This document shows positions 1 to 64,000 of a stretch of 64,000 nucleotides of DNA, piece by piece; position 1 is the first letter of the stretch; each line of letters begins with the position of its first letter. A model generated the notes under the pieces. It was not told the DNA's origin, ran no database searches, and saw only the letters and a program-made list of their open reading frames with translations. The stretch comes from Chlorokybus atmophyticus (taxonomy: Eukaryota; Plantae; Mesostigma and Chlorokybus algae). The translations under genes and the position numbers were made by a program. The stretch is taken from the NCBI GenBank assembly GCA_009103225.1, contig RHPI01003369.1, forward strand, positions 1,640,017 to 1,704,016, given 5' to 3'.

Positions 1-396
1 TGCTCAAAGGTACAATCCAAATTGTGGCAGCAATAACAGCAGTCACTGCAGCTGCGCATGACACGATGCGTACCATTTCAGTTTGATACTCAAGGGTACA
101 ATCCAAGTTGTAAGTTGTGGCAGCACTGGCAGAGAAAACACTCACGCATGCAGCTGCACATGACAAGACACGAGACAACCCTCTTTCACAACCAAATTGG
201 ATTCAAGCACACAAAACTGAGCTTCAGGTTCAAGGCTCACATCCTCTCGTAACACACCAGTCACACATCCTACGCACGCTTTACAGACTATCTATGCCAG
301 ACGGTCGATCTACTACAGCAGTAGTTTTATTCCAACTCACGCTTTGGACACACTGTTTCTCACTCAAGCCCGCTGTACATTGATACCGTTAATCGC

Positions 397-2495
397 TCAC
401 TCTTTGGCCCAGCCAAAGAAACTGCTGCTCTTGCCTCCTTCCTCCTTGCCACACTCCTTGTTAGCAGCAAAGGCACAGTCCTCGGCTTTCTCAAAAATCT
501 CACAAGCCTTCTTCTCATCGATGTCGAAGACAGTTGCCAAGTAGCCCTCGTGGGTCTTGAGCTTCTTGTACACATTCTCCTTGCCTGGAGGGTACCAGAT
601 ACACATCCAGTGGGTGGGTCAGTGCCTCGTGTGCATGCATGAAGTACTTAACAGGAGACAATGCATCAAGACCCATCAGACAAATCTTGTTGTTCACCCA
701 AATTACCTGCCAGCATTGTTGGCTTGATGCAGGAATCGCCGGCAAAGGTGAGAATCTCGGCATCTTCCTCGCAGTCTCCAATGCAAGCATCCGCGTGCGC
801 CTGCAACGACAGCCAATAAGGCAACCTAGATAACCTGAACTTGCCAATGGCATCGCACAAGTTGAAGAGGTACTTTCAGAGCGTGCATATAACGCTCACA
901 GGTGGAACGATGAACATGTCGCCCTCCTTCAGCTCCTTGCGCGCGACGTTCTCGCCCCTGGTGTTGACCAACTCGAGTTTCATCTTGCCTTTGATCACGA
1001 CGCTGACCGTTGCAACGTTATTCCAGTACTTGGGAAGGCCAATGGTACCCTGCATTCGCACACATTGCAACATCAAGGCAAAATCTCACAACAAGTAAAG
1101 GAGTGGGTGTAGTGTTCACCTTCTTGAGGTGGGTATAAGCTGCAGAGAAGCCGGCCTTCTGGGTTGCGGGCCATGTCTTGTCCATGCAAGCCTTCATGCA
1201 GGACCCGCGCTCCTCAACTAGGCTGGGGAGCTGCTTCAGAGGGCAGACAAAGTACCTCATACCGTCCGTCATCTCCGTGTATGCCTGCGAAACAGCACAG
1301 CAGGTGTTAGACAGCAACTCTTGGTGTCACAGCATAACATGCCTTCCAACATACCTCGTCGTCGTAGCCCTTCTCCTTGCACTTCTTGTCAAAGTCAAAG
1401 CCGATGGCATTGCGCTTCTTCTTCAGCTCCTTGGCCTGGGCATTGATCATCCAGCGCATCAGAGCACAACCTGGGATGCACAAAGTATTGTGTGGCTATG
1501 GCATGACCTCATACCAAGTCCTCATCAATGTCATAAGCGGAAGCCAGCGTCTTGACATCAAAGCCCTTAAGCACGCCCTGGAACTCGAGCTTCTCAGAGT
1601 CACCGGCCAGCTTGAGGAAAGGCGGGTCGGGCAGGTACTTGTACTCCGTTGGTGTGAAGCGCCTGAAGAGTGGGGACGAAGTGTTCTTGTCAATGCACAG
1701 ACAGACGACTGCATGGATGAAGTAACATGTTACGTTACGAGTAACAAGCTGCTTGCAAGGATACTTACGCCAAGCAGACCATGCAGGCCTTGTCTTTGCC
1801 AGGGTTGTAGATGGCATTGGCATGGCCGCAAGGAAGCATGACCAGCTCACCGGTCTTCACGCGGCCCATTGGCAGTGGGAAGCCCTTGAGGGTTGAGCGC
1901 CACTCTAGCTCACCTGAGAATTTACAACATGGCAGTCATGCATGCACATGTGCAGGTGGAGTCACAAAAGTGATCTTGAAGGTGCAAAAGCTGCTGCCCC
2001 AAGATAGCAACCTTCTTTGACGTAGCATGTGTATGCTGCTTCACATGAAGCCGGGAAGTGCACTGCACATGGTTCCACCTCCACGCCGAAGAGGCAGTAC
2101 CCCATCTAGCATAGCAGGAGTTAGTCGAACAACTGAGAGTTTTTAACTCTTGCATGCAATGCAGCAATGGTAGTAGAAGCAGCTGGTGCAGACTTCCGCC
2201 CACAGATCTCACCTCCTTCAGACGCTCATTTTCCAAAGCCATCAGCTTGCCGCCCTTCTCCTCAAGGACCGTCTTGGCCTCCTCCTTGAGGCTCTGGACA
2301 TACTCGCGCTTCCCCTGAAAAGCGCAAGCATCAAACATGCATGCATTGTTGGCACCCAGTGCACAATCACATGATGGAAGGTGGCTGCATGGCCACAGTG
2401 CAGCACGATGTAGCTCAAACCTCTGCGGCTGCTGCGGTTACTGAAGCTCCCAGCAGCAGAACGAAGGCCAGCAGTAGTACCAAACAGCGAGCCAT
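397..2495 (-). CDS. Secreted Cys-rich bicupin, 11S/7S seed-storage-globulin-like (about 10 exons)
   Basis: Exon 1 (2495-2421) encodes signal peptide MARCLVLLLAFVLLLGASVTAAAAE, followed by a GT donor. Spliced exons give cupin 1 (MGYCLFGVEVEPCAVHFPASCEAAYTCYVKEGELEW...GELVMLPCGHANAIYN...VLKGFDVKTLASAYDIDEDL) and cupin 2 (FSAAYTHLKKGTIGLPKYWNNVATVSVVIKGKMKLELV...LKEGDMFIVPP...LAG...). Stop at 397-399. Confidence 0.8.
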
Positions 2496-2621
2496 TGTTG
2501 CCACACACGTAGTGGCTGCACTTGCAAGTTTAAACCAAGGCTAGAACCCCACAAGCGAGCAAATACCAAGAAAGCAAGAAGCCAGCAAGCGCGTGAGGGT
2601 GTAAGTATGAGGCTGGCTTTG

Positions 2622-2627
2622 TTTATA
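2622..2627 (-). promoter_or_regulatory. TATA box of the bicupin gene
   Basis: TATAAA on the minus strand, about 130 bp upstream of the ATG at 2495. Confidence 0.5.
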
Positions 2628-4166
2628 CTAGGCAGAAGAGGACATGAAAAGCGTCACCGCTGCTGTCAAGCTGCTTTTCATTCCTGCTAGTGCTGGAGCC
2701 TGCTGGATGCTTGCAGCCACCTCAGCAGCAAGCTGGGCTGCATGCTGCATGCTGGTGTGGCAGCTGGCGAGGCATGGAGTGCTTTGGCCTGATGACTGGG
2801 CTCGGCTCCAGGCCATCAGGCCATCAGGTGGGCCGCGCCAAGGCATCGCCACGAACTACTACACTTCAGCTGCTGCCAGCAAGTGAAAGACATTTCTGTG
2901 CAAAACCTATCACGTGGTGTCACAGCAGCTGATCAAATGAAGTGACATTGACCTCAATTGCAAGTAGCAAGGGGGATGCAGTGACACACATCTTCTCTGC
3001 ATACCCGGTACACACACACGATTGCTCTACTACGTACATGTACGCACAAACAATTGTGTGTACAAAATGCGGTTGTAGGTGTCAAAGAATGTACACAAGC
3101 ATGTATATATCCTCTTTGTGATTTCATACATCAACATAATTAAAGTGTTCATGGTTTTAAGTTTTGGTTTATGCGGCTACCAGCCGCAAGCTATCAAACA
3201 GCTTGCTGAGTGTAATGTGGCTGAGTGATATGAAATTGCTTTGCTTAATGGACGTCCTGCATATATACAGCTGCACATGGGGACTCTTGTCGCTCATAAT
3301 AGCACACCGGTGTTAGCAGCAACTTATATAAACCTGTCGTAAAATAAACATTATAGACAATAAGTTACACCACATTTCAATATCTTATCATATCATTGCG
3401 TATCTTACAGCGATCACATTGAAGAATATCATTCAATGCATTCAACAATATTTGCAGATATCAGGTATTTAAGCAAGATATATAGCACATTTTGGTTACA
3501 AGCATATGCTCACATTATGTCAAACATGTTTACATACGGTTTTCCATGTAGGATCCTATTTAAGGCTAATTGTTATTACAAAAGGTGGAACATGTATGTT
3601 ATTATTTCGTTGTGATGGCTAGCGGTATACGTAAGCAATGCAGCATGCCTAAATTATACTAATGCCAATTGTATTTTATATGTTACCACAAAACCACCAA
3701 TATATATTTTACATTTTAATTTGTATTCAATTCGAACAATCACTGTCAAAAGTTTTATGCAAATGTAAGGGGGGGGGCGAGGGGGGAGGGCAAAGGTGGG
3801 GGAGGGCAAAGGAAAGGAAAAGACAAAAGTTCATTTGCCAGCTCCGTACGCGCGTTGCTGAAGTCTGTACAATGTATGATATGTGCAAGCCTTGCACATA
3901 TCATTTATGTGCAAGGGCGTTGCACATAAAGATTCGTAATTTTTATCTGTTGCTTGCATACACACCATGCTTATGCATCCAGCAACATTTTATGGTTTCA
4001 TTCAATGAGTGGCAGCTTGCTTTTTATGTTTGTATATTGAAGTTATCATATTGATTAAAACCATATGTGCAAGTTAAATAATTAATAATAGTTTTCACTT
4101 GATCATAATTGCATTGTAATGGTTAATAGTTTGATACTTCCATCTTCAACATCATTACAACTTGAA

Positions 4167-4385
4167 CATGACTCACGTTGAACGTGAGTCATGATATTGA
4201 TTATAACATAAACCAAAAAATAAAGATCACTTGACAAGCTTGTCAAATGGCTTGCTACAATATTGTGTTAAGGCTTGATCTCAGCTATTATGGGCTGCCA
4301 AGCACAGCTCATGTCATCACAATGAAGTCCACTGCCGGCACGTTCAATGCACAGTCATGACGGTGTTCATGTCTCAAGTTGAGAC
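4167..4385. repeat. Three perfect palindromes upstream of CPR
   Basis: CATGACTCACGTT-G-AACGTGAGTCATG (4167-4193), TTGACAAGCTTGTCAA (4231-4246), GTCTCAA-G-TTGAGAC (4371-4385). Confidence 0.85.
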
Positions 4386-4697
4386 TCTGGGTCAACATCC
4401 TTGAAGCTACCAGTACTCACATGCCCGTAGGTGCCCCTACAAATGCCGGCTCAAAAGCTATGCTGATAACGACGGCATTCCGGTAACGAAGAGGCTGCCG
4501 CTGTCCGTGAAGCAAGTTGCGTCACGCAAGTTGCATGCATACGTACAGTTGTACGGCCCACGATACCGTGCATGCGGCGTGCAAGCAACTCCGTGTCGCG
4601 ACGTCAGCTTGCCAGCTGGCACCCACTTAGGGTGTTAAGCGGGCTGCTGTACGCGACCAGGACGGCGGTATTGCCGGGGACGTCACTGGCAGGCGCC

Positions 4698-7496
4698 ATG
4701 GCTACGGGGGGCAGCATGAGCGTGGACATGGAGCTGGCTGCAGCTGGTTTGAGCGGGCTGCTGGGCGGGCAGAAGACGCTGGGCGGGACAGCCTTGCTGG
4801 CTGCCGCCTCCGCCGCCCTGCTGCTTGTCTCCGCCGCCCTGCTGCTGATCCTGCGACGTGGCAGGACGAAGGGCGCCGCACCGGGCAAGAGGAAGGTCGT
4901 TGCAGGCCAGCTGAGTCATAGCGCTCAGGAGCAGGCTGATGAGCAGGAGGACGCAGCTGGCCGTCGACGCGTGCTGGTTCTGTTTGGCACCCAGACGGGC
5001 ACCGCTGAGGGTTTCGCTCGCGTTGTCGCCGACGAAGCGCGCTCTCGGTAAGAGTTTCTGTCCAACGCACGCATTTCTTCAACTATGAGTCTTGCCTCGG
5101 CAGCAGTAGGGGTAACTGCACGATCAGTTGCAAAGATGTAATCGTTGCAACCGATGACAGTGACTGCTCGTTAATCATGCTCAGGCAACAGGCAGCTTGG
5201 CTGCAGTTGTATAGAAAAACGAGTGGATAGTGTGGAACTTGACATCAGCTTCAAAGACAAAGCCGTTTTGCATACAAGCAAGCTTGTTGCTCGCACTAGC
5301 GTGCAAAGAGTTTGCATTTGTAGCATTCCCACCCCAACCCCGAACTGACTGGTAGCACGTATACCGCCCAATTGCTGTTGATCTACTCGCATGCAAGCAC
5401 ATCCGTGCATACAAGTAACATCAGCGCTGTTGTCTGTGAATGAATAGGTACGGTGCACGAGCACGTGTTATGATAGAAGATGTAGAGCACTATGGAGGGG
5501 AGGGCATGAAGTCAATTGTATCCGAGCCAATTGTGATCCTGTTGATGGCCACATATGGCGACGGCGAGCCAACTGACAGTGCGGCAGTCTTCTGCAAGTG
5601 GTTAGAGGGCCAGGCAGCTGCTGCGGATCCGGATTGCGCGCTTCTCGCGCCAACAAGCTTTGCCGTTTTTGGCCTTGGCAACCGGCAGTATGAACAGTTT
5701 AACGCAGTAAGTAGTATTGCCAGCTTCATCATGAGTTAACTGCTGTGAATAGGGTGGTTATGTGTGATGGGTTGGGACAGCTTGTCTTCTGCGCAGGTTG
5801 GCAAGGTGGTAGATGCATCATGTTACAAGCTGGGTGGGAAGCGCGTTCTTGCGCTTGGGCTGGGTGATGATGACGACTGCATAGAGAATGACTTTTCTGC
5901 CTGGTAAGCAAAGTGTGCTGGTTAGCAGATGCTGATGCGTGTGACGGTGTCATTACATGTGGTTGTATTGATCGCGTTAACCTTTGTTAGGCGGGAGAAG
6001 TTGTGGCCAGCTTTGGACCCTTTGTTTGATGAGGAGGATGGGAATGGTCTGCGGAAGTCCTTCTCTGCAGGGCCCGCTGTGCAGACGGCACCCGCCGAGT
6101 ACAAATCCATAGTACATGGGGCAAATCATCCCACAGCGCCTTGCAGATTTTCAACTGAATCCAAGCCGGCAGCCCCTGACCTGCACCACCCTGTATTGGT
6201 ACCTGTTGCGGTGCGCAAGGAGTTGCACACACCTGCTTCGGAGCGATCCTGCGTGCACGCAGAGTTTGACATCCGTGACAGCGGGCTGAAGTACGAGCAT
6301 GGAGACCACATCGGTGTCTTTGCCGAGAATGCCCCAGCCTTAGTTGAAGAGGCAGCCAGGCTTCTTGGCTTGGACCTGGACTTAGTTTTCTCAGTTGTGC
6401 CTCGCGAGGACCAAACAGAGGGCTTTTCTCCCCCATTTCCGTGTCCGTGTACAGTCCGCACCGCGCTCGCACAATATTGCGAGCTCCTCACTCCCCCGCG
6501 CAAGGCGGGGTTGCTGGCCATGGCGGCGCACGCAAAGGACCCTGCAGATGAAAGCCGTCTTCGGTTCCTGGCTTCCAATGAAGGCAAAGATGAGTACTCA
6601 AGATGGGTCGTTGAGGACTTGCGCAGTGTGTTAGAGGTGAGGAGCAGCATACGTACATAATGTGTGCGTTTGCAACAGTCACTGATCCATGGTGCTACAG
6701 GCTCACAAGAGGATTGACTGACTCTGAACATCTGGTTGTGCAGGTTTTGGCTGCCTTTCCATCTGTGCGCTTGCCCTTAGGCGTGTTTTTGGCGTCTGTC
6801 GTGTCGCCACTTCAGCCGCGGTACTACTCAATATCTTCATCATCGCGCATGCATCCCGATAATATCCACGTGACGGCAGCCGTTGTGCGTGGTCCCACAC
6901 CCAGCGGGAGGTTGCATGAGGGCGTGTGCTCGTCGTGGCTGTCACGCGCGGAGCCCGGGACCCATATTGCCCCTGTTTTTGTTCGTTCAACTGCGTTCAA
7001 ACTGCCAAGCGACTCATCAGCACCCATTGTGATGGTGGGTCCTGGCACTGGCTTGGCACCGTTCAGAGGTTTCCTTCAAGAGCGCGCTGCACGCAAAGCA
7101 CAAGGTGTGTCCTTGGGTGAGGCGCATTTGTTCTTCGGGTGCCGGGACAAGTTGAAAGACTACATCTATCAAGAGGAGCTGCAGAAGTATGCGCAAGATG
7201 GTGCTGTGACACACTTGCACGTAGCATTCTCGCGAGAAAAGGGGCGAGAAAAGGAGTATGTGCAGCATCAAATGATGGCGAAAGCTGCAGAATTGTGGCC
7301 TCTTCTATCTCCAAAGGAGCGGGGCGGGTTGGGTGGTCACCTGTATGTGTGCGGTGATGCCAAGGCTATGGCAAAGGATGTGCACAGAGCGCTTCACTCC
7401 ATGGTGCAACAGCAAGAGTGCTGTTCAGGCAATGATGCAGAGCTGATTATCAAGCAGATGCAGCAGGAGGGGCGATACCAGAGAGATGTTTGGTAG
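4698..7496 (+). CDS. CPR: NADPH-cytochrome P450 reductase (5 exons: 4698-5047, 5448-5706, 5797-5903, 5991-6636, 6744-7496)
   Basis: N-terminal membrane anchor; FMN motifs LFGTQTGTAEGFA, ATYGDGEPTDSA, VFGLGNRQYEQFN, GLGDDD; FAD/NADPH motifs LQPRYYSISSS, MVGPGTGLAPFRGF, YVCGDAKAMAKDV; C-terminal RYQRDVW. Splice phases are consistent. Confidence 0.98.
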
Positions 7497-8730
7497 TTGC
7501 GTGCTTGTTGTTTAGGATTGCTGCGTGATTAGCAATTTGTTTGATAGATAAGTAGGCTGGATTGCTCAGGAGGGCGCACTCTAGTGCGCCCGTAGTGTGT
7601 CGGACAACATTTTGGCCATTGCCATGCAATAATACGCGAGAGTGAGAGAGAATGTGTTGAGGGTTTTCCTTCACCCTGTATGCGATGTACACTAGTTATT
7701 GGGCAAACGGGAAGCATAACCATTTCTCAACGAAGGAAGCAGACCCCTTGAATGTTGTACAAAACTTGATTACACCCAAGGACTCTATCACTCCCTTGTG
7801 TTGCCACCTGTGCTTCAGTGTGGCAGGCTCTCGCGTAGTGCTGGTGACCACCGACGCCGTTTGCACTTTTCATTGCGTCTTCTGGTTGTTGGTCGCAGGA
7901 AGGAAACTGCTCATTCAGGGTTAGCACATGATTTGTGAAGCCTCCTCGGGTTGTCAATGACTAGCTTGCTGTTGCCGAGATCCTGACCCAGGGCTAGAAC
8001 AGTTGAGCACAGTAGAGTCGATGTGTTCATAATTGGATGACCAACACTTCACTATAGCTGTGATAGCATGTGCAAAAACGTACGCCCAATTTATGCACTG
8101 CAACAATGTTCATAATTGATGGTGTTATTGCCGAACAGCAAAATGGAGCCACACAGAATTGCAGTCAAACAACAGTTGCAATTGCGTCCTGCTACAACGC
8201 CGGGGCTGTTATACAAGCACCGAGCGAACAAAGATAATAACGCCAGAAGCTGCCAACCACTTGGTGCCAAATCTGGTACATGCTGCAACAAGAAGTTGCA
8301 CCACTTACTATGTACGTATGTATGTGGCTCCTGTACTGTACTACCTGACCTGCTGTAAACCACCACCCCGCCCACGTATTTAATCCTATAGTCAGCTACC
8401 GTCTGCAAATGTCATATCAGCAATGGTACTGCGCCCTCAACATGCCACTGCTGCCCTGCGCCACTGGGTAGACGAGGGCACACCACAAACGCCAGCAGCG
8501 ACTTCAGACTTCTTTACACCTGTGTGCACAAATGCTGCTTTGGTATGCGCGCATATTGGCAATTGGGCATGCTTCCGCCCACTATGCAAAATAATAAACC
8601 CTACCTGCTTCAGTGTGATAATCCCACAAGAGAGTGCTTTCGCTCACCATGGCGCATGCCTGATAAGCTCGTGGGTGTGATCAGGTTGTACTCAATCGCA
8701 AGCACGCTTCAGTTTGCCGATCATGTGTTA

Positions 8731-15785
<7,055 letters not shown>

Positions 15786-15918
15786 CAGGGACAATGAAGC
15801 AGCTTCTGCCCGCAGTAGTCTCTCAATCAATCAAAGAAGCCTCCCCGGACCACAACGCAGACGACTACAACCACACCGCCGCCGCCCCCGCCGTACCAAA
15901 CACGTTGGGTTAGCCAGA

Positions 15919-15937
15919 TTTAGGGTTAGGGTTAGGG
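15919..15937. promoter_or_regulatory. Telo-box / short interstitial telomeric repeat in the NRPC1-mL45 bidirectional promoter
   Basis: TTTAGGG-TTAGGG-TTAGGG between two divergent start codons 301 bp apart; degenerate TTTAGGA/TTAAGG/TTTAG at about 16004-16021. Confidence 0.6.
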
Positions 15938-16086
15938 CTGGGCAGATTTAAGTTTGAACAATCGGGTTGCGACTCCGACCAACGGATCGGGATCGATACA
16001 GCGTTTAGGATTAAGGTTTAGAATGAGTTTACAGCTAATTTGCCACCGCCATTGCTGCCGTGGTCGCTGTGGCCGCCGTTGGCGAC

Positions 16087-18153
16087 ATGCTTCGGCAGGC
16101 GGCACAGCTGGTCGGTGGGCGAAGAGGTACTGTTTCCGGAGGACTTCACATTGCGGAAGGGTTTGTGGCCTCATCTGCCAGCAGCAGCAGCAGCAGCAGC
16201 GGTGGTGGCTGGTTTATCAGTTCGTACCACAGCTTGTCGTCGCCGTCGTTGTCGCCGTCGCCGTCATTGCCGTCGTTGAGGAGACATGACGAACAGATCA
16301 GACTACTGCCTTGGCACATGCAGACCAGGCAGGTGCGGGGCAGTGCAGAGGGACATCACCATCGCATTGCATGCATGGCCAGTCTCTGGAGTGTAGTTAA
16401 GGTGTCATTGGGAACCCGAACCCAGCACAGCCAATGCTGTTGCCCTCATGCATGTACTCTACAATCCTGTTGCATGCATGAGCAAATCACCTTGAGTGCA
16501 ATTCACATCAGATAATTGAGGACAGATAGCTCACACGCAGTAGCTGTTCTCGAGAACAACATAAATACGATCAGCAATTTCACATCATGACAATGACTAC
16601 ACAGATTTGTCATCGTGCTGTTCATCATCATCATCACTCCATACTTGGTTAGTAGTCTGGTGTCGCAGCTCATGTTCATAGTAACTGGTGATGTGGATAT
16701 GTCGCCATGTGCACCACATCTTGTATGCTATGCTGTACCCTGGTGCAGCCTCAATCAATGCACATACCTTCTGAAGTTAAATGTGCGACTGGGATTTGTT
16801 TGTTGTGGTTGTATTAGACTGCGATGTCGAAGTCATTGCGCTTGCTAGTTGCAGCAGGTACTTGACACCCAGTTGCTAACATGCACTATGTGTGTGTAAT
16901 TTGCGCAGAACACTGGCGGCAAGTACCCTCTTGGCTTCAACCCCAAAGCATTTCAGCCTCCGGTTACAAACAAGACTGCGGTAAATATATTTAGTCACAT
17001 AACATTTACGTGTACATGTGTTTGGTAATATACCTGTGTTTCTAGAGAGAGAAAAGGTATGCCTGGTATGCAGTGCATGATTTATATCTGATGGCAGACT
17101 CACTGACTAAGTCTGTTGCTGCGTGCAGAATATTCGAATAGCACAGCGCAGTCCAAACGTCCTTTTTGACCCATACAAGCCACCTGAACCAAAGCTCCCG
17201 TTTTTCTTCAGCTGGTTCACATCAACAGGATGGAAGAGGAGAAAAGACTGGATTCTGGGTTATGTAAGCAAGTTCTCTTGTTCATGTCTTGTGTTGTTTT
17301 GAACAGGTGTTGAAGTGTGTGTTATGGTGCAATCTTGTGCAACAGATGAAGTCAGCGTATACTATAGCACGGTTACGCAAAAACATTCCAGGCTTTAACA
17401 ATAAGGTGTTCAAGGCAGAAGCATCTGATTTGTACAAGCAGGTAAGCTGGCTGCTCGGTTACAACATGACATGAAGCCGGTCTTACTGATAACAGTGCTG
17501 AAGCTGGCTTGAAAGGGAGACGCGTAGTGCTACACCAGTTACACCGTGTGGTCCTTGCGTTCTTGATCAGATCAACTCGGCTCTTGCGCGAGGAGATTTG
17601 AAGGTGCTGCGTGACCTTGTCACAGATACAATCTATGAGGTATCGCACGCATTGAGCAAAGCTTCCAAACAATTGAATCGAAGGAAGATCACTGTGTATA
17701 CTTGTTTACAAAAGGTACTTCTTGTTGTATGGCCACGGTGGTGATAACTGTGGTGATCTGCACAGGACATGAGGCGCGAGGTGAAGAGGCGTAAAGATGG
17801 GGGTTGGACGCGTGTCAGTTGGACACTCATCAACGTGGACATGGTGAAGGTGCTGCAGGGAAGGCTGCTGCAGGTTGAGAAAGACAATGCCGACAACTTC
17901 TTTGGACAGCTCACCGTGCAGGTGAGTTATCGCTTGATGAAATACGCACTGCAAGCTATCACCTGTACACCAACTTGTGGTGACTGGCTTTTAGGTGAGA
18001 AGTCGGCAGAAGTTTGCCGTGTATGATAAGAAGGACAAGCTGGTAGCAGGCAGCCCGGACGAGGAGTTGTTGGTAGACGATTTTTGGGTCCTGGAGCGCG
18101 CAACGCAGCGATTGGATGCGCGCTGGAGAGTTGCAGCTAGGTTGACATTCTAG
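16087..18153 (+). CDS. MRPL45: Mitochondrial ribosomal protein mL45 (Tim44-like domain)
   Basis: Ser/Arg-rich transit-peptide-like exon 1 (MLRQAAQLVGGRRG...). Later exons read DPYKPPEPKLPFFFSWFTSTGWKRRK, MKSAYTIARLR...DLYKQ, INSALARGDLKVLRDLVT and QKFAVYDKKDKLVAGSPDEELLVDDFWVLER...WRVAARL*, matching the plant Tim44-related mL45 pattern. Confidence 0.88.
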
Positions 18154-18684
18154 TCATTGCCACATTGTTGCAGTTCGTTGCGCCTGACTGCATGACGTTA
18201 GCTGCTAGCATGTAAGTCAGCAATGAGAGCATCTCGCTCCCAGTATTCTTGCATTGGCTTGTACCATGGCAATGTTTGCAGCATCCTTGCCATAGGCGAG
18301 TAGGAGGTGTACTATCACCCAAGATGCAATCAGTTGCAAAAGGTTGGTCGGCCATCAACGTCAGTGGCAAACACTGCGCATGCCTGCAGTTGACCATAGT
18401 TGGGTTGAGCGGGGAAGGAGTGGCCGGCCAATAGTGTGCCATCGACAGTGCTGACATCATGTGGCATTGCTTGTGCACACTCTCCTTGTGCATGTGCTGC
18501 AAGCATTGTGCCTGTGTGCATGCTCCAAATGACTTGGCCCATTGCAGATGCCAACAGTACTTGCCACATGTGGTGTAATTTAGCTATGACCGTGAGCGTG
18601 CACATATGACATTGTCCACGGCGACGACGCAGCCAACAATCAACAACAATGAATGGCACTATACATGTCAAACAAGCTGCTTGC

Positions 18685-24122
<5,438 letters not shown>

Positions 24123-24577
24123 TGCTGCCCAGCTCAGTCCTAATGCCAACCACCAATAACTTCAGGCTTAGGCGCTCCTCCGCCTCCTCATTGGCCTCCT
24201 CCTGCCGTCGACGCCCATGCCAGCCTCTACAGCCACTACAGCCAACCACAAGATCAGCAGAGCCAAGACACAGAGCTCCAACGACGACCACGACACTGAT
24301 GACAACAGCAGCAATGCCGCCGCCTGCTTTTTTGCGCGGGAAACATAAAACTAAGCACTGTAAGCAGGGGGACTCGCTATAACGATGTCCTGTGCAATGT
24401 ACTTGCTATAGTGCTGAAGTGTGCCACTGGCGGCGGCAGCAATGGCACATGGTGTCGCTGTGGTAGTTGTTGTTGGCGTCGGCGTGCTTTCGTCAGGAGG
24501 GTTGATTGCTGAAACACAGAGCAGCAGCTGTTCGGTGACGAAAGGGCTTCGACTGCCGCAGCTTCCTTGGTACTGCC

Positions 24578-27500
24578 ATGAGCGGCGCGGCAGGTGAGCA
24601 AGCAAGCAATCTTGCTCCCAGCTGCATCCATGCACAGAACCCCAATTCACTGCATGCTGTGTGCGTGGAGCATGCTCGTTTGTCAACCTACAGCTAAGTT
24701 AATGGTGGTGCTGTGGATAGGTTGCCCAAACTTTGCATGGAATGCAGGCACTAGTGGCGCTGAGGCGCCTGCTTCTGCTGGTTGGTACTATCTTGACGCC
24801 GACAACAGCTACCAGGGGCCCTACGCAGCGCAGCAAGTGGCAGGTACATCAGCCCCTGATTCTGTGACTTGGTGTCTTCTTGACTCCGCCATGCTCAGCT
24901 TATGCTTAGCACGTGCTGAGCTTGCTGCTCACCATATACTGAGCTTTGGTAGCTTCTCGTAAGCTTGCTTCTTAGCATGCACCATGTCTGCTGCGTCTTG
25001 TGCTTAGCTTACTTCTTCGCGTAAGAGAAACCCACTGCCCCAGCTTGTTAATGATATGCTAAACAGAGAGCTTGAATAATACCCATTGCAAGTGGGTTGC
25101 AATTGATGGTTTGCTGATCATCATTTCAGGATGTATAGCCGTAATCTTGCCAGTTATTGTCAGAGTTGTGTCCATACTGTTTCTCTGTTTCTCATTGCAG
25201 ATCTCTACAAACGAGGGTCGGTGAAGGATGCAACGATGTTTTGGGCACAAGGCCAGCCAGAATGGCGACCGCTGTCAGCAATCACTGCATTGACGGCGCC
25301 AGCTAGCTCTCCACACACAGGTATGTATGTCAACAACTTTGTCATCATATGCAAATTCACATCTTGTCAAGTCCAAAATCTAGTGTTGGTCGTCTCGTAA
25401 CGGACTGTACTGCATGTGACGTGTATCTGCACAGCAAAACACATGGCTTGGGGTTGGCTAGGCATAGCCGCTGTATCTTTTTGTCATTGACACATTGTAT
25501 CGCAACTCATAGAGGTCAGTTGCTGATGATAACAACTGTTGGGGTATTATGTGTGTGATCGCTGATCAGTTCACATTTTCGATATGGCTGTCATGCAGAA
25601 GGCCAAAGTGCAAAATTGACAAAAGAGGAAGAGGCGGAGCTGTTGGAGCTGCAGCGGCTGGCGGGAGGTGGCGCGGCAGATCCACCTGCAAGCTCGCAAG
25701 GAGATGACGATGATGACGATGATGACAGGCCCCAGTCACCCGATGAGAAGGAATTTGTTGACGATGATGGCACGGAGTATGTCTGGGACTCCAAGTTGCG
25801 CAAGTTTGTCGTCAGGGTGGGTTGAGTAACATGCGCATGGCGTGAACTGTGTTTGTGTCCTGTATATGCCAGCTACTTTGTTATGCGCATGCGCAATGTC
25901 GGCTCCAGGAGCATGCTCTTGTGCACGCAGAGACAATGCACACATGCACATGCGCCTGCACATCCATGTACCCGCATGTATGCGTATCAGTGCACATACA
26001 TGCAGCTGTACACAGTCTTGAGCCATGCTTGTTCTAGTTGCTTGAGGTAGTTGTCAAGTGTGCACTTGTCTGCAGGGACCTGACTACAAGCCAGAAGAGA
26101 TGATGTTCGCCGCCGAGGAGGAGTTGATACCGTCGTACACGGACGCGATGGCCAAGGCAAGGGAAGCCGAGGCCGGTGAGGCGGCTGTTGAGATTGAGCG
26201 CGCCAAACTCGTCAAGGAGAAGCAAGAAAAGTTGGCGCAGGACAAGGAGAAGCGCAAACAAGAAGAGGACTCCGGTGCAGAGCAAAACGAGGAGAAGAAA
26301 CCCAAAATGGTACAATGAGCTATGTAGTGTACAGTGATGTGTGATACCAGCCTCGTTAACCACTTATTTGCTTGCTGTGTTAACCTACTCTAATATGGTT
26401 GTCAATTCTTGTTTATCGTGTTGGCTACCAGGAGGGTGAGACTAAGCCGGAAGGCTGGTTTGAGCTGAAGATTAACACAAATGTGTATGTCACCGGGCTT
26501 CCAGAGGATGCCACCGTTGAAGAGGTGGCGGAGGCTTTCTCCAAATGCGGTATCATCAAAGAGGACCCCGAGACGCACAAACCGCGCATTAAACTGTACA
26601 GAGACAGGTGCGCCTGTTGCCGGGTGAGCCTTCATTTCGTCGCACTTGTCTAGGAGTGTCCGTGTTCAAGTCATCCTAACTCAAGCAAAGCATATCAACT
26701 TCACACAGTACATCACTTGGTTGCTTTGGCTTTTGGCTTTCATGGCTTGTTCTCAAACAGTGTTTGTTTCGCAGGGAAAGTGGGCGGCAAAAAGGGGATG
26801 GGTTGGTGTCCTACCTGAAAGAGGCGTCGGTGGACTTGGCGTTGAAGATTTTGGATGGGTCGTACTTTAGGTCTGACTCCACCAAGCCCATCTCTGTCTC
26901 CAAGGCCAAGTTTGAGCTGAAAGGCAATTACGTGAAGAAAGAAGTTGCAAACAAGAAAAAGAGCAAGAAGCAGGTAACATGTTGGTAACCAGCTTGTTGT
27001 TGGGTATGATGCGTCCCATGCTTGATGCATGTGTCGCTTGAGTGCCAAACTTCACTGCGCAAGCATTGGTGAATTGCATCACAGGTGATTGTTGCTCAAG
27101 AGAGAGCTCTTGGCTGGGGTGGGTTTGATGACGTAGGACCCCGCACGTCAACCACCATCATCATGAAGAACATGTTCACTCCTGAAGAGCTCCAGGTATT
27201 GCTACTTGTGATGCCACGTAGCGGTGTATTACGCAATATTGCAGCTATCCTACAAGATGGATGCCGCAGTTGTGAGAACTGTATGCTGCACGGCTCATAA
27301 TGTCAATTGTAATCAAGTCACCACTGCATCAAGATACGTGTATCTGCACATATCTTCTGCCAGTCAACCTGATTGCACCAACGTGCAGTAAGTAGCCACT
27401 CCTACATGCGTGTGCGTGTGGCTGTGGCTGTGACTGTGGCTGTGGGCGACACAATGCACCACCTTGTGCTACATCTCACTTAATGCCAACTTGCAGGTGG

Positions 27501-27796
27501 ACCCAAGTGTCCAGACGGAGTTGGAGGCGGACATCGCTGCAGAGTGCGTGAAGCTTGGCGAGGTGGAGCGACTAAAGGTTTTCACTAACAACCCCGAGGG
27601 CGTGGTGTCGGTAAAGTTCCGCGACCGCAACGCTGCGAAGAAGTGCATCGACGTCATGAACGGACGCTGGTTTGGCGGGCGCCGCATCTCTGTCGAGCTC
27701 TACGATGGGAAAACCAACTACGCTGCCGAGACTATGGAACAACAGAATGCACGACTGGACAAGTTTTCAGCCGAGCTCGAAGAGTACGAGTCGTGA
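24578..27796 (+). CDS. HTATSF1: Tat-SF1/Cus2/ELF9-type splicing factor (GYF-like domain plus 2 RRM/UHM domains)
   Basis: GWYYLDADNSYQGPY...FWAQGQPEWRPL (GYF_2-like); NTNVYVTGLPEDAT...FSKCGIIKED...GDGLVSYLKEASVDLALKILDG; IIMKNMF; ECVKLGEVERLKVFTNNPEGVVSVKF...MNGRWFGGRRI. Confidence 0.95.
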
Positions 27797-28668
27797 CAGG
27801 ACAGGACCACATTGTGTGTAAGCGAGTATTTAGGCAGTAAGAGCAGGTCAGCAATTGAGCCTGTGTCATAAACAGATCGGCTCACTCAGGGTTCATGCCT
27901 GCATGCCATCTGAGTTGTCATGCGCTGAGTGTGGTTGTGCATGTTGCTCTTTAAAAGCTTCAGCGGAAGAGTTGCTCACATAGTGCAGGACAGTTCTCGT
28001 TGCATATCATTGTGTGCCTGGCAGCTGCACGGATTGAGTTGTTAGGTTGTGTGTTGGGCGTGGTGTGTTGAGTCCGGCATGGTGACTAGTACACAAACTC
28101 AATGCTTCGTCGGTGCAATAAATCATTGATTATGTGTCCTTGATTGCTTCTTACAATCGTGTCGGAAGGTGTAATGATCATGAGTACGCCCATGTTCAGC
28201 TGCAGACTCACTATCCGGCAAGCATGCGGCAGTGATATGTTGTGTCACTATGTCAGCGCTGCATTGTCAATCAATGCATCGCAAGAGAGCACGTTCCAAG
28301 CAGGACGCACAGCAAGCAGCTAAGAAAACCGCACAAAGGCTTATATTGAATAGGTACCTTCCCGCCAAGGATAGGCTATATACAGAGCTAACCATACGCT
28401 CTGTACGAGTTATAATAGTAGTAGACCGCTATGTACCCCCGCTACTGTACTCAACTCTGGCATGCGCCAGCCACCAATCACACTTCAATGATACACTACG
28501 CTACAAGCCCACCCTCTTCACCACCGCCGCAAAAAGCACACGCTACAAGTCTCCCACACACTACCTACCCACTGTACAACAGGTCACAACTGGTCTGTAC
28601 CAGATTGACCAAAGGACATTAATACTATACTCTACACAAAATAAAGAATACTGTTACCCGCGCTTGTC

Positions 28669-31600
28669 TTATTTTGGCCAAAGCCTGATAGGCACCACCG
28701 CAGGTGAGGCTTTGTTGACCGCATCATTCTGGAATAGGACTGCAATGGTGACGCTCGTTTTTTTGCTGCCGGGCCGCACGATCAAGTTGGACACGCCGCT
28801 GTTGGAATTATCACCAAAGTTGAGCGAGCTCGGGTTCGCCGTCACAACACTGTTCACGCACAAGCACACATGTCAGATACAAGTTGAGTACAAAGACAAA
28901 GTCCGACACGCAAACATGAAGTGTCCCTCACCTGAATGTGGCGTCGGGTGGTGAGAGCACTCGCCCTCGTAGAAGCTGGCCACCTTGCGTGAGATACACA
29001 CTCTTCCCGTCCGAAGACACGCGCACGTTGGCCGGCGTGTGGAACATCGACACGACATCAAGCGGGCGCGAAGCGGTTATCTCATCTTGAATAAGGAGCC
29101 TCGCATCCGGAAAAGCCACATCTTTGAGGAGAACAACTCCCCTCTTCACATTGGTGGCGTATTGGTAACAACTAGTCAAGTCCATCACGGTGTGAGAGCG
29201 CCACGGCTTGGAGTAAACGTTCACGACTGGAGCCTTTGCACCCAACTTCTGATTAACGAATCTTAGAGGGGACTGAGAGTAAGACGCCATCGCCAACGTG
29301 TTGTGACCCTCTGTCCTTGTCCTGTTATGCAAGAGTTACACGCTTGTCAACACCAGCAACGACTTTTTTCGACCACAACATTAACAACAACAGCAGCAGC
29401 AACAACAACATGAGTGTCACACCCAACAACATACCTGTAGTACTTGAATCGGTCATCGGAGAAGTATCTGTTGAGGTTGTAGTTGTCTTTGCCGAGGTCG
29501 ATGAACCACCTCACCCCGAGGCTCTCATACACAAAGGTACCCTGCATGAAGACATGAGTGAGCGACTAAGTACAAGAGTCAGCGTTGGTCAATACGTCAT
29601 ACACTGCATCAAATGCTGATTGAGTGAAGGCTGCGCGAGTAATTTACCTGGTCAAGGTGCTGGTGGCTCCCTTCAGCGCTGACTGGGTTGGCCCCGCCCC
29701 TCACCGACAAGTATGCAGACTTCGGGTGCGTCCAAGACAACCGCATCGACACAATATCCGCATTGTAACCCTGCACCCAAAGGGGAGATACATGTCAGCC
29801 CACAACCCCACACAACAGGAAAAATGTAACACACTCCCACAACTCCTCACCGTGTATCTCCCATCCAGCGGCGTATTCACCCCCACATTCGTGTTGAACG
29901 TGGTCCCTTTCCCGCCGGCCCACAGCACTCTGGCCGGTCCGCCGGTCTTCCTGAGTCTCGTCTCGTACGACGCCAGCACCCTGTCCCCGTTCGTACGGGC
30001 GATGTAGTAACCCAAGTGACCGGAGAGGACCGGCGTGTCGGCGTCGGAGTAGTCGAAGACCGAAGTGGTGGGGGAGACTAACTGGATGCGGTAGTAACCG
30101 GATGAACGCATGGCGGATAAAACGCCGGCCTGAGGGAGAAGGAAGGATATAGTTGGTGTTGTGTACTCTCTATAGTGCGTGCTGTGTGCATTGGGCACAC
30201 ATTATGTCAAACTTTGAGCGGGGGGTGAAGTGTTGTGCTGATTGCGTGCGTGTTGGGCGCAGGCAAGAGACACACGCATGCATGCATGCTTGTATGCTTG
30301 CCAACACTGTACGTGCGTATATGTGCACAAGCACGCGCGCATGCACGCACCTGTTTGCGACAAATCTGTGTACGTGTGTGCATGTGCACATGTACGTACG
30401 CTCTACAATGCTTGGCACACACACAACAAACAGTGCAGATAAAATCAAACAGCTTCAACTGTAACTCCAACCTACCTCGTTGGCATAGTTGATCCATCTG
30501 CTCCCGACTGCCGTCTCCAGTGCCGACAGCGCAAACGCCGCATTCATCCCCACCATTGAGCAATACATGGCGCCTTCGGTCCACGCCCCTCCCGGCGCAA
30601 ACATCTTTAACGTGTTCCTAAACGCCGGGAAGATCCTCTCACTCAACTTCCCCCTCAAGTCCCCGCTCTCGTTGTCCCAAAAGGCCACGTGGCCGATGAC
30701 GAAGCCGGACAACACGTTCACGGCCACGTTGGACTTGAGAGTGACGAAGTCGGAGAGGTTGGGGAGGGCGGGAGTGAAGGCTTTGGTGAGAGCAGAAGAC
30801 CATAAAGTGTTGCGGTCGGAGGAGGGGAGGTAGGTGTAGAGCCAGTCGTAGGCGAAGGCAACGGCCTGTGTGAGACAGAGAGGGTGAGAAGGGAGGAGCA
30901 TGTCGGGTGTCAGTTGAAAGGGTGTGAGTTGGGGTGTGTGAGTTGGAGAGTGGGCGAGTGAGAGGGGGACAGAAGAGGGCGTGAGAGGGTGAGAGGGTGC
31001 GTAAGTGAGGGGGTGAGTGAGTGAGACTGTGTGTGTCAGTCAGAGGTTGAGTGGATTTATGAGAGGGTGATTGGTTGTCACCTGGAGGTAGTAGGCGAGG
31101 TCTAGGTATCCTGGATTGATTCTGCCATCTGGGTTCCATGTTGGTAGATTAGCAACGGCAATGGCGGCGTCACGTGCCTTGGCCGCTTTCCTCACGTCAC
31201 CGTCGATCAGATACGCTCCCGCAAGCTGCTCGACACACAACAACCTGAAGTCAAACCTCTGTGCATGCATTGTGAGGTCCACACACACAGATACACACAC
31301 ACACAGTCCTTACCAGCATGATGCGGTCGCGGGTTGTACGCGAGTCCCTGACGTCAATGTAACTTGACAGCGCACTCTGTGCATCGTTCTTGAGAGAGTC
31401 GCAGAACCAGAACACGTTGAGTCCCTTAACTGTCCCACGAGTTTTGCACTGCCTCCTCACGTCAACTAATTGAGAACCTGGAAACAACAACCACACGTGA
31501 GACATTGAGAAAGACCGTATGCATGCGCTGTGTGTGCATGGGACAATGTGTGTGTAGTCTCACCCGTGGTCATGACGCGGGGATGGATGTTGGGTTGGAG

Positions 31601-31696
31601 GAGTGCGAGGGGGAGCTGCGCCATGGCGAGGTGGGGGATGAGGATAAGGAAGACAAGGATAGGGTGGAGGTGGAGGCGGGAAGTGTTGAGAGCCAT
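28669..31696 (-). CDS. Secreted bacterial-type heparinase II/III-like polysaccharide lyase (about 9-10 exons)
   Basis: Signal peptide [26 protein letters not shown], then HPRVM; RDRIMLLAGAYL...WNP...YLDLA; [10 protein letters not shown]; [10 protein letters not shown]; VFDYSDA; [28 protein letters not shown]; TEGHNTL; LLIQDEI. This is the motif order of alpha/alpha-toroid plus Hepar_II_III lyases. Confidence 0.8.
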
Positions 31697-31746
31697 AGTT
31701 GCTTGCAGTATGTGTGATGTGACAGTTGGCGCTCTGCATGGACAAG

Positions 31747-31752
<6 letters not shown>

Positions 31753-31790
<38 letters not shown>

Positions 31791-31796
31791 GAGAGA
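31753..31796. repeat. (GA)n microsatellite
   Basis: About 22 GA units with one interruption, just upstream of the lyase ATG. Confidence 0.97.
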
Positions 31797-34367
31797 CTCA
31801 CCGATTGTTGTTTTGCGCAAGTCCACCTAGGAGAGACGCAATGTACTCCACAGCGCACAGTATACAGTACTAATGCAAGCCTTGGTATACAGTGTACAGT
31901 GTCAAGTCGTCGCAAATGCAGCAATGCCTCCGCTGCTTAATGTAGCTGTCAGCAACAACTGCGGTGATGTATGTGTGAGCTCGTCACGTCCCAAGCCACT
32001 TTCTCAAGCCGCTGCCCCGCTGCACCAACCAGCAAACTCCCCTTCGCAATTGGAATTGCACAAACAACGTATGTATGACAAGTGTGTGGAAAAGGTATGT
32101 GTCTAGCAGAGCAGCTGGCTAGCAACAAAACAAAAAGCAAATCAGCAGCCAATGCCAACCAGCGAAACAAAAAGAATGGGCTTTATTACAGCCGACAAAC
32201 CGCGCTCCCGACTTTTATTAAACAGTGATTCTGGTGGCTCGCAAAGGGTTTCCGGAAACTCCGGCCAATTATCGCCGCGCCCAGCACGTGATGTCCTCTT
32301 ACCACAAGTGGATTCGTTGATGCCAGCCTTACGTGCGCTAGCGTACCGTCACTCCGTACTACTTCAACAACACTTACGGACGGTTTGGCTGGTGTTGGGT
32401 GTGTCGTGTTGACCGAAGACCTAGAGCTCTTTACCCGTTGGCAAGTAGTGTGCCGGACAGGTCACTTGTTGCGCGATGGATTGCAGATGAGGCTTTTGAG
32501 GTTTGTTATGCTACAAGGCAGCGGTGTTGCCGGTTCGTAGCTGTAGTAACCGGCTGTCAACCGGTTACAGATGGTGAGGTAAGGCTTAGGCGTGACACGT
32601 GGAGTGCAACAGGGCTATCTACGGTATGCATGCAAGATATCATAATATTGGCGCGTACCAGTGCGACAGATGGCGCGAAGTAAATGGTGTATACTGCGAC
32701 GGTATGTGTGTCGCCAGTCGTCGCTCCTAGTCCCCCTGCTGTCTCAACCGGTACGCTGCAGGCCGCAGAGCGCAAAAGCGGCGGCGGTCAAATCAGGCTG
32801 TTCTGACCGCCCATGGCCAGCGGTGCTCACCCCCTGCCCTGAAAACAATGTGAGTTTGTCGGTTTGGCCGCGGCGGGCCGCCGGCGACACAGCATAGGCG
32901 CACCTGTTTTGCGGCTCTGAGCAACTGCACCACAGATCATGTCTAGGCACATAGGCCTACATGACTAGACACGATAGCCCACACAACGCCCGCGGTAGAC
33001 ATGTGGAGTCTAGAGGCATACAGTTAGTAGGCATAGTAGAATTTTGTGAAGTCTCTGGTCTATGCAGTAGGTTGCCTGGTGTAGGTGTATGCTACACCAC
33101 GTGTACGCTACACCGTGTAGCGCAGGCGAAGTAGGCAACCTTTGCATGAACTGGAGTTCATCCACAAAGGCAGGCCATTCAGGTCAAGACACATGACTCA
33201 TTTACCGGTAGGTACCTATACATAAATATATATAAGTATATATATATATGTACATATATACAATTGCGTAAGCAAGGCATGTAGCCCATATTTCCTATCT
33301 CAAGCATCACAAGCCATTAAGTTGTCAATCGGGTCGCATATACGATACATCACACCGTGTATGTGCGACTGCTATAAATAGCTTGTAATTGCATATTATA
33401 AATACGTAAGTACTGTGCTTGCATCATGTGTGTCGCGGTGATGACACTCGACATGCGCTTCTTGATCGCACTCCCTGTGCGCTCTCACCTGCATCCGGAT
33501 TACTTAGACTGGCTCAGTGTTGGCTAACAGCATAACAAGACCCATCGACGCAGTTGCTGGCATGGACCAATTGCAAGCAAGGCTTATGGCGGCGGCCGAC
33601 ATCGACAGCTTTGTTAGGCAAACCCTCACGAGACGGTCGGTAGTAAGCTGCAAGTGAGCGGACTGGCGTGGAAGCAGCGTCACACTTGAGACCTCCAAAT
33701 TCCCCATCAGCATCAGGCAAACGGCGTGCATGCACACTGCCTTGAGTTAGACTTGAGCTACCTTCAGCTGTTCCCAAACCCTTGTGCTGTAAGCCCTGTA
33801 TTTTTGTCTTTTGCCCTGCTTTGGTGTGCAATTCTTTCTTGCAATTGCTGGTGTTCAATTCGTGGCGTGGCCACCGCCCCGTTGCATGCAGACTGTATCA
33901 CAACCTTTTCACTATACGGTATCATTATATGGCCCTCCGAGGTGAGTCACCGCTGTGCTTTTAGCTGCTCAGCATTGCATTGCCTTAAATTGGATTAAGT
34001 GCGTGCAGTACGTGACCACGCTTCACTTACATAACCACCCTTAATACGGACTTCATGGTCATGGCAAATGTGTACTTGTTCACTTGCATCCTTGCATGGG
34101 AACTTGTTGAGTGATTGCTACCTCATACCAAGCTTAAGGGACTGCACTGTTTGTTTTTCCTCACCATTGTCTCTTGCACCTGCCATTCTCATCATCACAA
34201 GCACCGCGGTTCTCCTCTCTAACTCTTTACTCCACACTCCGCATGTTACCCTGCAGCAATGTTCACGCACACACTTTGCAACACGCATCTCCACTGCAAG
34301 ACACATTCTGCACCTGAGCCTTCCTTGCACAACATGTAACTGTTATCTGTCAAACACACACCCCGCA

Positions 34368-34879
34368 TGTAAAGGAATTCATTCGGTTACCACAAATCGA
34401 CCATAAAATCACCAAGTTTTTTGTGGTCGAGTGGCCTGTGACATTGGTCATCGGAGCTTGAGACCCGGGTTCGATTCCTGCCTTACACACGAATTTCGTG
34501 GTCGTTGTTTCTCGATCCAGTATCATCGTAAATGGTCACTTCATAAGTGCCATCATCGATGGGTTGCGACTTGCCTAATGGCAGTCGTGCCGGCGTTCAG
34601 TCGGCGCGGCAGGGCGCGACCTGCCTGTCGCGGTGCGACCTGGGGCCGGCAGCGGTACGCTATGCGCGCGGTATGAGCCTAAAATTGGCCGGTCCTTGGG
34701 AAGTGGGGCCGGTGACCGACCCTAATCAGTCCCTTGGGATAATTCCCAAGCTGATGGGAGCCAGCTGCTGAGGACGTCAGCGTTCTTAAGTGGGGGGGAA
34801 TGTAACGGCAAGGTACATTAAATTACTATAGATTGACCATAAAAGCACCAAGTCTTTTGTGGTCGAGTGGGCTGTGACA
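34368..34879 (+). mobile_element. Terminal-repeat retrotransposon in miniature (TRIM), 512 bp
   Basis: 5' LTR 34368-34443 (TGTAA...TGTGACA) and 3' LTR 34801-34879 share GACCATAAAA(T/G)CACCAAGT(T/C)TTTTGTGGTCGAGTGG(C/G)CTGTGACA. PBS-like TGGTCATCGGAGC at 34445-34457; PPT AAGTGGGGGGGAA at 34788-34800; flanks CCGCA/CCTCA (4 of 5 TSD match); no retrotransposon coding domain. Confidence 0.8.
34424..34478 (+). promoter_or_regulatory. tRNA-type (type 2) Pol III A box and B box spanning the LTR-PBS junction
   Basis: A box TGGTCGAGTGG (34424-34434), B box GGTTCGATTCC (34468-34478), 44 bp start to start as in tRNA genes. D-stem GTCG/TGAC and T-stem (C)CGGG/CCTG can pair. Confidence 0.65.
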
Positions 34880-34997
34880 CCTCACCCCCCACCTCTCACC
34901 CCTCTCCCCCTTTATACAACAGACTTCTTTATAGCATGAGTCTCAAAGGCCTTGTTATGCCGCGTTCATGCATGTGCGATATCACAATTGCTATATA

Positions 34998-35100
34998 AGG
35001 TGCTACATGCACCATGACAATACGGATCCTCACTTAGTCCTCCTTACTTACCACATAAGTAAGGAACTAAGAGTGACTTAAGCCAGTCCTTTAGACGTGA
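34998..35100 (-). repeat. Hairpin-containing ~100-bp repeat, copy 1 (inverted relative to the copies at 50978 and 52215)
   Basis: Its reverse complement matches 52215-52315 (about 9 differences over a 79-bp core, counted by eye). Contains the 10-bp stem TCCTTACTTA-ccaca-TAAGTAAGGA (35041-35065). Confidence 0.85.
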
Positions 35101-35520
35101 CAAGGGTTATACATTTTTGAGCTAAGCGTAGATTATTTACCAAGGTAACGCAAGTTCCTGTAGTAGATGTTGTATGACGTTTTGCAATGTATAATGTGTG
35201 TTGTGGATGTCGTTTCATATATCTTGCGTTGTTGCAAATAGTGTAAACATTATCAACATGTTATCATGTAGATTTTAGCACATTGGTTATGATAAATACC
35301 ATGCTCATTTGAGGCAAACTCTCGTGCAAAATTGCAGTGACATCTTTTTTTTAACCCATTCTTGGCCTGTTTTTACAACTTTGAAGCACCCAAGCCACTT
35401 GCAAAAAGTGTCCCCGGATTGTAACGCGGGGCTTGGCCGACTAGGCCATGGTAACAAAACACGCTACCATGAGAGGTTGTGTATTGCTTATTAATGCTTC
35501 ATAAGCCCTTCTTAGCCTAT

Positions 35521-35670
35521 TCCACATTAACCGGCATTACACGGATCTTGCAACACGCCTCCAGGGGATTCTTTCTTCGACGTAGCGTGCGACAGGGTTG
35601 CCCTCTCGCCCTTGCTCTTGTTGTCATTGCTATAAAGGCTCTCCGCTGTATGATTGAACCCCATCTGAAT
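35521..35670 (+). pseudogene. Non-LTR (L1/Tx1-like) reverse transcriptase relic
   Basis: GFFLRRSVRQGCPLALALVVIAIKALRCMI resembles the LINE RT motif F.l.RgVRQGCPLSPlLF.laiE.L; no other RT motifs remain. Confidence 0.6.
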
Positions 35671-35723
35671 TGCATTGGCCTTCGCCTCATAAATGCCTTC
35701 CCACCACATCGATTGACGTCAAA

Positions 35724-36416
35724 GGACCATGAATGGTCCGTACCTCTGGACCGGGATTTTCCCCTGCTAAGTGAAATTGGTGGACCATATATGGTCGGAC
35801 TGTCAATGACAGTCAGACCATGCATGGTCCAAACCTCACGTGAACGGTCCCATATTTTTTTGGGGTCGCACCATGTATGGTGACCTGTTTGTATGAGTTT
35901 GCAAGGACCATGTATGGTGCAATGCCCCCTGGCGCAGAAGACCAGGCATGGTTTGTTACTTCCACATGTCTGGTGATCGACAGTCGCACCATGCACGGTC
36001 CATGAATACGGACCGGAAGTCTTTGTTTTAACTGACATATTTCAGACCATGCATGGTGCGCTGCCCTCCTGGCTCAGTGGACCATTTATGGTGCCAGTCT
36101 GATCGACATTCGCACCATGCACGGTCCATGGATACGGACTTTGTTGTGCATATGTGGTCCACAAGCGGTACCATGCATGGTCCTAACAGACAACGCACCA
36201 TACATGGTCTGATTGACAGTCGCACCATGCATGGTCTATCATAATGTCACATCCATTGAAGCCATGCATGGTCCACAAGCGGCACCATGTCTGGTCCTAA
36301 CAGACAACGCACCACATGGTCTGATTGACAGTCGCACCATGCATGGTCTGTCATGATGTCACAGCCATTGAATCCATGCATGGTCTTAGCATTGGTGCCT
36401 GCACCGTGCCCGGTGC
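35724..36416. repeat. Array of about 18 palindromic (g)ACCATGCATGGT(c) units with variable spacers
   Basis: Copies at about 35724, 35783, 35816, 35869, 35907, 35941, 35988, 36046, 36081, 36114, 36170, 36197, 36224, 36261, 36284, 36311, 36336, 36373, 36401. Includes a ~113-bp tandem duplication (about 36156-36268 and 36269-36380). Confidence 0.92.
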
Positions 36417-36779
36417 ATACAATCGGACACGCATGCAATTCACAGAAATGTTGTAATGGACTGTTAAACGACAGCCCATCAGTGTCAATCCAGTGAGACT
36501 GTAGCTACAGTCTCCTACATGCACTTCAAGCTGCGGTTACAGGAGGTAACAGGAGCAGCTAACAACATCAGTCTCTTGTGTTGCCAGCACCTTCGCCTGG
36601 AAGCCAGACTTGTGCTCTCCCTGGTTGATTCAGCCCCAATGTGAAGACACCCGCGACAGCCTTGCTCAACATCATCTCTTGCAAACACTCAGCGAGTGCT
36701 TGTTAAGCTCTGCACAACAAATGTACTGTCACGTGCTTACACAAACAGTAACTTGACCATAGCACAGGAAACCACCCAC

Positions 36780-38988
36780 CTAGGATGACGAGGGCTGTCG
36801 CGTCCACTGCCTCTTAGGTCGGAATGGCTTTCTCTTCTTTGCCTCGCTCAAAAGCCCTGCATTGTACCAAATCATCACTCTTGAAAACCAGCAAAGGACT
36901 GTCGTTAACTTGCTGCAGTGAAGTATGCATACCTGGTAGTTTGCGATTGGATCCCCACTCGCACCCTCCTTCAACATCTTTGTTGGACACCAACCACTTT
37001 TTCCTGGCAGCAAAGCTGACAATGGCTCTCAAGATCAGCTCGTCTGGCACACGCTCCATTCGGTCGGGGTCCTTGAATGCCAGCTGGTGACCATTGTGGA
37101 ACAGCGTGTGCTCGATGTGGTGGTAGTACTCATACATGTCTATTGCCTCCTCTCTGGTGGGGGCGTTGGGCTTGGTGTTACACACGATCCCCGCTGCAGT
37201 TCGCAAGTCCATGGCGGCGGCTTCTTCATCTTCACAGTCAGAGATCGCCCCAGCAACCTGCCTAGGACCCAGAGTGGTCAGTGCAGTCCATTGGCGACTG
37301 TCAACACCATTGACAGTCTGCAGTGCGTTAATGACTGTCAAGAACTGCAACATGTAATGCACTTTGCGGCTGTCAAGGCGTGATCAATGGCTGCATTGGC
37401 GACTGTTCATCATGTGACAGCAGCCTAACAACAGCCCTTATTAACCTCTGTGTCTGTGCTGTGCCTGGCTGCGGGCGTATGCAGCCGGTCCTTGATGCAA
37501 CCCGGCACCGCAATGCGCTCATTGTTAGCACATGCCTCACAGGGGCAGATGCCTCCGCTGGCCAAGCACATCATGGGCCACTCCATCTCCCTGCCCTGCA
37601 TGTTGTTGTGTTTAACACAAGAAATGCTCATACACTACACCATACAGTCACAGCAGGAGCATGTGCATATCCACAGCAAGCAATGTACCTCCAGAGTACG
37701 CCCACCATGGCAGCTGCTTGTCGGCGTGCCATAGAGAAAATGCCTTTCTTTCACATGTAGTTGAACGGCAAGGTTGCCATCCTCACTTCTCATTGCCATG
37801 CAGTGGTTAACAGAGACTAGATACGTGCGCATTGGTTGGTCTGGCTCGCATACGGAATCGATGGTGGCGACGCCAACAACTATTGCGTTGTTGCAAATGT
37901 CGAACACCTGATCTTTAGCAAATCCGTTCGCACCCCTGTCGTGACACGCAGAGTAGCATTCAGAGTAGCAGGCACCATGTGTTAAGCCAGTATGCATGGA
38001 GGCAGCAGCTCAGCAAAACAGTACAATAGGACCGACAATCGACCGACAGCACCATGGTTGCTTACCTCTCTTTTAGCCAAGTGGCCCGGTACTGAGCGTT
38101 TGTGAGAGGAAGAGCGGTTAAAGGCGCAAGCATGACCACCTGCTGGTTGGCCCTCATGTCCCTCCCCAGACAAAATGTCATGCCCCAGCCAGCTCCAGCT
38201 TGAGCAGCGCGGCTGCCTTGTGCAGCTTCTCTGTCGCTGGCACGCCTTTGCTTCTTGGCCTCATTGCGTTCTTGGACGCTCTTCCCGGTACCACTGCCGC
38301 GCTTCGCGCCAACGGAGTACTGCAGCACCAGTACATGCTGCTTGATTTGTGCTGCAACACAAGCAGATAAGAGTACAGCAAAGTACCAACGGCAAGGACT
38401 GTCAACGGCAAGACAGCTCCAATACAGCATTTTCAGCTGTTGGAAGATGGCATCTAGCAGAAGACAGCCTCAAATACAGCATATCGCAACTGGTCAATGA
38501 ATCAACAAGCACAAACACAGCAACCAGGGCAAGGACTGTCAACGGCAAGACAGCTCAGCAGACAGTGAGTGAACTGAAAGCTGAACGACATGCTTGAAAG
38601 CTCACTTCAACACAGCTGAATTCAAGTTTCTGTCAAACATCAGATGTCACCAAGAAAGCAGCTCACCTTTTGTCCACGTGAGCGCGTGGTTTGCGTCAAA
38701 GACCAGTGGAAGTGACTGCTGCAAGACCGCCTCGCATACTTCGTCGAGCTCTTGCCGGTGCATGGCATTCATCTTGAAGTCCTTGCCCTTCATACCTTGA
38801 GGTAGTGGCCACTTGCTTAGCATCTCCTTCTTCAGCTTCTCCAGGTTGACCATCAGCGTAATGCGCATATGCTTGTACTCCTCCTTCATCAAGAACTGCT
38901 GGCCTGTCACCTGGCCCAGCAAATGGTTGCCCTTGGCCCTGAAGCAATCAGCTGCAGCAGGCAGTTGGCTGCCCTCCCCAATAGCCAT
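36780..38988 (-). CDS. Orphan multi-exon gene of unknown function (5' end not resolved)
   Basis: At least 5 exons join in phase with GT-AG sites: MAIGEGSQL...HALTWTK / AQIKQHVL...TWLKER / GANGFAKDQVF...GRTLE / GREMEWPMMCLASGGICPCEAC...DTE / VAGAISD...GSNRKLP. No recognisable domain. Confidence 0.55.
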
Positions 38989-39390
38989 AATGTCAGCTGA
39001 ACAGCCTGAACAAGCAACCGAACTTAGTGCACAGACAGTGACTCAGCGCACAATCAACAAGGCATGCAAGCTTCAAAGCAAAACACCTTTCAGGTAAGCG
39101 CTGACAGCTCAAGCAGCAAACCACAAACGACTAGTGCAATTTTCAAGCAACACACAACCAGGGCGCATGCAAACTCGCAAGCGAACTCACTACTCACTCA
39201 CTAGGACTGTCAAGTCCTATTGTGTTCCATATGGACAGTCGCACGAGCCGCACAAGCATTGTGATCGCCGCACAAGCCGCAATTGTGCAGTGCTAAATGC
39301 AGTGCGACACAGTCAATGGAACTCACAAAGCTTGCGACGCGGCTGTCAATCCCTAGACTCACCTTATATCTGAGGGTTGTCATTTATTGT

Positions 39391-39419
39391 CGTCGAATCG
39401 ACGCCACGTCGAATCGACG
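39391..39419. repeat. Two tandem 13-bp palindromes CGTCGA-A-TCGACG
   Basis: Copies at 39391-39403 and 39407-39419, between the two divergent island genes. Confidence 0.85.
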
Positions 39420-39639
39420 CCAAACGCACTGCTAGCAACAAATTGCGTAGAATTTACAAGGCGGCTGTCAAGGGTTAGCAGTGTTAGGGCTAGGGACTCA
39501 CCAACTTGGCGGCTGTCATTGATGGGACATCATAGATTGGACGGGAGGTTGGCGGCGTACATAGCCGTTGCATGGTCTCGCTAGTATAGTTTGCTATTGT
39601 TGTGGTTGTGGTGGTTGTGGTTGTGGTTATGGGTGTAGC

Positions 39640-40447
39640 TCAGGGCGCAGGGTGAAGCGAGGAGAGGTGTGCGGAGCTGTGAGGAGTTGTACAAGACAGT
39701 CGCTAGGAGAAGGATTGCCAGGCAGTTGGACATCATGGAACGAAGGCGGGCGTCCACAGGGGCGCCGTTTATTTGGGGCTGCCCGTTCTGCATGTGCAAT
39801 GTGCAAGCTGGTCACCGTGATGCAAGGGGTCAACCAACTGGGGGAGAGACCAAGCCCACCAAAATCGGACAGCACTTCAACACGCAGGTGTGCCGATGCG
39901 TGCGCATGACCAACAACCGGGGCGGTAGGGAGGACTAGGATGTGTGCAAGGCTATGGGGCTTCAATACCAGCAAGCCATCAAGGTAAGAACGTTCAACAA
40001 TCAAGATTGTTTACGACATGCATAGGTTGTCAATGCTCTGTGCTAAGGCGCATCGCGCATCGCATTGACAGTCGCTGCTGGGATCCTGTGCATGTCACTT
40101 GCTATGCATGATGTTGTTTTGTTCTATCAGCCTAGTTATCAACTTACATTTGCGTGACATGTCCCATTGCACGAGAAACTCACCAGCAGCGTATTGCAGA
40201 AGGATCAATTCCCGGCCCACCCTCACCCACATGTCGCGGTGCTGAAGTACTACAAAATGGCAGAAGTCATGGCCATCCCAGGATGGGTGAGTTAATGCAT
40301 TTGTACACCAATTATCGCGGCATTCTTACTTACCCAAGGTTACAGACGCAAGAAATGTGGGACGAAGCGGGACGGCTGTCAAGGCAGTATATCTTTTGGC
40401 CTCGCAATACGCAGTTGGAGGTGGAAGAGGAGCAAGCGGAGCAGGCG

Positions 40448-40483
<36 letters not shown>

Positions 40484-43400
40484 GAGCCGGAAGGAAGCGA
40501 GGAGGCAGACTCGGAGGAAACTGCAGATGTCTCAACAAGTCCATCATTGCGTAAATCCTCCGCACAGCAACGCGGCAAAGGACCTGCGGTGGATCTCAAA
40601 GAAGAGTTCCGTGCAGCTCTTCAAAAGATGCAGAGGTTTGAAGTGAAACGCTACAGTTCCACGGGCACCACACAGCCACCCAACCTGTCGGACGACATCT
40701 TGAGGGTAAGCACATGTCTTGAATTACCCCCCCCNNNNNNNNNNNNNNNNNNNNNNNNNNNNNNNNNNNNNNNNNNNNNNNNNNNNNNNNNNNNNNNNNN
40801 NNNNNNNNNNNNNNNNNNNNNNNNNNNNNNNNNNNNNNNNNNNNNNNNNNNNNNNNNNNNNNNNNNNNNNNNNNNNNNNNNNNNNNNNNNNNNNNNNNNN
40901 NNNNNNNNNNNNNNNNNNNNNNNNNNNNNNNNNNNNNNNNNNNNNNNNNNNNNNNNNNNNNNNNNNNNNNNNNNNNNNNNNNNNNNNNNNNNNNNNNNNN
41001 NNNNNNNNNNNNNNNNNNNNNNNNNNNNNNNNNNNNNNNNNNNNNNNNNNNNNNNNNNNNNNNNNNNNNNNNNNNNNNNNNNNNNNNNNNNNNNNNNNNN
41101 NNNNNNNNNNNNNNNNNNNNNNNNNNNNNNNNNNNNNNNNNNNNNNNNNNNNNNNNNNNNNNNNNNNNNNNNNNNNNNNNNNNNNNNNNNNNNNNNNNNN
41201 NNNNNNNNNNNNNNNNNNNNNNNNNNNNNNNNNNNNNNNNNNNNNNNNNNNNNNNNNNNNNNNNNNNNNNNNNNNNNNNNNNNNNNNNNNNNNNNNNNNN
41301 NNNNNNNNNNNNNNNNNNNNNNNNNNNNNNNNNNNNNNNNNNNNNNNNNNNNNNNNNNNNNNNNNNNNNNNNNNNNNNNNNNNNNNNNNNNNNNNNNNNN
41401 NNNNNNNNNNNNNNNNNNNNNNNNNNNNNNNNNNNNNNNNNNNNNNNNNNNNNNNNNNNNNNNNNNNNNNNNNNNNNNNNNNNNNNNNNNNNNNNNNNNN
41501 NNNNNNNNNNNNNNNNNNNNNNNNNNNNNNNNNNNNNNNNNNNNNNNNNNNNNNNNNNNNNNNNNNNNNNNNNNNNNNNNNNNNNNNNNNNNNNNNNNNN
41601 NNNNNNNNNNNNNNNNNNNNNNNNNNNNNNNNNNNNNNNNNNNNNNNNNNNNNNNNNNNNNNNNNNNNNNNNNNNNNNNNNNNNNTTATCGATGGCCACC
41701 CCCGCACTGGCAATGTGGCAGCTTACATCAATTCCGTACACGGGCAACAACGTGAGCCCAACGCCATGCTCTGGTCGGACTTCGATGACGCTGGCAAGCC
41801 AGCTGTCACTGTGTATGCGATCAAGGACATACAGGCAGGAGAGGAGCTACTACTGGACTATGACCCTTTCCGTGGGCCACCTGATGGGCAGACAGACAAA
41901 GTAAGTGGTTGCATTGTTGCATGCATGCTTGCTTGTTAGGCAGCTGTCAATGCCAGACTGTCAATGCAGACTGTCAATCTGTTACAGGACACTAACTGGC
42001 CTTTTGGTTGCAGACCCAACTGTGGAGAATGGAAGATGTTGCGCAGAAGTTTGTATATGGCTGGGGGCTGGCCATGGAGGACGCTATGTGGCTGGTAACG
42101 AGCAAGGCGCCAAGGGAGCCGGGCGAGAGTGCCAGGGCGTATTCCAGGCGGTTGCTCACCCGTGCTGTCAAGCTGAAGCGCACCAGATCAATGGTAAGTT
42201 ATGTATTTTTGCAAAGGCAATGCATGTACATTGACAGTCCCTTTTTATAGTCTGTTGTTGGCATGCAAATCGCCGTGCAGTTCGTGAACTGCACCACGGA
42301 TTGCATGCCAACAACCAATAGAGTATGCACGTCTGTCAACAGATAGACCCTGAAGCTCATGTTCAGCGCCAAATATCTGTTCACTTCTGTAAAGCTGTGC
42401 ATGACGCTGCCTATGAAATGAAAGAGGCAGCAAACAGACAAGTAGACGACCTCAAAGAAGTCATTAGAGACTTAGAGCTACGGATTACACAAGAGAATGT
42501 GCTCAGGGTACGTTGCCATGTAGGCCACCAAACATTCCACACAGAGCCCTAACTTGTTACCTTTGTTTGCAGGAGAAAATGGCCGCCATGTACACCAAGA
42601 CAGTCGAGGCGCACCAAGCTCAGACACTTGGCCTGGCTGCCAGAGAGAAAGCTCTTACCCGGCAGGCTGTATCGCTTGACTGCAGCAGGAGGAAAGGGAA
42701 AAGCATTGGGAGAAGAAGATAACAGCTGTTCTTCAAAAAGGCTGCAAGAAGCTCCTCTCCGAGGTGATGCAAGACGCGCTGCGTGTCATTGTCAACGAGC
42801 AGATCGAGCACGAGGAGAAGAAGGAGGAGCAGGACAAGGAGGCTGATGCAGCACGTGCATTGGAAGCCATGACGGAGCCTTCCACTGCGGCTCAGGCGGT
42901 GCCTGCTAGGCCTGAACCTGTGAACCCCATGAGTGATATAGAGATTGATTCGCATCCCCTGTGGACTTGGCTCGAGCGCGCCAACATGCGTCCACCCACC
43001 ACTGGTCCAAGGCCCATGCGGTCTGACAGGCCAAAGGACAGTCCCCCTCACAGTCCCACTCACAACCCCCATGGCCCACCGTCCCCTCCCCCTCACAATC
43101 CCCATGGCCCACCGGCACCTCCCCCTGGTACTAGTATGCCAGCTGGCACCAGTACGCAAGCCCCAGACCCTCCACGTGTTGACAGTCCCAAGCTACCGAT
43201 AACAGCAGGTCCCCCTCCCCTGACTCCACCACCGTCCAAACCGTCCAAAAAGCAGCGCTAGGACCTGCCAGCAGCCACAGAAGGAACTCCACAATCAACC
43301 ACGCCATCAACTAGTCAGTCCACCCCTACCGGAACCTTGCAGCTATCAACCTTGCAGCTATCAGGCTCTTCGTTCAGAGAACGTCTGCGAAAAGTTGTCG

Positions 43401-44532
43401 CAGGTCCGACACCATCAGCGAATACGCCAACACCAAGTACGCCACAGGGCCGGCCGCCTCTACCTCTGCATAATGTCACCCGGGACCTGACTCCCGGCGC
43501 TGAGCCCGAGGCGCTTGTGAAGATACGAGAAGCCGATAGCGTGCACGCCGCCGACCTCGACGCTGCATTGCAAGCCGTGCAAAACCTTGCATCTGCAGCA
43601 AAGGTACAGTTTATACACACATGGGCTGTCAACAAGGCTTGCAGCATACTGTTTGCGCCCGCATGGGCACAAACTGTTGACGACGACCATTGAGGACTGT
43701 GAACAGTATGTGCCCATGCGGGCGCAAACTGTTGACAGTCCTCAATGGTCGTCGACGACTGTCACAGAGTTTGATGCATGTTGACAATGCTCTGCTAGCT
43801 AGTGTGTGGACTCACTTCTTGTTTCGTCCAACGAGCGGGCACAGACCAGTCACACGGTCTTGCAAGAGTCCATGCGCAACTTCAATGAGATGCGCAAAAA
43901 GCAACTTGAACGTGCTCTCAACAATCTGGAGGAGTCGCACCGGCAGCGTAGGCTGCTGGCTGATAACTTCACCCGTGAAGACAAACTGCTGCGGCAGCAG
44001 CTGCATGAGCTGCAGCAAAGGGAGTTCGCAGCAAAATCCCTTGCTGAGGAGCTGCAGCAAAGGGAGTTGGCGGCGGTATACAATGCTGAGGAGCTGCGGC
44101 GGCAAAGGGAGTTGGCAGCAAAATCCAATGCTGAGGAGGTTGACAGTCTGCACCGGCAGTTGCTTCAGGCACAGCAGGAGGTTGCAGCATCAAACGCATC
44201 GATGACCAACATGGCGGCAGACGCAGAGAACCGTTGGCGCTCCACCGATGCGGTGCTTCACGAGTACCATCAGCGCAACGCCAGTGTTGGAACGGGTGCA
44301 GCAGCTGGAGTCCACCTCAAGTGCGGCGGCCAATGTTGGTGAAGAGCTGCACCGTACAAGGGAACAGCTACTCAAGCTGCAGCAGCAAGCGGTACAACCT
44401 GTTCCTGAGGCTGTCAACGCTGAGACTGTCAACGCACTGACAGAGAGAGCTGAGCGAGCAGAGAAGCAGTTGGAAGAGGTGCGAGCCCGCAATCGAGAGC
44501 TGGAGCAACAGTCGGGGCACGCGCAGTGTTGA
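39640..44532 (+). pseudogene. Long decayed multi-exon gene: Cys/His-rich N-terminus, acidic/polyQ, SET domain, helical region, Pro-rich region, coiled coil; truncated by the copia LTR
   Basis: After the gap: IDGHPRTGNVAAYINSVHGQQREPNAM...VTVYAIKDIQAGEELLLDY (SET C-terminal motifs GN.a.yINh..PN and I.aGEEL..dY). In-frame TAG at 39936 and 43259, frameshifts near 42680 and 44270. The frame otherwise continues through several GT-AG introns; the terminal TGA is supplied by the LTR (TGT TGA). Confidence 0.7.
40735..41685. other. Assembly gap (951 N)
   Basis: Run of N; hides the N-terminal part of the SET domain. Confidence 1.
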
Positions 44533-44966
44533 AGGACTAGCATGTACATGTAGCTGAGGCAAGCATGGATACACACGGACAGAGCTACCGCCACCAGAGC
44601 ATACACAAGTCACATCACATTCATCTATTACAAGTTGTCCGCTGGTTCTTATACCAGCCAGTTACACACACGTCTACGTTTGCAAGCACTGCGTAAGTTA
44701 TACTCAGCCCTTTGACGCGCTCTAAGCTGCGTTGTCTTCCTTACAACTAGAGCTTTCCAACGAGCTCTTACACGCCTCATATGAGTAAGTATACGCGGAG
44801 ATACGAAGCAGTTAGTAAGGCTCCTGTCTGGAGTCCGGAGTCTGGTCCGACGATGCCATCTTGCTAAGTCCGGACCTAATGCTCGTCCTTACGACCTTCT
44901 ACTCCTGTGTGGAGGGTCGATGCTGATCGTATGTAGGAATGACTCTCAACACTCCCACGCGAGCAG

Positions 44967-45689
44967 CTAGAGCCCAGGGTCTGCAGAGGATGCGGTGAAG
45001 CCAAGTGCCTCCAGCTCCTTGGTGAGCTTGATGTGCCACATACGCGGCGCCTGTCGCAGCCCGTACAGTGCCTTGATCAGCTTGCACGCTGTGCCTCTCT
45101 CCCCTTCTTCATATCCAGGTGGTTGCTCGATGAAGATCTCCTCCTCCAGCTCTCCGTAGAGGAAGGCAGTCTTTACATCCAGGTAATGTAGCTCTAGGTC
45201 TTCAGCAGCAACCATAGCTAGCAGTGCACGGAAGGTGGTATGCTTACTTGCAGGTGCAAACACTTCGTTGAAGTCCACACCTTCCTGCTGCAAGAAGCCC
45301 TTTGCCACCAGTCTTGCCTTGTAGCGCTCAATGTTGCCCTGACCATCACGCTTCACCTTGAAGACCCATTTCACTGGAATGGTCTTCACTCCTTGCGGTA
45401 ACTGCTCCAGTGACCAAGTGTTGTTGGCATGGAGTGACGCAATCTCCTCGTCCATAGCACGCTGCCATTGCTCCGCATCTGGTGCTAACAATGCCTCCTC
45501 GTAGGTGCTTGGCTCCTCATTCTGCACACTGGCGACGTGTGCCTTGTGTAAGAAGTCAGGTGCCTTTCTCTCCCTCACTGGGTATCTCCGAGCTGCGTGC
45601 TCCTGCTGTTGGTACGGCCCCTCTTGGCCTGCTACAGCTGAGTCCTGCTCACCCTTGTTGTTGATGATGGCCTTGCCTGTAGCCTCCAC
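44967..45689 (-). pseudogene. Copia reverse transcriptase, N-terminal half only
   Basis: EEPSTYEEAL...WQRAMDEEIASL...WVFKVK...YKARLVAKGF...DVKTAFLYG...LIKALYGLRQAPRMW; the YVDD motif and RNase H are absent before the PPT. Confidence 0.93.
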
Positions 45690-47845
45690 TGTTTCAAGAA
45701 GCCTGCTTCTGTTTGTGATAATCCCTCGTGGAAAACCACCTCTCTGCTCACGATGATCTTCTGAGTGTCCTCGAGCAAGATCCTGTAAGCCTTGGAACCC
45801 GGTTCATAGCCAACGAAGATGCCCTTCTTGCTGACCGGCTCCAGCTTGTGCCTGAGCTGTTTAGGCACTAGTGCATATGCCGTGCATCCAAACACACGCA
45901 TACCACTCACATCTGGTGTGGCTCCATAGAAGTGCTCCCACGGAGTCTTCTGCTCTGAGCTCACCGGAGACCTGTTGCGGATGTAGTTGGCAGTGAGTAC
46001 CGCCTCCTTCCACAAACTGTCTTCCATCTTTGTGTCGTTGAGCATGGCTCGAACACGCTCCAAGAGTGTCCTGTTGAGGCGTTCAGCTGCTCCATTCTGC
46101 TGCGGGGTGTAGGGTGCCGTTGTCTCGTGGCGTATGCCCTTGCTGGCGAAGAACTCCTTCAACTCCTTGTTGATGTACTCCCCTCCTCGGTCACTCCTCA
46201 TTGCCTTTAACTTGTTGCCAGACTGCGTCTCGAACAAGGCCACAACTGTGCGCACGGCTCCAGCAACTTCTGACTTGAGCGTCAATGGAGAGATGATTGA
46301 CAGCTTGCTGTAGTCGTCAAGGAATGTAGCAAAGTACCTGGCCCCTCCCTTCGCCACAATGCGCATAGGGCCACAGACATCCATGTGCACAAGCTCGCAA
46401 GGATGCTGACTGCTAGAAGAGGATGATGGGAATGGCATAGCATGCTGCTTTGCAACCAGGCATGGTTCACAAAGTGCACCTGATGCATTCTTGAGTTCTT
46501 CTGTGCTGAGATGGATGCCCTTGACCATCTTTTCAGCGACAAGGCGAGTGAGGTTGACGTAGCTGAAATGCCCGAACCTTCGATGCCACAATGTTGGCGA
46601 CTCCTTGTCCTTCACCACCACGGCTTGACTGTCAATGTCCTTAGGGTGCTGCTCCACGTGGTAGAGCCCTCCCGGATAAGTGATTCCAACCATGTCCACG
46701 ACCCCATCAAGGTTAAATGTGCAGCCACCCTTCCGAAATAGGATCTCCGCGCCTAAGCGCTCCGCAACCCTCACAGAGAATAGACTCGCAACAGCCTTAG
46801 GAACATGCAGGACGTTGCGTAACAACACCTCGCGTAGTGTGTTACCAACCTTGCACTGGAGTCGTACGTTGCCAACTCCCTCAGCCACCAGTACTTCGCC
46901 ACCGAAGCCCGCCACCTTGATTGTGGACGTCAGCTTCCTGTAGCCCTCCATCACCTCCTTGTTTGGTGTGAGATGACGATCGCAGCCAGAGTCCACCACC
47001 CAGAAAGCTGTGCCCGCCCTCGAACTGGATGCAGTGAAGGCGACATGTTTCTCCTTGTGTTGGTGCTCGTTGCCGCTGTTGCTGGTGCTTGCTCTAGGTT
47101 GCCCCTGTTGTTTCTTCCTACAGTCCTTCACAATGTGCCCCTTCCAACCACACCAGTGGCATGTGAGGTCTTTGTGACGAGGATTGCCTGGCTTGTTGCC
47201 CTTGTACTTCTCTTCATGGTTGCTCTTCTTTGCGTGCTTGCCGGTGTAGAAGGCGACGGCATCCGCTTGCTCGTCCTTCTTCACAACCTTCTGCTCCACG
47301 GTGAGCAGCTTCGGTAGCACATCGTCCACCGTCAACTCCGATGATGACGTCTCCAGCAGGGTTGCGACGACCTCGTACTCTGCTGGTAGCCCTGCAACAA
47401 TGGCCAGCACTACCTCCGTCTCCCCCATGTTGTGGCCGACGTTGATGAGGTCCGCCCACAGCTCTCTCGCGCGCGCAATATACTTTGTGATGGGTTCTGC
47501 TGTCTCCTGCCCGAGTGCGCTGAGCTGCTTGCGTAGATGCAACTTTCTGGCATTGTTCTTGGCTCTGAAAACGGCTGATAGCTTTTCCCAAGCTTGTCTA
47601 CCATCTTCACATGCAGTGAGCATGGGAAAGTGATGCGGTTTGCTGTTCAACACAAGCAAAGAGTGTGCTTCTGCTGAATGCTCTGACCACACAGTGTTCG
47701 CTCCTGGTGTTGGTGGTGGTGCCTTCGGATCAACGTACTTCCACACCTTCTTGTGGATGAGCAAGGCCTTCATCTCCACGCACCATGTGTTGTAGTTGTC
47801 GGTGTCCAGCTTTGCAATCTGCCCCTTGTCGTAGGTCGCCTCCAT
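45632..47845 (-). CDS. Copia gag-protease-integrase ORF
   Basis: Uninterrupted ORF from MEATYDKG through the integrase. The RT part (44967-45689) is in a different frame. Confidence 0.92.
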   Translation of the reverse strand: MEATYDKGQIAKLDTDNYNTWCVEMKALLIHKKVWKYVDPKAPPPTPGANTVWSEHSAEAHSLLVLNSKPHHFPMLTACEDGRQAWEKLSAVFRAKNNARKLHLRKQLSALGQETAEPITKYIARARELWADLINVGHNMGETEVVLAIVAGLPAEYEVVATLLETSSSELTVDDVLPKLLTVEQKVVKKDEQADAVAFYTGKHAKKSNHEEKYKGNKPGNPRHKDLTCHWCGWKGHIVKDCRKKQQGQPRASTSNSGNEHQHKEKHVAFTASSSRAGTAFWVVDSGCDRHLTPNKEVMEGYRKLTSTIKVAGFGGEVLVAEGVGNVRLQCKVGNTLREVLLRNVLHVPKAVASLFSVRVAERLGAEILFRKGGCTFNLDGVVDMVGITYPGGLYHVEQHPKDIDSQAVVVKDKESPTLWHRRFGHFSYVNLTRLVAEKMVKGIHLSTEELKNASGALCEPCLVAKQHAMPFPSSSSSSQHPCELVHMDVCGPMRIVAKGGARYFATFLDDYSKLSIISPLTLKSEVAGAVRTVVALFETQSGNKLKAMRSDRGGEYINKELKEFFASKGIRHETTAPYTPQQNGAAERLNRTLLERVRAMLNDTKMEDSLWKEAVLTANYIRNRSPVSSEQKTPWEHFYGATPDVSGMRVFGCTAYALVPKQLRHKLEPVSKKGIFVGYEPGSKAYRILLEDTQKIIVSREVVFHEGLSQTEAGFLKQWRLQARPSSTTRVSRTQL

Positions 47846-48643
47846 CTTGTCGCTCCTGCCTTCCTTGCAGTTGACACCCAAGGCTCTGCTACTAACAAGC
47901 TACCGTAGTGTAGAACTACTAATGCACACAAGCTAGTCTCACACTCTTCAAGCGTAGTGTGGGCCCATAACCTGTTGAAGGACTAGCATGCACATGTAGC
48001 TGAGGCAAGCATAGACAGACAGAGCTACCGCCACCAAAGCATACACAAGTCACATCACATTCATCTATTACAAGTTGTCCGCTGGTTCTTATACCAGCCA
48101 TTCACACACACGTCTACGTTTGCAAGCACTGCGTAAGCTATACTCAGCCCTTTGACGCGCTCTAAGCTGCGTTGTCTTCCTTACAACCAAAGCTTTTCAA
48201 CAAGCTCTTACACGCCTCATATGAGTAAGTATACGCGGAGATACCAAGCAGTTAGTAAGGCTCTAGTCTGGAGTCCGGAGTCTGGTCCGACGATGCCATC
48301 TTGATAAGTCCGGACTCAGTGCTCGTCCTTACGACCTTCTACTCCTGTGTGGAGGGTCGATGCTGATCGTATGTAGGAATGACTCTCAACAGATCCTGGG
48401 GTACATCTAAACCTTCTTGGTGTACATAATCTTTGTATAGTACAAGCGTGTTAATGCTTAAGATGAACATCAGTGTTTTTATGCCTTCTTTCAGTAATGA
48501 CCACTCACAACAAGCACAAATGAGCACATGAGCACAATTAACAGCCGCATGGACTGTAAGTGACACGTATTGCCTTGTTGCAGGCTGTCAACCACTCACA
48601 ACATGAAACCACACATGAGCACAATTGACAGCCGCAACGACAG

Positions 48644-50700
<2,057 letters not shown>

Positions 50701-50977
50701 CCACTGCTCCCTCAGCTCACGCTGCTTTTACTCAACTCATGGACAGATTACTGGGTATTGCCTAACCTCTAACTGTTGTTGGTATGTGCAAGCACTGCAC
50801 GCTGATACACAATGTCAGAGTTGGTTGTCACTCTCACGATTTGCACTACTTTCATGCATGGTGTTGCAAGTGTTGAAAGGAATTTGATCACCATGTCTCC
50901 GTTTCGTGCAAGACATGTGTCTCATTATGAGAGTCTTTTGCAACGTGGCATTGCAATACATGTGGGAGGAATGACCG

Positions 50978-51107
50978 ACGCACCCATAGGGCTAGCCAAA
51001 GTCAGTCTCTGTCCCTTATTTATGTGAGAAGTACGGACCAAGTGAGGATTCCGCTCACACAAGCATGTGTAGTGCTTGTTGGGTGTGCTCATGCGGTCTA
51101 CTAGTAG
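50978..51107 (+). repeat. Hairpin repeat family, copy 2 (more diverged)
   Basis: GGGCTAGCCAAAGTCA...GGACCAAGTGAGGATTCCGC...ATGCGGTC...CTAGTAG aligns with 52215-52356 in direct orientation. Confidence 0.75.
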
Positions 51108-51112
51108 ATGAG

Positions 51113-51142
51113 CATAGGCTCAAGAGTACTCTTGAGCCTATG
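51113..51142. repeat. 30-bp perfect palindrome
   Basis: CATAGGCTCAAGAGT|ACTCTTGAGCCTATG. Confidence 0.95.
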
Positions 51143-52214
51143 AGGCCTTGGATATGATGAACTACTACTGTGATACAAAGGCAATGCAATGTGCTCGCCA
51201 CTTATAATGAGTGGCGAGCACATTGCTGATCATAGCCAATAGACATCATGTGATATACAGGGACATACGTGTGCATATGCGCGCATGCATATGTATGATG
51301 TCTGTAATTGTTAAGGCTGATGTGACAAGCCAAGGATGTTCACAATATCCGAGGCTGATGGGCGTGATCAGCCAGAGGCATAACGATGGTTCTGAGGCTG
51401 ATGTATGACATTCCCAATGCTAGAACGAGGTCAATGCAGCCACGACAAGGCAAGCCTTTGACATGGTTGCAGTTGTTCTAGGTCGGAGAGCAATAAAGGG
51501 GTATGTAAATGGTCCCAACAAGTGTTGAAACAGCTCGGCATGTGCATACTCGACTCTTGTGTGCGGGGTGCCTAGTTTAATTGTTCAAGGGCTCCCTGCA
51601 ATCTCATGTGGGGTGTGGTATCTGTGGCAGCTCTGCACGCGTAGAGCGTGCATGTGTATGTGTGGGAGCTGAGTAGGGGGGGGGTTGGTGCTTTCCTCAC
51701 CTTCCTGAGTGTGGTGCTGAGACTTCCCCTGCAAGACGCTACACTGTTGGTGCTGAGACTCCCAACTGTAAGTCATAGCTTGTAAATAAGCTTGCAAAGC
51801 CGTCCAACAAGCAAGTAGTATTCATCACATTGTGAACAGCGTCATGATAACCAAGTTCAACATTGCAAAGCGGAACGCATTATTTTCATGTATACAACAC
51901 ACAAACCACCTTGCTATGTACTTTTTGTTTTAATAACTATTTAAACTATTTAAACCATGCATTTGATATCGTGTATTATACATTACATAGTAGTACATCC
52001 AGTCGCTGCTGCACCTGCCCATTGCTGTTGCATTGCACAGCATTGCACGTATGCTAGTGCAGTAGGTGTAGTAGTGGTGGTTAAGTAAAAAGCTATACCC
52101 CTCGGTCAAATTTGCGCTGTGTATCTTGCTATCTATGTGCCCTGGTTGCTTGTGTTTCTGCCTTTGCATGTACTATTATGCTGTATACTTTAATACTTTT
52201 TCATGAAATTACTA

Positions 52215-52356
52215 TCACGCCCAAAGGGCTGGCGAAAGTCACTCTTAGTTCCTTACTTATGTGGTAAGTAAGAGGGACCAAGTGAGGATTCCGCATGCCA
52301 TGGTGTGTAGCACTTGGTATGTGTGCTTATGCGGTCAGTCCTTGTCTACTTAGTAG
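52215..52356 (+). repeat. Hairpin repeat family, copy 3
   Basis: Inverted match to 34998-35100 and direct match to 50978-51107; stem CTTACTTA-tgtgg-TAAGTAAG. Confidence 0.85.
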
Positions 52357-52564
52357 CTAGGGCTATGTAGCTGCACAAGACACTGTATATCAACACGCAC
52401 AGGGCTGTTCGGTGCCATATGCTCTGCATGACTTGTGGAGTGCCAGTGCAGTGACACTGGGGCAGCATGCGTGCTGCAAGTGGCAAATCGCAGGTCAGTC
52501 AAGCGATTTGCTAGTATGATCTGTTTGACAATCTCGAGGTTTGATAATCCTAAGGTTGATGTCT

Positions 52565-52923
52565 TGTGATGGGACAAGGCCTATGTGGACACAGTCAGCA
52601 TGTGCTGGCAGGTCAGCACACAGTGACAACGCCTTGGACCTTGGCAATGCTGTGTGCCAGGTCGGGAGAGCGGCAAGTGGTATAAAAGCTCGGTTGCTAC
52701 CTTGAGTAGAGATCGGAGTGTGTCCACCACTCAAGGGCCACTTGTGTGTGGGATTTGCTGGAGGGCTGGCGGTCATCCTCTCCTACCCGACTCAGATGCT
52801 GTGTCTTCCCTCCACGAGGTGCTGCACCAGGGTGTGTTGTGCATAAGTCCTTTGTGCTTGTGCTCAAGTTGGTGAGGCTCACTAGCGGGTAAGTGAGTGG
52901 TATCGTTACATTGGACTCGGAGC
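52565..52923 (+). mobile_element. Putative 5' LTR and PBS of the gag-bearing element
   Basis: TGTGAT... to ...TCGTTACA (52910) with internal TATAAAAG at 52681, followed by T-TGGACTCGGAGC-TTG, which resembles the TRIM junction ACA-T-TGGTCATCGGAGC-TTG. No partner LTR was found. Confidence 0.35.
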
Positions 52924-53092
52924 TTGGTTCCAAGCCTTGCATGCTTGCCTATCAGCTTGTGCACTTGCTGGACGGCGCATGTGTTGCATGGCGGTGTTCT
53001 CATGCTGATTATGCATGTAGTTGGTCACTCCAGCTGCAAGCACACTTGCATGCACGGTGTGGGCCATGTTATACGCTGATTTGTGCATTATT

Positions 53093-53228
53093 TGAGTGCG
53101 TGTTGCTGCATTTTGCTGCGTCTTGCTGCATACACGTCTGCACTTGCGCGTGTGAGTGCGTGTAGCTGCATTTTGCTGCGTCTTGCTGCATACACGTCTG
53201 CACTTGCGCGTGTGACTGCGTGTTGCTG
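53093..53228 (+). repeat. 60-bp tandem repeat (about 2.3 copies) in the gag leader
   Basis: TGAGTGCGTGTTGCTGCATTTTGCTGCGTCTTGCTGCATACACGTCTGCACTTGCGCGTG repeated with about 2 substitutions. Confidence 0.93.
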
Positions 53229-53274
53229 AATCCACGCTCATTACGTGCTTGTGCACGAGCAAAAACCATCGATA

Positions 53275-54272
53275 ATGGCTGACGGAGCTGCCAACGTTGC
53301 CTTGTCGCTGTCGCGGCTCAAGTTACGGAGCTGCAAAGCCAGGTCCAGGCCATGATGGCGGCCAACACGTCCATAAAGGAGCAGCACGACCAGCAGCTAG
53401 CCAAGTTGGTTGCTGCAAACGCCCATAAGATGATGCCTAGCCTCGAATTTTTCTCCGGCACCCATGACGGGAAAGGCAAGGATCTTGGCGTGGCCGTGCA
53501 TAATTGGCTATTCGGCTGTAAGCGTGTGTTGCATGCCGCAGAGGTGTTGCCTATGCATGAGGCCAAAGCGGTGTCGCTTTTGGCATCCTACTTGCGCGGC
53601 AGTGCTGCCCGCATGTGGGAGGGGGCTTCTCCACGTTTAGAGGCCGCTGACAAAGTTGTCACGAGCTTGGATGTGTTCGAGAGTGCTATGTTGCAGGCCT
53701 ACGGGGGTGTGAACCCGTCGCAGAAGGCGCGTGACAAGCTACGTCGCTTGAAAGTCAAGCCCAACCAGTCCATCGAGGACTTTACTGTCTACTTCGAGTC
53801 CGTGTGTGCCGAAGTTGGCCCCGACAAGCCTCTGTCTAAGGCAAAGAAAATGGACAAGTATTGGGCCGCCTTGCCGGAGGATACGGCAAAGCAATCAACC
53901 TTCAAGGAGAGACTTGAGTCCTTCACGCATGCCAACTGCGACTTGATGAAGCGCACGGCCGTTCAGAATGACAACAGCCAGCGCATGATCGACCAGGCCA
54001 AGAAGTTGACGATTGTCAACAATAACCAGCCCTCCTCGTCCACTCCCTCGGTGGGAGGTGGCAGTGGCAACAGCCGCAAGCGCGGCCGCCCTGACGGTAG
54101 AGGCTAGCAGCCCGCCCAGCTGATCAACAAGAAGCGTGCACTCAGCATCCCGGGTGTCACCGCGGAGCGCAAGGGCGCTCGCTTCAAGGCCGGCTTGTAC
54201 CTCAGGTGTGGGGAGAAAGGCCACCGTGTGGCGAACTGCCCCAAACCCTCCTCCGACAAGCCTGTAGCATAG
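53275..54272 (+). pseudogene. Ty3/gypsy-like gag (capsid plus degenerate zinc knuckle), no pol
   Basis: FSGTHDGKG...VHNWL...AVSLLASYLRGSAARMW...FESAMLQAYG...ARDKLRRLKVKPNQSIEDFTVYFE (retrotransposon gag pattern). Frameshift near 53310, in-frame TAG at 54105, then YLRCGEKGHRVANC (CCHC with the first Cys changed to Tyr), stop at 54270-54272. Confidence 0.8.
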
Positions 54273-55318
54273 GAATTCGGGGTGGAGAACTGTTGTAGTA
54301 GCCATGATCTGCGATTTGCCAACTCTGTGATTTATTCATAATGAGCTAAATGTATATATACAAACATGATGGTTTTTAATTACACTGACCTTTTATTCAC
54401 ACAAATTAATGAGCTTAAGATGGTAGAGGCTTACCATATGTGTGTCAGGTCATTTTTCTATAAAACCCTCATGTAATATGAACATATTGCTTGCATGTGT
54501 AAGTAATATGCGGCCATGAGAACCAACCAGAAAGACAACAACCATGCCACCGTTAAGTGATAGCCCCGAGAAGTCACTTCACGGGGCATAATTGCTTATG
54601 ATGACAGTTGTCGCAAAAATTTATGCCATTGTTGAATAACCAACAATATTAGCTAGAAACTTGCAGCGAGCACATTTTATGTTGGCATGTACATGCACAA
54701 TTATAAGGTATAAAATACATACTCATATGTATGAATTTATATCAAATTCATGCAATGCAAGCATAGCGTGCAAGCTCCGACATACATGAAAACAAAAAAA
54801 GCCATTTTGAGAACATATCAGGTTGCAGGCCGGGGGTAAAAGCGATTGTTCGGCCCAAAAAACGGCAAGGTGCAAAGTTAAATGATAGTCACATATTACA
54901 ATTACGATTTTAATGATACTATTATAGTTGCCATGCTTATCTGCTCGCCCCACGCATTTTCCCTCATGCCCTCACTAAAAACTCTGAAAACAAGCATGCG
55001 GCAAAGAGATTTGTTCGGCCACTGTTTGTCAGATATATGTACATGTGCAGTATTACCAAAGTAAAGGCAGATTAAGCATAAATTATGAAGCCATGGCTCC
55101 ATTTTCCATAATTACATTTTGTGCTGCTGTGTATATACAATGCGGTGCGTCTGGATTACAAGGGTTTTTACGAGCGACATGAACATCACAATGGCAGGCA
55201 TAACTTTTGCCAAATTATATAGTGTTAGCATTACACATGCTTATTAACACATTGTGCACACATCAGTGTCGACCGCATGCGATGTCTTACACGATATGTT
55301 GAACTATTTATTCAATAA

Positions 55319-55362
55319 AATTCTAGCATGCTTCAAGCATATGCTTGAAGCATGCTAGAATT
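55319..55362. repeat. 44-bp perfect palindrome
   Basis: AATTCTAGCATGCTTCAAGCAT|ATGCTTGAAGCATGCTAGAATT. Confidence 0.95.
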
Positions 55363-55819
55363 AAATATATTATAAATCTATATTTGTATATTTATGCAAT
55401 CTGGTACCATAAAGTCTTGCAACATGTAGGTGTGAAGAGCTTGATCCAAACCATGCGAATTCCACCAAGCTACCGGTAATACCGATACTTGCTGCAATGC
55501 TAACAATTGTTAGCTCCATTAAGCAGGTTTCGTGACCGTCACGCGTGATGGTGTCATGAAGAGACACGTGACCTATTCCCCCGCGGAAACCGTCAGTAAG
55601 TACAGCACAGTAGTAACGGCCGCAGAAAGAGTCCACGGCCAAGCTCGATATCACCTGCTGCTCCGCGCGAAACGGCGACAAGAGCCGCAACTGAGACGCG
55701 GATATCGATAATACCCCACGGACAGGCGCTGCGCGTTTGCTTCACTGCCGGCGTTGCTGTTGCTATTGTTGTTGTTGTTGTCGGCGGCGGCGGCAGCGCT
55801 GGCGCCGGCATTGTCAGCA

Positions 55820-58402
55820 ATGGGGTGGTGGTCGTTGCTGCCGGTGCTTGCGATTGCAACGCTAGCATTGTCGTTGCTGTCGCCATGCGCTTGTCAGCGC
55901 CTTAATGATGGTGGCAAACCTGGTGCAGTGCTGAGCGGTGGGTTGAGAGCTATTGCCTCAAACCCTAGAAGCATAGCGCTCCTGCCTAATGCTTGCTTGA
56001 GGAAAACACGACATACTCACAATTCTGTGACAACCACTGCGAGCGTTGAACAAGCGCAGGAAGATTACATTCGCATCATGACAGGTGAGAGACCATGCTT
56101 AATGCTCACACTGGAGCTCAGTTGCATGCACCTAAGTGAAGCACACAAACAGAGCCTGAGCAGTTAATACACTTATGGTATGTGATGTGCAGTTGTGTAT
56201 AGCAAAAGCGCGTACAGTTGACGTGTGTGAGCACACAGTTGCGAGTGCGTGCGCTGCTTCGTGCATGCAAGCCTGCGCACTCACACAGTGTTGTTCTGCC
56301 TCTCTCTCACCAGCTGCCAAAGGGGGCTGCAAGGCTGCTGAGTTGGCGAACCAGTTGAAGCAGATTGGCGGCGAGCATGTCAGGCACCATGCTCGCGTGG
56401 TGTCAGCCATTGTGCCAATGTCCGCCATCAACCAGGCATGCTGCTCATTGACGTATACATGCGAGCACACACGCGTGCACATGCACACACTTGCACATGC
56501 ATGAAAAAGTACACGTGCACGCGCAAGTGCACATGCGCGCACTGGCACACATTGACAACCGCACGCATGCGCGCACGCACATGGACATGCGCTTACGCAC
56601 ATGTCCGCTTGTACACAAACACATGCACACCCACAAGCACTGTGCATACCACGAGGTCAAAACTGACTCCTTCTCTCCCCCTCAGCTCAACGACTTGCCA
56701 TGCTTGCACCTCGCACGCGAAGAGCCAGTCACCACACACCAGGTACTTGATTGGATCATGTTGAGTTCACCACATCGCTCTTCACATGCTTGTTGGTCTT
56801 CCACCACATCACTCCTACAGGTGAACTTCCAAGGGGCACGCTCGATGTCGGTGAGCCGGGGTCTGCAGCAGTTGTCAATATCGGGCGCTAGGAAAGGACG
56901 CGAGGTGCGTGTGGGCATCCTGTCCGACAGCTTCAACTCCCTCGGCGGGTACTGTGACGACATCCTATCCAACGCCCTCCCTGGCGGCATCCACGTGCTG
57001 TCGGACCTCGTCCCAGGCAAGGTACACATGCATGCTTGGTCAGATGTGTGCGCGCGTGCGTGCGTGGGTACGACCCTCTGTGTGCACTCTCGCACGCAAG
57101 AGCATGTGTGCGTGTGCGCGCGCGCGCGCAAACGTGTGCATGTGCGTGTACATGTGCGTGTAAGTGCGTGGGTGTGAGTGTGTGTATACATGCGTGCATG
57201 CGTGCCTGCATGCAAGCGTGTTCCAGCAATGGGTCGCTTGCACACAGGACAGCGTTTCGGGCACGGACGAGGGCAGGGCGATGGCGCAGGTGGTGTACTC
57301 TGTGGCTCCGGGGGCGAGGCTGTCCTTTGCGACGGGGTTGAGGGGCCAGGCGGACTTTGCCAACAATATTCTCGCCCTAGCGCGCCCTTTCAAAGACGAC
57401 ATTGTTGATGATAACAATGACAACGAGGATGTGGATGTGGATGATTACCACGCCTGCCATGTGCTTGTTGACGATGTCAAGTACCATGGCGAGCCCATGT
57501 TCCAGGTTCATCAATGAACCAGTACCTGTGTTGCACTTGGTAGTGTGTGAGTGGCAGGCTGAGTCTTGTTGTGCATGCGTGCGTGTCATGCAGAATGGCA
57601 TTGTCGCTCAAGCAGTAAACGATGCCCGCAAACGATACAATGTTGCATACTTCAGCAGCGCTGGCAACCAGGGCTTCAACTCTTACCGCTCAGGTAAGAC
57701 ATATATGTCATAAGTGACAAATGCACATGCATGTACACATGCGCACCCGCGCGCATGTGCGTGCGCATGTGTGCGCCAGTAGGCATGTGCGTGCACATGC
57801 ATGCGTACGCAGGTGCATGTGTGTATGTAAGCGTGCAAGTATGCTTAGGTCACATGTACGCCCTGCACATAGTCATACGCACATGGGGCGTTTTCGTGTG
57901 TCTTCATGTGTACACACATACAAGCGCACACAGACGCACATTCACATACTAGCCCACCGCCATGCGTGCGCACATGTCAACTCGTTTTTCATGCCACTGA
58001 CAGATTTTGTGCCAAGTGGTGTAACGGGCAAGGCGGGCATGTTACACGCCTTCGGAAGCGCATGGAACGACACTATGCCAGTAGTCTACCAACAGTACAG
58101 CTTCGCTCCCGGCTTCACAACATTGGTGTTCCAGTGGGATGAGCCGTGGTTTTCAGTCAGTGGTAGGTTCGGAGCCGCGTGCAAAAGCGACATAGATATC
58201 CGCGTGAGCTTTGACCCAAGCGCGCCTGTCCAGTGGCTCGACGGGCTCGATGTTAACACTGGTAAGGACGCTATCGAATTTCTTCAAGTTCTCAACAATG
58301 ACGTCACTGCCCATGTCGTCGGCAACATCTCCATTGAGTGGGTCAGCGGGCCTCAACCAGGCGCAATCAAGTGAGTAAAGCTGCGTGTACGTGTGTGGGT
58401 GC

Positions 58403-58489
<87 letters not shown>

Positions 58490-59371
58490 TTATTTCAATG
58501 AGTACTTCAATGGGTACTTACACTCTCACTGCAAACTCACCACTGCAGGTACGTTGCGCTCGGGAGTACGGGCAGTGGCCCGTTGGACTTCGACACGCAG
58601 AGCGCGACATGTTTTGGGCACGCCAACGCGGGGGCCTCAGTGCCCGTCGGAGCGTACGCGTATTTTGACTCGAGGGCGTATGGCAATGGAAGGCCCTCAA
58701 GGGAAAACTTTTCAGCCGCTGTTGGGACACCCACACTTTTCTCGGACAACGGCACGAGGCTGGTCAATCCAAAAGTACACAAGAACCTACTCATGGCACC
58801 TGATGGCACAGGTACTGATATGTTGTTGGATGGGGTGGTTAGGATGTGGGTGTCTGGGTGTCAGTGTACTAGAGTGAGTGTGTGACAAGTTGTCCCCTCC
58901 CACAGATACCACCTTCTTGGGTGTCAAAGACAGCAATGGCAACAAGCAGCCGCAGTTTGTGGGCACGTCGGCTGCCGCGCCGCACGCAGCGGGAGTGGCG
59001 GCACTTCTCATTGGGGCTTCTGACGCGCCCCTCTCGCCGGAGGCTGTTGTCAAGGCCATGCAAGGCACTGCTGATGATATGGTAAGCTGCCAAAGCTCAC
59101 CACATGCACGCATGCGTATGTGCACGTGTGTCACATGTGCACATACGTATGCGCGCGCATACGCATGTGCGGCCGCAAGTGCACTCATGCATGCATGTGC
59201 GTGCATGCATGCATGCATGTGCTGTAGGTTGTGCCAAAGCTGACTGTTTTGCACCCGCAGGATGATCCAAGAACACCATGGTTCGACCGCAAATTTGACT
59301 ACGCTACAGGGTTCGGAGCGGTGAATGCAACCAGGGCGGCAGAGTACTTGTCAATTGTGTCTTGTTACTAG
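55820..59371 (+). CDS. Secreted subtilase of the bacterial S8/S53-like subgroup (about 10 exons)
   Basis: Signal peptide MGWWSLLPVLAIATLALSLLSPCAC; VRVGILSDSF (Asp 56926); TDEGRAMAQVVYSVAPGA (Glu 57269); VAYFSSAGNQG; beta-insert FQWDEP...DIDI; FGHANA...VGA; FVGTSAAAPHAAGVAALL (Ser 58968); FDYATGFGAVNA. Confidence 0.85.
58406..58487. repeat. (TG)41 microsatellite in a protease intron
   Basis: Read directly from the sequence. Confidence 0.97.
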
Positions 59372-60242
59372 CTGCGTCTTATTTTCTGGCGTAGATGTAA
59401 AGCATAGTGACTGTAGTGAGTGTAGTGATTGTGGTAGTTTGGGGATTGATGGTAGTCAGTTTGTAGTTTGCGTACAGCAGCGTGACTGAGCGGTCTGATT
59501 GTAGTTGGATGTAACGTAGCTCAAAGTGGCAATTGAAGCCAAGTGAAGGGTGGGTGAATGTTGCGTAGCGACTGAAGCAGCAGAATAGTTCACGGTGATG
59601 CATGGAAGTTGCGCCTTGCCCTACCTCAGCAAGTCTCCCGCAATCTCTGCAAGGCTTCCGCAATGCAATGCAAGCCATGCAACCAACCAATGAAGCCCCG
59701 CAGTGGATTGCATCACTAAATCTGCCAATCGATTGTTGTTGAGTCGATGAAATATCCTGTGCCACACTGAACGCTCTGAGCGGGGTGTCATGCATGTCGA
59801 CAAGATGGCGGTTGCAGCTGTGTACCGCAATCTCAGTGCCACATCCCCATGAGCTGATGGCGTGGACACAACATAATGGCCAGTACACAGGCGGACATAG
59901 TCATGGCAGCCACAACGGACGCTTGGTACTGTCCCTGTTGCTGGTATGTTGGGTGGTTGGCGTGTTGGTTAGGCATGATCAGGCTGTTACTGAACGTATG
60001 CATGCCGCTGTAATGTTAGTGTGGGTCCAGCACACACCATGTCGCGTACTGCTCCTCCCTCACAGCTGCGCTGTCATCACCGTACTCAGTACAGGTAGTT
60101 ACAGAGCATCTGTCGGTAGCAGCCCACCATAGCATCATTTGTATAATGCGTTTTTGGCATGCGTAGTAGTCGCACAGTTGTATCTGAGCAAACATGTATT
60201 CGGCACACGTACCCATGTGCACATGCTGCATTGCACTGCACA

Positions 60243-62390
60243 TCATATGGACTTTGGCAGCCCTGTTCTCCTATCAAGCAAAGCTGTTGCCTCATCTGCA
60301 GTAATGGATGGGCCTTCACCAACACGCGTGGATATCAAGTACCTAAGAGCGCCTAGATGCCTTTCACGTGGCTGCCACTTGTCTTGGACAGCCTCTGCTT
60401 GCTGTAACAATGCGTCGTCTCCAACATACCTGTTATTCACATGACTCCAAATTCAGCACACGCAACTTGACTGAAACTGCTGTACACAACTCACTTACTT
60501 GGACACAGTTGTGCCTTCCGAAGGAGGGAATGTTTCAAGCACCCGATGCAGCAGCTCCGGCATGTCCTGCTCTAACGCAAAGAGGACTGCGTTGGGCCCG
60601 GCATCAAACGTGTATATGGCCTGTCAAGACACAAACATCAGTCACACTATCGCTCGTGGGATAAGTGGTTATGCTGCTCTAGCTGAGCCAGTGAGTAAGT
60701 GCACACAGATGTGGGCACTAGCAACAACATGCACAGCTCACCGTAATTCGGTGCTTGTCTTTGTTCAATTGTTCCACTAGCTCAATCACCCTGCGGACCA
60801 GGTGCTTCGGTCATTGCCGAGAATGAAAGCGAGAAACATCGGTGCACATGCTTTCAAGCGCATGTGTGTGCGTATGGCTGCGCGCATACAGGCACACGTG
60901 GGTGCCCCAGCACGGAGGGGGGGGGGGGGGGGNTGCGTGTACGTGAAAGCACGCAAACGTGAGCGTATGTCTGTGTGTGTCAGCGCGCACGTGCACAAAC
61001 GGTCACGCTTGCGTGCGAGAACACCCACATGCGTCAATGCGCACGTTGACGCATTTGTGCATTGATGCAGGGTGTCTGGGTGCATGCATGTACGTGTAGA
61101 GAGAAAGCAAGCACCTGAGCGCATGCGTGCAGGTGGGTACACATGTGTGTGGGTGTACAAGTATGGGCGCATGCGGGTGCGTGCGTGCGTATGTGCATGC
61201 TTTGAGTGAAGTGTCAGCGGACAACGCACTGACTGTCTGGAGGTGTCGTTGAGGTAGAAGATGGGAGGGGCGGTGTCTAGACAAGTTGCATGAAACTGGT
61301 TGCTGTCTGCCGCTGTTAACGACCCAAAGCTGGTAAAGTCACGGTTCTGAATGGCCTGCTCCATTGCTGCCATGCGCTCCGGCACAATGTGCTGCCCAAG
61401 AACAACGAACAACATATTCAAACTCGTCACTGACATGCTGTATGCACTATTCTACAACTGTGTGTTGCCATGTCATGCATGGACACATACATAGACCTTG
61501 CAATGCTGCCATGCATGCATTCGGGCGTGTGTGTAAGCAAGCCAGATGTACCCATGCACCTCGCACATGGACAAGCATGTATGCTTTTGCAAGTACCCAT
61601 AACAACAACATGCTAAAAGTTTGGCGCGAAGCAGCACACATACCTTTGCACGGTGTGCGAGCAACGGGCTGGTCTGCACGGATCTGCGCATGCCATCTGA
61701 GCTGCTGGTGTCTTTGCGGCGGTCGCTGACGACGCAGATGAGGACTCGAAGGTCAGGCCAGTGGTGCTCATCGGCCACCTGCACAGCAATGCTGTCGCCG
61801 CCGTCGGCGGCAACGCCCACATCCCAGCGGACAAAACCCCCATACAGGCTGCGGCACGCACTGCCTGAACCCATGCGTGCAATGGCTGAGAGGGGGAGGC
61901 GGTGGTTTTGGTCGTTGCTGTCGTTGTTGTGGTCGCCAGCAACACCCAGGAGCTGCGCCACGCAGTAAACCAGGCCTGCCAGGCCGGCCGCAGAAGATGC
62001 CAGGCCGGCGGCAGTGGGGAAGCTGTTGGAGGAGGCCACGTGAAACTTGAGGTCAGGGCGGCCGGCTCGGGCCCGCAGGGCGTCCAGGCAGGCTCTGTGG
62101 CGGGGGTGGGCGGCCATGTCCAGCTCGCCCGACCCAGCCAGCCATATGCGGTCGCTGGAGAAGGAGGCGGAGGCGGTGGCGGACGTTGTGGCGGCCAGGC
62201 GGCCTGGGTCCAGCGTCACCGACAGCGACGAGTTCAGCGGCAGCACCAGCTTCTCATCCCGCTTGCCCCAGTACTTGATCACGGCAATGTTCGTCGGACA
62301 CCTCACCGTAACCACCTGCAGCTCCTCCTCACCCAGACCAGCGCCGCCATCCACCTCCACGACCGCCGCCGCCACCACCTCCGAGGCCAT
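60243..62390 (-). CDS. MVD: Diphosphomevalonate decarboxylase (5 exons: 62390-61644, 61391-61234, 60790-60742, about 60621-60500, about 60430-60243)
   Basis: [29 protein letters not shown]; [16 protein letters not shown]; [19 protein letters not shown]; [16 protein letters not shown]; [21 protein letters not shown]; [11 protein letters not shown]. Confidence 0.97.
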
Positions 62391-62472
62391 GTTGGCGGGA
62401 AAGTCACAAGCACTGTTGGGGTCCTCTTCTGGGGTTTTGCAGTCGGGTCCCAAACACCTAACTAAAGAGACC

Positions 62473-62515
62473 CAAATTGGTGGTCAATTGGGTCACCCAA
62501 TTGAGCACCAATTTG
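62473..62515. repeat. 43-bp near-perfect palindrome in the MVD/LeuRS bidirectional promoter
   Basis: CAAATTGGTG-G-TCAATTGGGT-C-ACCCAATTGA-G-CACCAATTTG (one G.G mismatch). Confidence 0.92.
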
Positions 62516-62704
62516 CACCCAGATATAGGGCTTCACTGTTGCTGAACACTTAGTTCACAAGGTTCAATGTTTTAGTAATCCAGCTGCACCTGTGCGTGTG
62601 GCCTGCATTGGAGCTACGTGGAGGCGTTGTCGGGCTGCTGGCGGCGGCGGGGGAGTGTGGTGGGGGTGGTGGCGCTGGGGGTATTGCCAGCGCCCTGCTG
62701 CAAC

Positions 62705-63787
62705 ATGGGCGGGGCAATGGCTACCGCTGCAGCCATGCCGCAATGCGTGCATTTGGCCGCAGCTGCCGCCGCAGTGCGGTCCTCCAGGACTGCCGCCCAG
62801 GGGGTGACCAGGCCGGCGGCGGGCGCATTGCTCAGAGCACGCCGGAGTTTGCGGTGTCAACACCAGCACCGTCGCTTACCCTTCTCAGTGCACGCTTCAG
62901 CCGCTGCTTCCTCGTCGTCACAAGTAAGCATGAGCGGCTTTGCCACCTTTGCACCATACACGCAATGCTGCTTGCCTATCACTTATCATACTGATTCACC
63001 TTAGCATGCTTGTTGGTGCAATGTGTGCACCGTTTGATGCGACTTGCTGCGTCATTGTCAACATTCCGTATACCTCACACTCGCGCTGTATGCACTAGAC
63101 TGCTTCACAATTCTCAGCTGTCAAGTACAGTGCACTTGGGTTGGCTCAGGGCACGGTTTTGTAATCACATCATAAGATAGCAGCTTGAAGCACGGGTTAA
63201 GGTCACAATTTGACAGTTGCGTCTACCACATGTGTCCATTGTTTGTCCTTGATATGGCATGCGTCAAGCCAACCACTTGGTGCGCTAATGAACTCAGGTT
63301 CTGTACTATAATCTGTGTATTTGTTGTAATGCAGTGGCAGCCATGCTCGTCAAGCTTGTAACAGTCTCTGCATGCATGCATTGTCCGCATACTGGTTGTA
63401 CTGAAAGCTGCTTGATGAATGAGGCCAACAGTTGCATTTGTGCAGGCTGGTGTGCTTGACGAACCAGCTGTCACGCCCGCCTCTTCACCATCTGGTTCGT
63501 CAGTGAGCCGTGCATACCCCTTTACAGATATTGAAGGCAAATGGCAGGACTACTGGGACAGGCACAAGACTTTTTGTACGCCCCGCGCACCCGACACCAC
63601 GCGACCCAAGTTCTATGCCCTCGACATGTTCCCGTACCCAAGCGGTGCTGGCCTGCACGTCGGCCACCCAGAGGGCTACACCGCCACGGACATCATCTCG
63701 CGGTACAAGCGTATGCGCGGGTTCAACGTGCTGCACCCTATGGGCTGGGACGCTTTTGGCCTTCCGGCTGAGCAATACGCACTGGAG
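62705..63787 (+). CDS. leuS: Organellar (bacterial-type) leucyl-tRNA synthetase, 5' part (exons 62705-62923 and 63446-63787; continues past the window)
   Basis: Ala/Arg/Ser-rich transit peptide; [14 protein letters not shown]; [29 protein letters not shown] (HIGH motif); [17 protein letters not shown]. Confidence 0.96.
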
Positions 63788-64000
63788 GTAAGGTCTGACA
63801 AAATTGGTTGAGCTGTCCTTTGGATTGGTATGGAAGAAAATACACACACAACAGCATGCTTGCTGGACAAGGACGCAGTCAGTGTTGCATGTGACTGTCA
63901 GTGATGCACAAGGGGGCATGAACGCTCACACAGCTGCATGCGTACCATGCACAGGGCTTGTTACTGTAACATCAGCTCGTTCTGCCTGTGTTGTTGTTGA

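Follow-up and report, generated by a model that had tools for sequence, protein, structure and literature searches.

A 512-bp feature within the 64-kb window (i.e., the whole stretch of DNA that was analysed here) raises the question of whether a miniature LTR retrotransposon may be transcribed from a promoter that is borrowed from a tRNA gene. A first-pass annotation of this locus had claimed that the junction between the 5' long terminal repeat (LTR) and the primer-binding site (PBS) builds a tRNA-like Pol III promoter, and had suggested that the element might be a tRNA analogue of Cassandra. The nature of the feature itself can be stated plainly. Its internal part of 357 bp is enclosed by direct repeats of 76 nt and 79 nt which are identical in 64 of 79 alignment columns, both of them starting with TGT and ending with ACA. 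All internal ORFs are short, and the longest of them, encoding 81 aa, has no relative among 5.8 billion proteins. The features by which TRIMs are recognized are hence found throughout, i.e., short terminal repeats with TG..CA ends, a non-coding internal domain, a total length below 1 kb, and a PBS beside the 5' LTR together with a polypurine tract (PPT) beside the 3' LTR, whereby the PBS was judged by published TRIM PBSs. Because short LTRs with TG..CA ends, PBS and PPT coincide with the lack of coding capacity, the feature is soundly identified as a TRIM, that is, a non-autonomous miniature LTR retrotransposon, which is present here as an old and decayed copy. The LTRs, the PPT and the near-duplication of the target site that the first-pass annotation had listed were all recovered, and their coordinates are compiled in Table 1 along with those of the other features of the window.

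Table 1. Features of the 512-bp element and of its surroundings within the 64-kb window.
Feature	Position	Strand	Basis or remark
Candidate 5-bp target site duplication (TSD), 5' flank CCGCA	34363-34367	+	4/5 versus CCTCA at 34880-34884
5' LTR, 76 nt, TGT...ACA	34368-34443	+	Direct repeat with 34801-34879; 3' 44 columns 41/44, 5' 35 columns 23/35
T6 run immediately 5' of the A box (TCTTTT in the 3' LTR)	34417-34422	+	Repeat alignment
A-box consensus TGGTCGAGTGG, U5 end of the 5' LTR	34424-34434	+	Regular expression TRGYNNANN(N)GG
Putative PBS TGGTCATCGGAGCTTG, initiator-Met tRNA 3'-end type with one extra C	34445-34460	+	Unique in the window; comparison with published PBSs
T-arm-like hairpin CCGGG-TTCGATT-CCTGC holding B box GGTTCGATTCC (34468-34478)	34465-34481	+	Consensus search
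Non-coding internal domain with GC-rich, strongly structured core (~34560-34720)	34482-34787	+	ORFs without homologue
PPT AAGTGGGGGGGAA, adjoining the 3' LTR	34788-34800	+	Same style as in Helenus-1_SMo
3' LTR, 79 nt; T4 at 34855-34858, A-box copy at 34860-34870, downstream B box absent	34801-34879	+	Repeat alignment, box search
Candidate TSD, 3' flank CCTCA	34880-34884	+	Comparison with the 5' flank
Repeat of ~100-120 bp, three copies, 76-86% identical	35000-35100, 50983-51098, 52215-52336	-, +, +	
Tandem array of ~112-bp units, about 72-92% identical, rich in CCATGCATGG palindromes	35780-36385		
Assembly gap of 951 N	40735-41685		
Copia-type element, ~350-bp LTRs 96% identical, shortened internal region	44527-48314	-	ORFs given in the text
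Related element fragment: LTR end ...TAAGTGAGTGGTATCGTTACA (to 52910), 18-nt PBS TGGACTCGGAGCTTGGTT (52912-52929), leader, gag-like ORF 53352-54107, decayed CCHC knuckle	52890-54265	+	Junction alignment, ORFs
Host genes, among them NADPH-cytochrome P450 reductase (exons) and mevalonate diphosphate decarboxylase	4572-7496, 61473-62453	+, -	

The age of the copy is reflected by a Kimura two-parameter (K2P) distance of 0.18 between the two LTRs. Their divergence is distributed unevenly, as 12 of 35 columns (34%) differ within the 5' part, versus 3 of 44 (7%) within the 3' part (Fisher p = 0.003), and the mismatches mostly involve C or G in the 5' LTR and T or A in the 3' LTR; methylation-driven decay, inter-element recombination and gene conversion are candidate causes of this pattern. 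The flanking pentanucleotides match in four out of five positions, with both sides being C-rich, hence the match provides weak support for a TSD, and it fits insertion into a single C-rich tract. When the RNA of the whole element was folded, it was found to be more structured than its shuffled counterparts (z = -3.4).

The PBS deserves a closer description as it connects the element with known TRIMs. A PBS-like 13-mer (TGGTCATCGGAGC, 34445-34457) starts one base past the 5' LTR end and occurs a single time in the 64-kb window; read as TGGT(C)ATCGGAGCTTG, it represents a PBS beginning one base beyond the LTR that matches published TRIM PBSs. In particular, insertion of one C into tggtatcggagc, the 12-mer with which the internal part of Helenus-1_SMo, a TRIM of Selaginella, begins, yields the PBS of the mini-element (Kojima 2024, PMC10886601). 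The sole plant Helenus family is thereby nearly identical to the mini-element in its PBS and also in its PPT, the junction of PPT and LTR start (TTAAGTGGGGGGGAA followed by TGTAA) resembling the corresponding Helenus-1_SMo junction (ttaggggggag followed by tgtta). From the conserved Cassandra PBS TGGTATCAGAGC, which we take to be the plant initiator-Met tRNA PBS, the PBS of the mini-element differs by one substitution and by the same one-base insertion. The canonical 12-mer is thus exceeded by one base, which counts against the reading preferred below. The core CGGAGCTTG is common to this PBS and to a second junction at 52912-52929, and judging by the latter the complementarity of the PBS runs over 16-18 nt, i.e., CGGAGCTTGG(TT).

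Next to the PBS, the two boxes of a type-2 Pol III promoter were identified. The A box TGGTCGAGTGG occurs at 34424 and again at 34860, that is, within the last 20 nt of each LTR, and GTCG (34426-34429) is able to pair with TGAC (34439-34442) within the 5' LTR end, so that both the A box and the D-arm pairing formerly assigned to the LTR end are indeed present. The B-box consensus GGTTCGANNCC has one occurrence in the 64-kb window (34468), where 0.18 would be expected, and GGTTCGATTCC is a perfect match to box B. From the start of the A box to that of the B box the distance is 44 nt, and in tRNA the distance from T8 to G52 likewise is 44 nt; the earlier description of a perfect B box with a T-arm at tRNA spacing is hence borne out. 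Between the boxes, T34444 together with the PBS exactly fills the 17-nt slot (34444-34460) which the anticodon arm occupies in the tRNA register, in line with the position that had been proposed for the PBS. Pairs of A and B boxes spaced by 30-60 nt were found once in the actual window and in none of 1000 Markov-simulated windows. When the Helenus motifs were applied, box A (TRGCY...YGG) and box B (GGTTC) were both found, with TGGTC...TGG carrying a T for C at the fourth base, and an internal Pol III promoter of the small-RNA-gene type is accordingly present in the sense of a consensus match. A consensus search revealed no B box downstream of the 3' LTR; the complete type-2 promoter consensus is therefore confined to the 5' junction, a conclusion which is supported by the box search and which agrees with what had been claimed for this junction. 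As a side observation, TTTCGTGGTCG at 34492-34502, about 10 nt past the T-arm-like hairpin, is a partial echo of TTTTGTGGTCG, the motif located ahead of the A box in the LTR; this echo may be the vestige of a second tRNA-like unit or, alternatively, a decayed terminator followed by the start of a next unit.

The position of the boxes bears on two further explanations for the feature. The first assumes that no retroelement is involved, but rather a local duplication of ~76 nt or a tRNA-derived SINE which inserted secondarily into one copy, and it would readily account for the single copy in the window and for the imperfect TSD. However, TG..CA ends, a PPT before the 3' repeat and a PBS after the 5' repeat are unexpected from a random duplication, the A-box half resides in both repeats, so was replicated with the LTR, and the PBS lies inside the tRNA-like unit, an arrangement that a SINE insertion cannot produce. 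This explanation is considered highly improbable, and its secondary-insertion version, which the first-pass annotation had itself named as a finding that would overturn its proposal, is excluded by the presence of the A-box half in both LTRs. The second explanation takes the feature to be a canonical Helenus element whose true LTR extends further, so as to include the tRNA-like unit in full, and whose 3' LTR is truncated at 34879 in this copy. Such a view would be in accordance with all described Helenus families, in which both boxes locate inside the LTR (PMC10886601), but the repeat stops at ...ACA one base ahead of a 13-16-nt PBS match, the 3' repeat stops at the very same ACA, where the C-rich flank with its 4/5 TSD resumes, and no PBS follows the T-arm region. 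There is, as a consequence, very little probability left for a truncated Helenus LTR.

The likeness of the junction to a tRNA was subsequently assessed beyond the promoter boxes. ARAGORN reported no tRNA with default settings; with the threshold lowered to 80%, 46 calls were made across the window, a weak one at the junction among them, which was rejected as evidence, this number corresponding to noise level. Rfam yielded no tRNA match, including a search with a 111-nt slice of the junction, and aligned the T-arm piece alone to the tmRNA T arm with 5.1 bits. The minimum-free-energy fold of the junction slice is not a cloverleaf, its energy equals that of shuffled sequences (z ~0), and no acceptor stem can be drawn for the junction segment. 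The set of acceptor, D, anticodon and T arms by which a tRNA gene or pseudogene is defined is hence not found. Because ARAGORN, Rfam and the fold tests all came out without a tRNA, the likeness consists of promoter boxes in register and not of a tRNA mimic, and the idea of a tRNA-like structure put forward in the first-pass annotation is not supported. The boxes and their spacing were kept while acceptor and anticodon stems are absent, which is the same pattern as reported for Helenus LTRs and SINE heads, where the promoter alone is conserved (PMC10886601).

The tRNA-like pieces might also serve a purpose other than transcription, namely pairing with the primer tRNA, at its T and D arms, during priming or packaging. 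The PBS complementarity reaching into the T stem (CGGAGCTTG) at both junctions of the window would suit this function; moreover, the arms of a tRNA are self-complementary, hence sequences pairing with them resemble tRNA arms themselves, and the near-palindrome TTCGA enables GGTTCGATTCC to pair with any T arm. Analogues are given by the boxes next to the Ty1 PBS and by the contacts that the retroviral U5/leader region makes with its primer. The hairpin stem CCGGG/CCTGC, however, mismatches the T stem of the primer that is implied by the PBS extension, i.e., CTTG(G)/CCAAG, and the exact tRNA register of A and B boxes would be unneeded for pairing. Likewise, the tRNA-like parts of Helenus have no complementarity to their PBS (Kojima, PMC10886601). 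A role in priming or packaging instead of transcription is regarded as improbable. Read-through into the primer tRNA was considered as an origin of the boxes and rejected, as it predicts that the PBS is followed by tRNA sequence in antisense; the boxes, however, read in the sense direction, and the T-arm stem mismatches that of the primer.

With respect to termination, TTTT is absent from 34423 to 34854 and a T4 run is found in the 3' LTR, exactly as had been noted in the first-pass annotation, which concluded that a Pol III transcript would span almost exactly one element. The observation stands, but the argument on transcript length lacks statistical weight, given that TTTT is absent from 43% of all 432-nt segments of this 64-kb stretch, and the T6 run at 34417-34422 had been overlooked. 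Because so many segments of the same size are also free of TTTT, the T4-free body carries no weight, and it was discarded as Pol III evidence. In type-2 promoters, Pol III usually starts 10-20 nt upstream of box A. A transcript started in this way would hence contain the T6 run within its initial ~20 nt, and Pol III transcription would imply that the 5' copy of the run is read through while the 3' copy terminates, with an R region of ~9 nt (AAGU(U/C)UUUU), which is possible but awkward. The Pol III reading is plausible, but it is drawn from one decayed copy and burdened with this terminator problem.

The main rival explanation holds that the mini-element is an ordinary TRIM of the Pol II type, whose A and B boxes are either the non-functional relic of a tRNA-related capture near the PBS, or inherited U5 sequence combined with coincidence, and never drove transcription. 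It would be compatible with a single old copy which has T6 directly ahead of the A box and no tRNA fold, and with the TATA-like motif CATAAAA that was noticed upon reading of both LTRs. The motif GAGTGG...ACA followed by TTGG is, furthermore, common to a gag-bearing, presumably Pol II-transcribed element of the window, and the majority of TRIMs belong to this type (PMC10886601). On the other hand, a perfect 11-nt B box with its hairpin in exact tRNA register with an A box is very unlikely to have arisen by chance, boxes and spacing retained while all stems were lost would be the product of selection for a promoter, and U3, R and U5 equipped with Pol II signals would probably be hard to fit into an LTR of 76 nt. 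Overall, the Pol II explanation is a serious, albeit somewhat doubtful, possibility.

The gag-bearing element just mentioned is the fragment at 52890-54265. Its sequence at 52890-52936 reads TAAGTGAGTGGTATCGTTACA, T, TGGACTCGGAGCTTGGTT and CCAAGCC in succession, and is identical in 27 of 33 positions to the junction of the mini-element, i.e., GAGTGGCCTGTGACA, T and TGGTCATCGGAGCTTG; the pattern CA..TGG..CGGAGCTTG is common to both junctions. The leader contains a 60-bp tandem repeat (53093-53228) and the gag-like ORF encodes 251 aa, with the decayed CCHC knuckle located after an in-frame stop and followed by unrelated AT-rich sequence. The ORF has no Pfam match and is unrelated to the Copia-type proteins retrieved from the protein collection, and its label as gag is a tentative one based on position, knuckle remnant and reading of the sequence. 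Within the window, neither pol nor a 3' LTR was found for this fragment. It is read as the remaining 5' part of an LTR retrotransposon with coding capacity, whose primer is that of the mini-element and whose U5 end is related to it. As LTR end and PBS are common to both elements and a gag-like ORF follows in one of them, a protein-coding lineage with the same priming system exists in the genome, and the fragment may be related to the lineage of the autonomous partner. It thereby provides a lead to the autonomous gypsy partner with the same junction which the first-pass annotation had proposed to look for: a related junction and the gag-like ORF are in place, pol and a Pfam match are missing. 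The A-like and B-like motifs of the fragment itself each miss the consensus. GAGTGG, which precedes the LTR end by 10-11 nt, occurs in the gag-bearing element, too, and since it is found there without consensus boxes, this part of the A box may be inherited U5 sequence rather than being tRNA-derived.

The intact Copia-type element was rejected as a partner, as it has a different PBS (GGTTATGGGCCCAC) and different LTR ends. That PBS is complementary to the anticodon stem-loop of the initiator tRNA and not to its 3' end. The element encodes a gag-protease-integrase ORF (45632-47881) and a separate reverse transcriptase ORF (44967-45689), and no protein of the collection exceeds 49% identity to it. 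Among the other surroundings, a three-copy repeat with a MITE- or SINE-like look contains an internal hairpin of ~20 bp (CACTCTTAGTTCCTTACTTA...TAAGTAAGGAGGACTAAGTG); of its copies, one follows the mini-element at a distance of 120 bp and another precedes the gag-bearing fragment. The GC content of the window is 51%. The best named matches of the cytochrome P450 reductase exon are from land plants (56-59% identical), and the host genes suggest a green-lineage organism which keeps the mevalonate pathway, perhaps a streptophyte alga.

Searches for additional copies covered the 64-kb window, metagenomes, prokaryote genomes and the protein collection. Exact, 3-mismatch and word-7 BLASTN searches revealed no further copies in the window, and the 81-aa ORF of the element gave no candidates in the protein collection. 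Scanning metagenomes for the LTR end resulted in 0 matches, whereas the combination of PBS core and B box resulted in 80 matches, none of them with LTR-end/TGGT context, which are read as bacterial tmRNA- or tRNA-type sequences or as chance. The scan of prokaryote genomes likewise gave 0 matches.

Considering all of this, the mini-element is tentatively best explained as a TRIMp3-type element whose Pol III promoter is assembled at the junction of 5' LTR and PBS alone and which was mobilised in trans, by an element related to the gag-bearing one, an explanation to which we assign a probability not far short of even. The mechanism suggested for it assumes that the family, while still active, relied on a TFIIIC-type factor which would have recognized both boxes across the junction of 5' LTR and PBS, with Pol III starting inside the LTR at a distance of about 10-20 nt ahead of box A. 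The RNA thus formed would comprise ~440 nt and end at the T run of the 3' LTR. Reverse transcription and integration would then have come, in trans, from an element that is akin to the gag-bearing one and uses the same type of PBS. In this mechanism the split promoter would be no special design but the automatic outcome of a PBS residing between the boxes. Sequence located 5' of the PBS becomes U5 and is copied to both LTRs, while sequence located 3' of it stays internal, hence a full promoter is expected at the full-length 5' junction alone, and 3' LTRs as well as solo LTRs would be promoter-dead. Functionally, the mini-element would correspond to a Helenus-like TRIMp3 element of differing architecture, as far as this can be deduced from its sequence.

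Comparison with known systems places this explanation next to three groups of TRIMs with small-RNA-gene promoters. Helenus comprises TRIMs with tRNA-derived sequence in their LTRs that are known from fungi, six animal phyla and Selaginella, Ajax comprises 5S-derived ones of nemerteans, and both were grouped with Cassandra as TRIMp3 (Kojima 2024, PMC10886601). The tRNA analogue of Cassandra for which the first-pass annotation knew of no described family was hence already described. Cassandra and Ajax share with the mini-element the replacement of the Pol II promoter of a TRIM by that of a small RNA gene and a PBS of the initiator-tRNA type, and in ferns the Cassandra PBS TGGTATCAGAGC is separated by only 8 nt from the 5S part; they differ from it by having a type-1 promoter (5S: box A/IE/box C) that lies wholly within each LTR. 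In the mini-element, the box A and box C patterns of Cassandra are absent on either strand and there is no 5S match in Rfam, thus a Cassandra-type 5S element was dismissed. SINEs derived from tRNA (SINE2) likewise have a head in which the cloverleaf is decayed but both promoter boxes stay at the spacing of a tRNA, and they are short, non-coding and presumably transcribed by Pol III. Unlike the mini-element, SINE2 elements are devoid of LTRs, PBS and PPT and are mobilised by LINEs via their 3' tail, whereas the mini-element has all three and no A-rich tail. The retrozymes of plants (PMC10886601) are also small non-autonomous LTR elements which carry a functional-RNA motif in their LTRs in place of an ordinary promoter, but this motif is a hammerhead ribozyme; neither a hammerhead core nor an Rfam hammerhead match is found in the mini-element, hence this identity was discarded as well.

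The closest likeness is that to Helenus, which equally is a non-coding miniature LTR element with PBS, PPT, TG..CA ends and type-2 boxes without a functional tRNA, and whose sizes of 311-1263 bp (PMC10886601) include the 512 bp of the mini-element, as do those of Cassandra. The differences concern the architecture. Helenus has both boxes inside each LTR, in contrast to the A box alone in the LTR of the mini-element, where the PBS replaces the anticodon arm and the B box is internal. LTR lengths are 104-323 bp in Helenus families listed in Table S1 and in Helenus-1_SMo (PMC10886601) versus 76-79 nt here; in four Helenus LTR sequences the tRNA-like unit is followed by a T run that still belongs to the LTR, whereas the T run of the mini-element precedes the A box; and outside of the PBS and PPT motifs no sequence similarity to Helenus is detectable. 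No paper describing a Pol III promoter that is split by the LTR boundary was found in the later literature. The kind of element is hence already known, and the split architecture as well as the host lineage could be new. That the locus represents an undescribed TRIMp3 architecture of the green lineage, with the promoter being split by the LTR boundary (box A in U5, box B after the PBS), the PBS replacing the anticodon arm, and the promoter being rebuilt at full-length 5' junctions alone while 3' and solo LTRs are silent, is a rather unlikely proposition. Such an architecture might stem from a tRNA-derived Pol III transcript which gained PBS and PPT, i.e., from a SINE-like RNA turned to LTR-type replication. 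Should the boxes turn out not to be conserved, the locus would be just one more decayed TRIM copy. If, however, the split promoter proves to be genuine and conserved, LTR-type parasites would have a second, structurally different way of hijacking Pol III, TRIMp3 elements would be known from another green lineage, and the finding would bear on the old question that links tRNA-derived retroposons with LTR-type replication. In that case intact 5' junctions alone would fire, unlike in Cassandra and Helenus, where every LTR carries the full promoter.

Follow-up and report, generated by a model that had tools for sequence, protein, structure and literature searches.

Introduction

Is the interval described here one giant transposon, the relic of a smaller one, or a group of parts that never formed a mobile element? 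It lies in a stretch of 64,000 nucleotides from Chlorokybus atmophyticus (the window). The original prediction was a 17.3-kb CACTA/CMC-like element bounded by inverted repeats (35000-35100 and 52215-52313), with two cargo genes, into which a LINE and a copia element would later have inserted. All of the features that it listed (repeats, palindrome array, SET gene, orphan ORFs, copia, transposase relic) are present in the window; their boundaries, order of arrival and common origin are examined below.

Composition of the island

The window contains a repeat-rich, gene-poor island flanked by ordinary genes. The island includes a copia element, a LINE fragment, tRNA-like SINE-type repeats, short dispersed repeats, a satellite-like array and a DNA-transposon relic (Table 1). 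Rfam and tRNA scans of the 64-kb window were empty, and exact look-up of a gag-like ORF (53352-54107) gave no record. A second copy of any part was not found in the collections searched, which do not include the source genome or close relatives (best MVD match, 58% identical).

Table 1. Features of the island, sorted by position in the window
Feature	Position	Strand	Characteristics
Repeat copy A (proposed left terminal repeat)	35000-35100	-	86% identical to B over 102 nt
LINE-type reverse transcriptase fragment (putative)	35473-35700	+	RVT_1 E 0.17 (model positions 102-144); RQGCPL motif; ends before YADD box
Array of GACCATGCATGGTC palindromes	35720-36430		112-bp higher-order repeat; left edge of motif domain
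Motif domain	35798-50584		all 21 exact TTGACAGTC sites and 30 of the 32 RTTGACAGYC sites of the window
ORFs of the putative orphan gene	36814-37362, 37635-37997, 38647-38988 (span 36814-38988)	-	no Pfam match; no homologue
SET-domain gene	40154-44520	+	N-terminal ORF, 951-N gap, SET C-terminal exon, short intron, coiled-coil repeat tail
Ty1/copia element, internal deletion	44527-48391	-	LTR pair; Pfam domains
CMC/EnSpm-type transposase gene relic	48647-50690	-	homology in 49722-50690 only; two in-frame stops
Repeat copy C	50983-51098	+	direct to B, inverted to A
Repeat copy B (proposed right terminal repeat)	52215-52336	+	alignment with A stops at 52313; likeness to C goes on to 52336
+, plus strand; -, minus strand.

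A motif common to the parts

The 21 exact TTGACAGTC sites, for 0.84 expected in the window, all fall within the motif domain. RTTGACAGYC sites are frequently arranged as inverted dyads. The density of the motif per kb is 4.0 in the array, 2.6 in the orphan, 2.6 and 3.2 in the 5′ and 3′ parts of the SET gene and 2.6 in the transposase relic; it falls to 0 in 34998-35699 and in 50701-52336, and the flanks have 0.06 or less. Sites are spread over exons, introns and intergenic DNA, on both strands. That a single motif occurs at even density in the array, the orphan and SET genes and the relic argues for a single origin. The core of the interval (~35.72-50.69 kb; 11 kb minus the copia) is thus most likely a unit of common origin marked by RTTGACAGYC. 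An over-represented motif common to all parts and absent from the flanks had been predicted; this holds for the array, the orphan, the SET gene and the relic, but the motif never reaches the ~100-bp repeats, from which its domain is separated by 0.6 kb (left) and 1.6 kb (right).

The dyads would be protein-binding sites. Introner-like MITEs were ruled out as a source of the motif because the sequences that flank its sites are unrelated. A literature search on the motif string retrieved primers only.

The interval could alternatively be a mosaic that was never one element, in which a satellite-like array and a transposase relic of unrelated origin lie beside two lineage-specific host genes, the motif being a cis-regulatory or structural site. 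This is rather unlikely, although far from negligible. For example, ATTGACAG and TGATTGACAG may be similar to TALE-homeodomain sites (KNOX/BELL, PBX-MEIS). Some copies of the motif plausibly lie within coding sequence; the one at 50576 is translated as EIDS and is aligned to EIDN of a fern homologue. The failure to find copies, ends or a target-site duplication also favours a mosaic. On the other hand, 2.6-4 sites per kb irrespective of exon, intron, intergenic DNA or strand is unlike known regulatory clusters; the motif also continues through a dead transposase gene and its 3′ flank; TTGACAGTC is absent from the intron-rich neighbouring genes (~47 kb); and the ends of the motif domain coincide with the cuts of the transposase and LINE ORFs.

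An integrated virus or virus-like fragment, in which the motif would be a promoter or replication signal, is scarcely credible. The motif is indeed short, palindromic and dispersed, and SET-domain genes occur in some algal viruses, but none of the ORFs encodes a viral hallmark domain, the GC content of the motif domain is the same as that of the flanks, and at least one spliceosomal intron is present. Viral contigs scanned for the motif dyad contained single chance-level sites, with no enrichment.

Short repeats at the margins

The original prediction was right about ~100-bp inverted repeats on both sides (A and B, E 3e-27) and about a third copy near 50978 (C). Copies B and C are 76% identical over 119 nt; A and C are 75% identical over 65 nt. 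No other copy was found in the 64 kb, and the repeat core gave 0 matches to metagenome contigs. The ~120-bp unit lacks its own terminal inverted repeats and poly-A; it has an internal hairpin (~20 bp in copy A; z-score -4.9). Copies C and B were also considered as LTRs of a small retroelement; this was rejected given their 76% identity and the lack of a primer-binding site after C.

That A and B (34998-35100 and 52215-52315) are terminal inverted repeats is not sustained. Three observations speak for a 17.3-kb element: A and B are truly inverted; all three copies lie at the island margins; and A and B have diverged more (14%) than the copia LTRs (5.6%), as the proposed order of events would have it. 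However, the repeats lie outside the motif domain, with motif-free DNA between, and their outer ends are GTGCTACA, not CAC..GTG. CACTA is absent from 34800-36000, and the right-hand TAGTG sites are unpaired. Around the 17.3-kb interval, candidate target-site duplications do not exceed chance (4-5-mers), and only chance-level 4-6-mers were found for A/B, A/C and the motif-domain edges (slack of ±12 to 40 bp); the original caveat also named the lack of CACTA/TAGTG ends and of a target-site duplication. The right-hand repeat exists twice, which leaves either B or C as the right end. Furthermore, B and C remain alike for ~20 bp after the A/B alignment stops, so the repeat unit does not end where that alignment does. 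Finally, the internal LINE fragment lacks the 3′ end that a simple LINE insertion would retain, and several independent deletions would be required. An element of this extent is therefore distinctly improbable. The ~100-120-bp repeats are best read as a separate family of short repeats present in the flanks, not as element termini, some link to the element being conceivable.

The transposase relic

The relic has no direct Pfam match, even at E 10, and a word-indexed protein search with it found nothing. An exhaustive HMMER search yielded 162 remote homologues (best E 2.6e-29), of which the named ones come from Adiantum (fern), Riccia (liverwort) and Klebsormidium. The homologous stretch corresponds to residues ~490-760 of relatives of ~1000 aa. 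Transposase_21 matches were found in 10 of 28 homologues (best 3e-6), ~190 residues upstream of the matched stretch, and DUF4218 in one, overlapping it; all of these matches are under Pfam gathering scores (28.6 bits for Transposase_21), and their positions agree across the homologous proteins. The predicted CMC-type transposase remnant is recovered through these homologues, some of which carry the sub-threshold signatures. It would be a member of a divergent lineage, found in streptophytes, within the EnSpm/CACTA (CMC) superfamily.

The two stops are located at a conserved W and a conserved R. Neither the DDE core nor the N-terminal ~490 residues of the relatives match anything in the 64 kb. 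A (GT)n(GA)n microsatellite occupies 49440-49564. The relic cannot move. Around the homologous transposase loci of Adiantum and Klebsormidium, no clear terminal inverted repeats were found within 10 kb, and no counterpart of the orphan or SET ORFs lies beside these genes; the latter result is one that a mosaic would explain.

The SET and orphan genes

The exon at 41688-41901 encodes the C-terminal half of a SET domain (Pfam SET, E 7.3e-8); the N-terminal half would fall in the run of N at 40735-41685. ELLLDY is present; the NHSC position reads NSVHGQQRE and is not conserved. The exon closes on a canonical donor (AAG|GTAAGT), and an acceptor was also found. The short intron holds three tandem copies of the motif. 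The tail consists of 42-bp coding repeats and is of coiled-coil type. A SET-domain gene with an intron, as predicted, is confirmed by the domain match and the canonical splice sites. The latter also speak for a host gene in a mosaic.

The orphan ORFs have no homologue among 5.8 billion proteins (word-indexed search) and no Pfam match; their AF2 single-sequence model (pLDDT 40) is of no use. ORFs without relatives are present on the minus strand, as expected for the predicted orphan gene; its gene model and introns are putative.

The array, the LINE fragment and the copia element

The predicted palindrome array is present: 14 GACCATGCATGGTC sites (at most 2 mismatches; 0.34 expected) all lie within 35725-36385, and the higher-order period has 92% matches (TRF). 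It is a single array at the left edge of the motif domain, with no right-hand counterpart. In a metagenome scan, paired ACCATGCATGGT palindromes were found at 19 loci, none of which has the TTGACAGTC motif or BLAST similarity to the window.

The RVT_1 match and the RQGCPL motif weakly suggest a LINE relic. The reverse transcriptase fragment ends at the array edge (~35.70 kb), has no 3′ part and lies in motif-free DNA to the left of the motif domain. The other half of the LINE is absent from the whole window.

The copia LTRs (44527-44951 and 47973-48391; 425 bp) are 94.4% identical. The internal region encodes Retrotran_gag_2, gag_pre-integrs, Pol_BBD, rve and RVT_2 domains, as well as a protease, in copia order; the reverse transcriptase is partial (152 of 244 model positions), and RNase H is missing. 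No 5-bp target-site duplication was seen. The motif density is 0.26 per kb within the element versus ~3 per kb around it. This motif-poor body and the 5.6% divergence of the LTRs indicate that the copia arrived later. Later hits by both a LINE and a copia had been proposed; the copia insertion stands, whereas the truncated fragment does not support a simple LINE insertion.

Proposed history of the locus

The core is tentatively interpreted as a dead, right-truncated ~11-kb relic of one large cut-and-paste CMC (EnSpm/CACTA) transposon. This is the preferred reading, proposed with less than full conviction. Read along the minus strand, the element would comprise a transposase gene deprived of its 5′ half, the SET gene (opposite strand), the orphan (transposase strand) and the array. 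CACTA elements carry a DNA-binding TnpA-type gene on the transposase strand; the orphan would be a second, fast-evolving gene with the same placement. The 700-bp palindrome array resembles a putative subterminal binding-site region.

A LINE was probably the insertion site of the element; this would account for the cut in the reverse transcriptase ORF at ~35.70 kb. On the right side, the DDE core and the right terminus may have been lost together with the other half of the LINE in one later deletion or rearrangement. The copia would have landed last, between two convergent genes (SET and transposase). In favour of one element, the motif domain ends where the transposase and LINE ORFs are cut. 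Against it, its edges have neither termini nor a target-site duplication, and the array is found at one end only.

A more specific proposal is that the motif domain is a copy of an undescribed streptophyte CMC-type family with a SET gene as cargo and element-wide RTTGACAGYC dyads, perhaps bound by the orphan protein. This is doubtful. Transposase-binding motifs of known CACTA elements cluster in the subterminal few hundred bp and are not element-wide. If the parts were one mobile element, the distribution of its binding motif over the full length would be unusual.

In its present state the locus is a dead relic within a repeat island, of practical value in genome annotation. The transposase family (fern, liverwort, Klebsormidium, Chlorokybus) escapes Pfam thresholds and is a candidate for repeat libraries. 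Annotation of the SET and orphan genes as possibly transposon-associated is preferable to listing them as host genes.

Comparison with known systems

CACTA elements are usually large and carry extra genes. The locus resembles EnSpm/CACTA elements (e.g. maize En/Spm) in three respects: relatives of the relic carry weak Transposase_21 (tnp2) and DUF4218 signatures; a second, poorly conserved gene (the orphan) lies on the transposase strand; and the direct and inverted short motif and the edge array recall subterminal repeats. It differs from them by the lack of CACTA..TAGTG ends, of a 3-bp target-site duplication and of a DDE core, by a motif that covers the whole 11 kb instead of subterminal regions, by an array at one end only and by a transposase family too divergent for Pfam thresholds. 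The prediction of a 17-kb CACTA/CMC-like element is retained for its CMC/EnSpm-type transposase and not for the ~100-bp repeats as its ends.

Nested transposon islands of plant and algal intergenic regions likewise consist of mixed repeats packed between housekeeping genes; a 9-10-bp motif evenly dense over 11 kb and across several parts is unusual for them.

Fungal DNA transposons (EnSpm, Plavaka, KDZ and others) carry a TET/JBP dioxygenase gene; for these families, complete copies with 5′-CA..TG-3′ ends and 2-5-bp target-site duplications were reconstructed by use of many copies (PMC12730594). In contrast, the present locus is a single truncated one in which co-mobilisation of the SET gene is putative, and both the enzyme class and the host kingdom differ. 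The resemblance lies in the wider CMC(T) group and in a chromatin- or DNA-modifying gene beside the transposase, to which the SET gene would be a parallel. If the parts formed one mobile element, the fungal TET/JBP transposons would have a counterpart in the plant lineage, namely a DNA transposon with its own chromatin-modifier gene.

Setting and features of the locus

The DNA is eukaryotic nuclear (window GC ~51%), with one scaffold gap (951 N, 40735-41685) and outer blocks made of ordinary genes split by introns. The top match of the mevalonate diphosphate decarboxylase (MVD) exon in the protein collection shows only 58% identity (Spirogloea, land plants and animals range over 52-58%), so that neither the source genome nor a close relative is represented in the collection searched. 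A single N lies at 60933, within the MVD gene region.

Features of the window, in positional order, with the density of the dispersed motif (sites per kb); outer-block genes are given last
Feature	Position	Motif density	Characteristics
Left flank		0.06	
Repeat A	35000-35100		internal ~20-bp hairpin on folding, z-score -4.9
Stretch inside repeat A	34998-35699	0	
LINE relic	~35473-35700		RVT_1 E 0.17 at RQGCPL region; weakly supported
Palindrome array	35720-36430	4.0	GACCATGCATGGTC sites and higher-order repeat
Orphan ORFs	36.8-39.0 kb	2.6 (orphan region)	minus strand
SET gene, 5' part		2.6	
SET exon	41688-41901		C-terminal half of Pfam SET, 7.3e-8
SET gene, 3' part		3.2	
Copia element	44527-48391	0.26	425-bp LTRs, 94.4% identity
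Transposase relic ORFs	48647-50690	2.6	minus strand
Repeat C	50983-51098		direct to B, 76% over 119 nt; inverted relative to A, 75% over 65 nt
Stretch inside repeat B	50701-52336	0	
Repeat B	52215-52313		inverted relative to A, 86% identity over 102 nt, E 3e-27
Right flank		0	
NADPH-cytochrome P450 reductase	outer block		FAD_binding_1, NAD_binding_1
Rpb1-type RNA polymerase subunit	outer block		
RecQ-like gene	outer block		RQC, HTH_40
Heparinase II/III-like gene	outer block		
MVD	outer block		
Class I tRNA synthetase	outer block		

Dispersed motif and copia element

TTGACAGTC is found in 21 copies (0.84 expected), all between 35798 and 50584 (motif domain). The motif follows the consensus RTTGACAGYC around a nearly palindromic core, GAC(A/T)GTC, and the sites are frequently arranged as inverted dyads. 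The even density in the array, the orphan region, the SET gene and the relic, the drop in the copia element and the sharp edges argue for a common origin of these four parts and a later arrival of the copia. The original prediction, a single ~17-kb CACTA/CMC-like transposon (34998-52315) with two cargo genes and later LINE and copia hits, attributed the motif to all components; this is the case for the four parts, the flanks being nearly or wholly devoid of it, but not for the stretches beside repeats A and B.

The main rival reading denies that these parts ever formed a single element and takes the motif for a site with a regulatory or structural role at this locus (TALE-homeodomain sites may be similar to ATTGACAG and TGATTGACAG); however, its density is even across a dead gene as well as exons and introns, and it is wholly missing from neighbouring genes. 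A viral origin of the motif domain finds no support: hallmark genes were not found, GC does not differ from the flanks, there is an intron and the motif is enriched in no viral contigs. The dispersed motif remains the one truly unexplained feature.

The copia encodes gag, protease, integrase and a truncated RT that stops at model position 152/244; RNase H is missing. It has no clear target-site duplication; the flanks (CGCAG / GATCC) do not form one. Given the cut RT, the missing RNase H and these flanks, the element has probably lost internal sequence or arisen from two recombined elements.

Palindrome array, orphan ORFs and SET gene

The predicted palindrome array was recovered: all 14 GACCATGCATGGTC sites (≤2 mismatches; 0.34 expected) are within it, with a higher-order period of 112 bp. 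The orphan ORFs have neither a Pfam match nor a homologue in the protein search. The predicted SET domain is borne out by one exon that lacks a conserved NHSC motif; the 951-N gap would contain the N-terminal half of the domain. This exon ends at a canonical donor (AAG|GTAAGT), followed by a short intron with three tandem GCAGACTGTCAAT units. Near-perfect hairpin palindromes (arms 30-43 nt) are found in the SET gene region at 42254-42315 and 43648-43762, the latter containing motif dyads.

Transposase relic

The relic ORFs gave no Pfam match even at E 10 and none in the word-indexed protein search. An exhaustive HMMER search gave 162 relatives (best E 2.6e-29, 37% identity), mostly ~1000 residues when full-length; the named ones are from Adiantum nelumboides (fern), Riccia sorocarpa (liverwort) and Klebsormidium nitens (alga). 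Sub-threshold Transposase_21 (tnp2) matches were found in 10 of 28 relatives (best 3e-6), always ~190 residues upstream of the window-matching stretch, and a DUF4218 match overlaps this stretch in one relative. This layout is that of plant CACTA transposases; it supports the predicted CMC-type remnant, which appears to belong to a streptophyte branch that has diverged within the CMC (EnSpm/CACTA-Mirage-Chapaev) superfamily. The family is large in Adiantum nelumboides, and most of its members are annotated 'hypothetical protein'; this and the sub-threshold Transposase_21 scores point to an under-annotated streptophyte CMC lineage (Adiantum, Riccia, Klebsormidium). Around the homologous transposases of Adiantum and Klebsormidium, neither clear terminal repeats nor ORFs corresponding to the orphan or SET ones were found.

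Homology is confined to 49722-50690, i.e. residues ~490-760 of the relatives; their N-terminal half, with the DDE core, has no match anywhere in the 64 kb. Two in-frame stops occupy the positions of a conserved W and a conserved R. What is left of the transposase is a truncated, dead gene. A compound (GT)n(GA)n microsatellite in the relic (49440-49564) adjoins a five-copy motif cluster (49586-49661); similar ones are found in flanking-gene introns (58384-58487, 31752-31796).

The ~100-bp repeats and the limits of the element

The inverted repeats A and B are real and the third copy predicted near 50978 is present as C; no further copy was found within the 64-kb window. Their predicted role as termini is unlikely. 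The motif is missing just inside A and B, so the motif-bearing unit does not reach them (distance 0.6 kb on the left, 1.6 kb on the right). Repeat A has two possible right partners, B and C, and the B/C similarity goes ~20 bp beyond the A/B alignment, the edge of which is thus not that of the repeat unit. In addition, the left spacer between A and the motif domain encloses a LINE RT fragment devoid of its 3' part, the second half of which was not found in the window. A simple LINE insertion retains its 3' end. As already noted in the original prediction, CACTA/TAGTG ends were not found; CA..TG ends in correct arrangement are missing too, and the candidate target-site duplications are chance-level 4-6-bp matches at every candidate edge. 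Some link between repeats and element is conceivable, since all three copies sit at island margins.

Directly left of repeat A, two tRNA-like copies (34380-34500 and 34816-34880; 84-88% identity over ~60 nt) with box A- and box B-like motifs (GTGGTCGAGTGG ... GGTTCGATTCC), in which ARAGORN called no tRNA, are probably SINE heads or tRNA pseudogenes; repeat debris thus reaches beyond the proposed element. Immediately right of repeat B is a 60-bp tandem repeat (53093-53231, 2.3 copies, 96% identity). The composition of a clean ORF (53283-54104, plus strand, 251-274 aa) resembles retroelement gag; it has no Pfam match and its exact sequence is absent from the contig collection.

Proposed history

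The likeliest course is that a large CMC-type element inserted into a LINE at ~35.70 kb. Read on the minus strand, it would have carried the transposase gene, followed by a SET-domain gene in opposite orientation, a further gene of low conservation where a TnpA-type gene would be expected, and a palindrome array in subterminal position. A single deletion or rearrangement at ~50.69 kb could have removed the DDE half, the remaining LINE half and the right terminus together, the copia landing afterwards between the two convergent genes. The original prediction needs more independent events. Its observation is confirmed and its interpretation partly supported: array, both genes and relic probably share an origin, but the motif-bearing unit does not extend to repeats A and B.

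Comparison with known elements

The closest known kind is the plant EnSpm/CACTA element. Unlike it, the locus shows neither the expected ends nor a target-site duplication, its DDE core is not intact, and it can thus only be filed as an EnSpm/CACTA relic. Fungal transposons with TET/JBP genes show that elements of the CMC group, which have 5'-CA..TG-3' ends and target-site duplications of 2-5 bp, can carry enzymes that modify chromatin or DNA (PMC12730594); a SET-carrying element, if true, would parallel them.

Follow-up and report, generated by a model that had tools for sequence, protein, structure and literature searches.

In florideophyte red algae, Plavaka elements of the EnSpm/CACTA superfamily measure 17.4–19.1 kb and carry the accessory genes PAG1–3 (bioRxiv 10.1101/2025.02.11.637652). 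PAG2 combines a SET domain with an N6-adenine DNA methylase (PF01555), whereas PAG3 has no Pfam domains and is flanked by tandem inverted-repeat arrays. These giant elements have a CACTA-type transposase, and the majority of their copies are degenerate (bioRxiv 10.1101/2025.02.11.637652). SET histone methyltransferases are also encoded by HarbingerS and MuDR families of Phytophthora (Kojima and Jurka 2014, as cited in PMC12730594), and TET/JBP dioxygenase genes are borne by fungal KDZ, Plavaka, and EnSpm transposons (PMC12730594). The VANC protein of the Arabidopsis VANDAL elements (MuDR) is an anti-silencing factor that binds short motifs across its own copies and alters their chromatin state.

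Here we analyse a SET gene in a window of 64 kb, i.e., the whole stretch of DNA under study, which consists of eukaryotic nuclear DNA. Our preferred reading, held with moderate confidence, is that of a decayed, spliced SET gene inside what was once a large EnSpm/CACTA/Plavaka-type DNA transposon with accessory genes and is now defective.

Structure of the SET gene

Between 39.95 and 44.53 kb the plus strand contains a spliced gene whose exons have coding scores in the frames proposed here. Six GT..AG introns are visible, all of them in phase 0; canonical introns are situated at 40287–40345, 41901–42013, 42194–42342, 42508–42572, and 43604–43835, and the introns connect gene pieces that are spread over all three forward frames. 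A preliminary description of this DNA had read the region as one decayed frame of more than 1,200 codons. The gene does look decayed (frameshifts, an in-frame TAG, and a long terminal repeat, LTR), but it is spliced from three frames, and its readable codons number about 890, or some 940 if possible 5′ exons are counted. By codon-usage log-likelihood the proposed frame scored highest in nine of nine exons. Coding sequence of the host and of Copia had served to train the model, and the codon usage of the SET gene agrees with it, bearing no mark of foreign origin.

A weak candidate for the first coding exon (39954..39984, MGLQYQQAIK, donor AAG/GTAAGA) would splice to 40176 in phase 0; its coding score is positive over 15 codons only. 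The following exon (40176..40286, donor TGG/GTGAGT) contains an ATG at 40257 (MAEVMAIPGW) and is open upstream to 40158. Its coding score is +0.23 in the proposed frame and negative in the frame of the motif CVTC, which had previously been assigned to a Cys/His cluster of the protein. The remainder of that cluster, CPFC..H..C.C, is part of an upstream open reading frame (39639..39935) ending with a TAG at 39936 and probably situated outside the protein; this frame has a codon-usage score of about zero, a GC2 exceeding its GC1, and no Pfam match. CVTC is in a different frame and cannot be connected to the polyQ/SET frame. The proposed cluster mixes two frames, neither with a coding signal or a Pfam match.

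The polyQ and acidic linker was confirmed. It is encoded by a 120-codon exon (40346..40705) with (GCAACA)6 at 40447–40483 and acidic residues on either side. The donor of this exon (AGG/GTAAGC at 40706) leads into an assembly gap of 951 N (40735..41685), where the remainder of the intron is concealed together with the first half of the SET domain, comprising the SET-N and SET-I parts and the GxG cofactor loop. The C-terminal half of the domain (41686..41900) is followed by a 60-codon exon (42014..42193) which has no family match and contains the segment REPGESARAYSRRL. A likeness of this segment to gag capsid proteins had been suggested; neither Pfam nor the PDB sequences gave a capsid or gag match at E ≤ 1. 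Further downstream we found a helix-favouring exon of 55 codons (42343..42507) and a long exon (42573..43603) with helical, Pro-rich, and Ser/Thr/Pro-rich parts. The Pro-rich region, seen before, extends from about 42990 to 43250 (22% Pro) and includes a 33-nt repeat at 43054–43126.

The last visible exon (43836..44526) encodes a helical tail and is truncated by a Copia LTR. Three 42-nt units at 44007–44138 account for the previously noticed repeats and encode (E)ELQQRE(L/F)AA. With 66% EQLARK and 2% P+G the tail has a helix-favouring composition, yet the long coiled coil postulated there was not significant in a crude test for 3.5-residue periodicity. Without support for the zinc-cluster and gag-like parts, the multidomain layout once proposed shrinks to half a SET domain and a low-complexity/helical tail. 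When the conceptual product of 533 aa was put through a word-indexed protein search, nothing matched; low-complexity words probably swamped this search.

Identity of the SET domain

The SET motifs recognised in the preliminary description (GNVAAYINSV...PN...IQAGEELLLDYD) are real. A profile check gave a match to Pfam PF00856 at 31.8 bits (curated cut-off 22.4; E=2e-7), covering profile positions 56–104 of 105 and starting 5 residues past the end of the gap. The cofactor motif reads AYINSVHGQQREPN; compared with the canonical (R)FINHSC..PN the Asn is retained and the His is replaced by Ser. The catalytic Tyr is present, GEELLLDYD closing the match with the ELxxDY motif. A phmmer search of 1.84 billion representative proteins returned three matches only (P0001 to P0003). 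All are SET proteins aligned to the SET segment, and for the remainder of the protein no orthologue was found in this collection. The three are environmental tandem-SET proteins with 31–36% identity, and their similarity is confined to the SET segment (E=7.7e-11 for P0001, 2.8e-7 for P0002). The double-SET protein P0002, which is located on a 1.6-kb metagenome contig, has the same GN.A.YINS...PN variant and the same context of the catalytic Tyr (LLLDY). YINSV had been described as divergent; since both SET domains of P0002 carry RYINSF, the variant is a subfamily trait and not a sign of decay.

A search of the PDB sequences with the SET segment gave weak matches to SUV39H2, SET1, and ASH1L (E ≥ 0.16); a match to RGS7 was rejected as due to chance. 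Scans of IMG/VR and metagenome contigs for relatives of the segment gave generic SET matches only. The single IMG/VR match, a 150-aa open reading frame on a phage-like contig, shares the motif AIKDIQAGEE and 40% identity over about 60 residues, and there is no specific likeness to the vSET proteins of giant viruses. Small viral and phage SET proteins stand alone, measure about 150 aa, and have the canonical NHS motif, in contrast to the YINS found here. A viral origin is thus unsupported, as the segment resembles them no more specifically than it does SET domains in general. Judged from its sequence, the product is best explained as a divergent SET-domain lysine methyltransferase with NS for the usual NH and a long disordered/helical tail.

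Apparent decay of the gene

Three lesions were identified within the exons. Within the exon 42573..43603 the frame shifts by −1 near 42677 and is interrupted by an in-frame TAG at 43259–43261, and the exon 43836..44526 contains a +1 frameshift near 44277, for which no credible intron was found that could excise it. Repair of the first frameshift by a GT..AG intron of 17 nt was rejected, this length being far below that of the other introns here (59–232 nt). RIP-like decay was also rejected, the GC content being normal. The 3′ end of the gene is overlaid by a defective Copia LTR retrotransposon on the minus strand (44527..48391). Its LTRs (44527–44951 and 47973–48391) are 94% identical, its RVT_2 domain is truncated at profile position 152 of 244, and it has no target-site duplication (CGCAG versus GATCC). 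The present copy is most likely nonfunctional: it has one frameshift at the least, probably another together with a stop codon, and Copia at its 3′ end.

The block surrounding the SET gene

A block of about 17.3 kb between outer repeats (35.0–52.3 kb) contains three gene units, the SET gene among them. All 21 copies of the 9-mer TTGACAGTC in the window lie at 35798–50584, where 0.84 copies were expected, and none was found in the remaining 47 kb or so. The sites occur in exons as well as introns of the SET gene, of gene X, and of a transposase-like remnant. In the literature, a search for the 9-mer brought up primer sequences only.

Gene X (36817..38988, minus strand) is an intact orphan with four exons and about 461 aa, divergent in orientation from the SET gene. 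It has no Pfam match, a PDB sequence search gave nothing meaningful, and an AlphaFold model computed without an alignment was unusable (pLDDT 36). At a distance of 430 bp from its stop codon, on the 3′ side, lies an array (35726..36384) in which the 12-bp palindrome ACCATGCATGGT recurs 14 times with up to 1 mismatch, along with a 112-bp tandem unit; 0.53 copies are expected across the entire window.

On the other side, a remnant (48644..50711, minus strand) that looks like the C-terminal half of a transposase of EnSpm/CACTA type converges on the SET gene. It shows two in-frame stops and an intron filled with a microsatellite. The motifs FWCYAFER... and then ...EPYILVRGQQ... follow what we take to be a DUF4218/DUF4216-like order, judged by eye. 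The remnant gave no Pfam match (E ≤ 1) and no homologue in the word-indexed protein search. No Pfam transposase family, and no DDE catalytic domain, was detected at E ≤ 1 in the remnant or in gene X, IMG/VR scans with both found no match, and 50.7–52.3 kb, upstream of the remnant, holds neither a catalytic domain nor a long open reading frame.

The outer repeats are about 100 nt long and begin with GTGCTACA. The left copy (35000..35100) is inverted with respect to two right copies and is 86% identical to 52215–52313; the inner right copy (50983..51098) is 76% identical to 52220–52336, and the outer one (52215..52336) possibly marks the right edge of the block. The flanks of the inverted repeats do not match. 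Because there are three copies and the similarity extends beyond the supposed end, the repeat falls short of a clean terminal inverted repeat. No pair of CAC..GTG termini with a target-site duplication was found between 31–36.5 kb and 50.7–56.5 kb. Rfam and tRNA scans of the window gave no match.

Intact paralogues, which had been proposed as a check, were looked for as second copies; none was found in the window, the protein collections, or the metagenome contigs. The protein collection seems not to contain the source genome, as the best match of the host MVD gene is only 58% identical (Spirogloea, land plants). The transposon association claimed earlier is partly supported by a block that has the look of a large decayed DNA transposon, but its ends, a target duplication, a catalytic transposase, and a second copy were all looked for in vain.

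Alternative explanations

We considered three alternatives to a transposon-borne SET gene. The gene could be a host SET gene or pseudogene in a repeat-rich stretch, the transposon debris being independent and the 9-mer reflecting local history, for example, hairpin repeats in introns. Such repeats do occur in introns of the SET gene (42254–42315 and 43648–43762), and the gene is like host genes in its intron structure and codon usage. Neither element ends nor a target-site duplication nor a second copy were found, and the insertion of an unrelated Copia element at this locus is clear. On the other hand, exons of each of the three gene units contain the 9-mer as well and the rest of the window lacks it, the layout resembles that of published SET-carrying elements, and the lack of an orthologue beyond the SET segment among 1.84 billion representatives would be unusual for a conserved chromatin enzyme. 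We regard a host gene as unlikely, although it is the strongest of the three competitors.

It is distinctly less probable that the gene is intact and expressed, with lesions that are assembly or sequencing errors or missed introns and a protein that stops near the Copia junction. The local assembly is poor, as the gap within the gene shows, no lesion is seen in the exons farther upstream, and gene X next door is intact. Moreover, alternative introns at 42669–42763 (phase 0) and 43152–43271 could excise the first frameshift and the TAG. These introns have weak donors (GTATCG and GTACGC) and would delete coding-scoring sequence, however, and the shift near 44277 would persist; in addition, the reading frame enters the LTR and the neighbouring transposase-like remnant is stop-ridden too. 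Slightly more doubtful still is a division into two or more unrelated genes or open reading frames, i.e., a short SET gene ending at the TAG at 43259 at the latest and a gene for a helical protein behind it. This would agree with the in-frame stop, the frame changes, and the observation that no homologue bridges the parts. Nevertheless, the frame stays open for 143 codons past the TAG, for which we calculate a chance probability of about 0.001, the coding scores are unbroken, and the parts share a single strand and are connected through phase-0 GT..AG introns without a start context between them.

The SET gene as possible transposon cargo

From its context, it is plausible that the SET gene was cargo of the transposon. 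Encoded by an intact copy, the SET protein would act on the chromatin of the element's copies and methylate a lysine there, either on histones or on some other chromatin protein. It could be recruited by an element-encoded DNA binder recognising the GACTGTCAA and/or ACCATGCATGGT sites, and the resulting mark could either oppose or impose silencing. The anti-silencing role proposed in the preliminary description is speculation, and a role in silencing or self-marking is equally open. The 9–10-nt site GACTGTCAA(T/C) is distributed across the block including coding exons, often in inverted pairs. A bolder version, which we rate as a long shot, is that the block is an undescribed large transposon of a poorly sampled eukaryotic lineage. 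Gene X or a partner would read the sites and bring in the SET protein of the element itself, so that a histone mark is placed on all copies. If true, the element would encode a self-addressed chromatin writer, comparable to VANDAL/VANC yet enzymatic.

Comparison with known elements

Compared by published description, the block resembles the Plavaka elements in size class (about 17.3 kb versus 17.4–19.1 kb), in its SET accessory gene (PAG2 there), and in gene X with the ACCATGCATGGT array, which parallel PAG3 and its arrays. It differs in that the CACTA-type transposase is represented here by a tail fragment recognised by eye only, and its host is probably not among the red algae covered by the protein collection. 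A counterpart of the N6-adenine methylase of PAG2 was not detected either: there is no PF01555 match and no DPPY-type motif in coding context at 34.5–53 kb, and it is unlikely that the 951-N gap conceals the methylase.

HarbingerS and MuDR are likewise DNA transposons with SET cargo, again compared by description. Their transposases belong to superfamilies other than EnSpm/CACTA, and no open reading frame of the block gave a Pfam match to a PIF/Harbinger or MuDR transposase or to a Myb-like partner. The fungal TET/JBP elements share with our proposal a CACTA-related transposon with an accessory enzyme for epigenetic marks, which is a DNA base oxidase there and a protein lysine methyltransferase here. 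VANDAL VANC is the model for the anti-silencing idea; it is, however, not a SET-type enzyme, and motif binding has been demonstrated for VANC whereas it is a guess here.

SET-carrying transposons have already been published, and the present case, as yet unproven, would be a modest addition. As the copy is broken and half hidden by a gap, its value lies in directing attention to intact copies at other sites of the genome. If the transposon link holds, a DNA transposon has acquired a chromatin-modifying enzyme on a further independent occasion, in a lineage whose proteins seem to be absent from the large public collections searched, and the element-wide 9-mer becomes a candidate means of aiming the writer at its own copies. 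The locus would then join the SET genes of HarbingerS, MuDR, and Plavaka and the TET/JBP genes of fungal elements, and would back the repeated recruitment of epigenetic writers by mobile elements.

Structure of the SET gene

From reading 39.4–44.8 kb and translating the three forward frames we obtained a spliced gene at 39.95–44.53 kb on the forward strand (the SET gene). The preliminary description had reported one decayed frame of more than 1,200 codons here; neither the single frame nor the length stood, as the exons are separated by phase-0 introns and about 890 codons are readable. A possible first exon (39954–39984) is followed by an exon that contains an ATG at 40257 and ends at 40286, and by an exon at 40346–40705 with a donor at 40706 leading into an assembly gap of 951 N (40735–41685). 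On the 3′ side of the gap, exons were placed at 41686–41900, 42014–42193, 42343–42507, 42573–43603, and 43836–44526. The visible introns have six donors, all are of the GT..AG type and in phase 0, and five of the six donors read GTAAG, GTGAG, or GTACG. Since phase 0 is kept throughout 40287–43835, no internal exon begins or ends within a codon. A codon-usage model trained on the host and Copia coding sequence of the window peaked in the proposed frame for all nine SET-gene exons. That the exons form a chain of separate genes seems to us quite improbable.

The segment directly 3′ of the gap matched the Pfam SET profile (E=2e-7, positions 56–104 of 105) with 31.8 bits, above the curated cut-off of 22.4 bits, which bears out the SET C-terminal motifs described earlier. 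The N-terminal half of the domain falls within the 951-N gap. Both the motif Asn and the residues around the catalytic Tyr (EELLLDY) are retained, with Ser in place of the usual His. When 294 nonrepetitive residues were run exhaustively with phmmer against 1.84 billion representative proteins, three proteins in total were returned, all of them SET proteins and each aligned to the SET segment alone. The nearest relative (P0002), a double-SET protein of 407 aa from a 1.6-kb metagenome contig, has GN.A.YINS...PN in both SET domains. The variant YINSV is thus present as described, but, with this relative carrying it twice, it is, as judged from the alignment, a trait of a SET subfamily and not decay. 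Viral SET proteins showed only generic similarity to the SET segment.

A polyQ stretch with an acidic linker and a Pro-rich stretch, the latter holding a 33-nt repeat, were found in the SET gene as described, and the (E)ELQQRELAA repeats are encoded by three 42-nt repeats reading (E)ELQQRE(L/F)AA. The tail, described as a long coiled coil, has a helix-type composition (66% E/Q/L/A/R/K, 2% Pro+Gly), but a crude test for heptad periodicity gave no significant signal; a coiled coil is plausible from the composition, and "helical" is the safer term. The proposed Cys/His cluster was not supported. Its part CPFC..H..C.C is located in an upstream ORF (39639–39935) ending with TAG, with a coding score of about 0 and GC2 > GC1, and its part CVTC lies in a different frame with a negative coding score, and any joining of that frame to the polyQ/SET frame brings in a stop; neither stretch carries a coding signal or matched Pfam. 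Likewise, the supposed resemblance to gag found no capsid or gag match in Pfam or the PDB sequences.

Probable decay of the SET gene

The long exon contains a frame change near 42677 and an in-frame TAG at 43259, and the last exon a further frame change near 44277. We considered whether the gene could be intact, these lesions being assembly errors or unrecognised introns, and enumerated all frame-restoring GT..AG pairs. A 95-nt phase-0 candidate intron (42669–42763) could excise the first lesion and a 120-nt candidate (43152–43271) the second; the donors of both candidates are weak, and splicing at them would remove sequence that scores as coding. A 17-nt GT..AG stretch at 42669–42685 restores the frame exactly and is far shorter than the other introns here, so that it is probably a coincidence. 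An intact gene retains some likelihood because the assembly is poor here, but no credible intron removing the lesion near 44277 was found among these pairs and the reading frame continues directly into a Copia LTR at 44527. We therefore regard an intact gene as improbable; the copy has most likely lost its function. The stop previously placed at 44530 is LTR sequence.

The Copia element (44527–48391; LTRs 94% identical) is itself defective, its reverse-transcriptase domain being truncated at the LTR, which suggests an internal deletion or a recombination between two elements. No target-site duplication flanks it (CGCAG vs. GATCC), and hence the sequences to its left and right may once have lain apart.

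The block surrounding the SET gene

All 21 exact copies of the 9-mer TTGACAGTC in the 64-kb window are situated within 35798–50584 (0.84 expected; maximum of 4 in 100 shuffles). Introns as well as exons of three units, the SET gene, gene X, and a transposase-like remnant, carry them, and one copy lies within the Copia element (46627). The copies are often paired in inverted orientation across spacers of variable length, as at 35797–35813, 37296–37318, and 49606–49631, and the extended form is GACTGTCAA(T/C). This 9-mer saturating the whole block (35.0–52.3 kb) including its exons, rather than the SET gene, is the most unusual feature. Near-perfect palindromes of 30–115 nt at 42254–42315, 43648–43762, 51113–51142, 51186–51226, and 55319–55362 could be small foldback elements; two of them fill SET-gene introns and contain the 9-mer.

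Gene X (36817–38988, reverse strand) is divergent from the SET gene across a spacer of 1–1.3 kb. It is intact, with four exons, canonical splice sites, and about 461 aa, and its reading frame is open, in contrast to those of the broken genes on either side. It is an orphan, having no relatives in Pfam, the PDB sequences, or IMG/VR, and its structure model was unusable. Its 3′ end adjoins an array of the 12-bp palindrome ACCATGCATGGT, with 14 copies (at most one mismatch) within 660 bp at 35726–36384 (0.53 expected), partly organised as a 112-bp tandem unit.

The transposase-like remnant (48644–50711, reverse strand) has two in-frame stops. By eye, its motifs follow the order of what we take to be the DUF4218 and DUF4216 regions of EnSpm/CACTA transposases; the remnant had no match in Pfam or in homology searches. 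A (GT)22(GA)40 microsatellite occupies 49440–49564 in an intron of the remnant. A repeat of about 100 nt at 35000–35100 recurs in inverted orientation at 50983–51098 and 52215–52336. Directly right of the block, a 251-aa ORF (53352–54107) that appears gag-like by eye, with no Pfam match at E<=1, may be part of a different retroelement.

The window and its host genes

The window is eukaryotic nuclear DNA (GC about 51%) with host genes containing short GT..AG introns: an NADPH-cytochrome P450 reductase-type flavoprotein (5.9–7.5 kb), the RNA polymerase largest subunit (about 9–12 kb), an RQC-domain helicase (about 21 kb), a heparinase II/III-like gene (about 29 kb), and diphosphomevalonate decarboxylase (61473–62453). 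TG/CA- and GA-rich tracts at 30.2–31.8 kb and 56–58 kb give long spurious ORFs rich in His/Thr or Ser/Leu. In a collection of 5.8 billion proteins the decarboxylase had its best match, to Spirogloea and land plants, at just 58% identity, so that the source proteome seems to be absent from the collection searched; protein-homology negatives are consequently uninformative on copy number in the source genome. The DNA seems to come from a little-sampled lineage that has a mevalonate pathway.

Origin of the SET gene and comparison with SET-carrying transposons

We considered two sources for this presumably dead copy. It could be an accessory gene of the SET type from a large, defective CACTA/Plavaka-like transposon, or a host SET gene or pseudogene amid transposon debris. 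The layout of the block and the shared TTGACAGTC argue for the transposon association made in the preliminary description. On the other hand, a search of 31–36.5 kb against 50.7–56.5 kb found neither CAC..GTG termini nor a target-site duplication, the catalytic transposase part was not found upstream of the remnant, and no part of the block has a second copy within the 64-kb window. We give the transposon accessory gene about an even chance and hold the host gene to be rather unlikely. If the copy is such an accessory gene, its intact counterparts might be recruited by the motifs and so mark the chromatin of the element itself, which could work for or against silencing.

In Phytophthora, SET genes as cargo of DNA transposons have been reported for families of HarbingerS and MuDR (Kojima & Jurka 2014, as cited in PMC12730594), so that the block would be at most one further, modest case. 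In the red alga Bostrychia, Plavaka elements (EnSpm superfamily) of 17.4–19.1 kb, mostly degenerate, carry three accessory genes, among them PAG2, combining an N6-adenine methylase with SET, and PAG3, which has no Pfam domains, is reported to have ParB-like and 2OG-oxygenase folds, and adjoins tandem arrays of inverted repeats (2025 preprint, 10.1101/2025.02.11.637652). The block shares the size class and a SET gene with these elements, and its domain-less gene X adjoins the ACCATGCATGGT array, which resembles the arrays beside PAG3. In contrast to PAG2, only SET and no methylase part was seen in the block, and its putative transposase is a tail fragment only. By this analogy the block would work like a Plavaka-type SET-carrying element and is a candidate member of this group.
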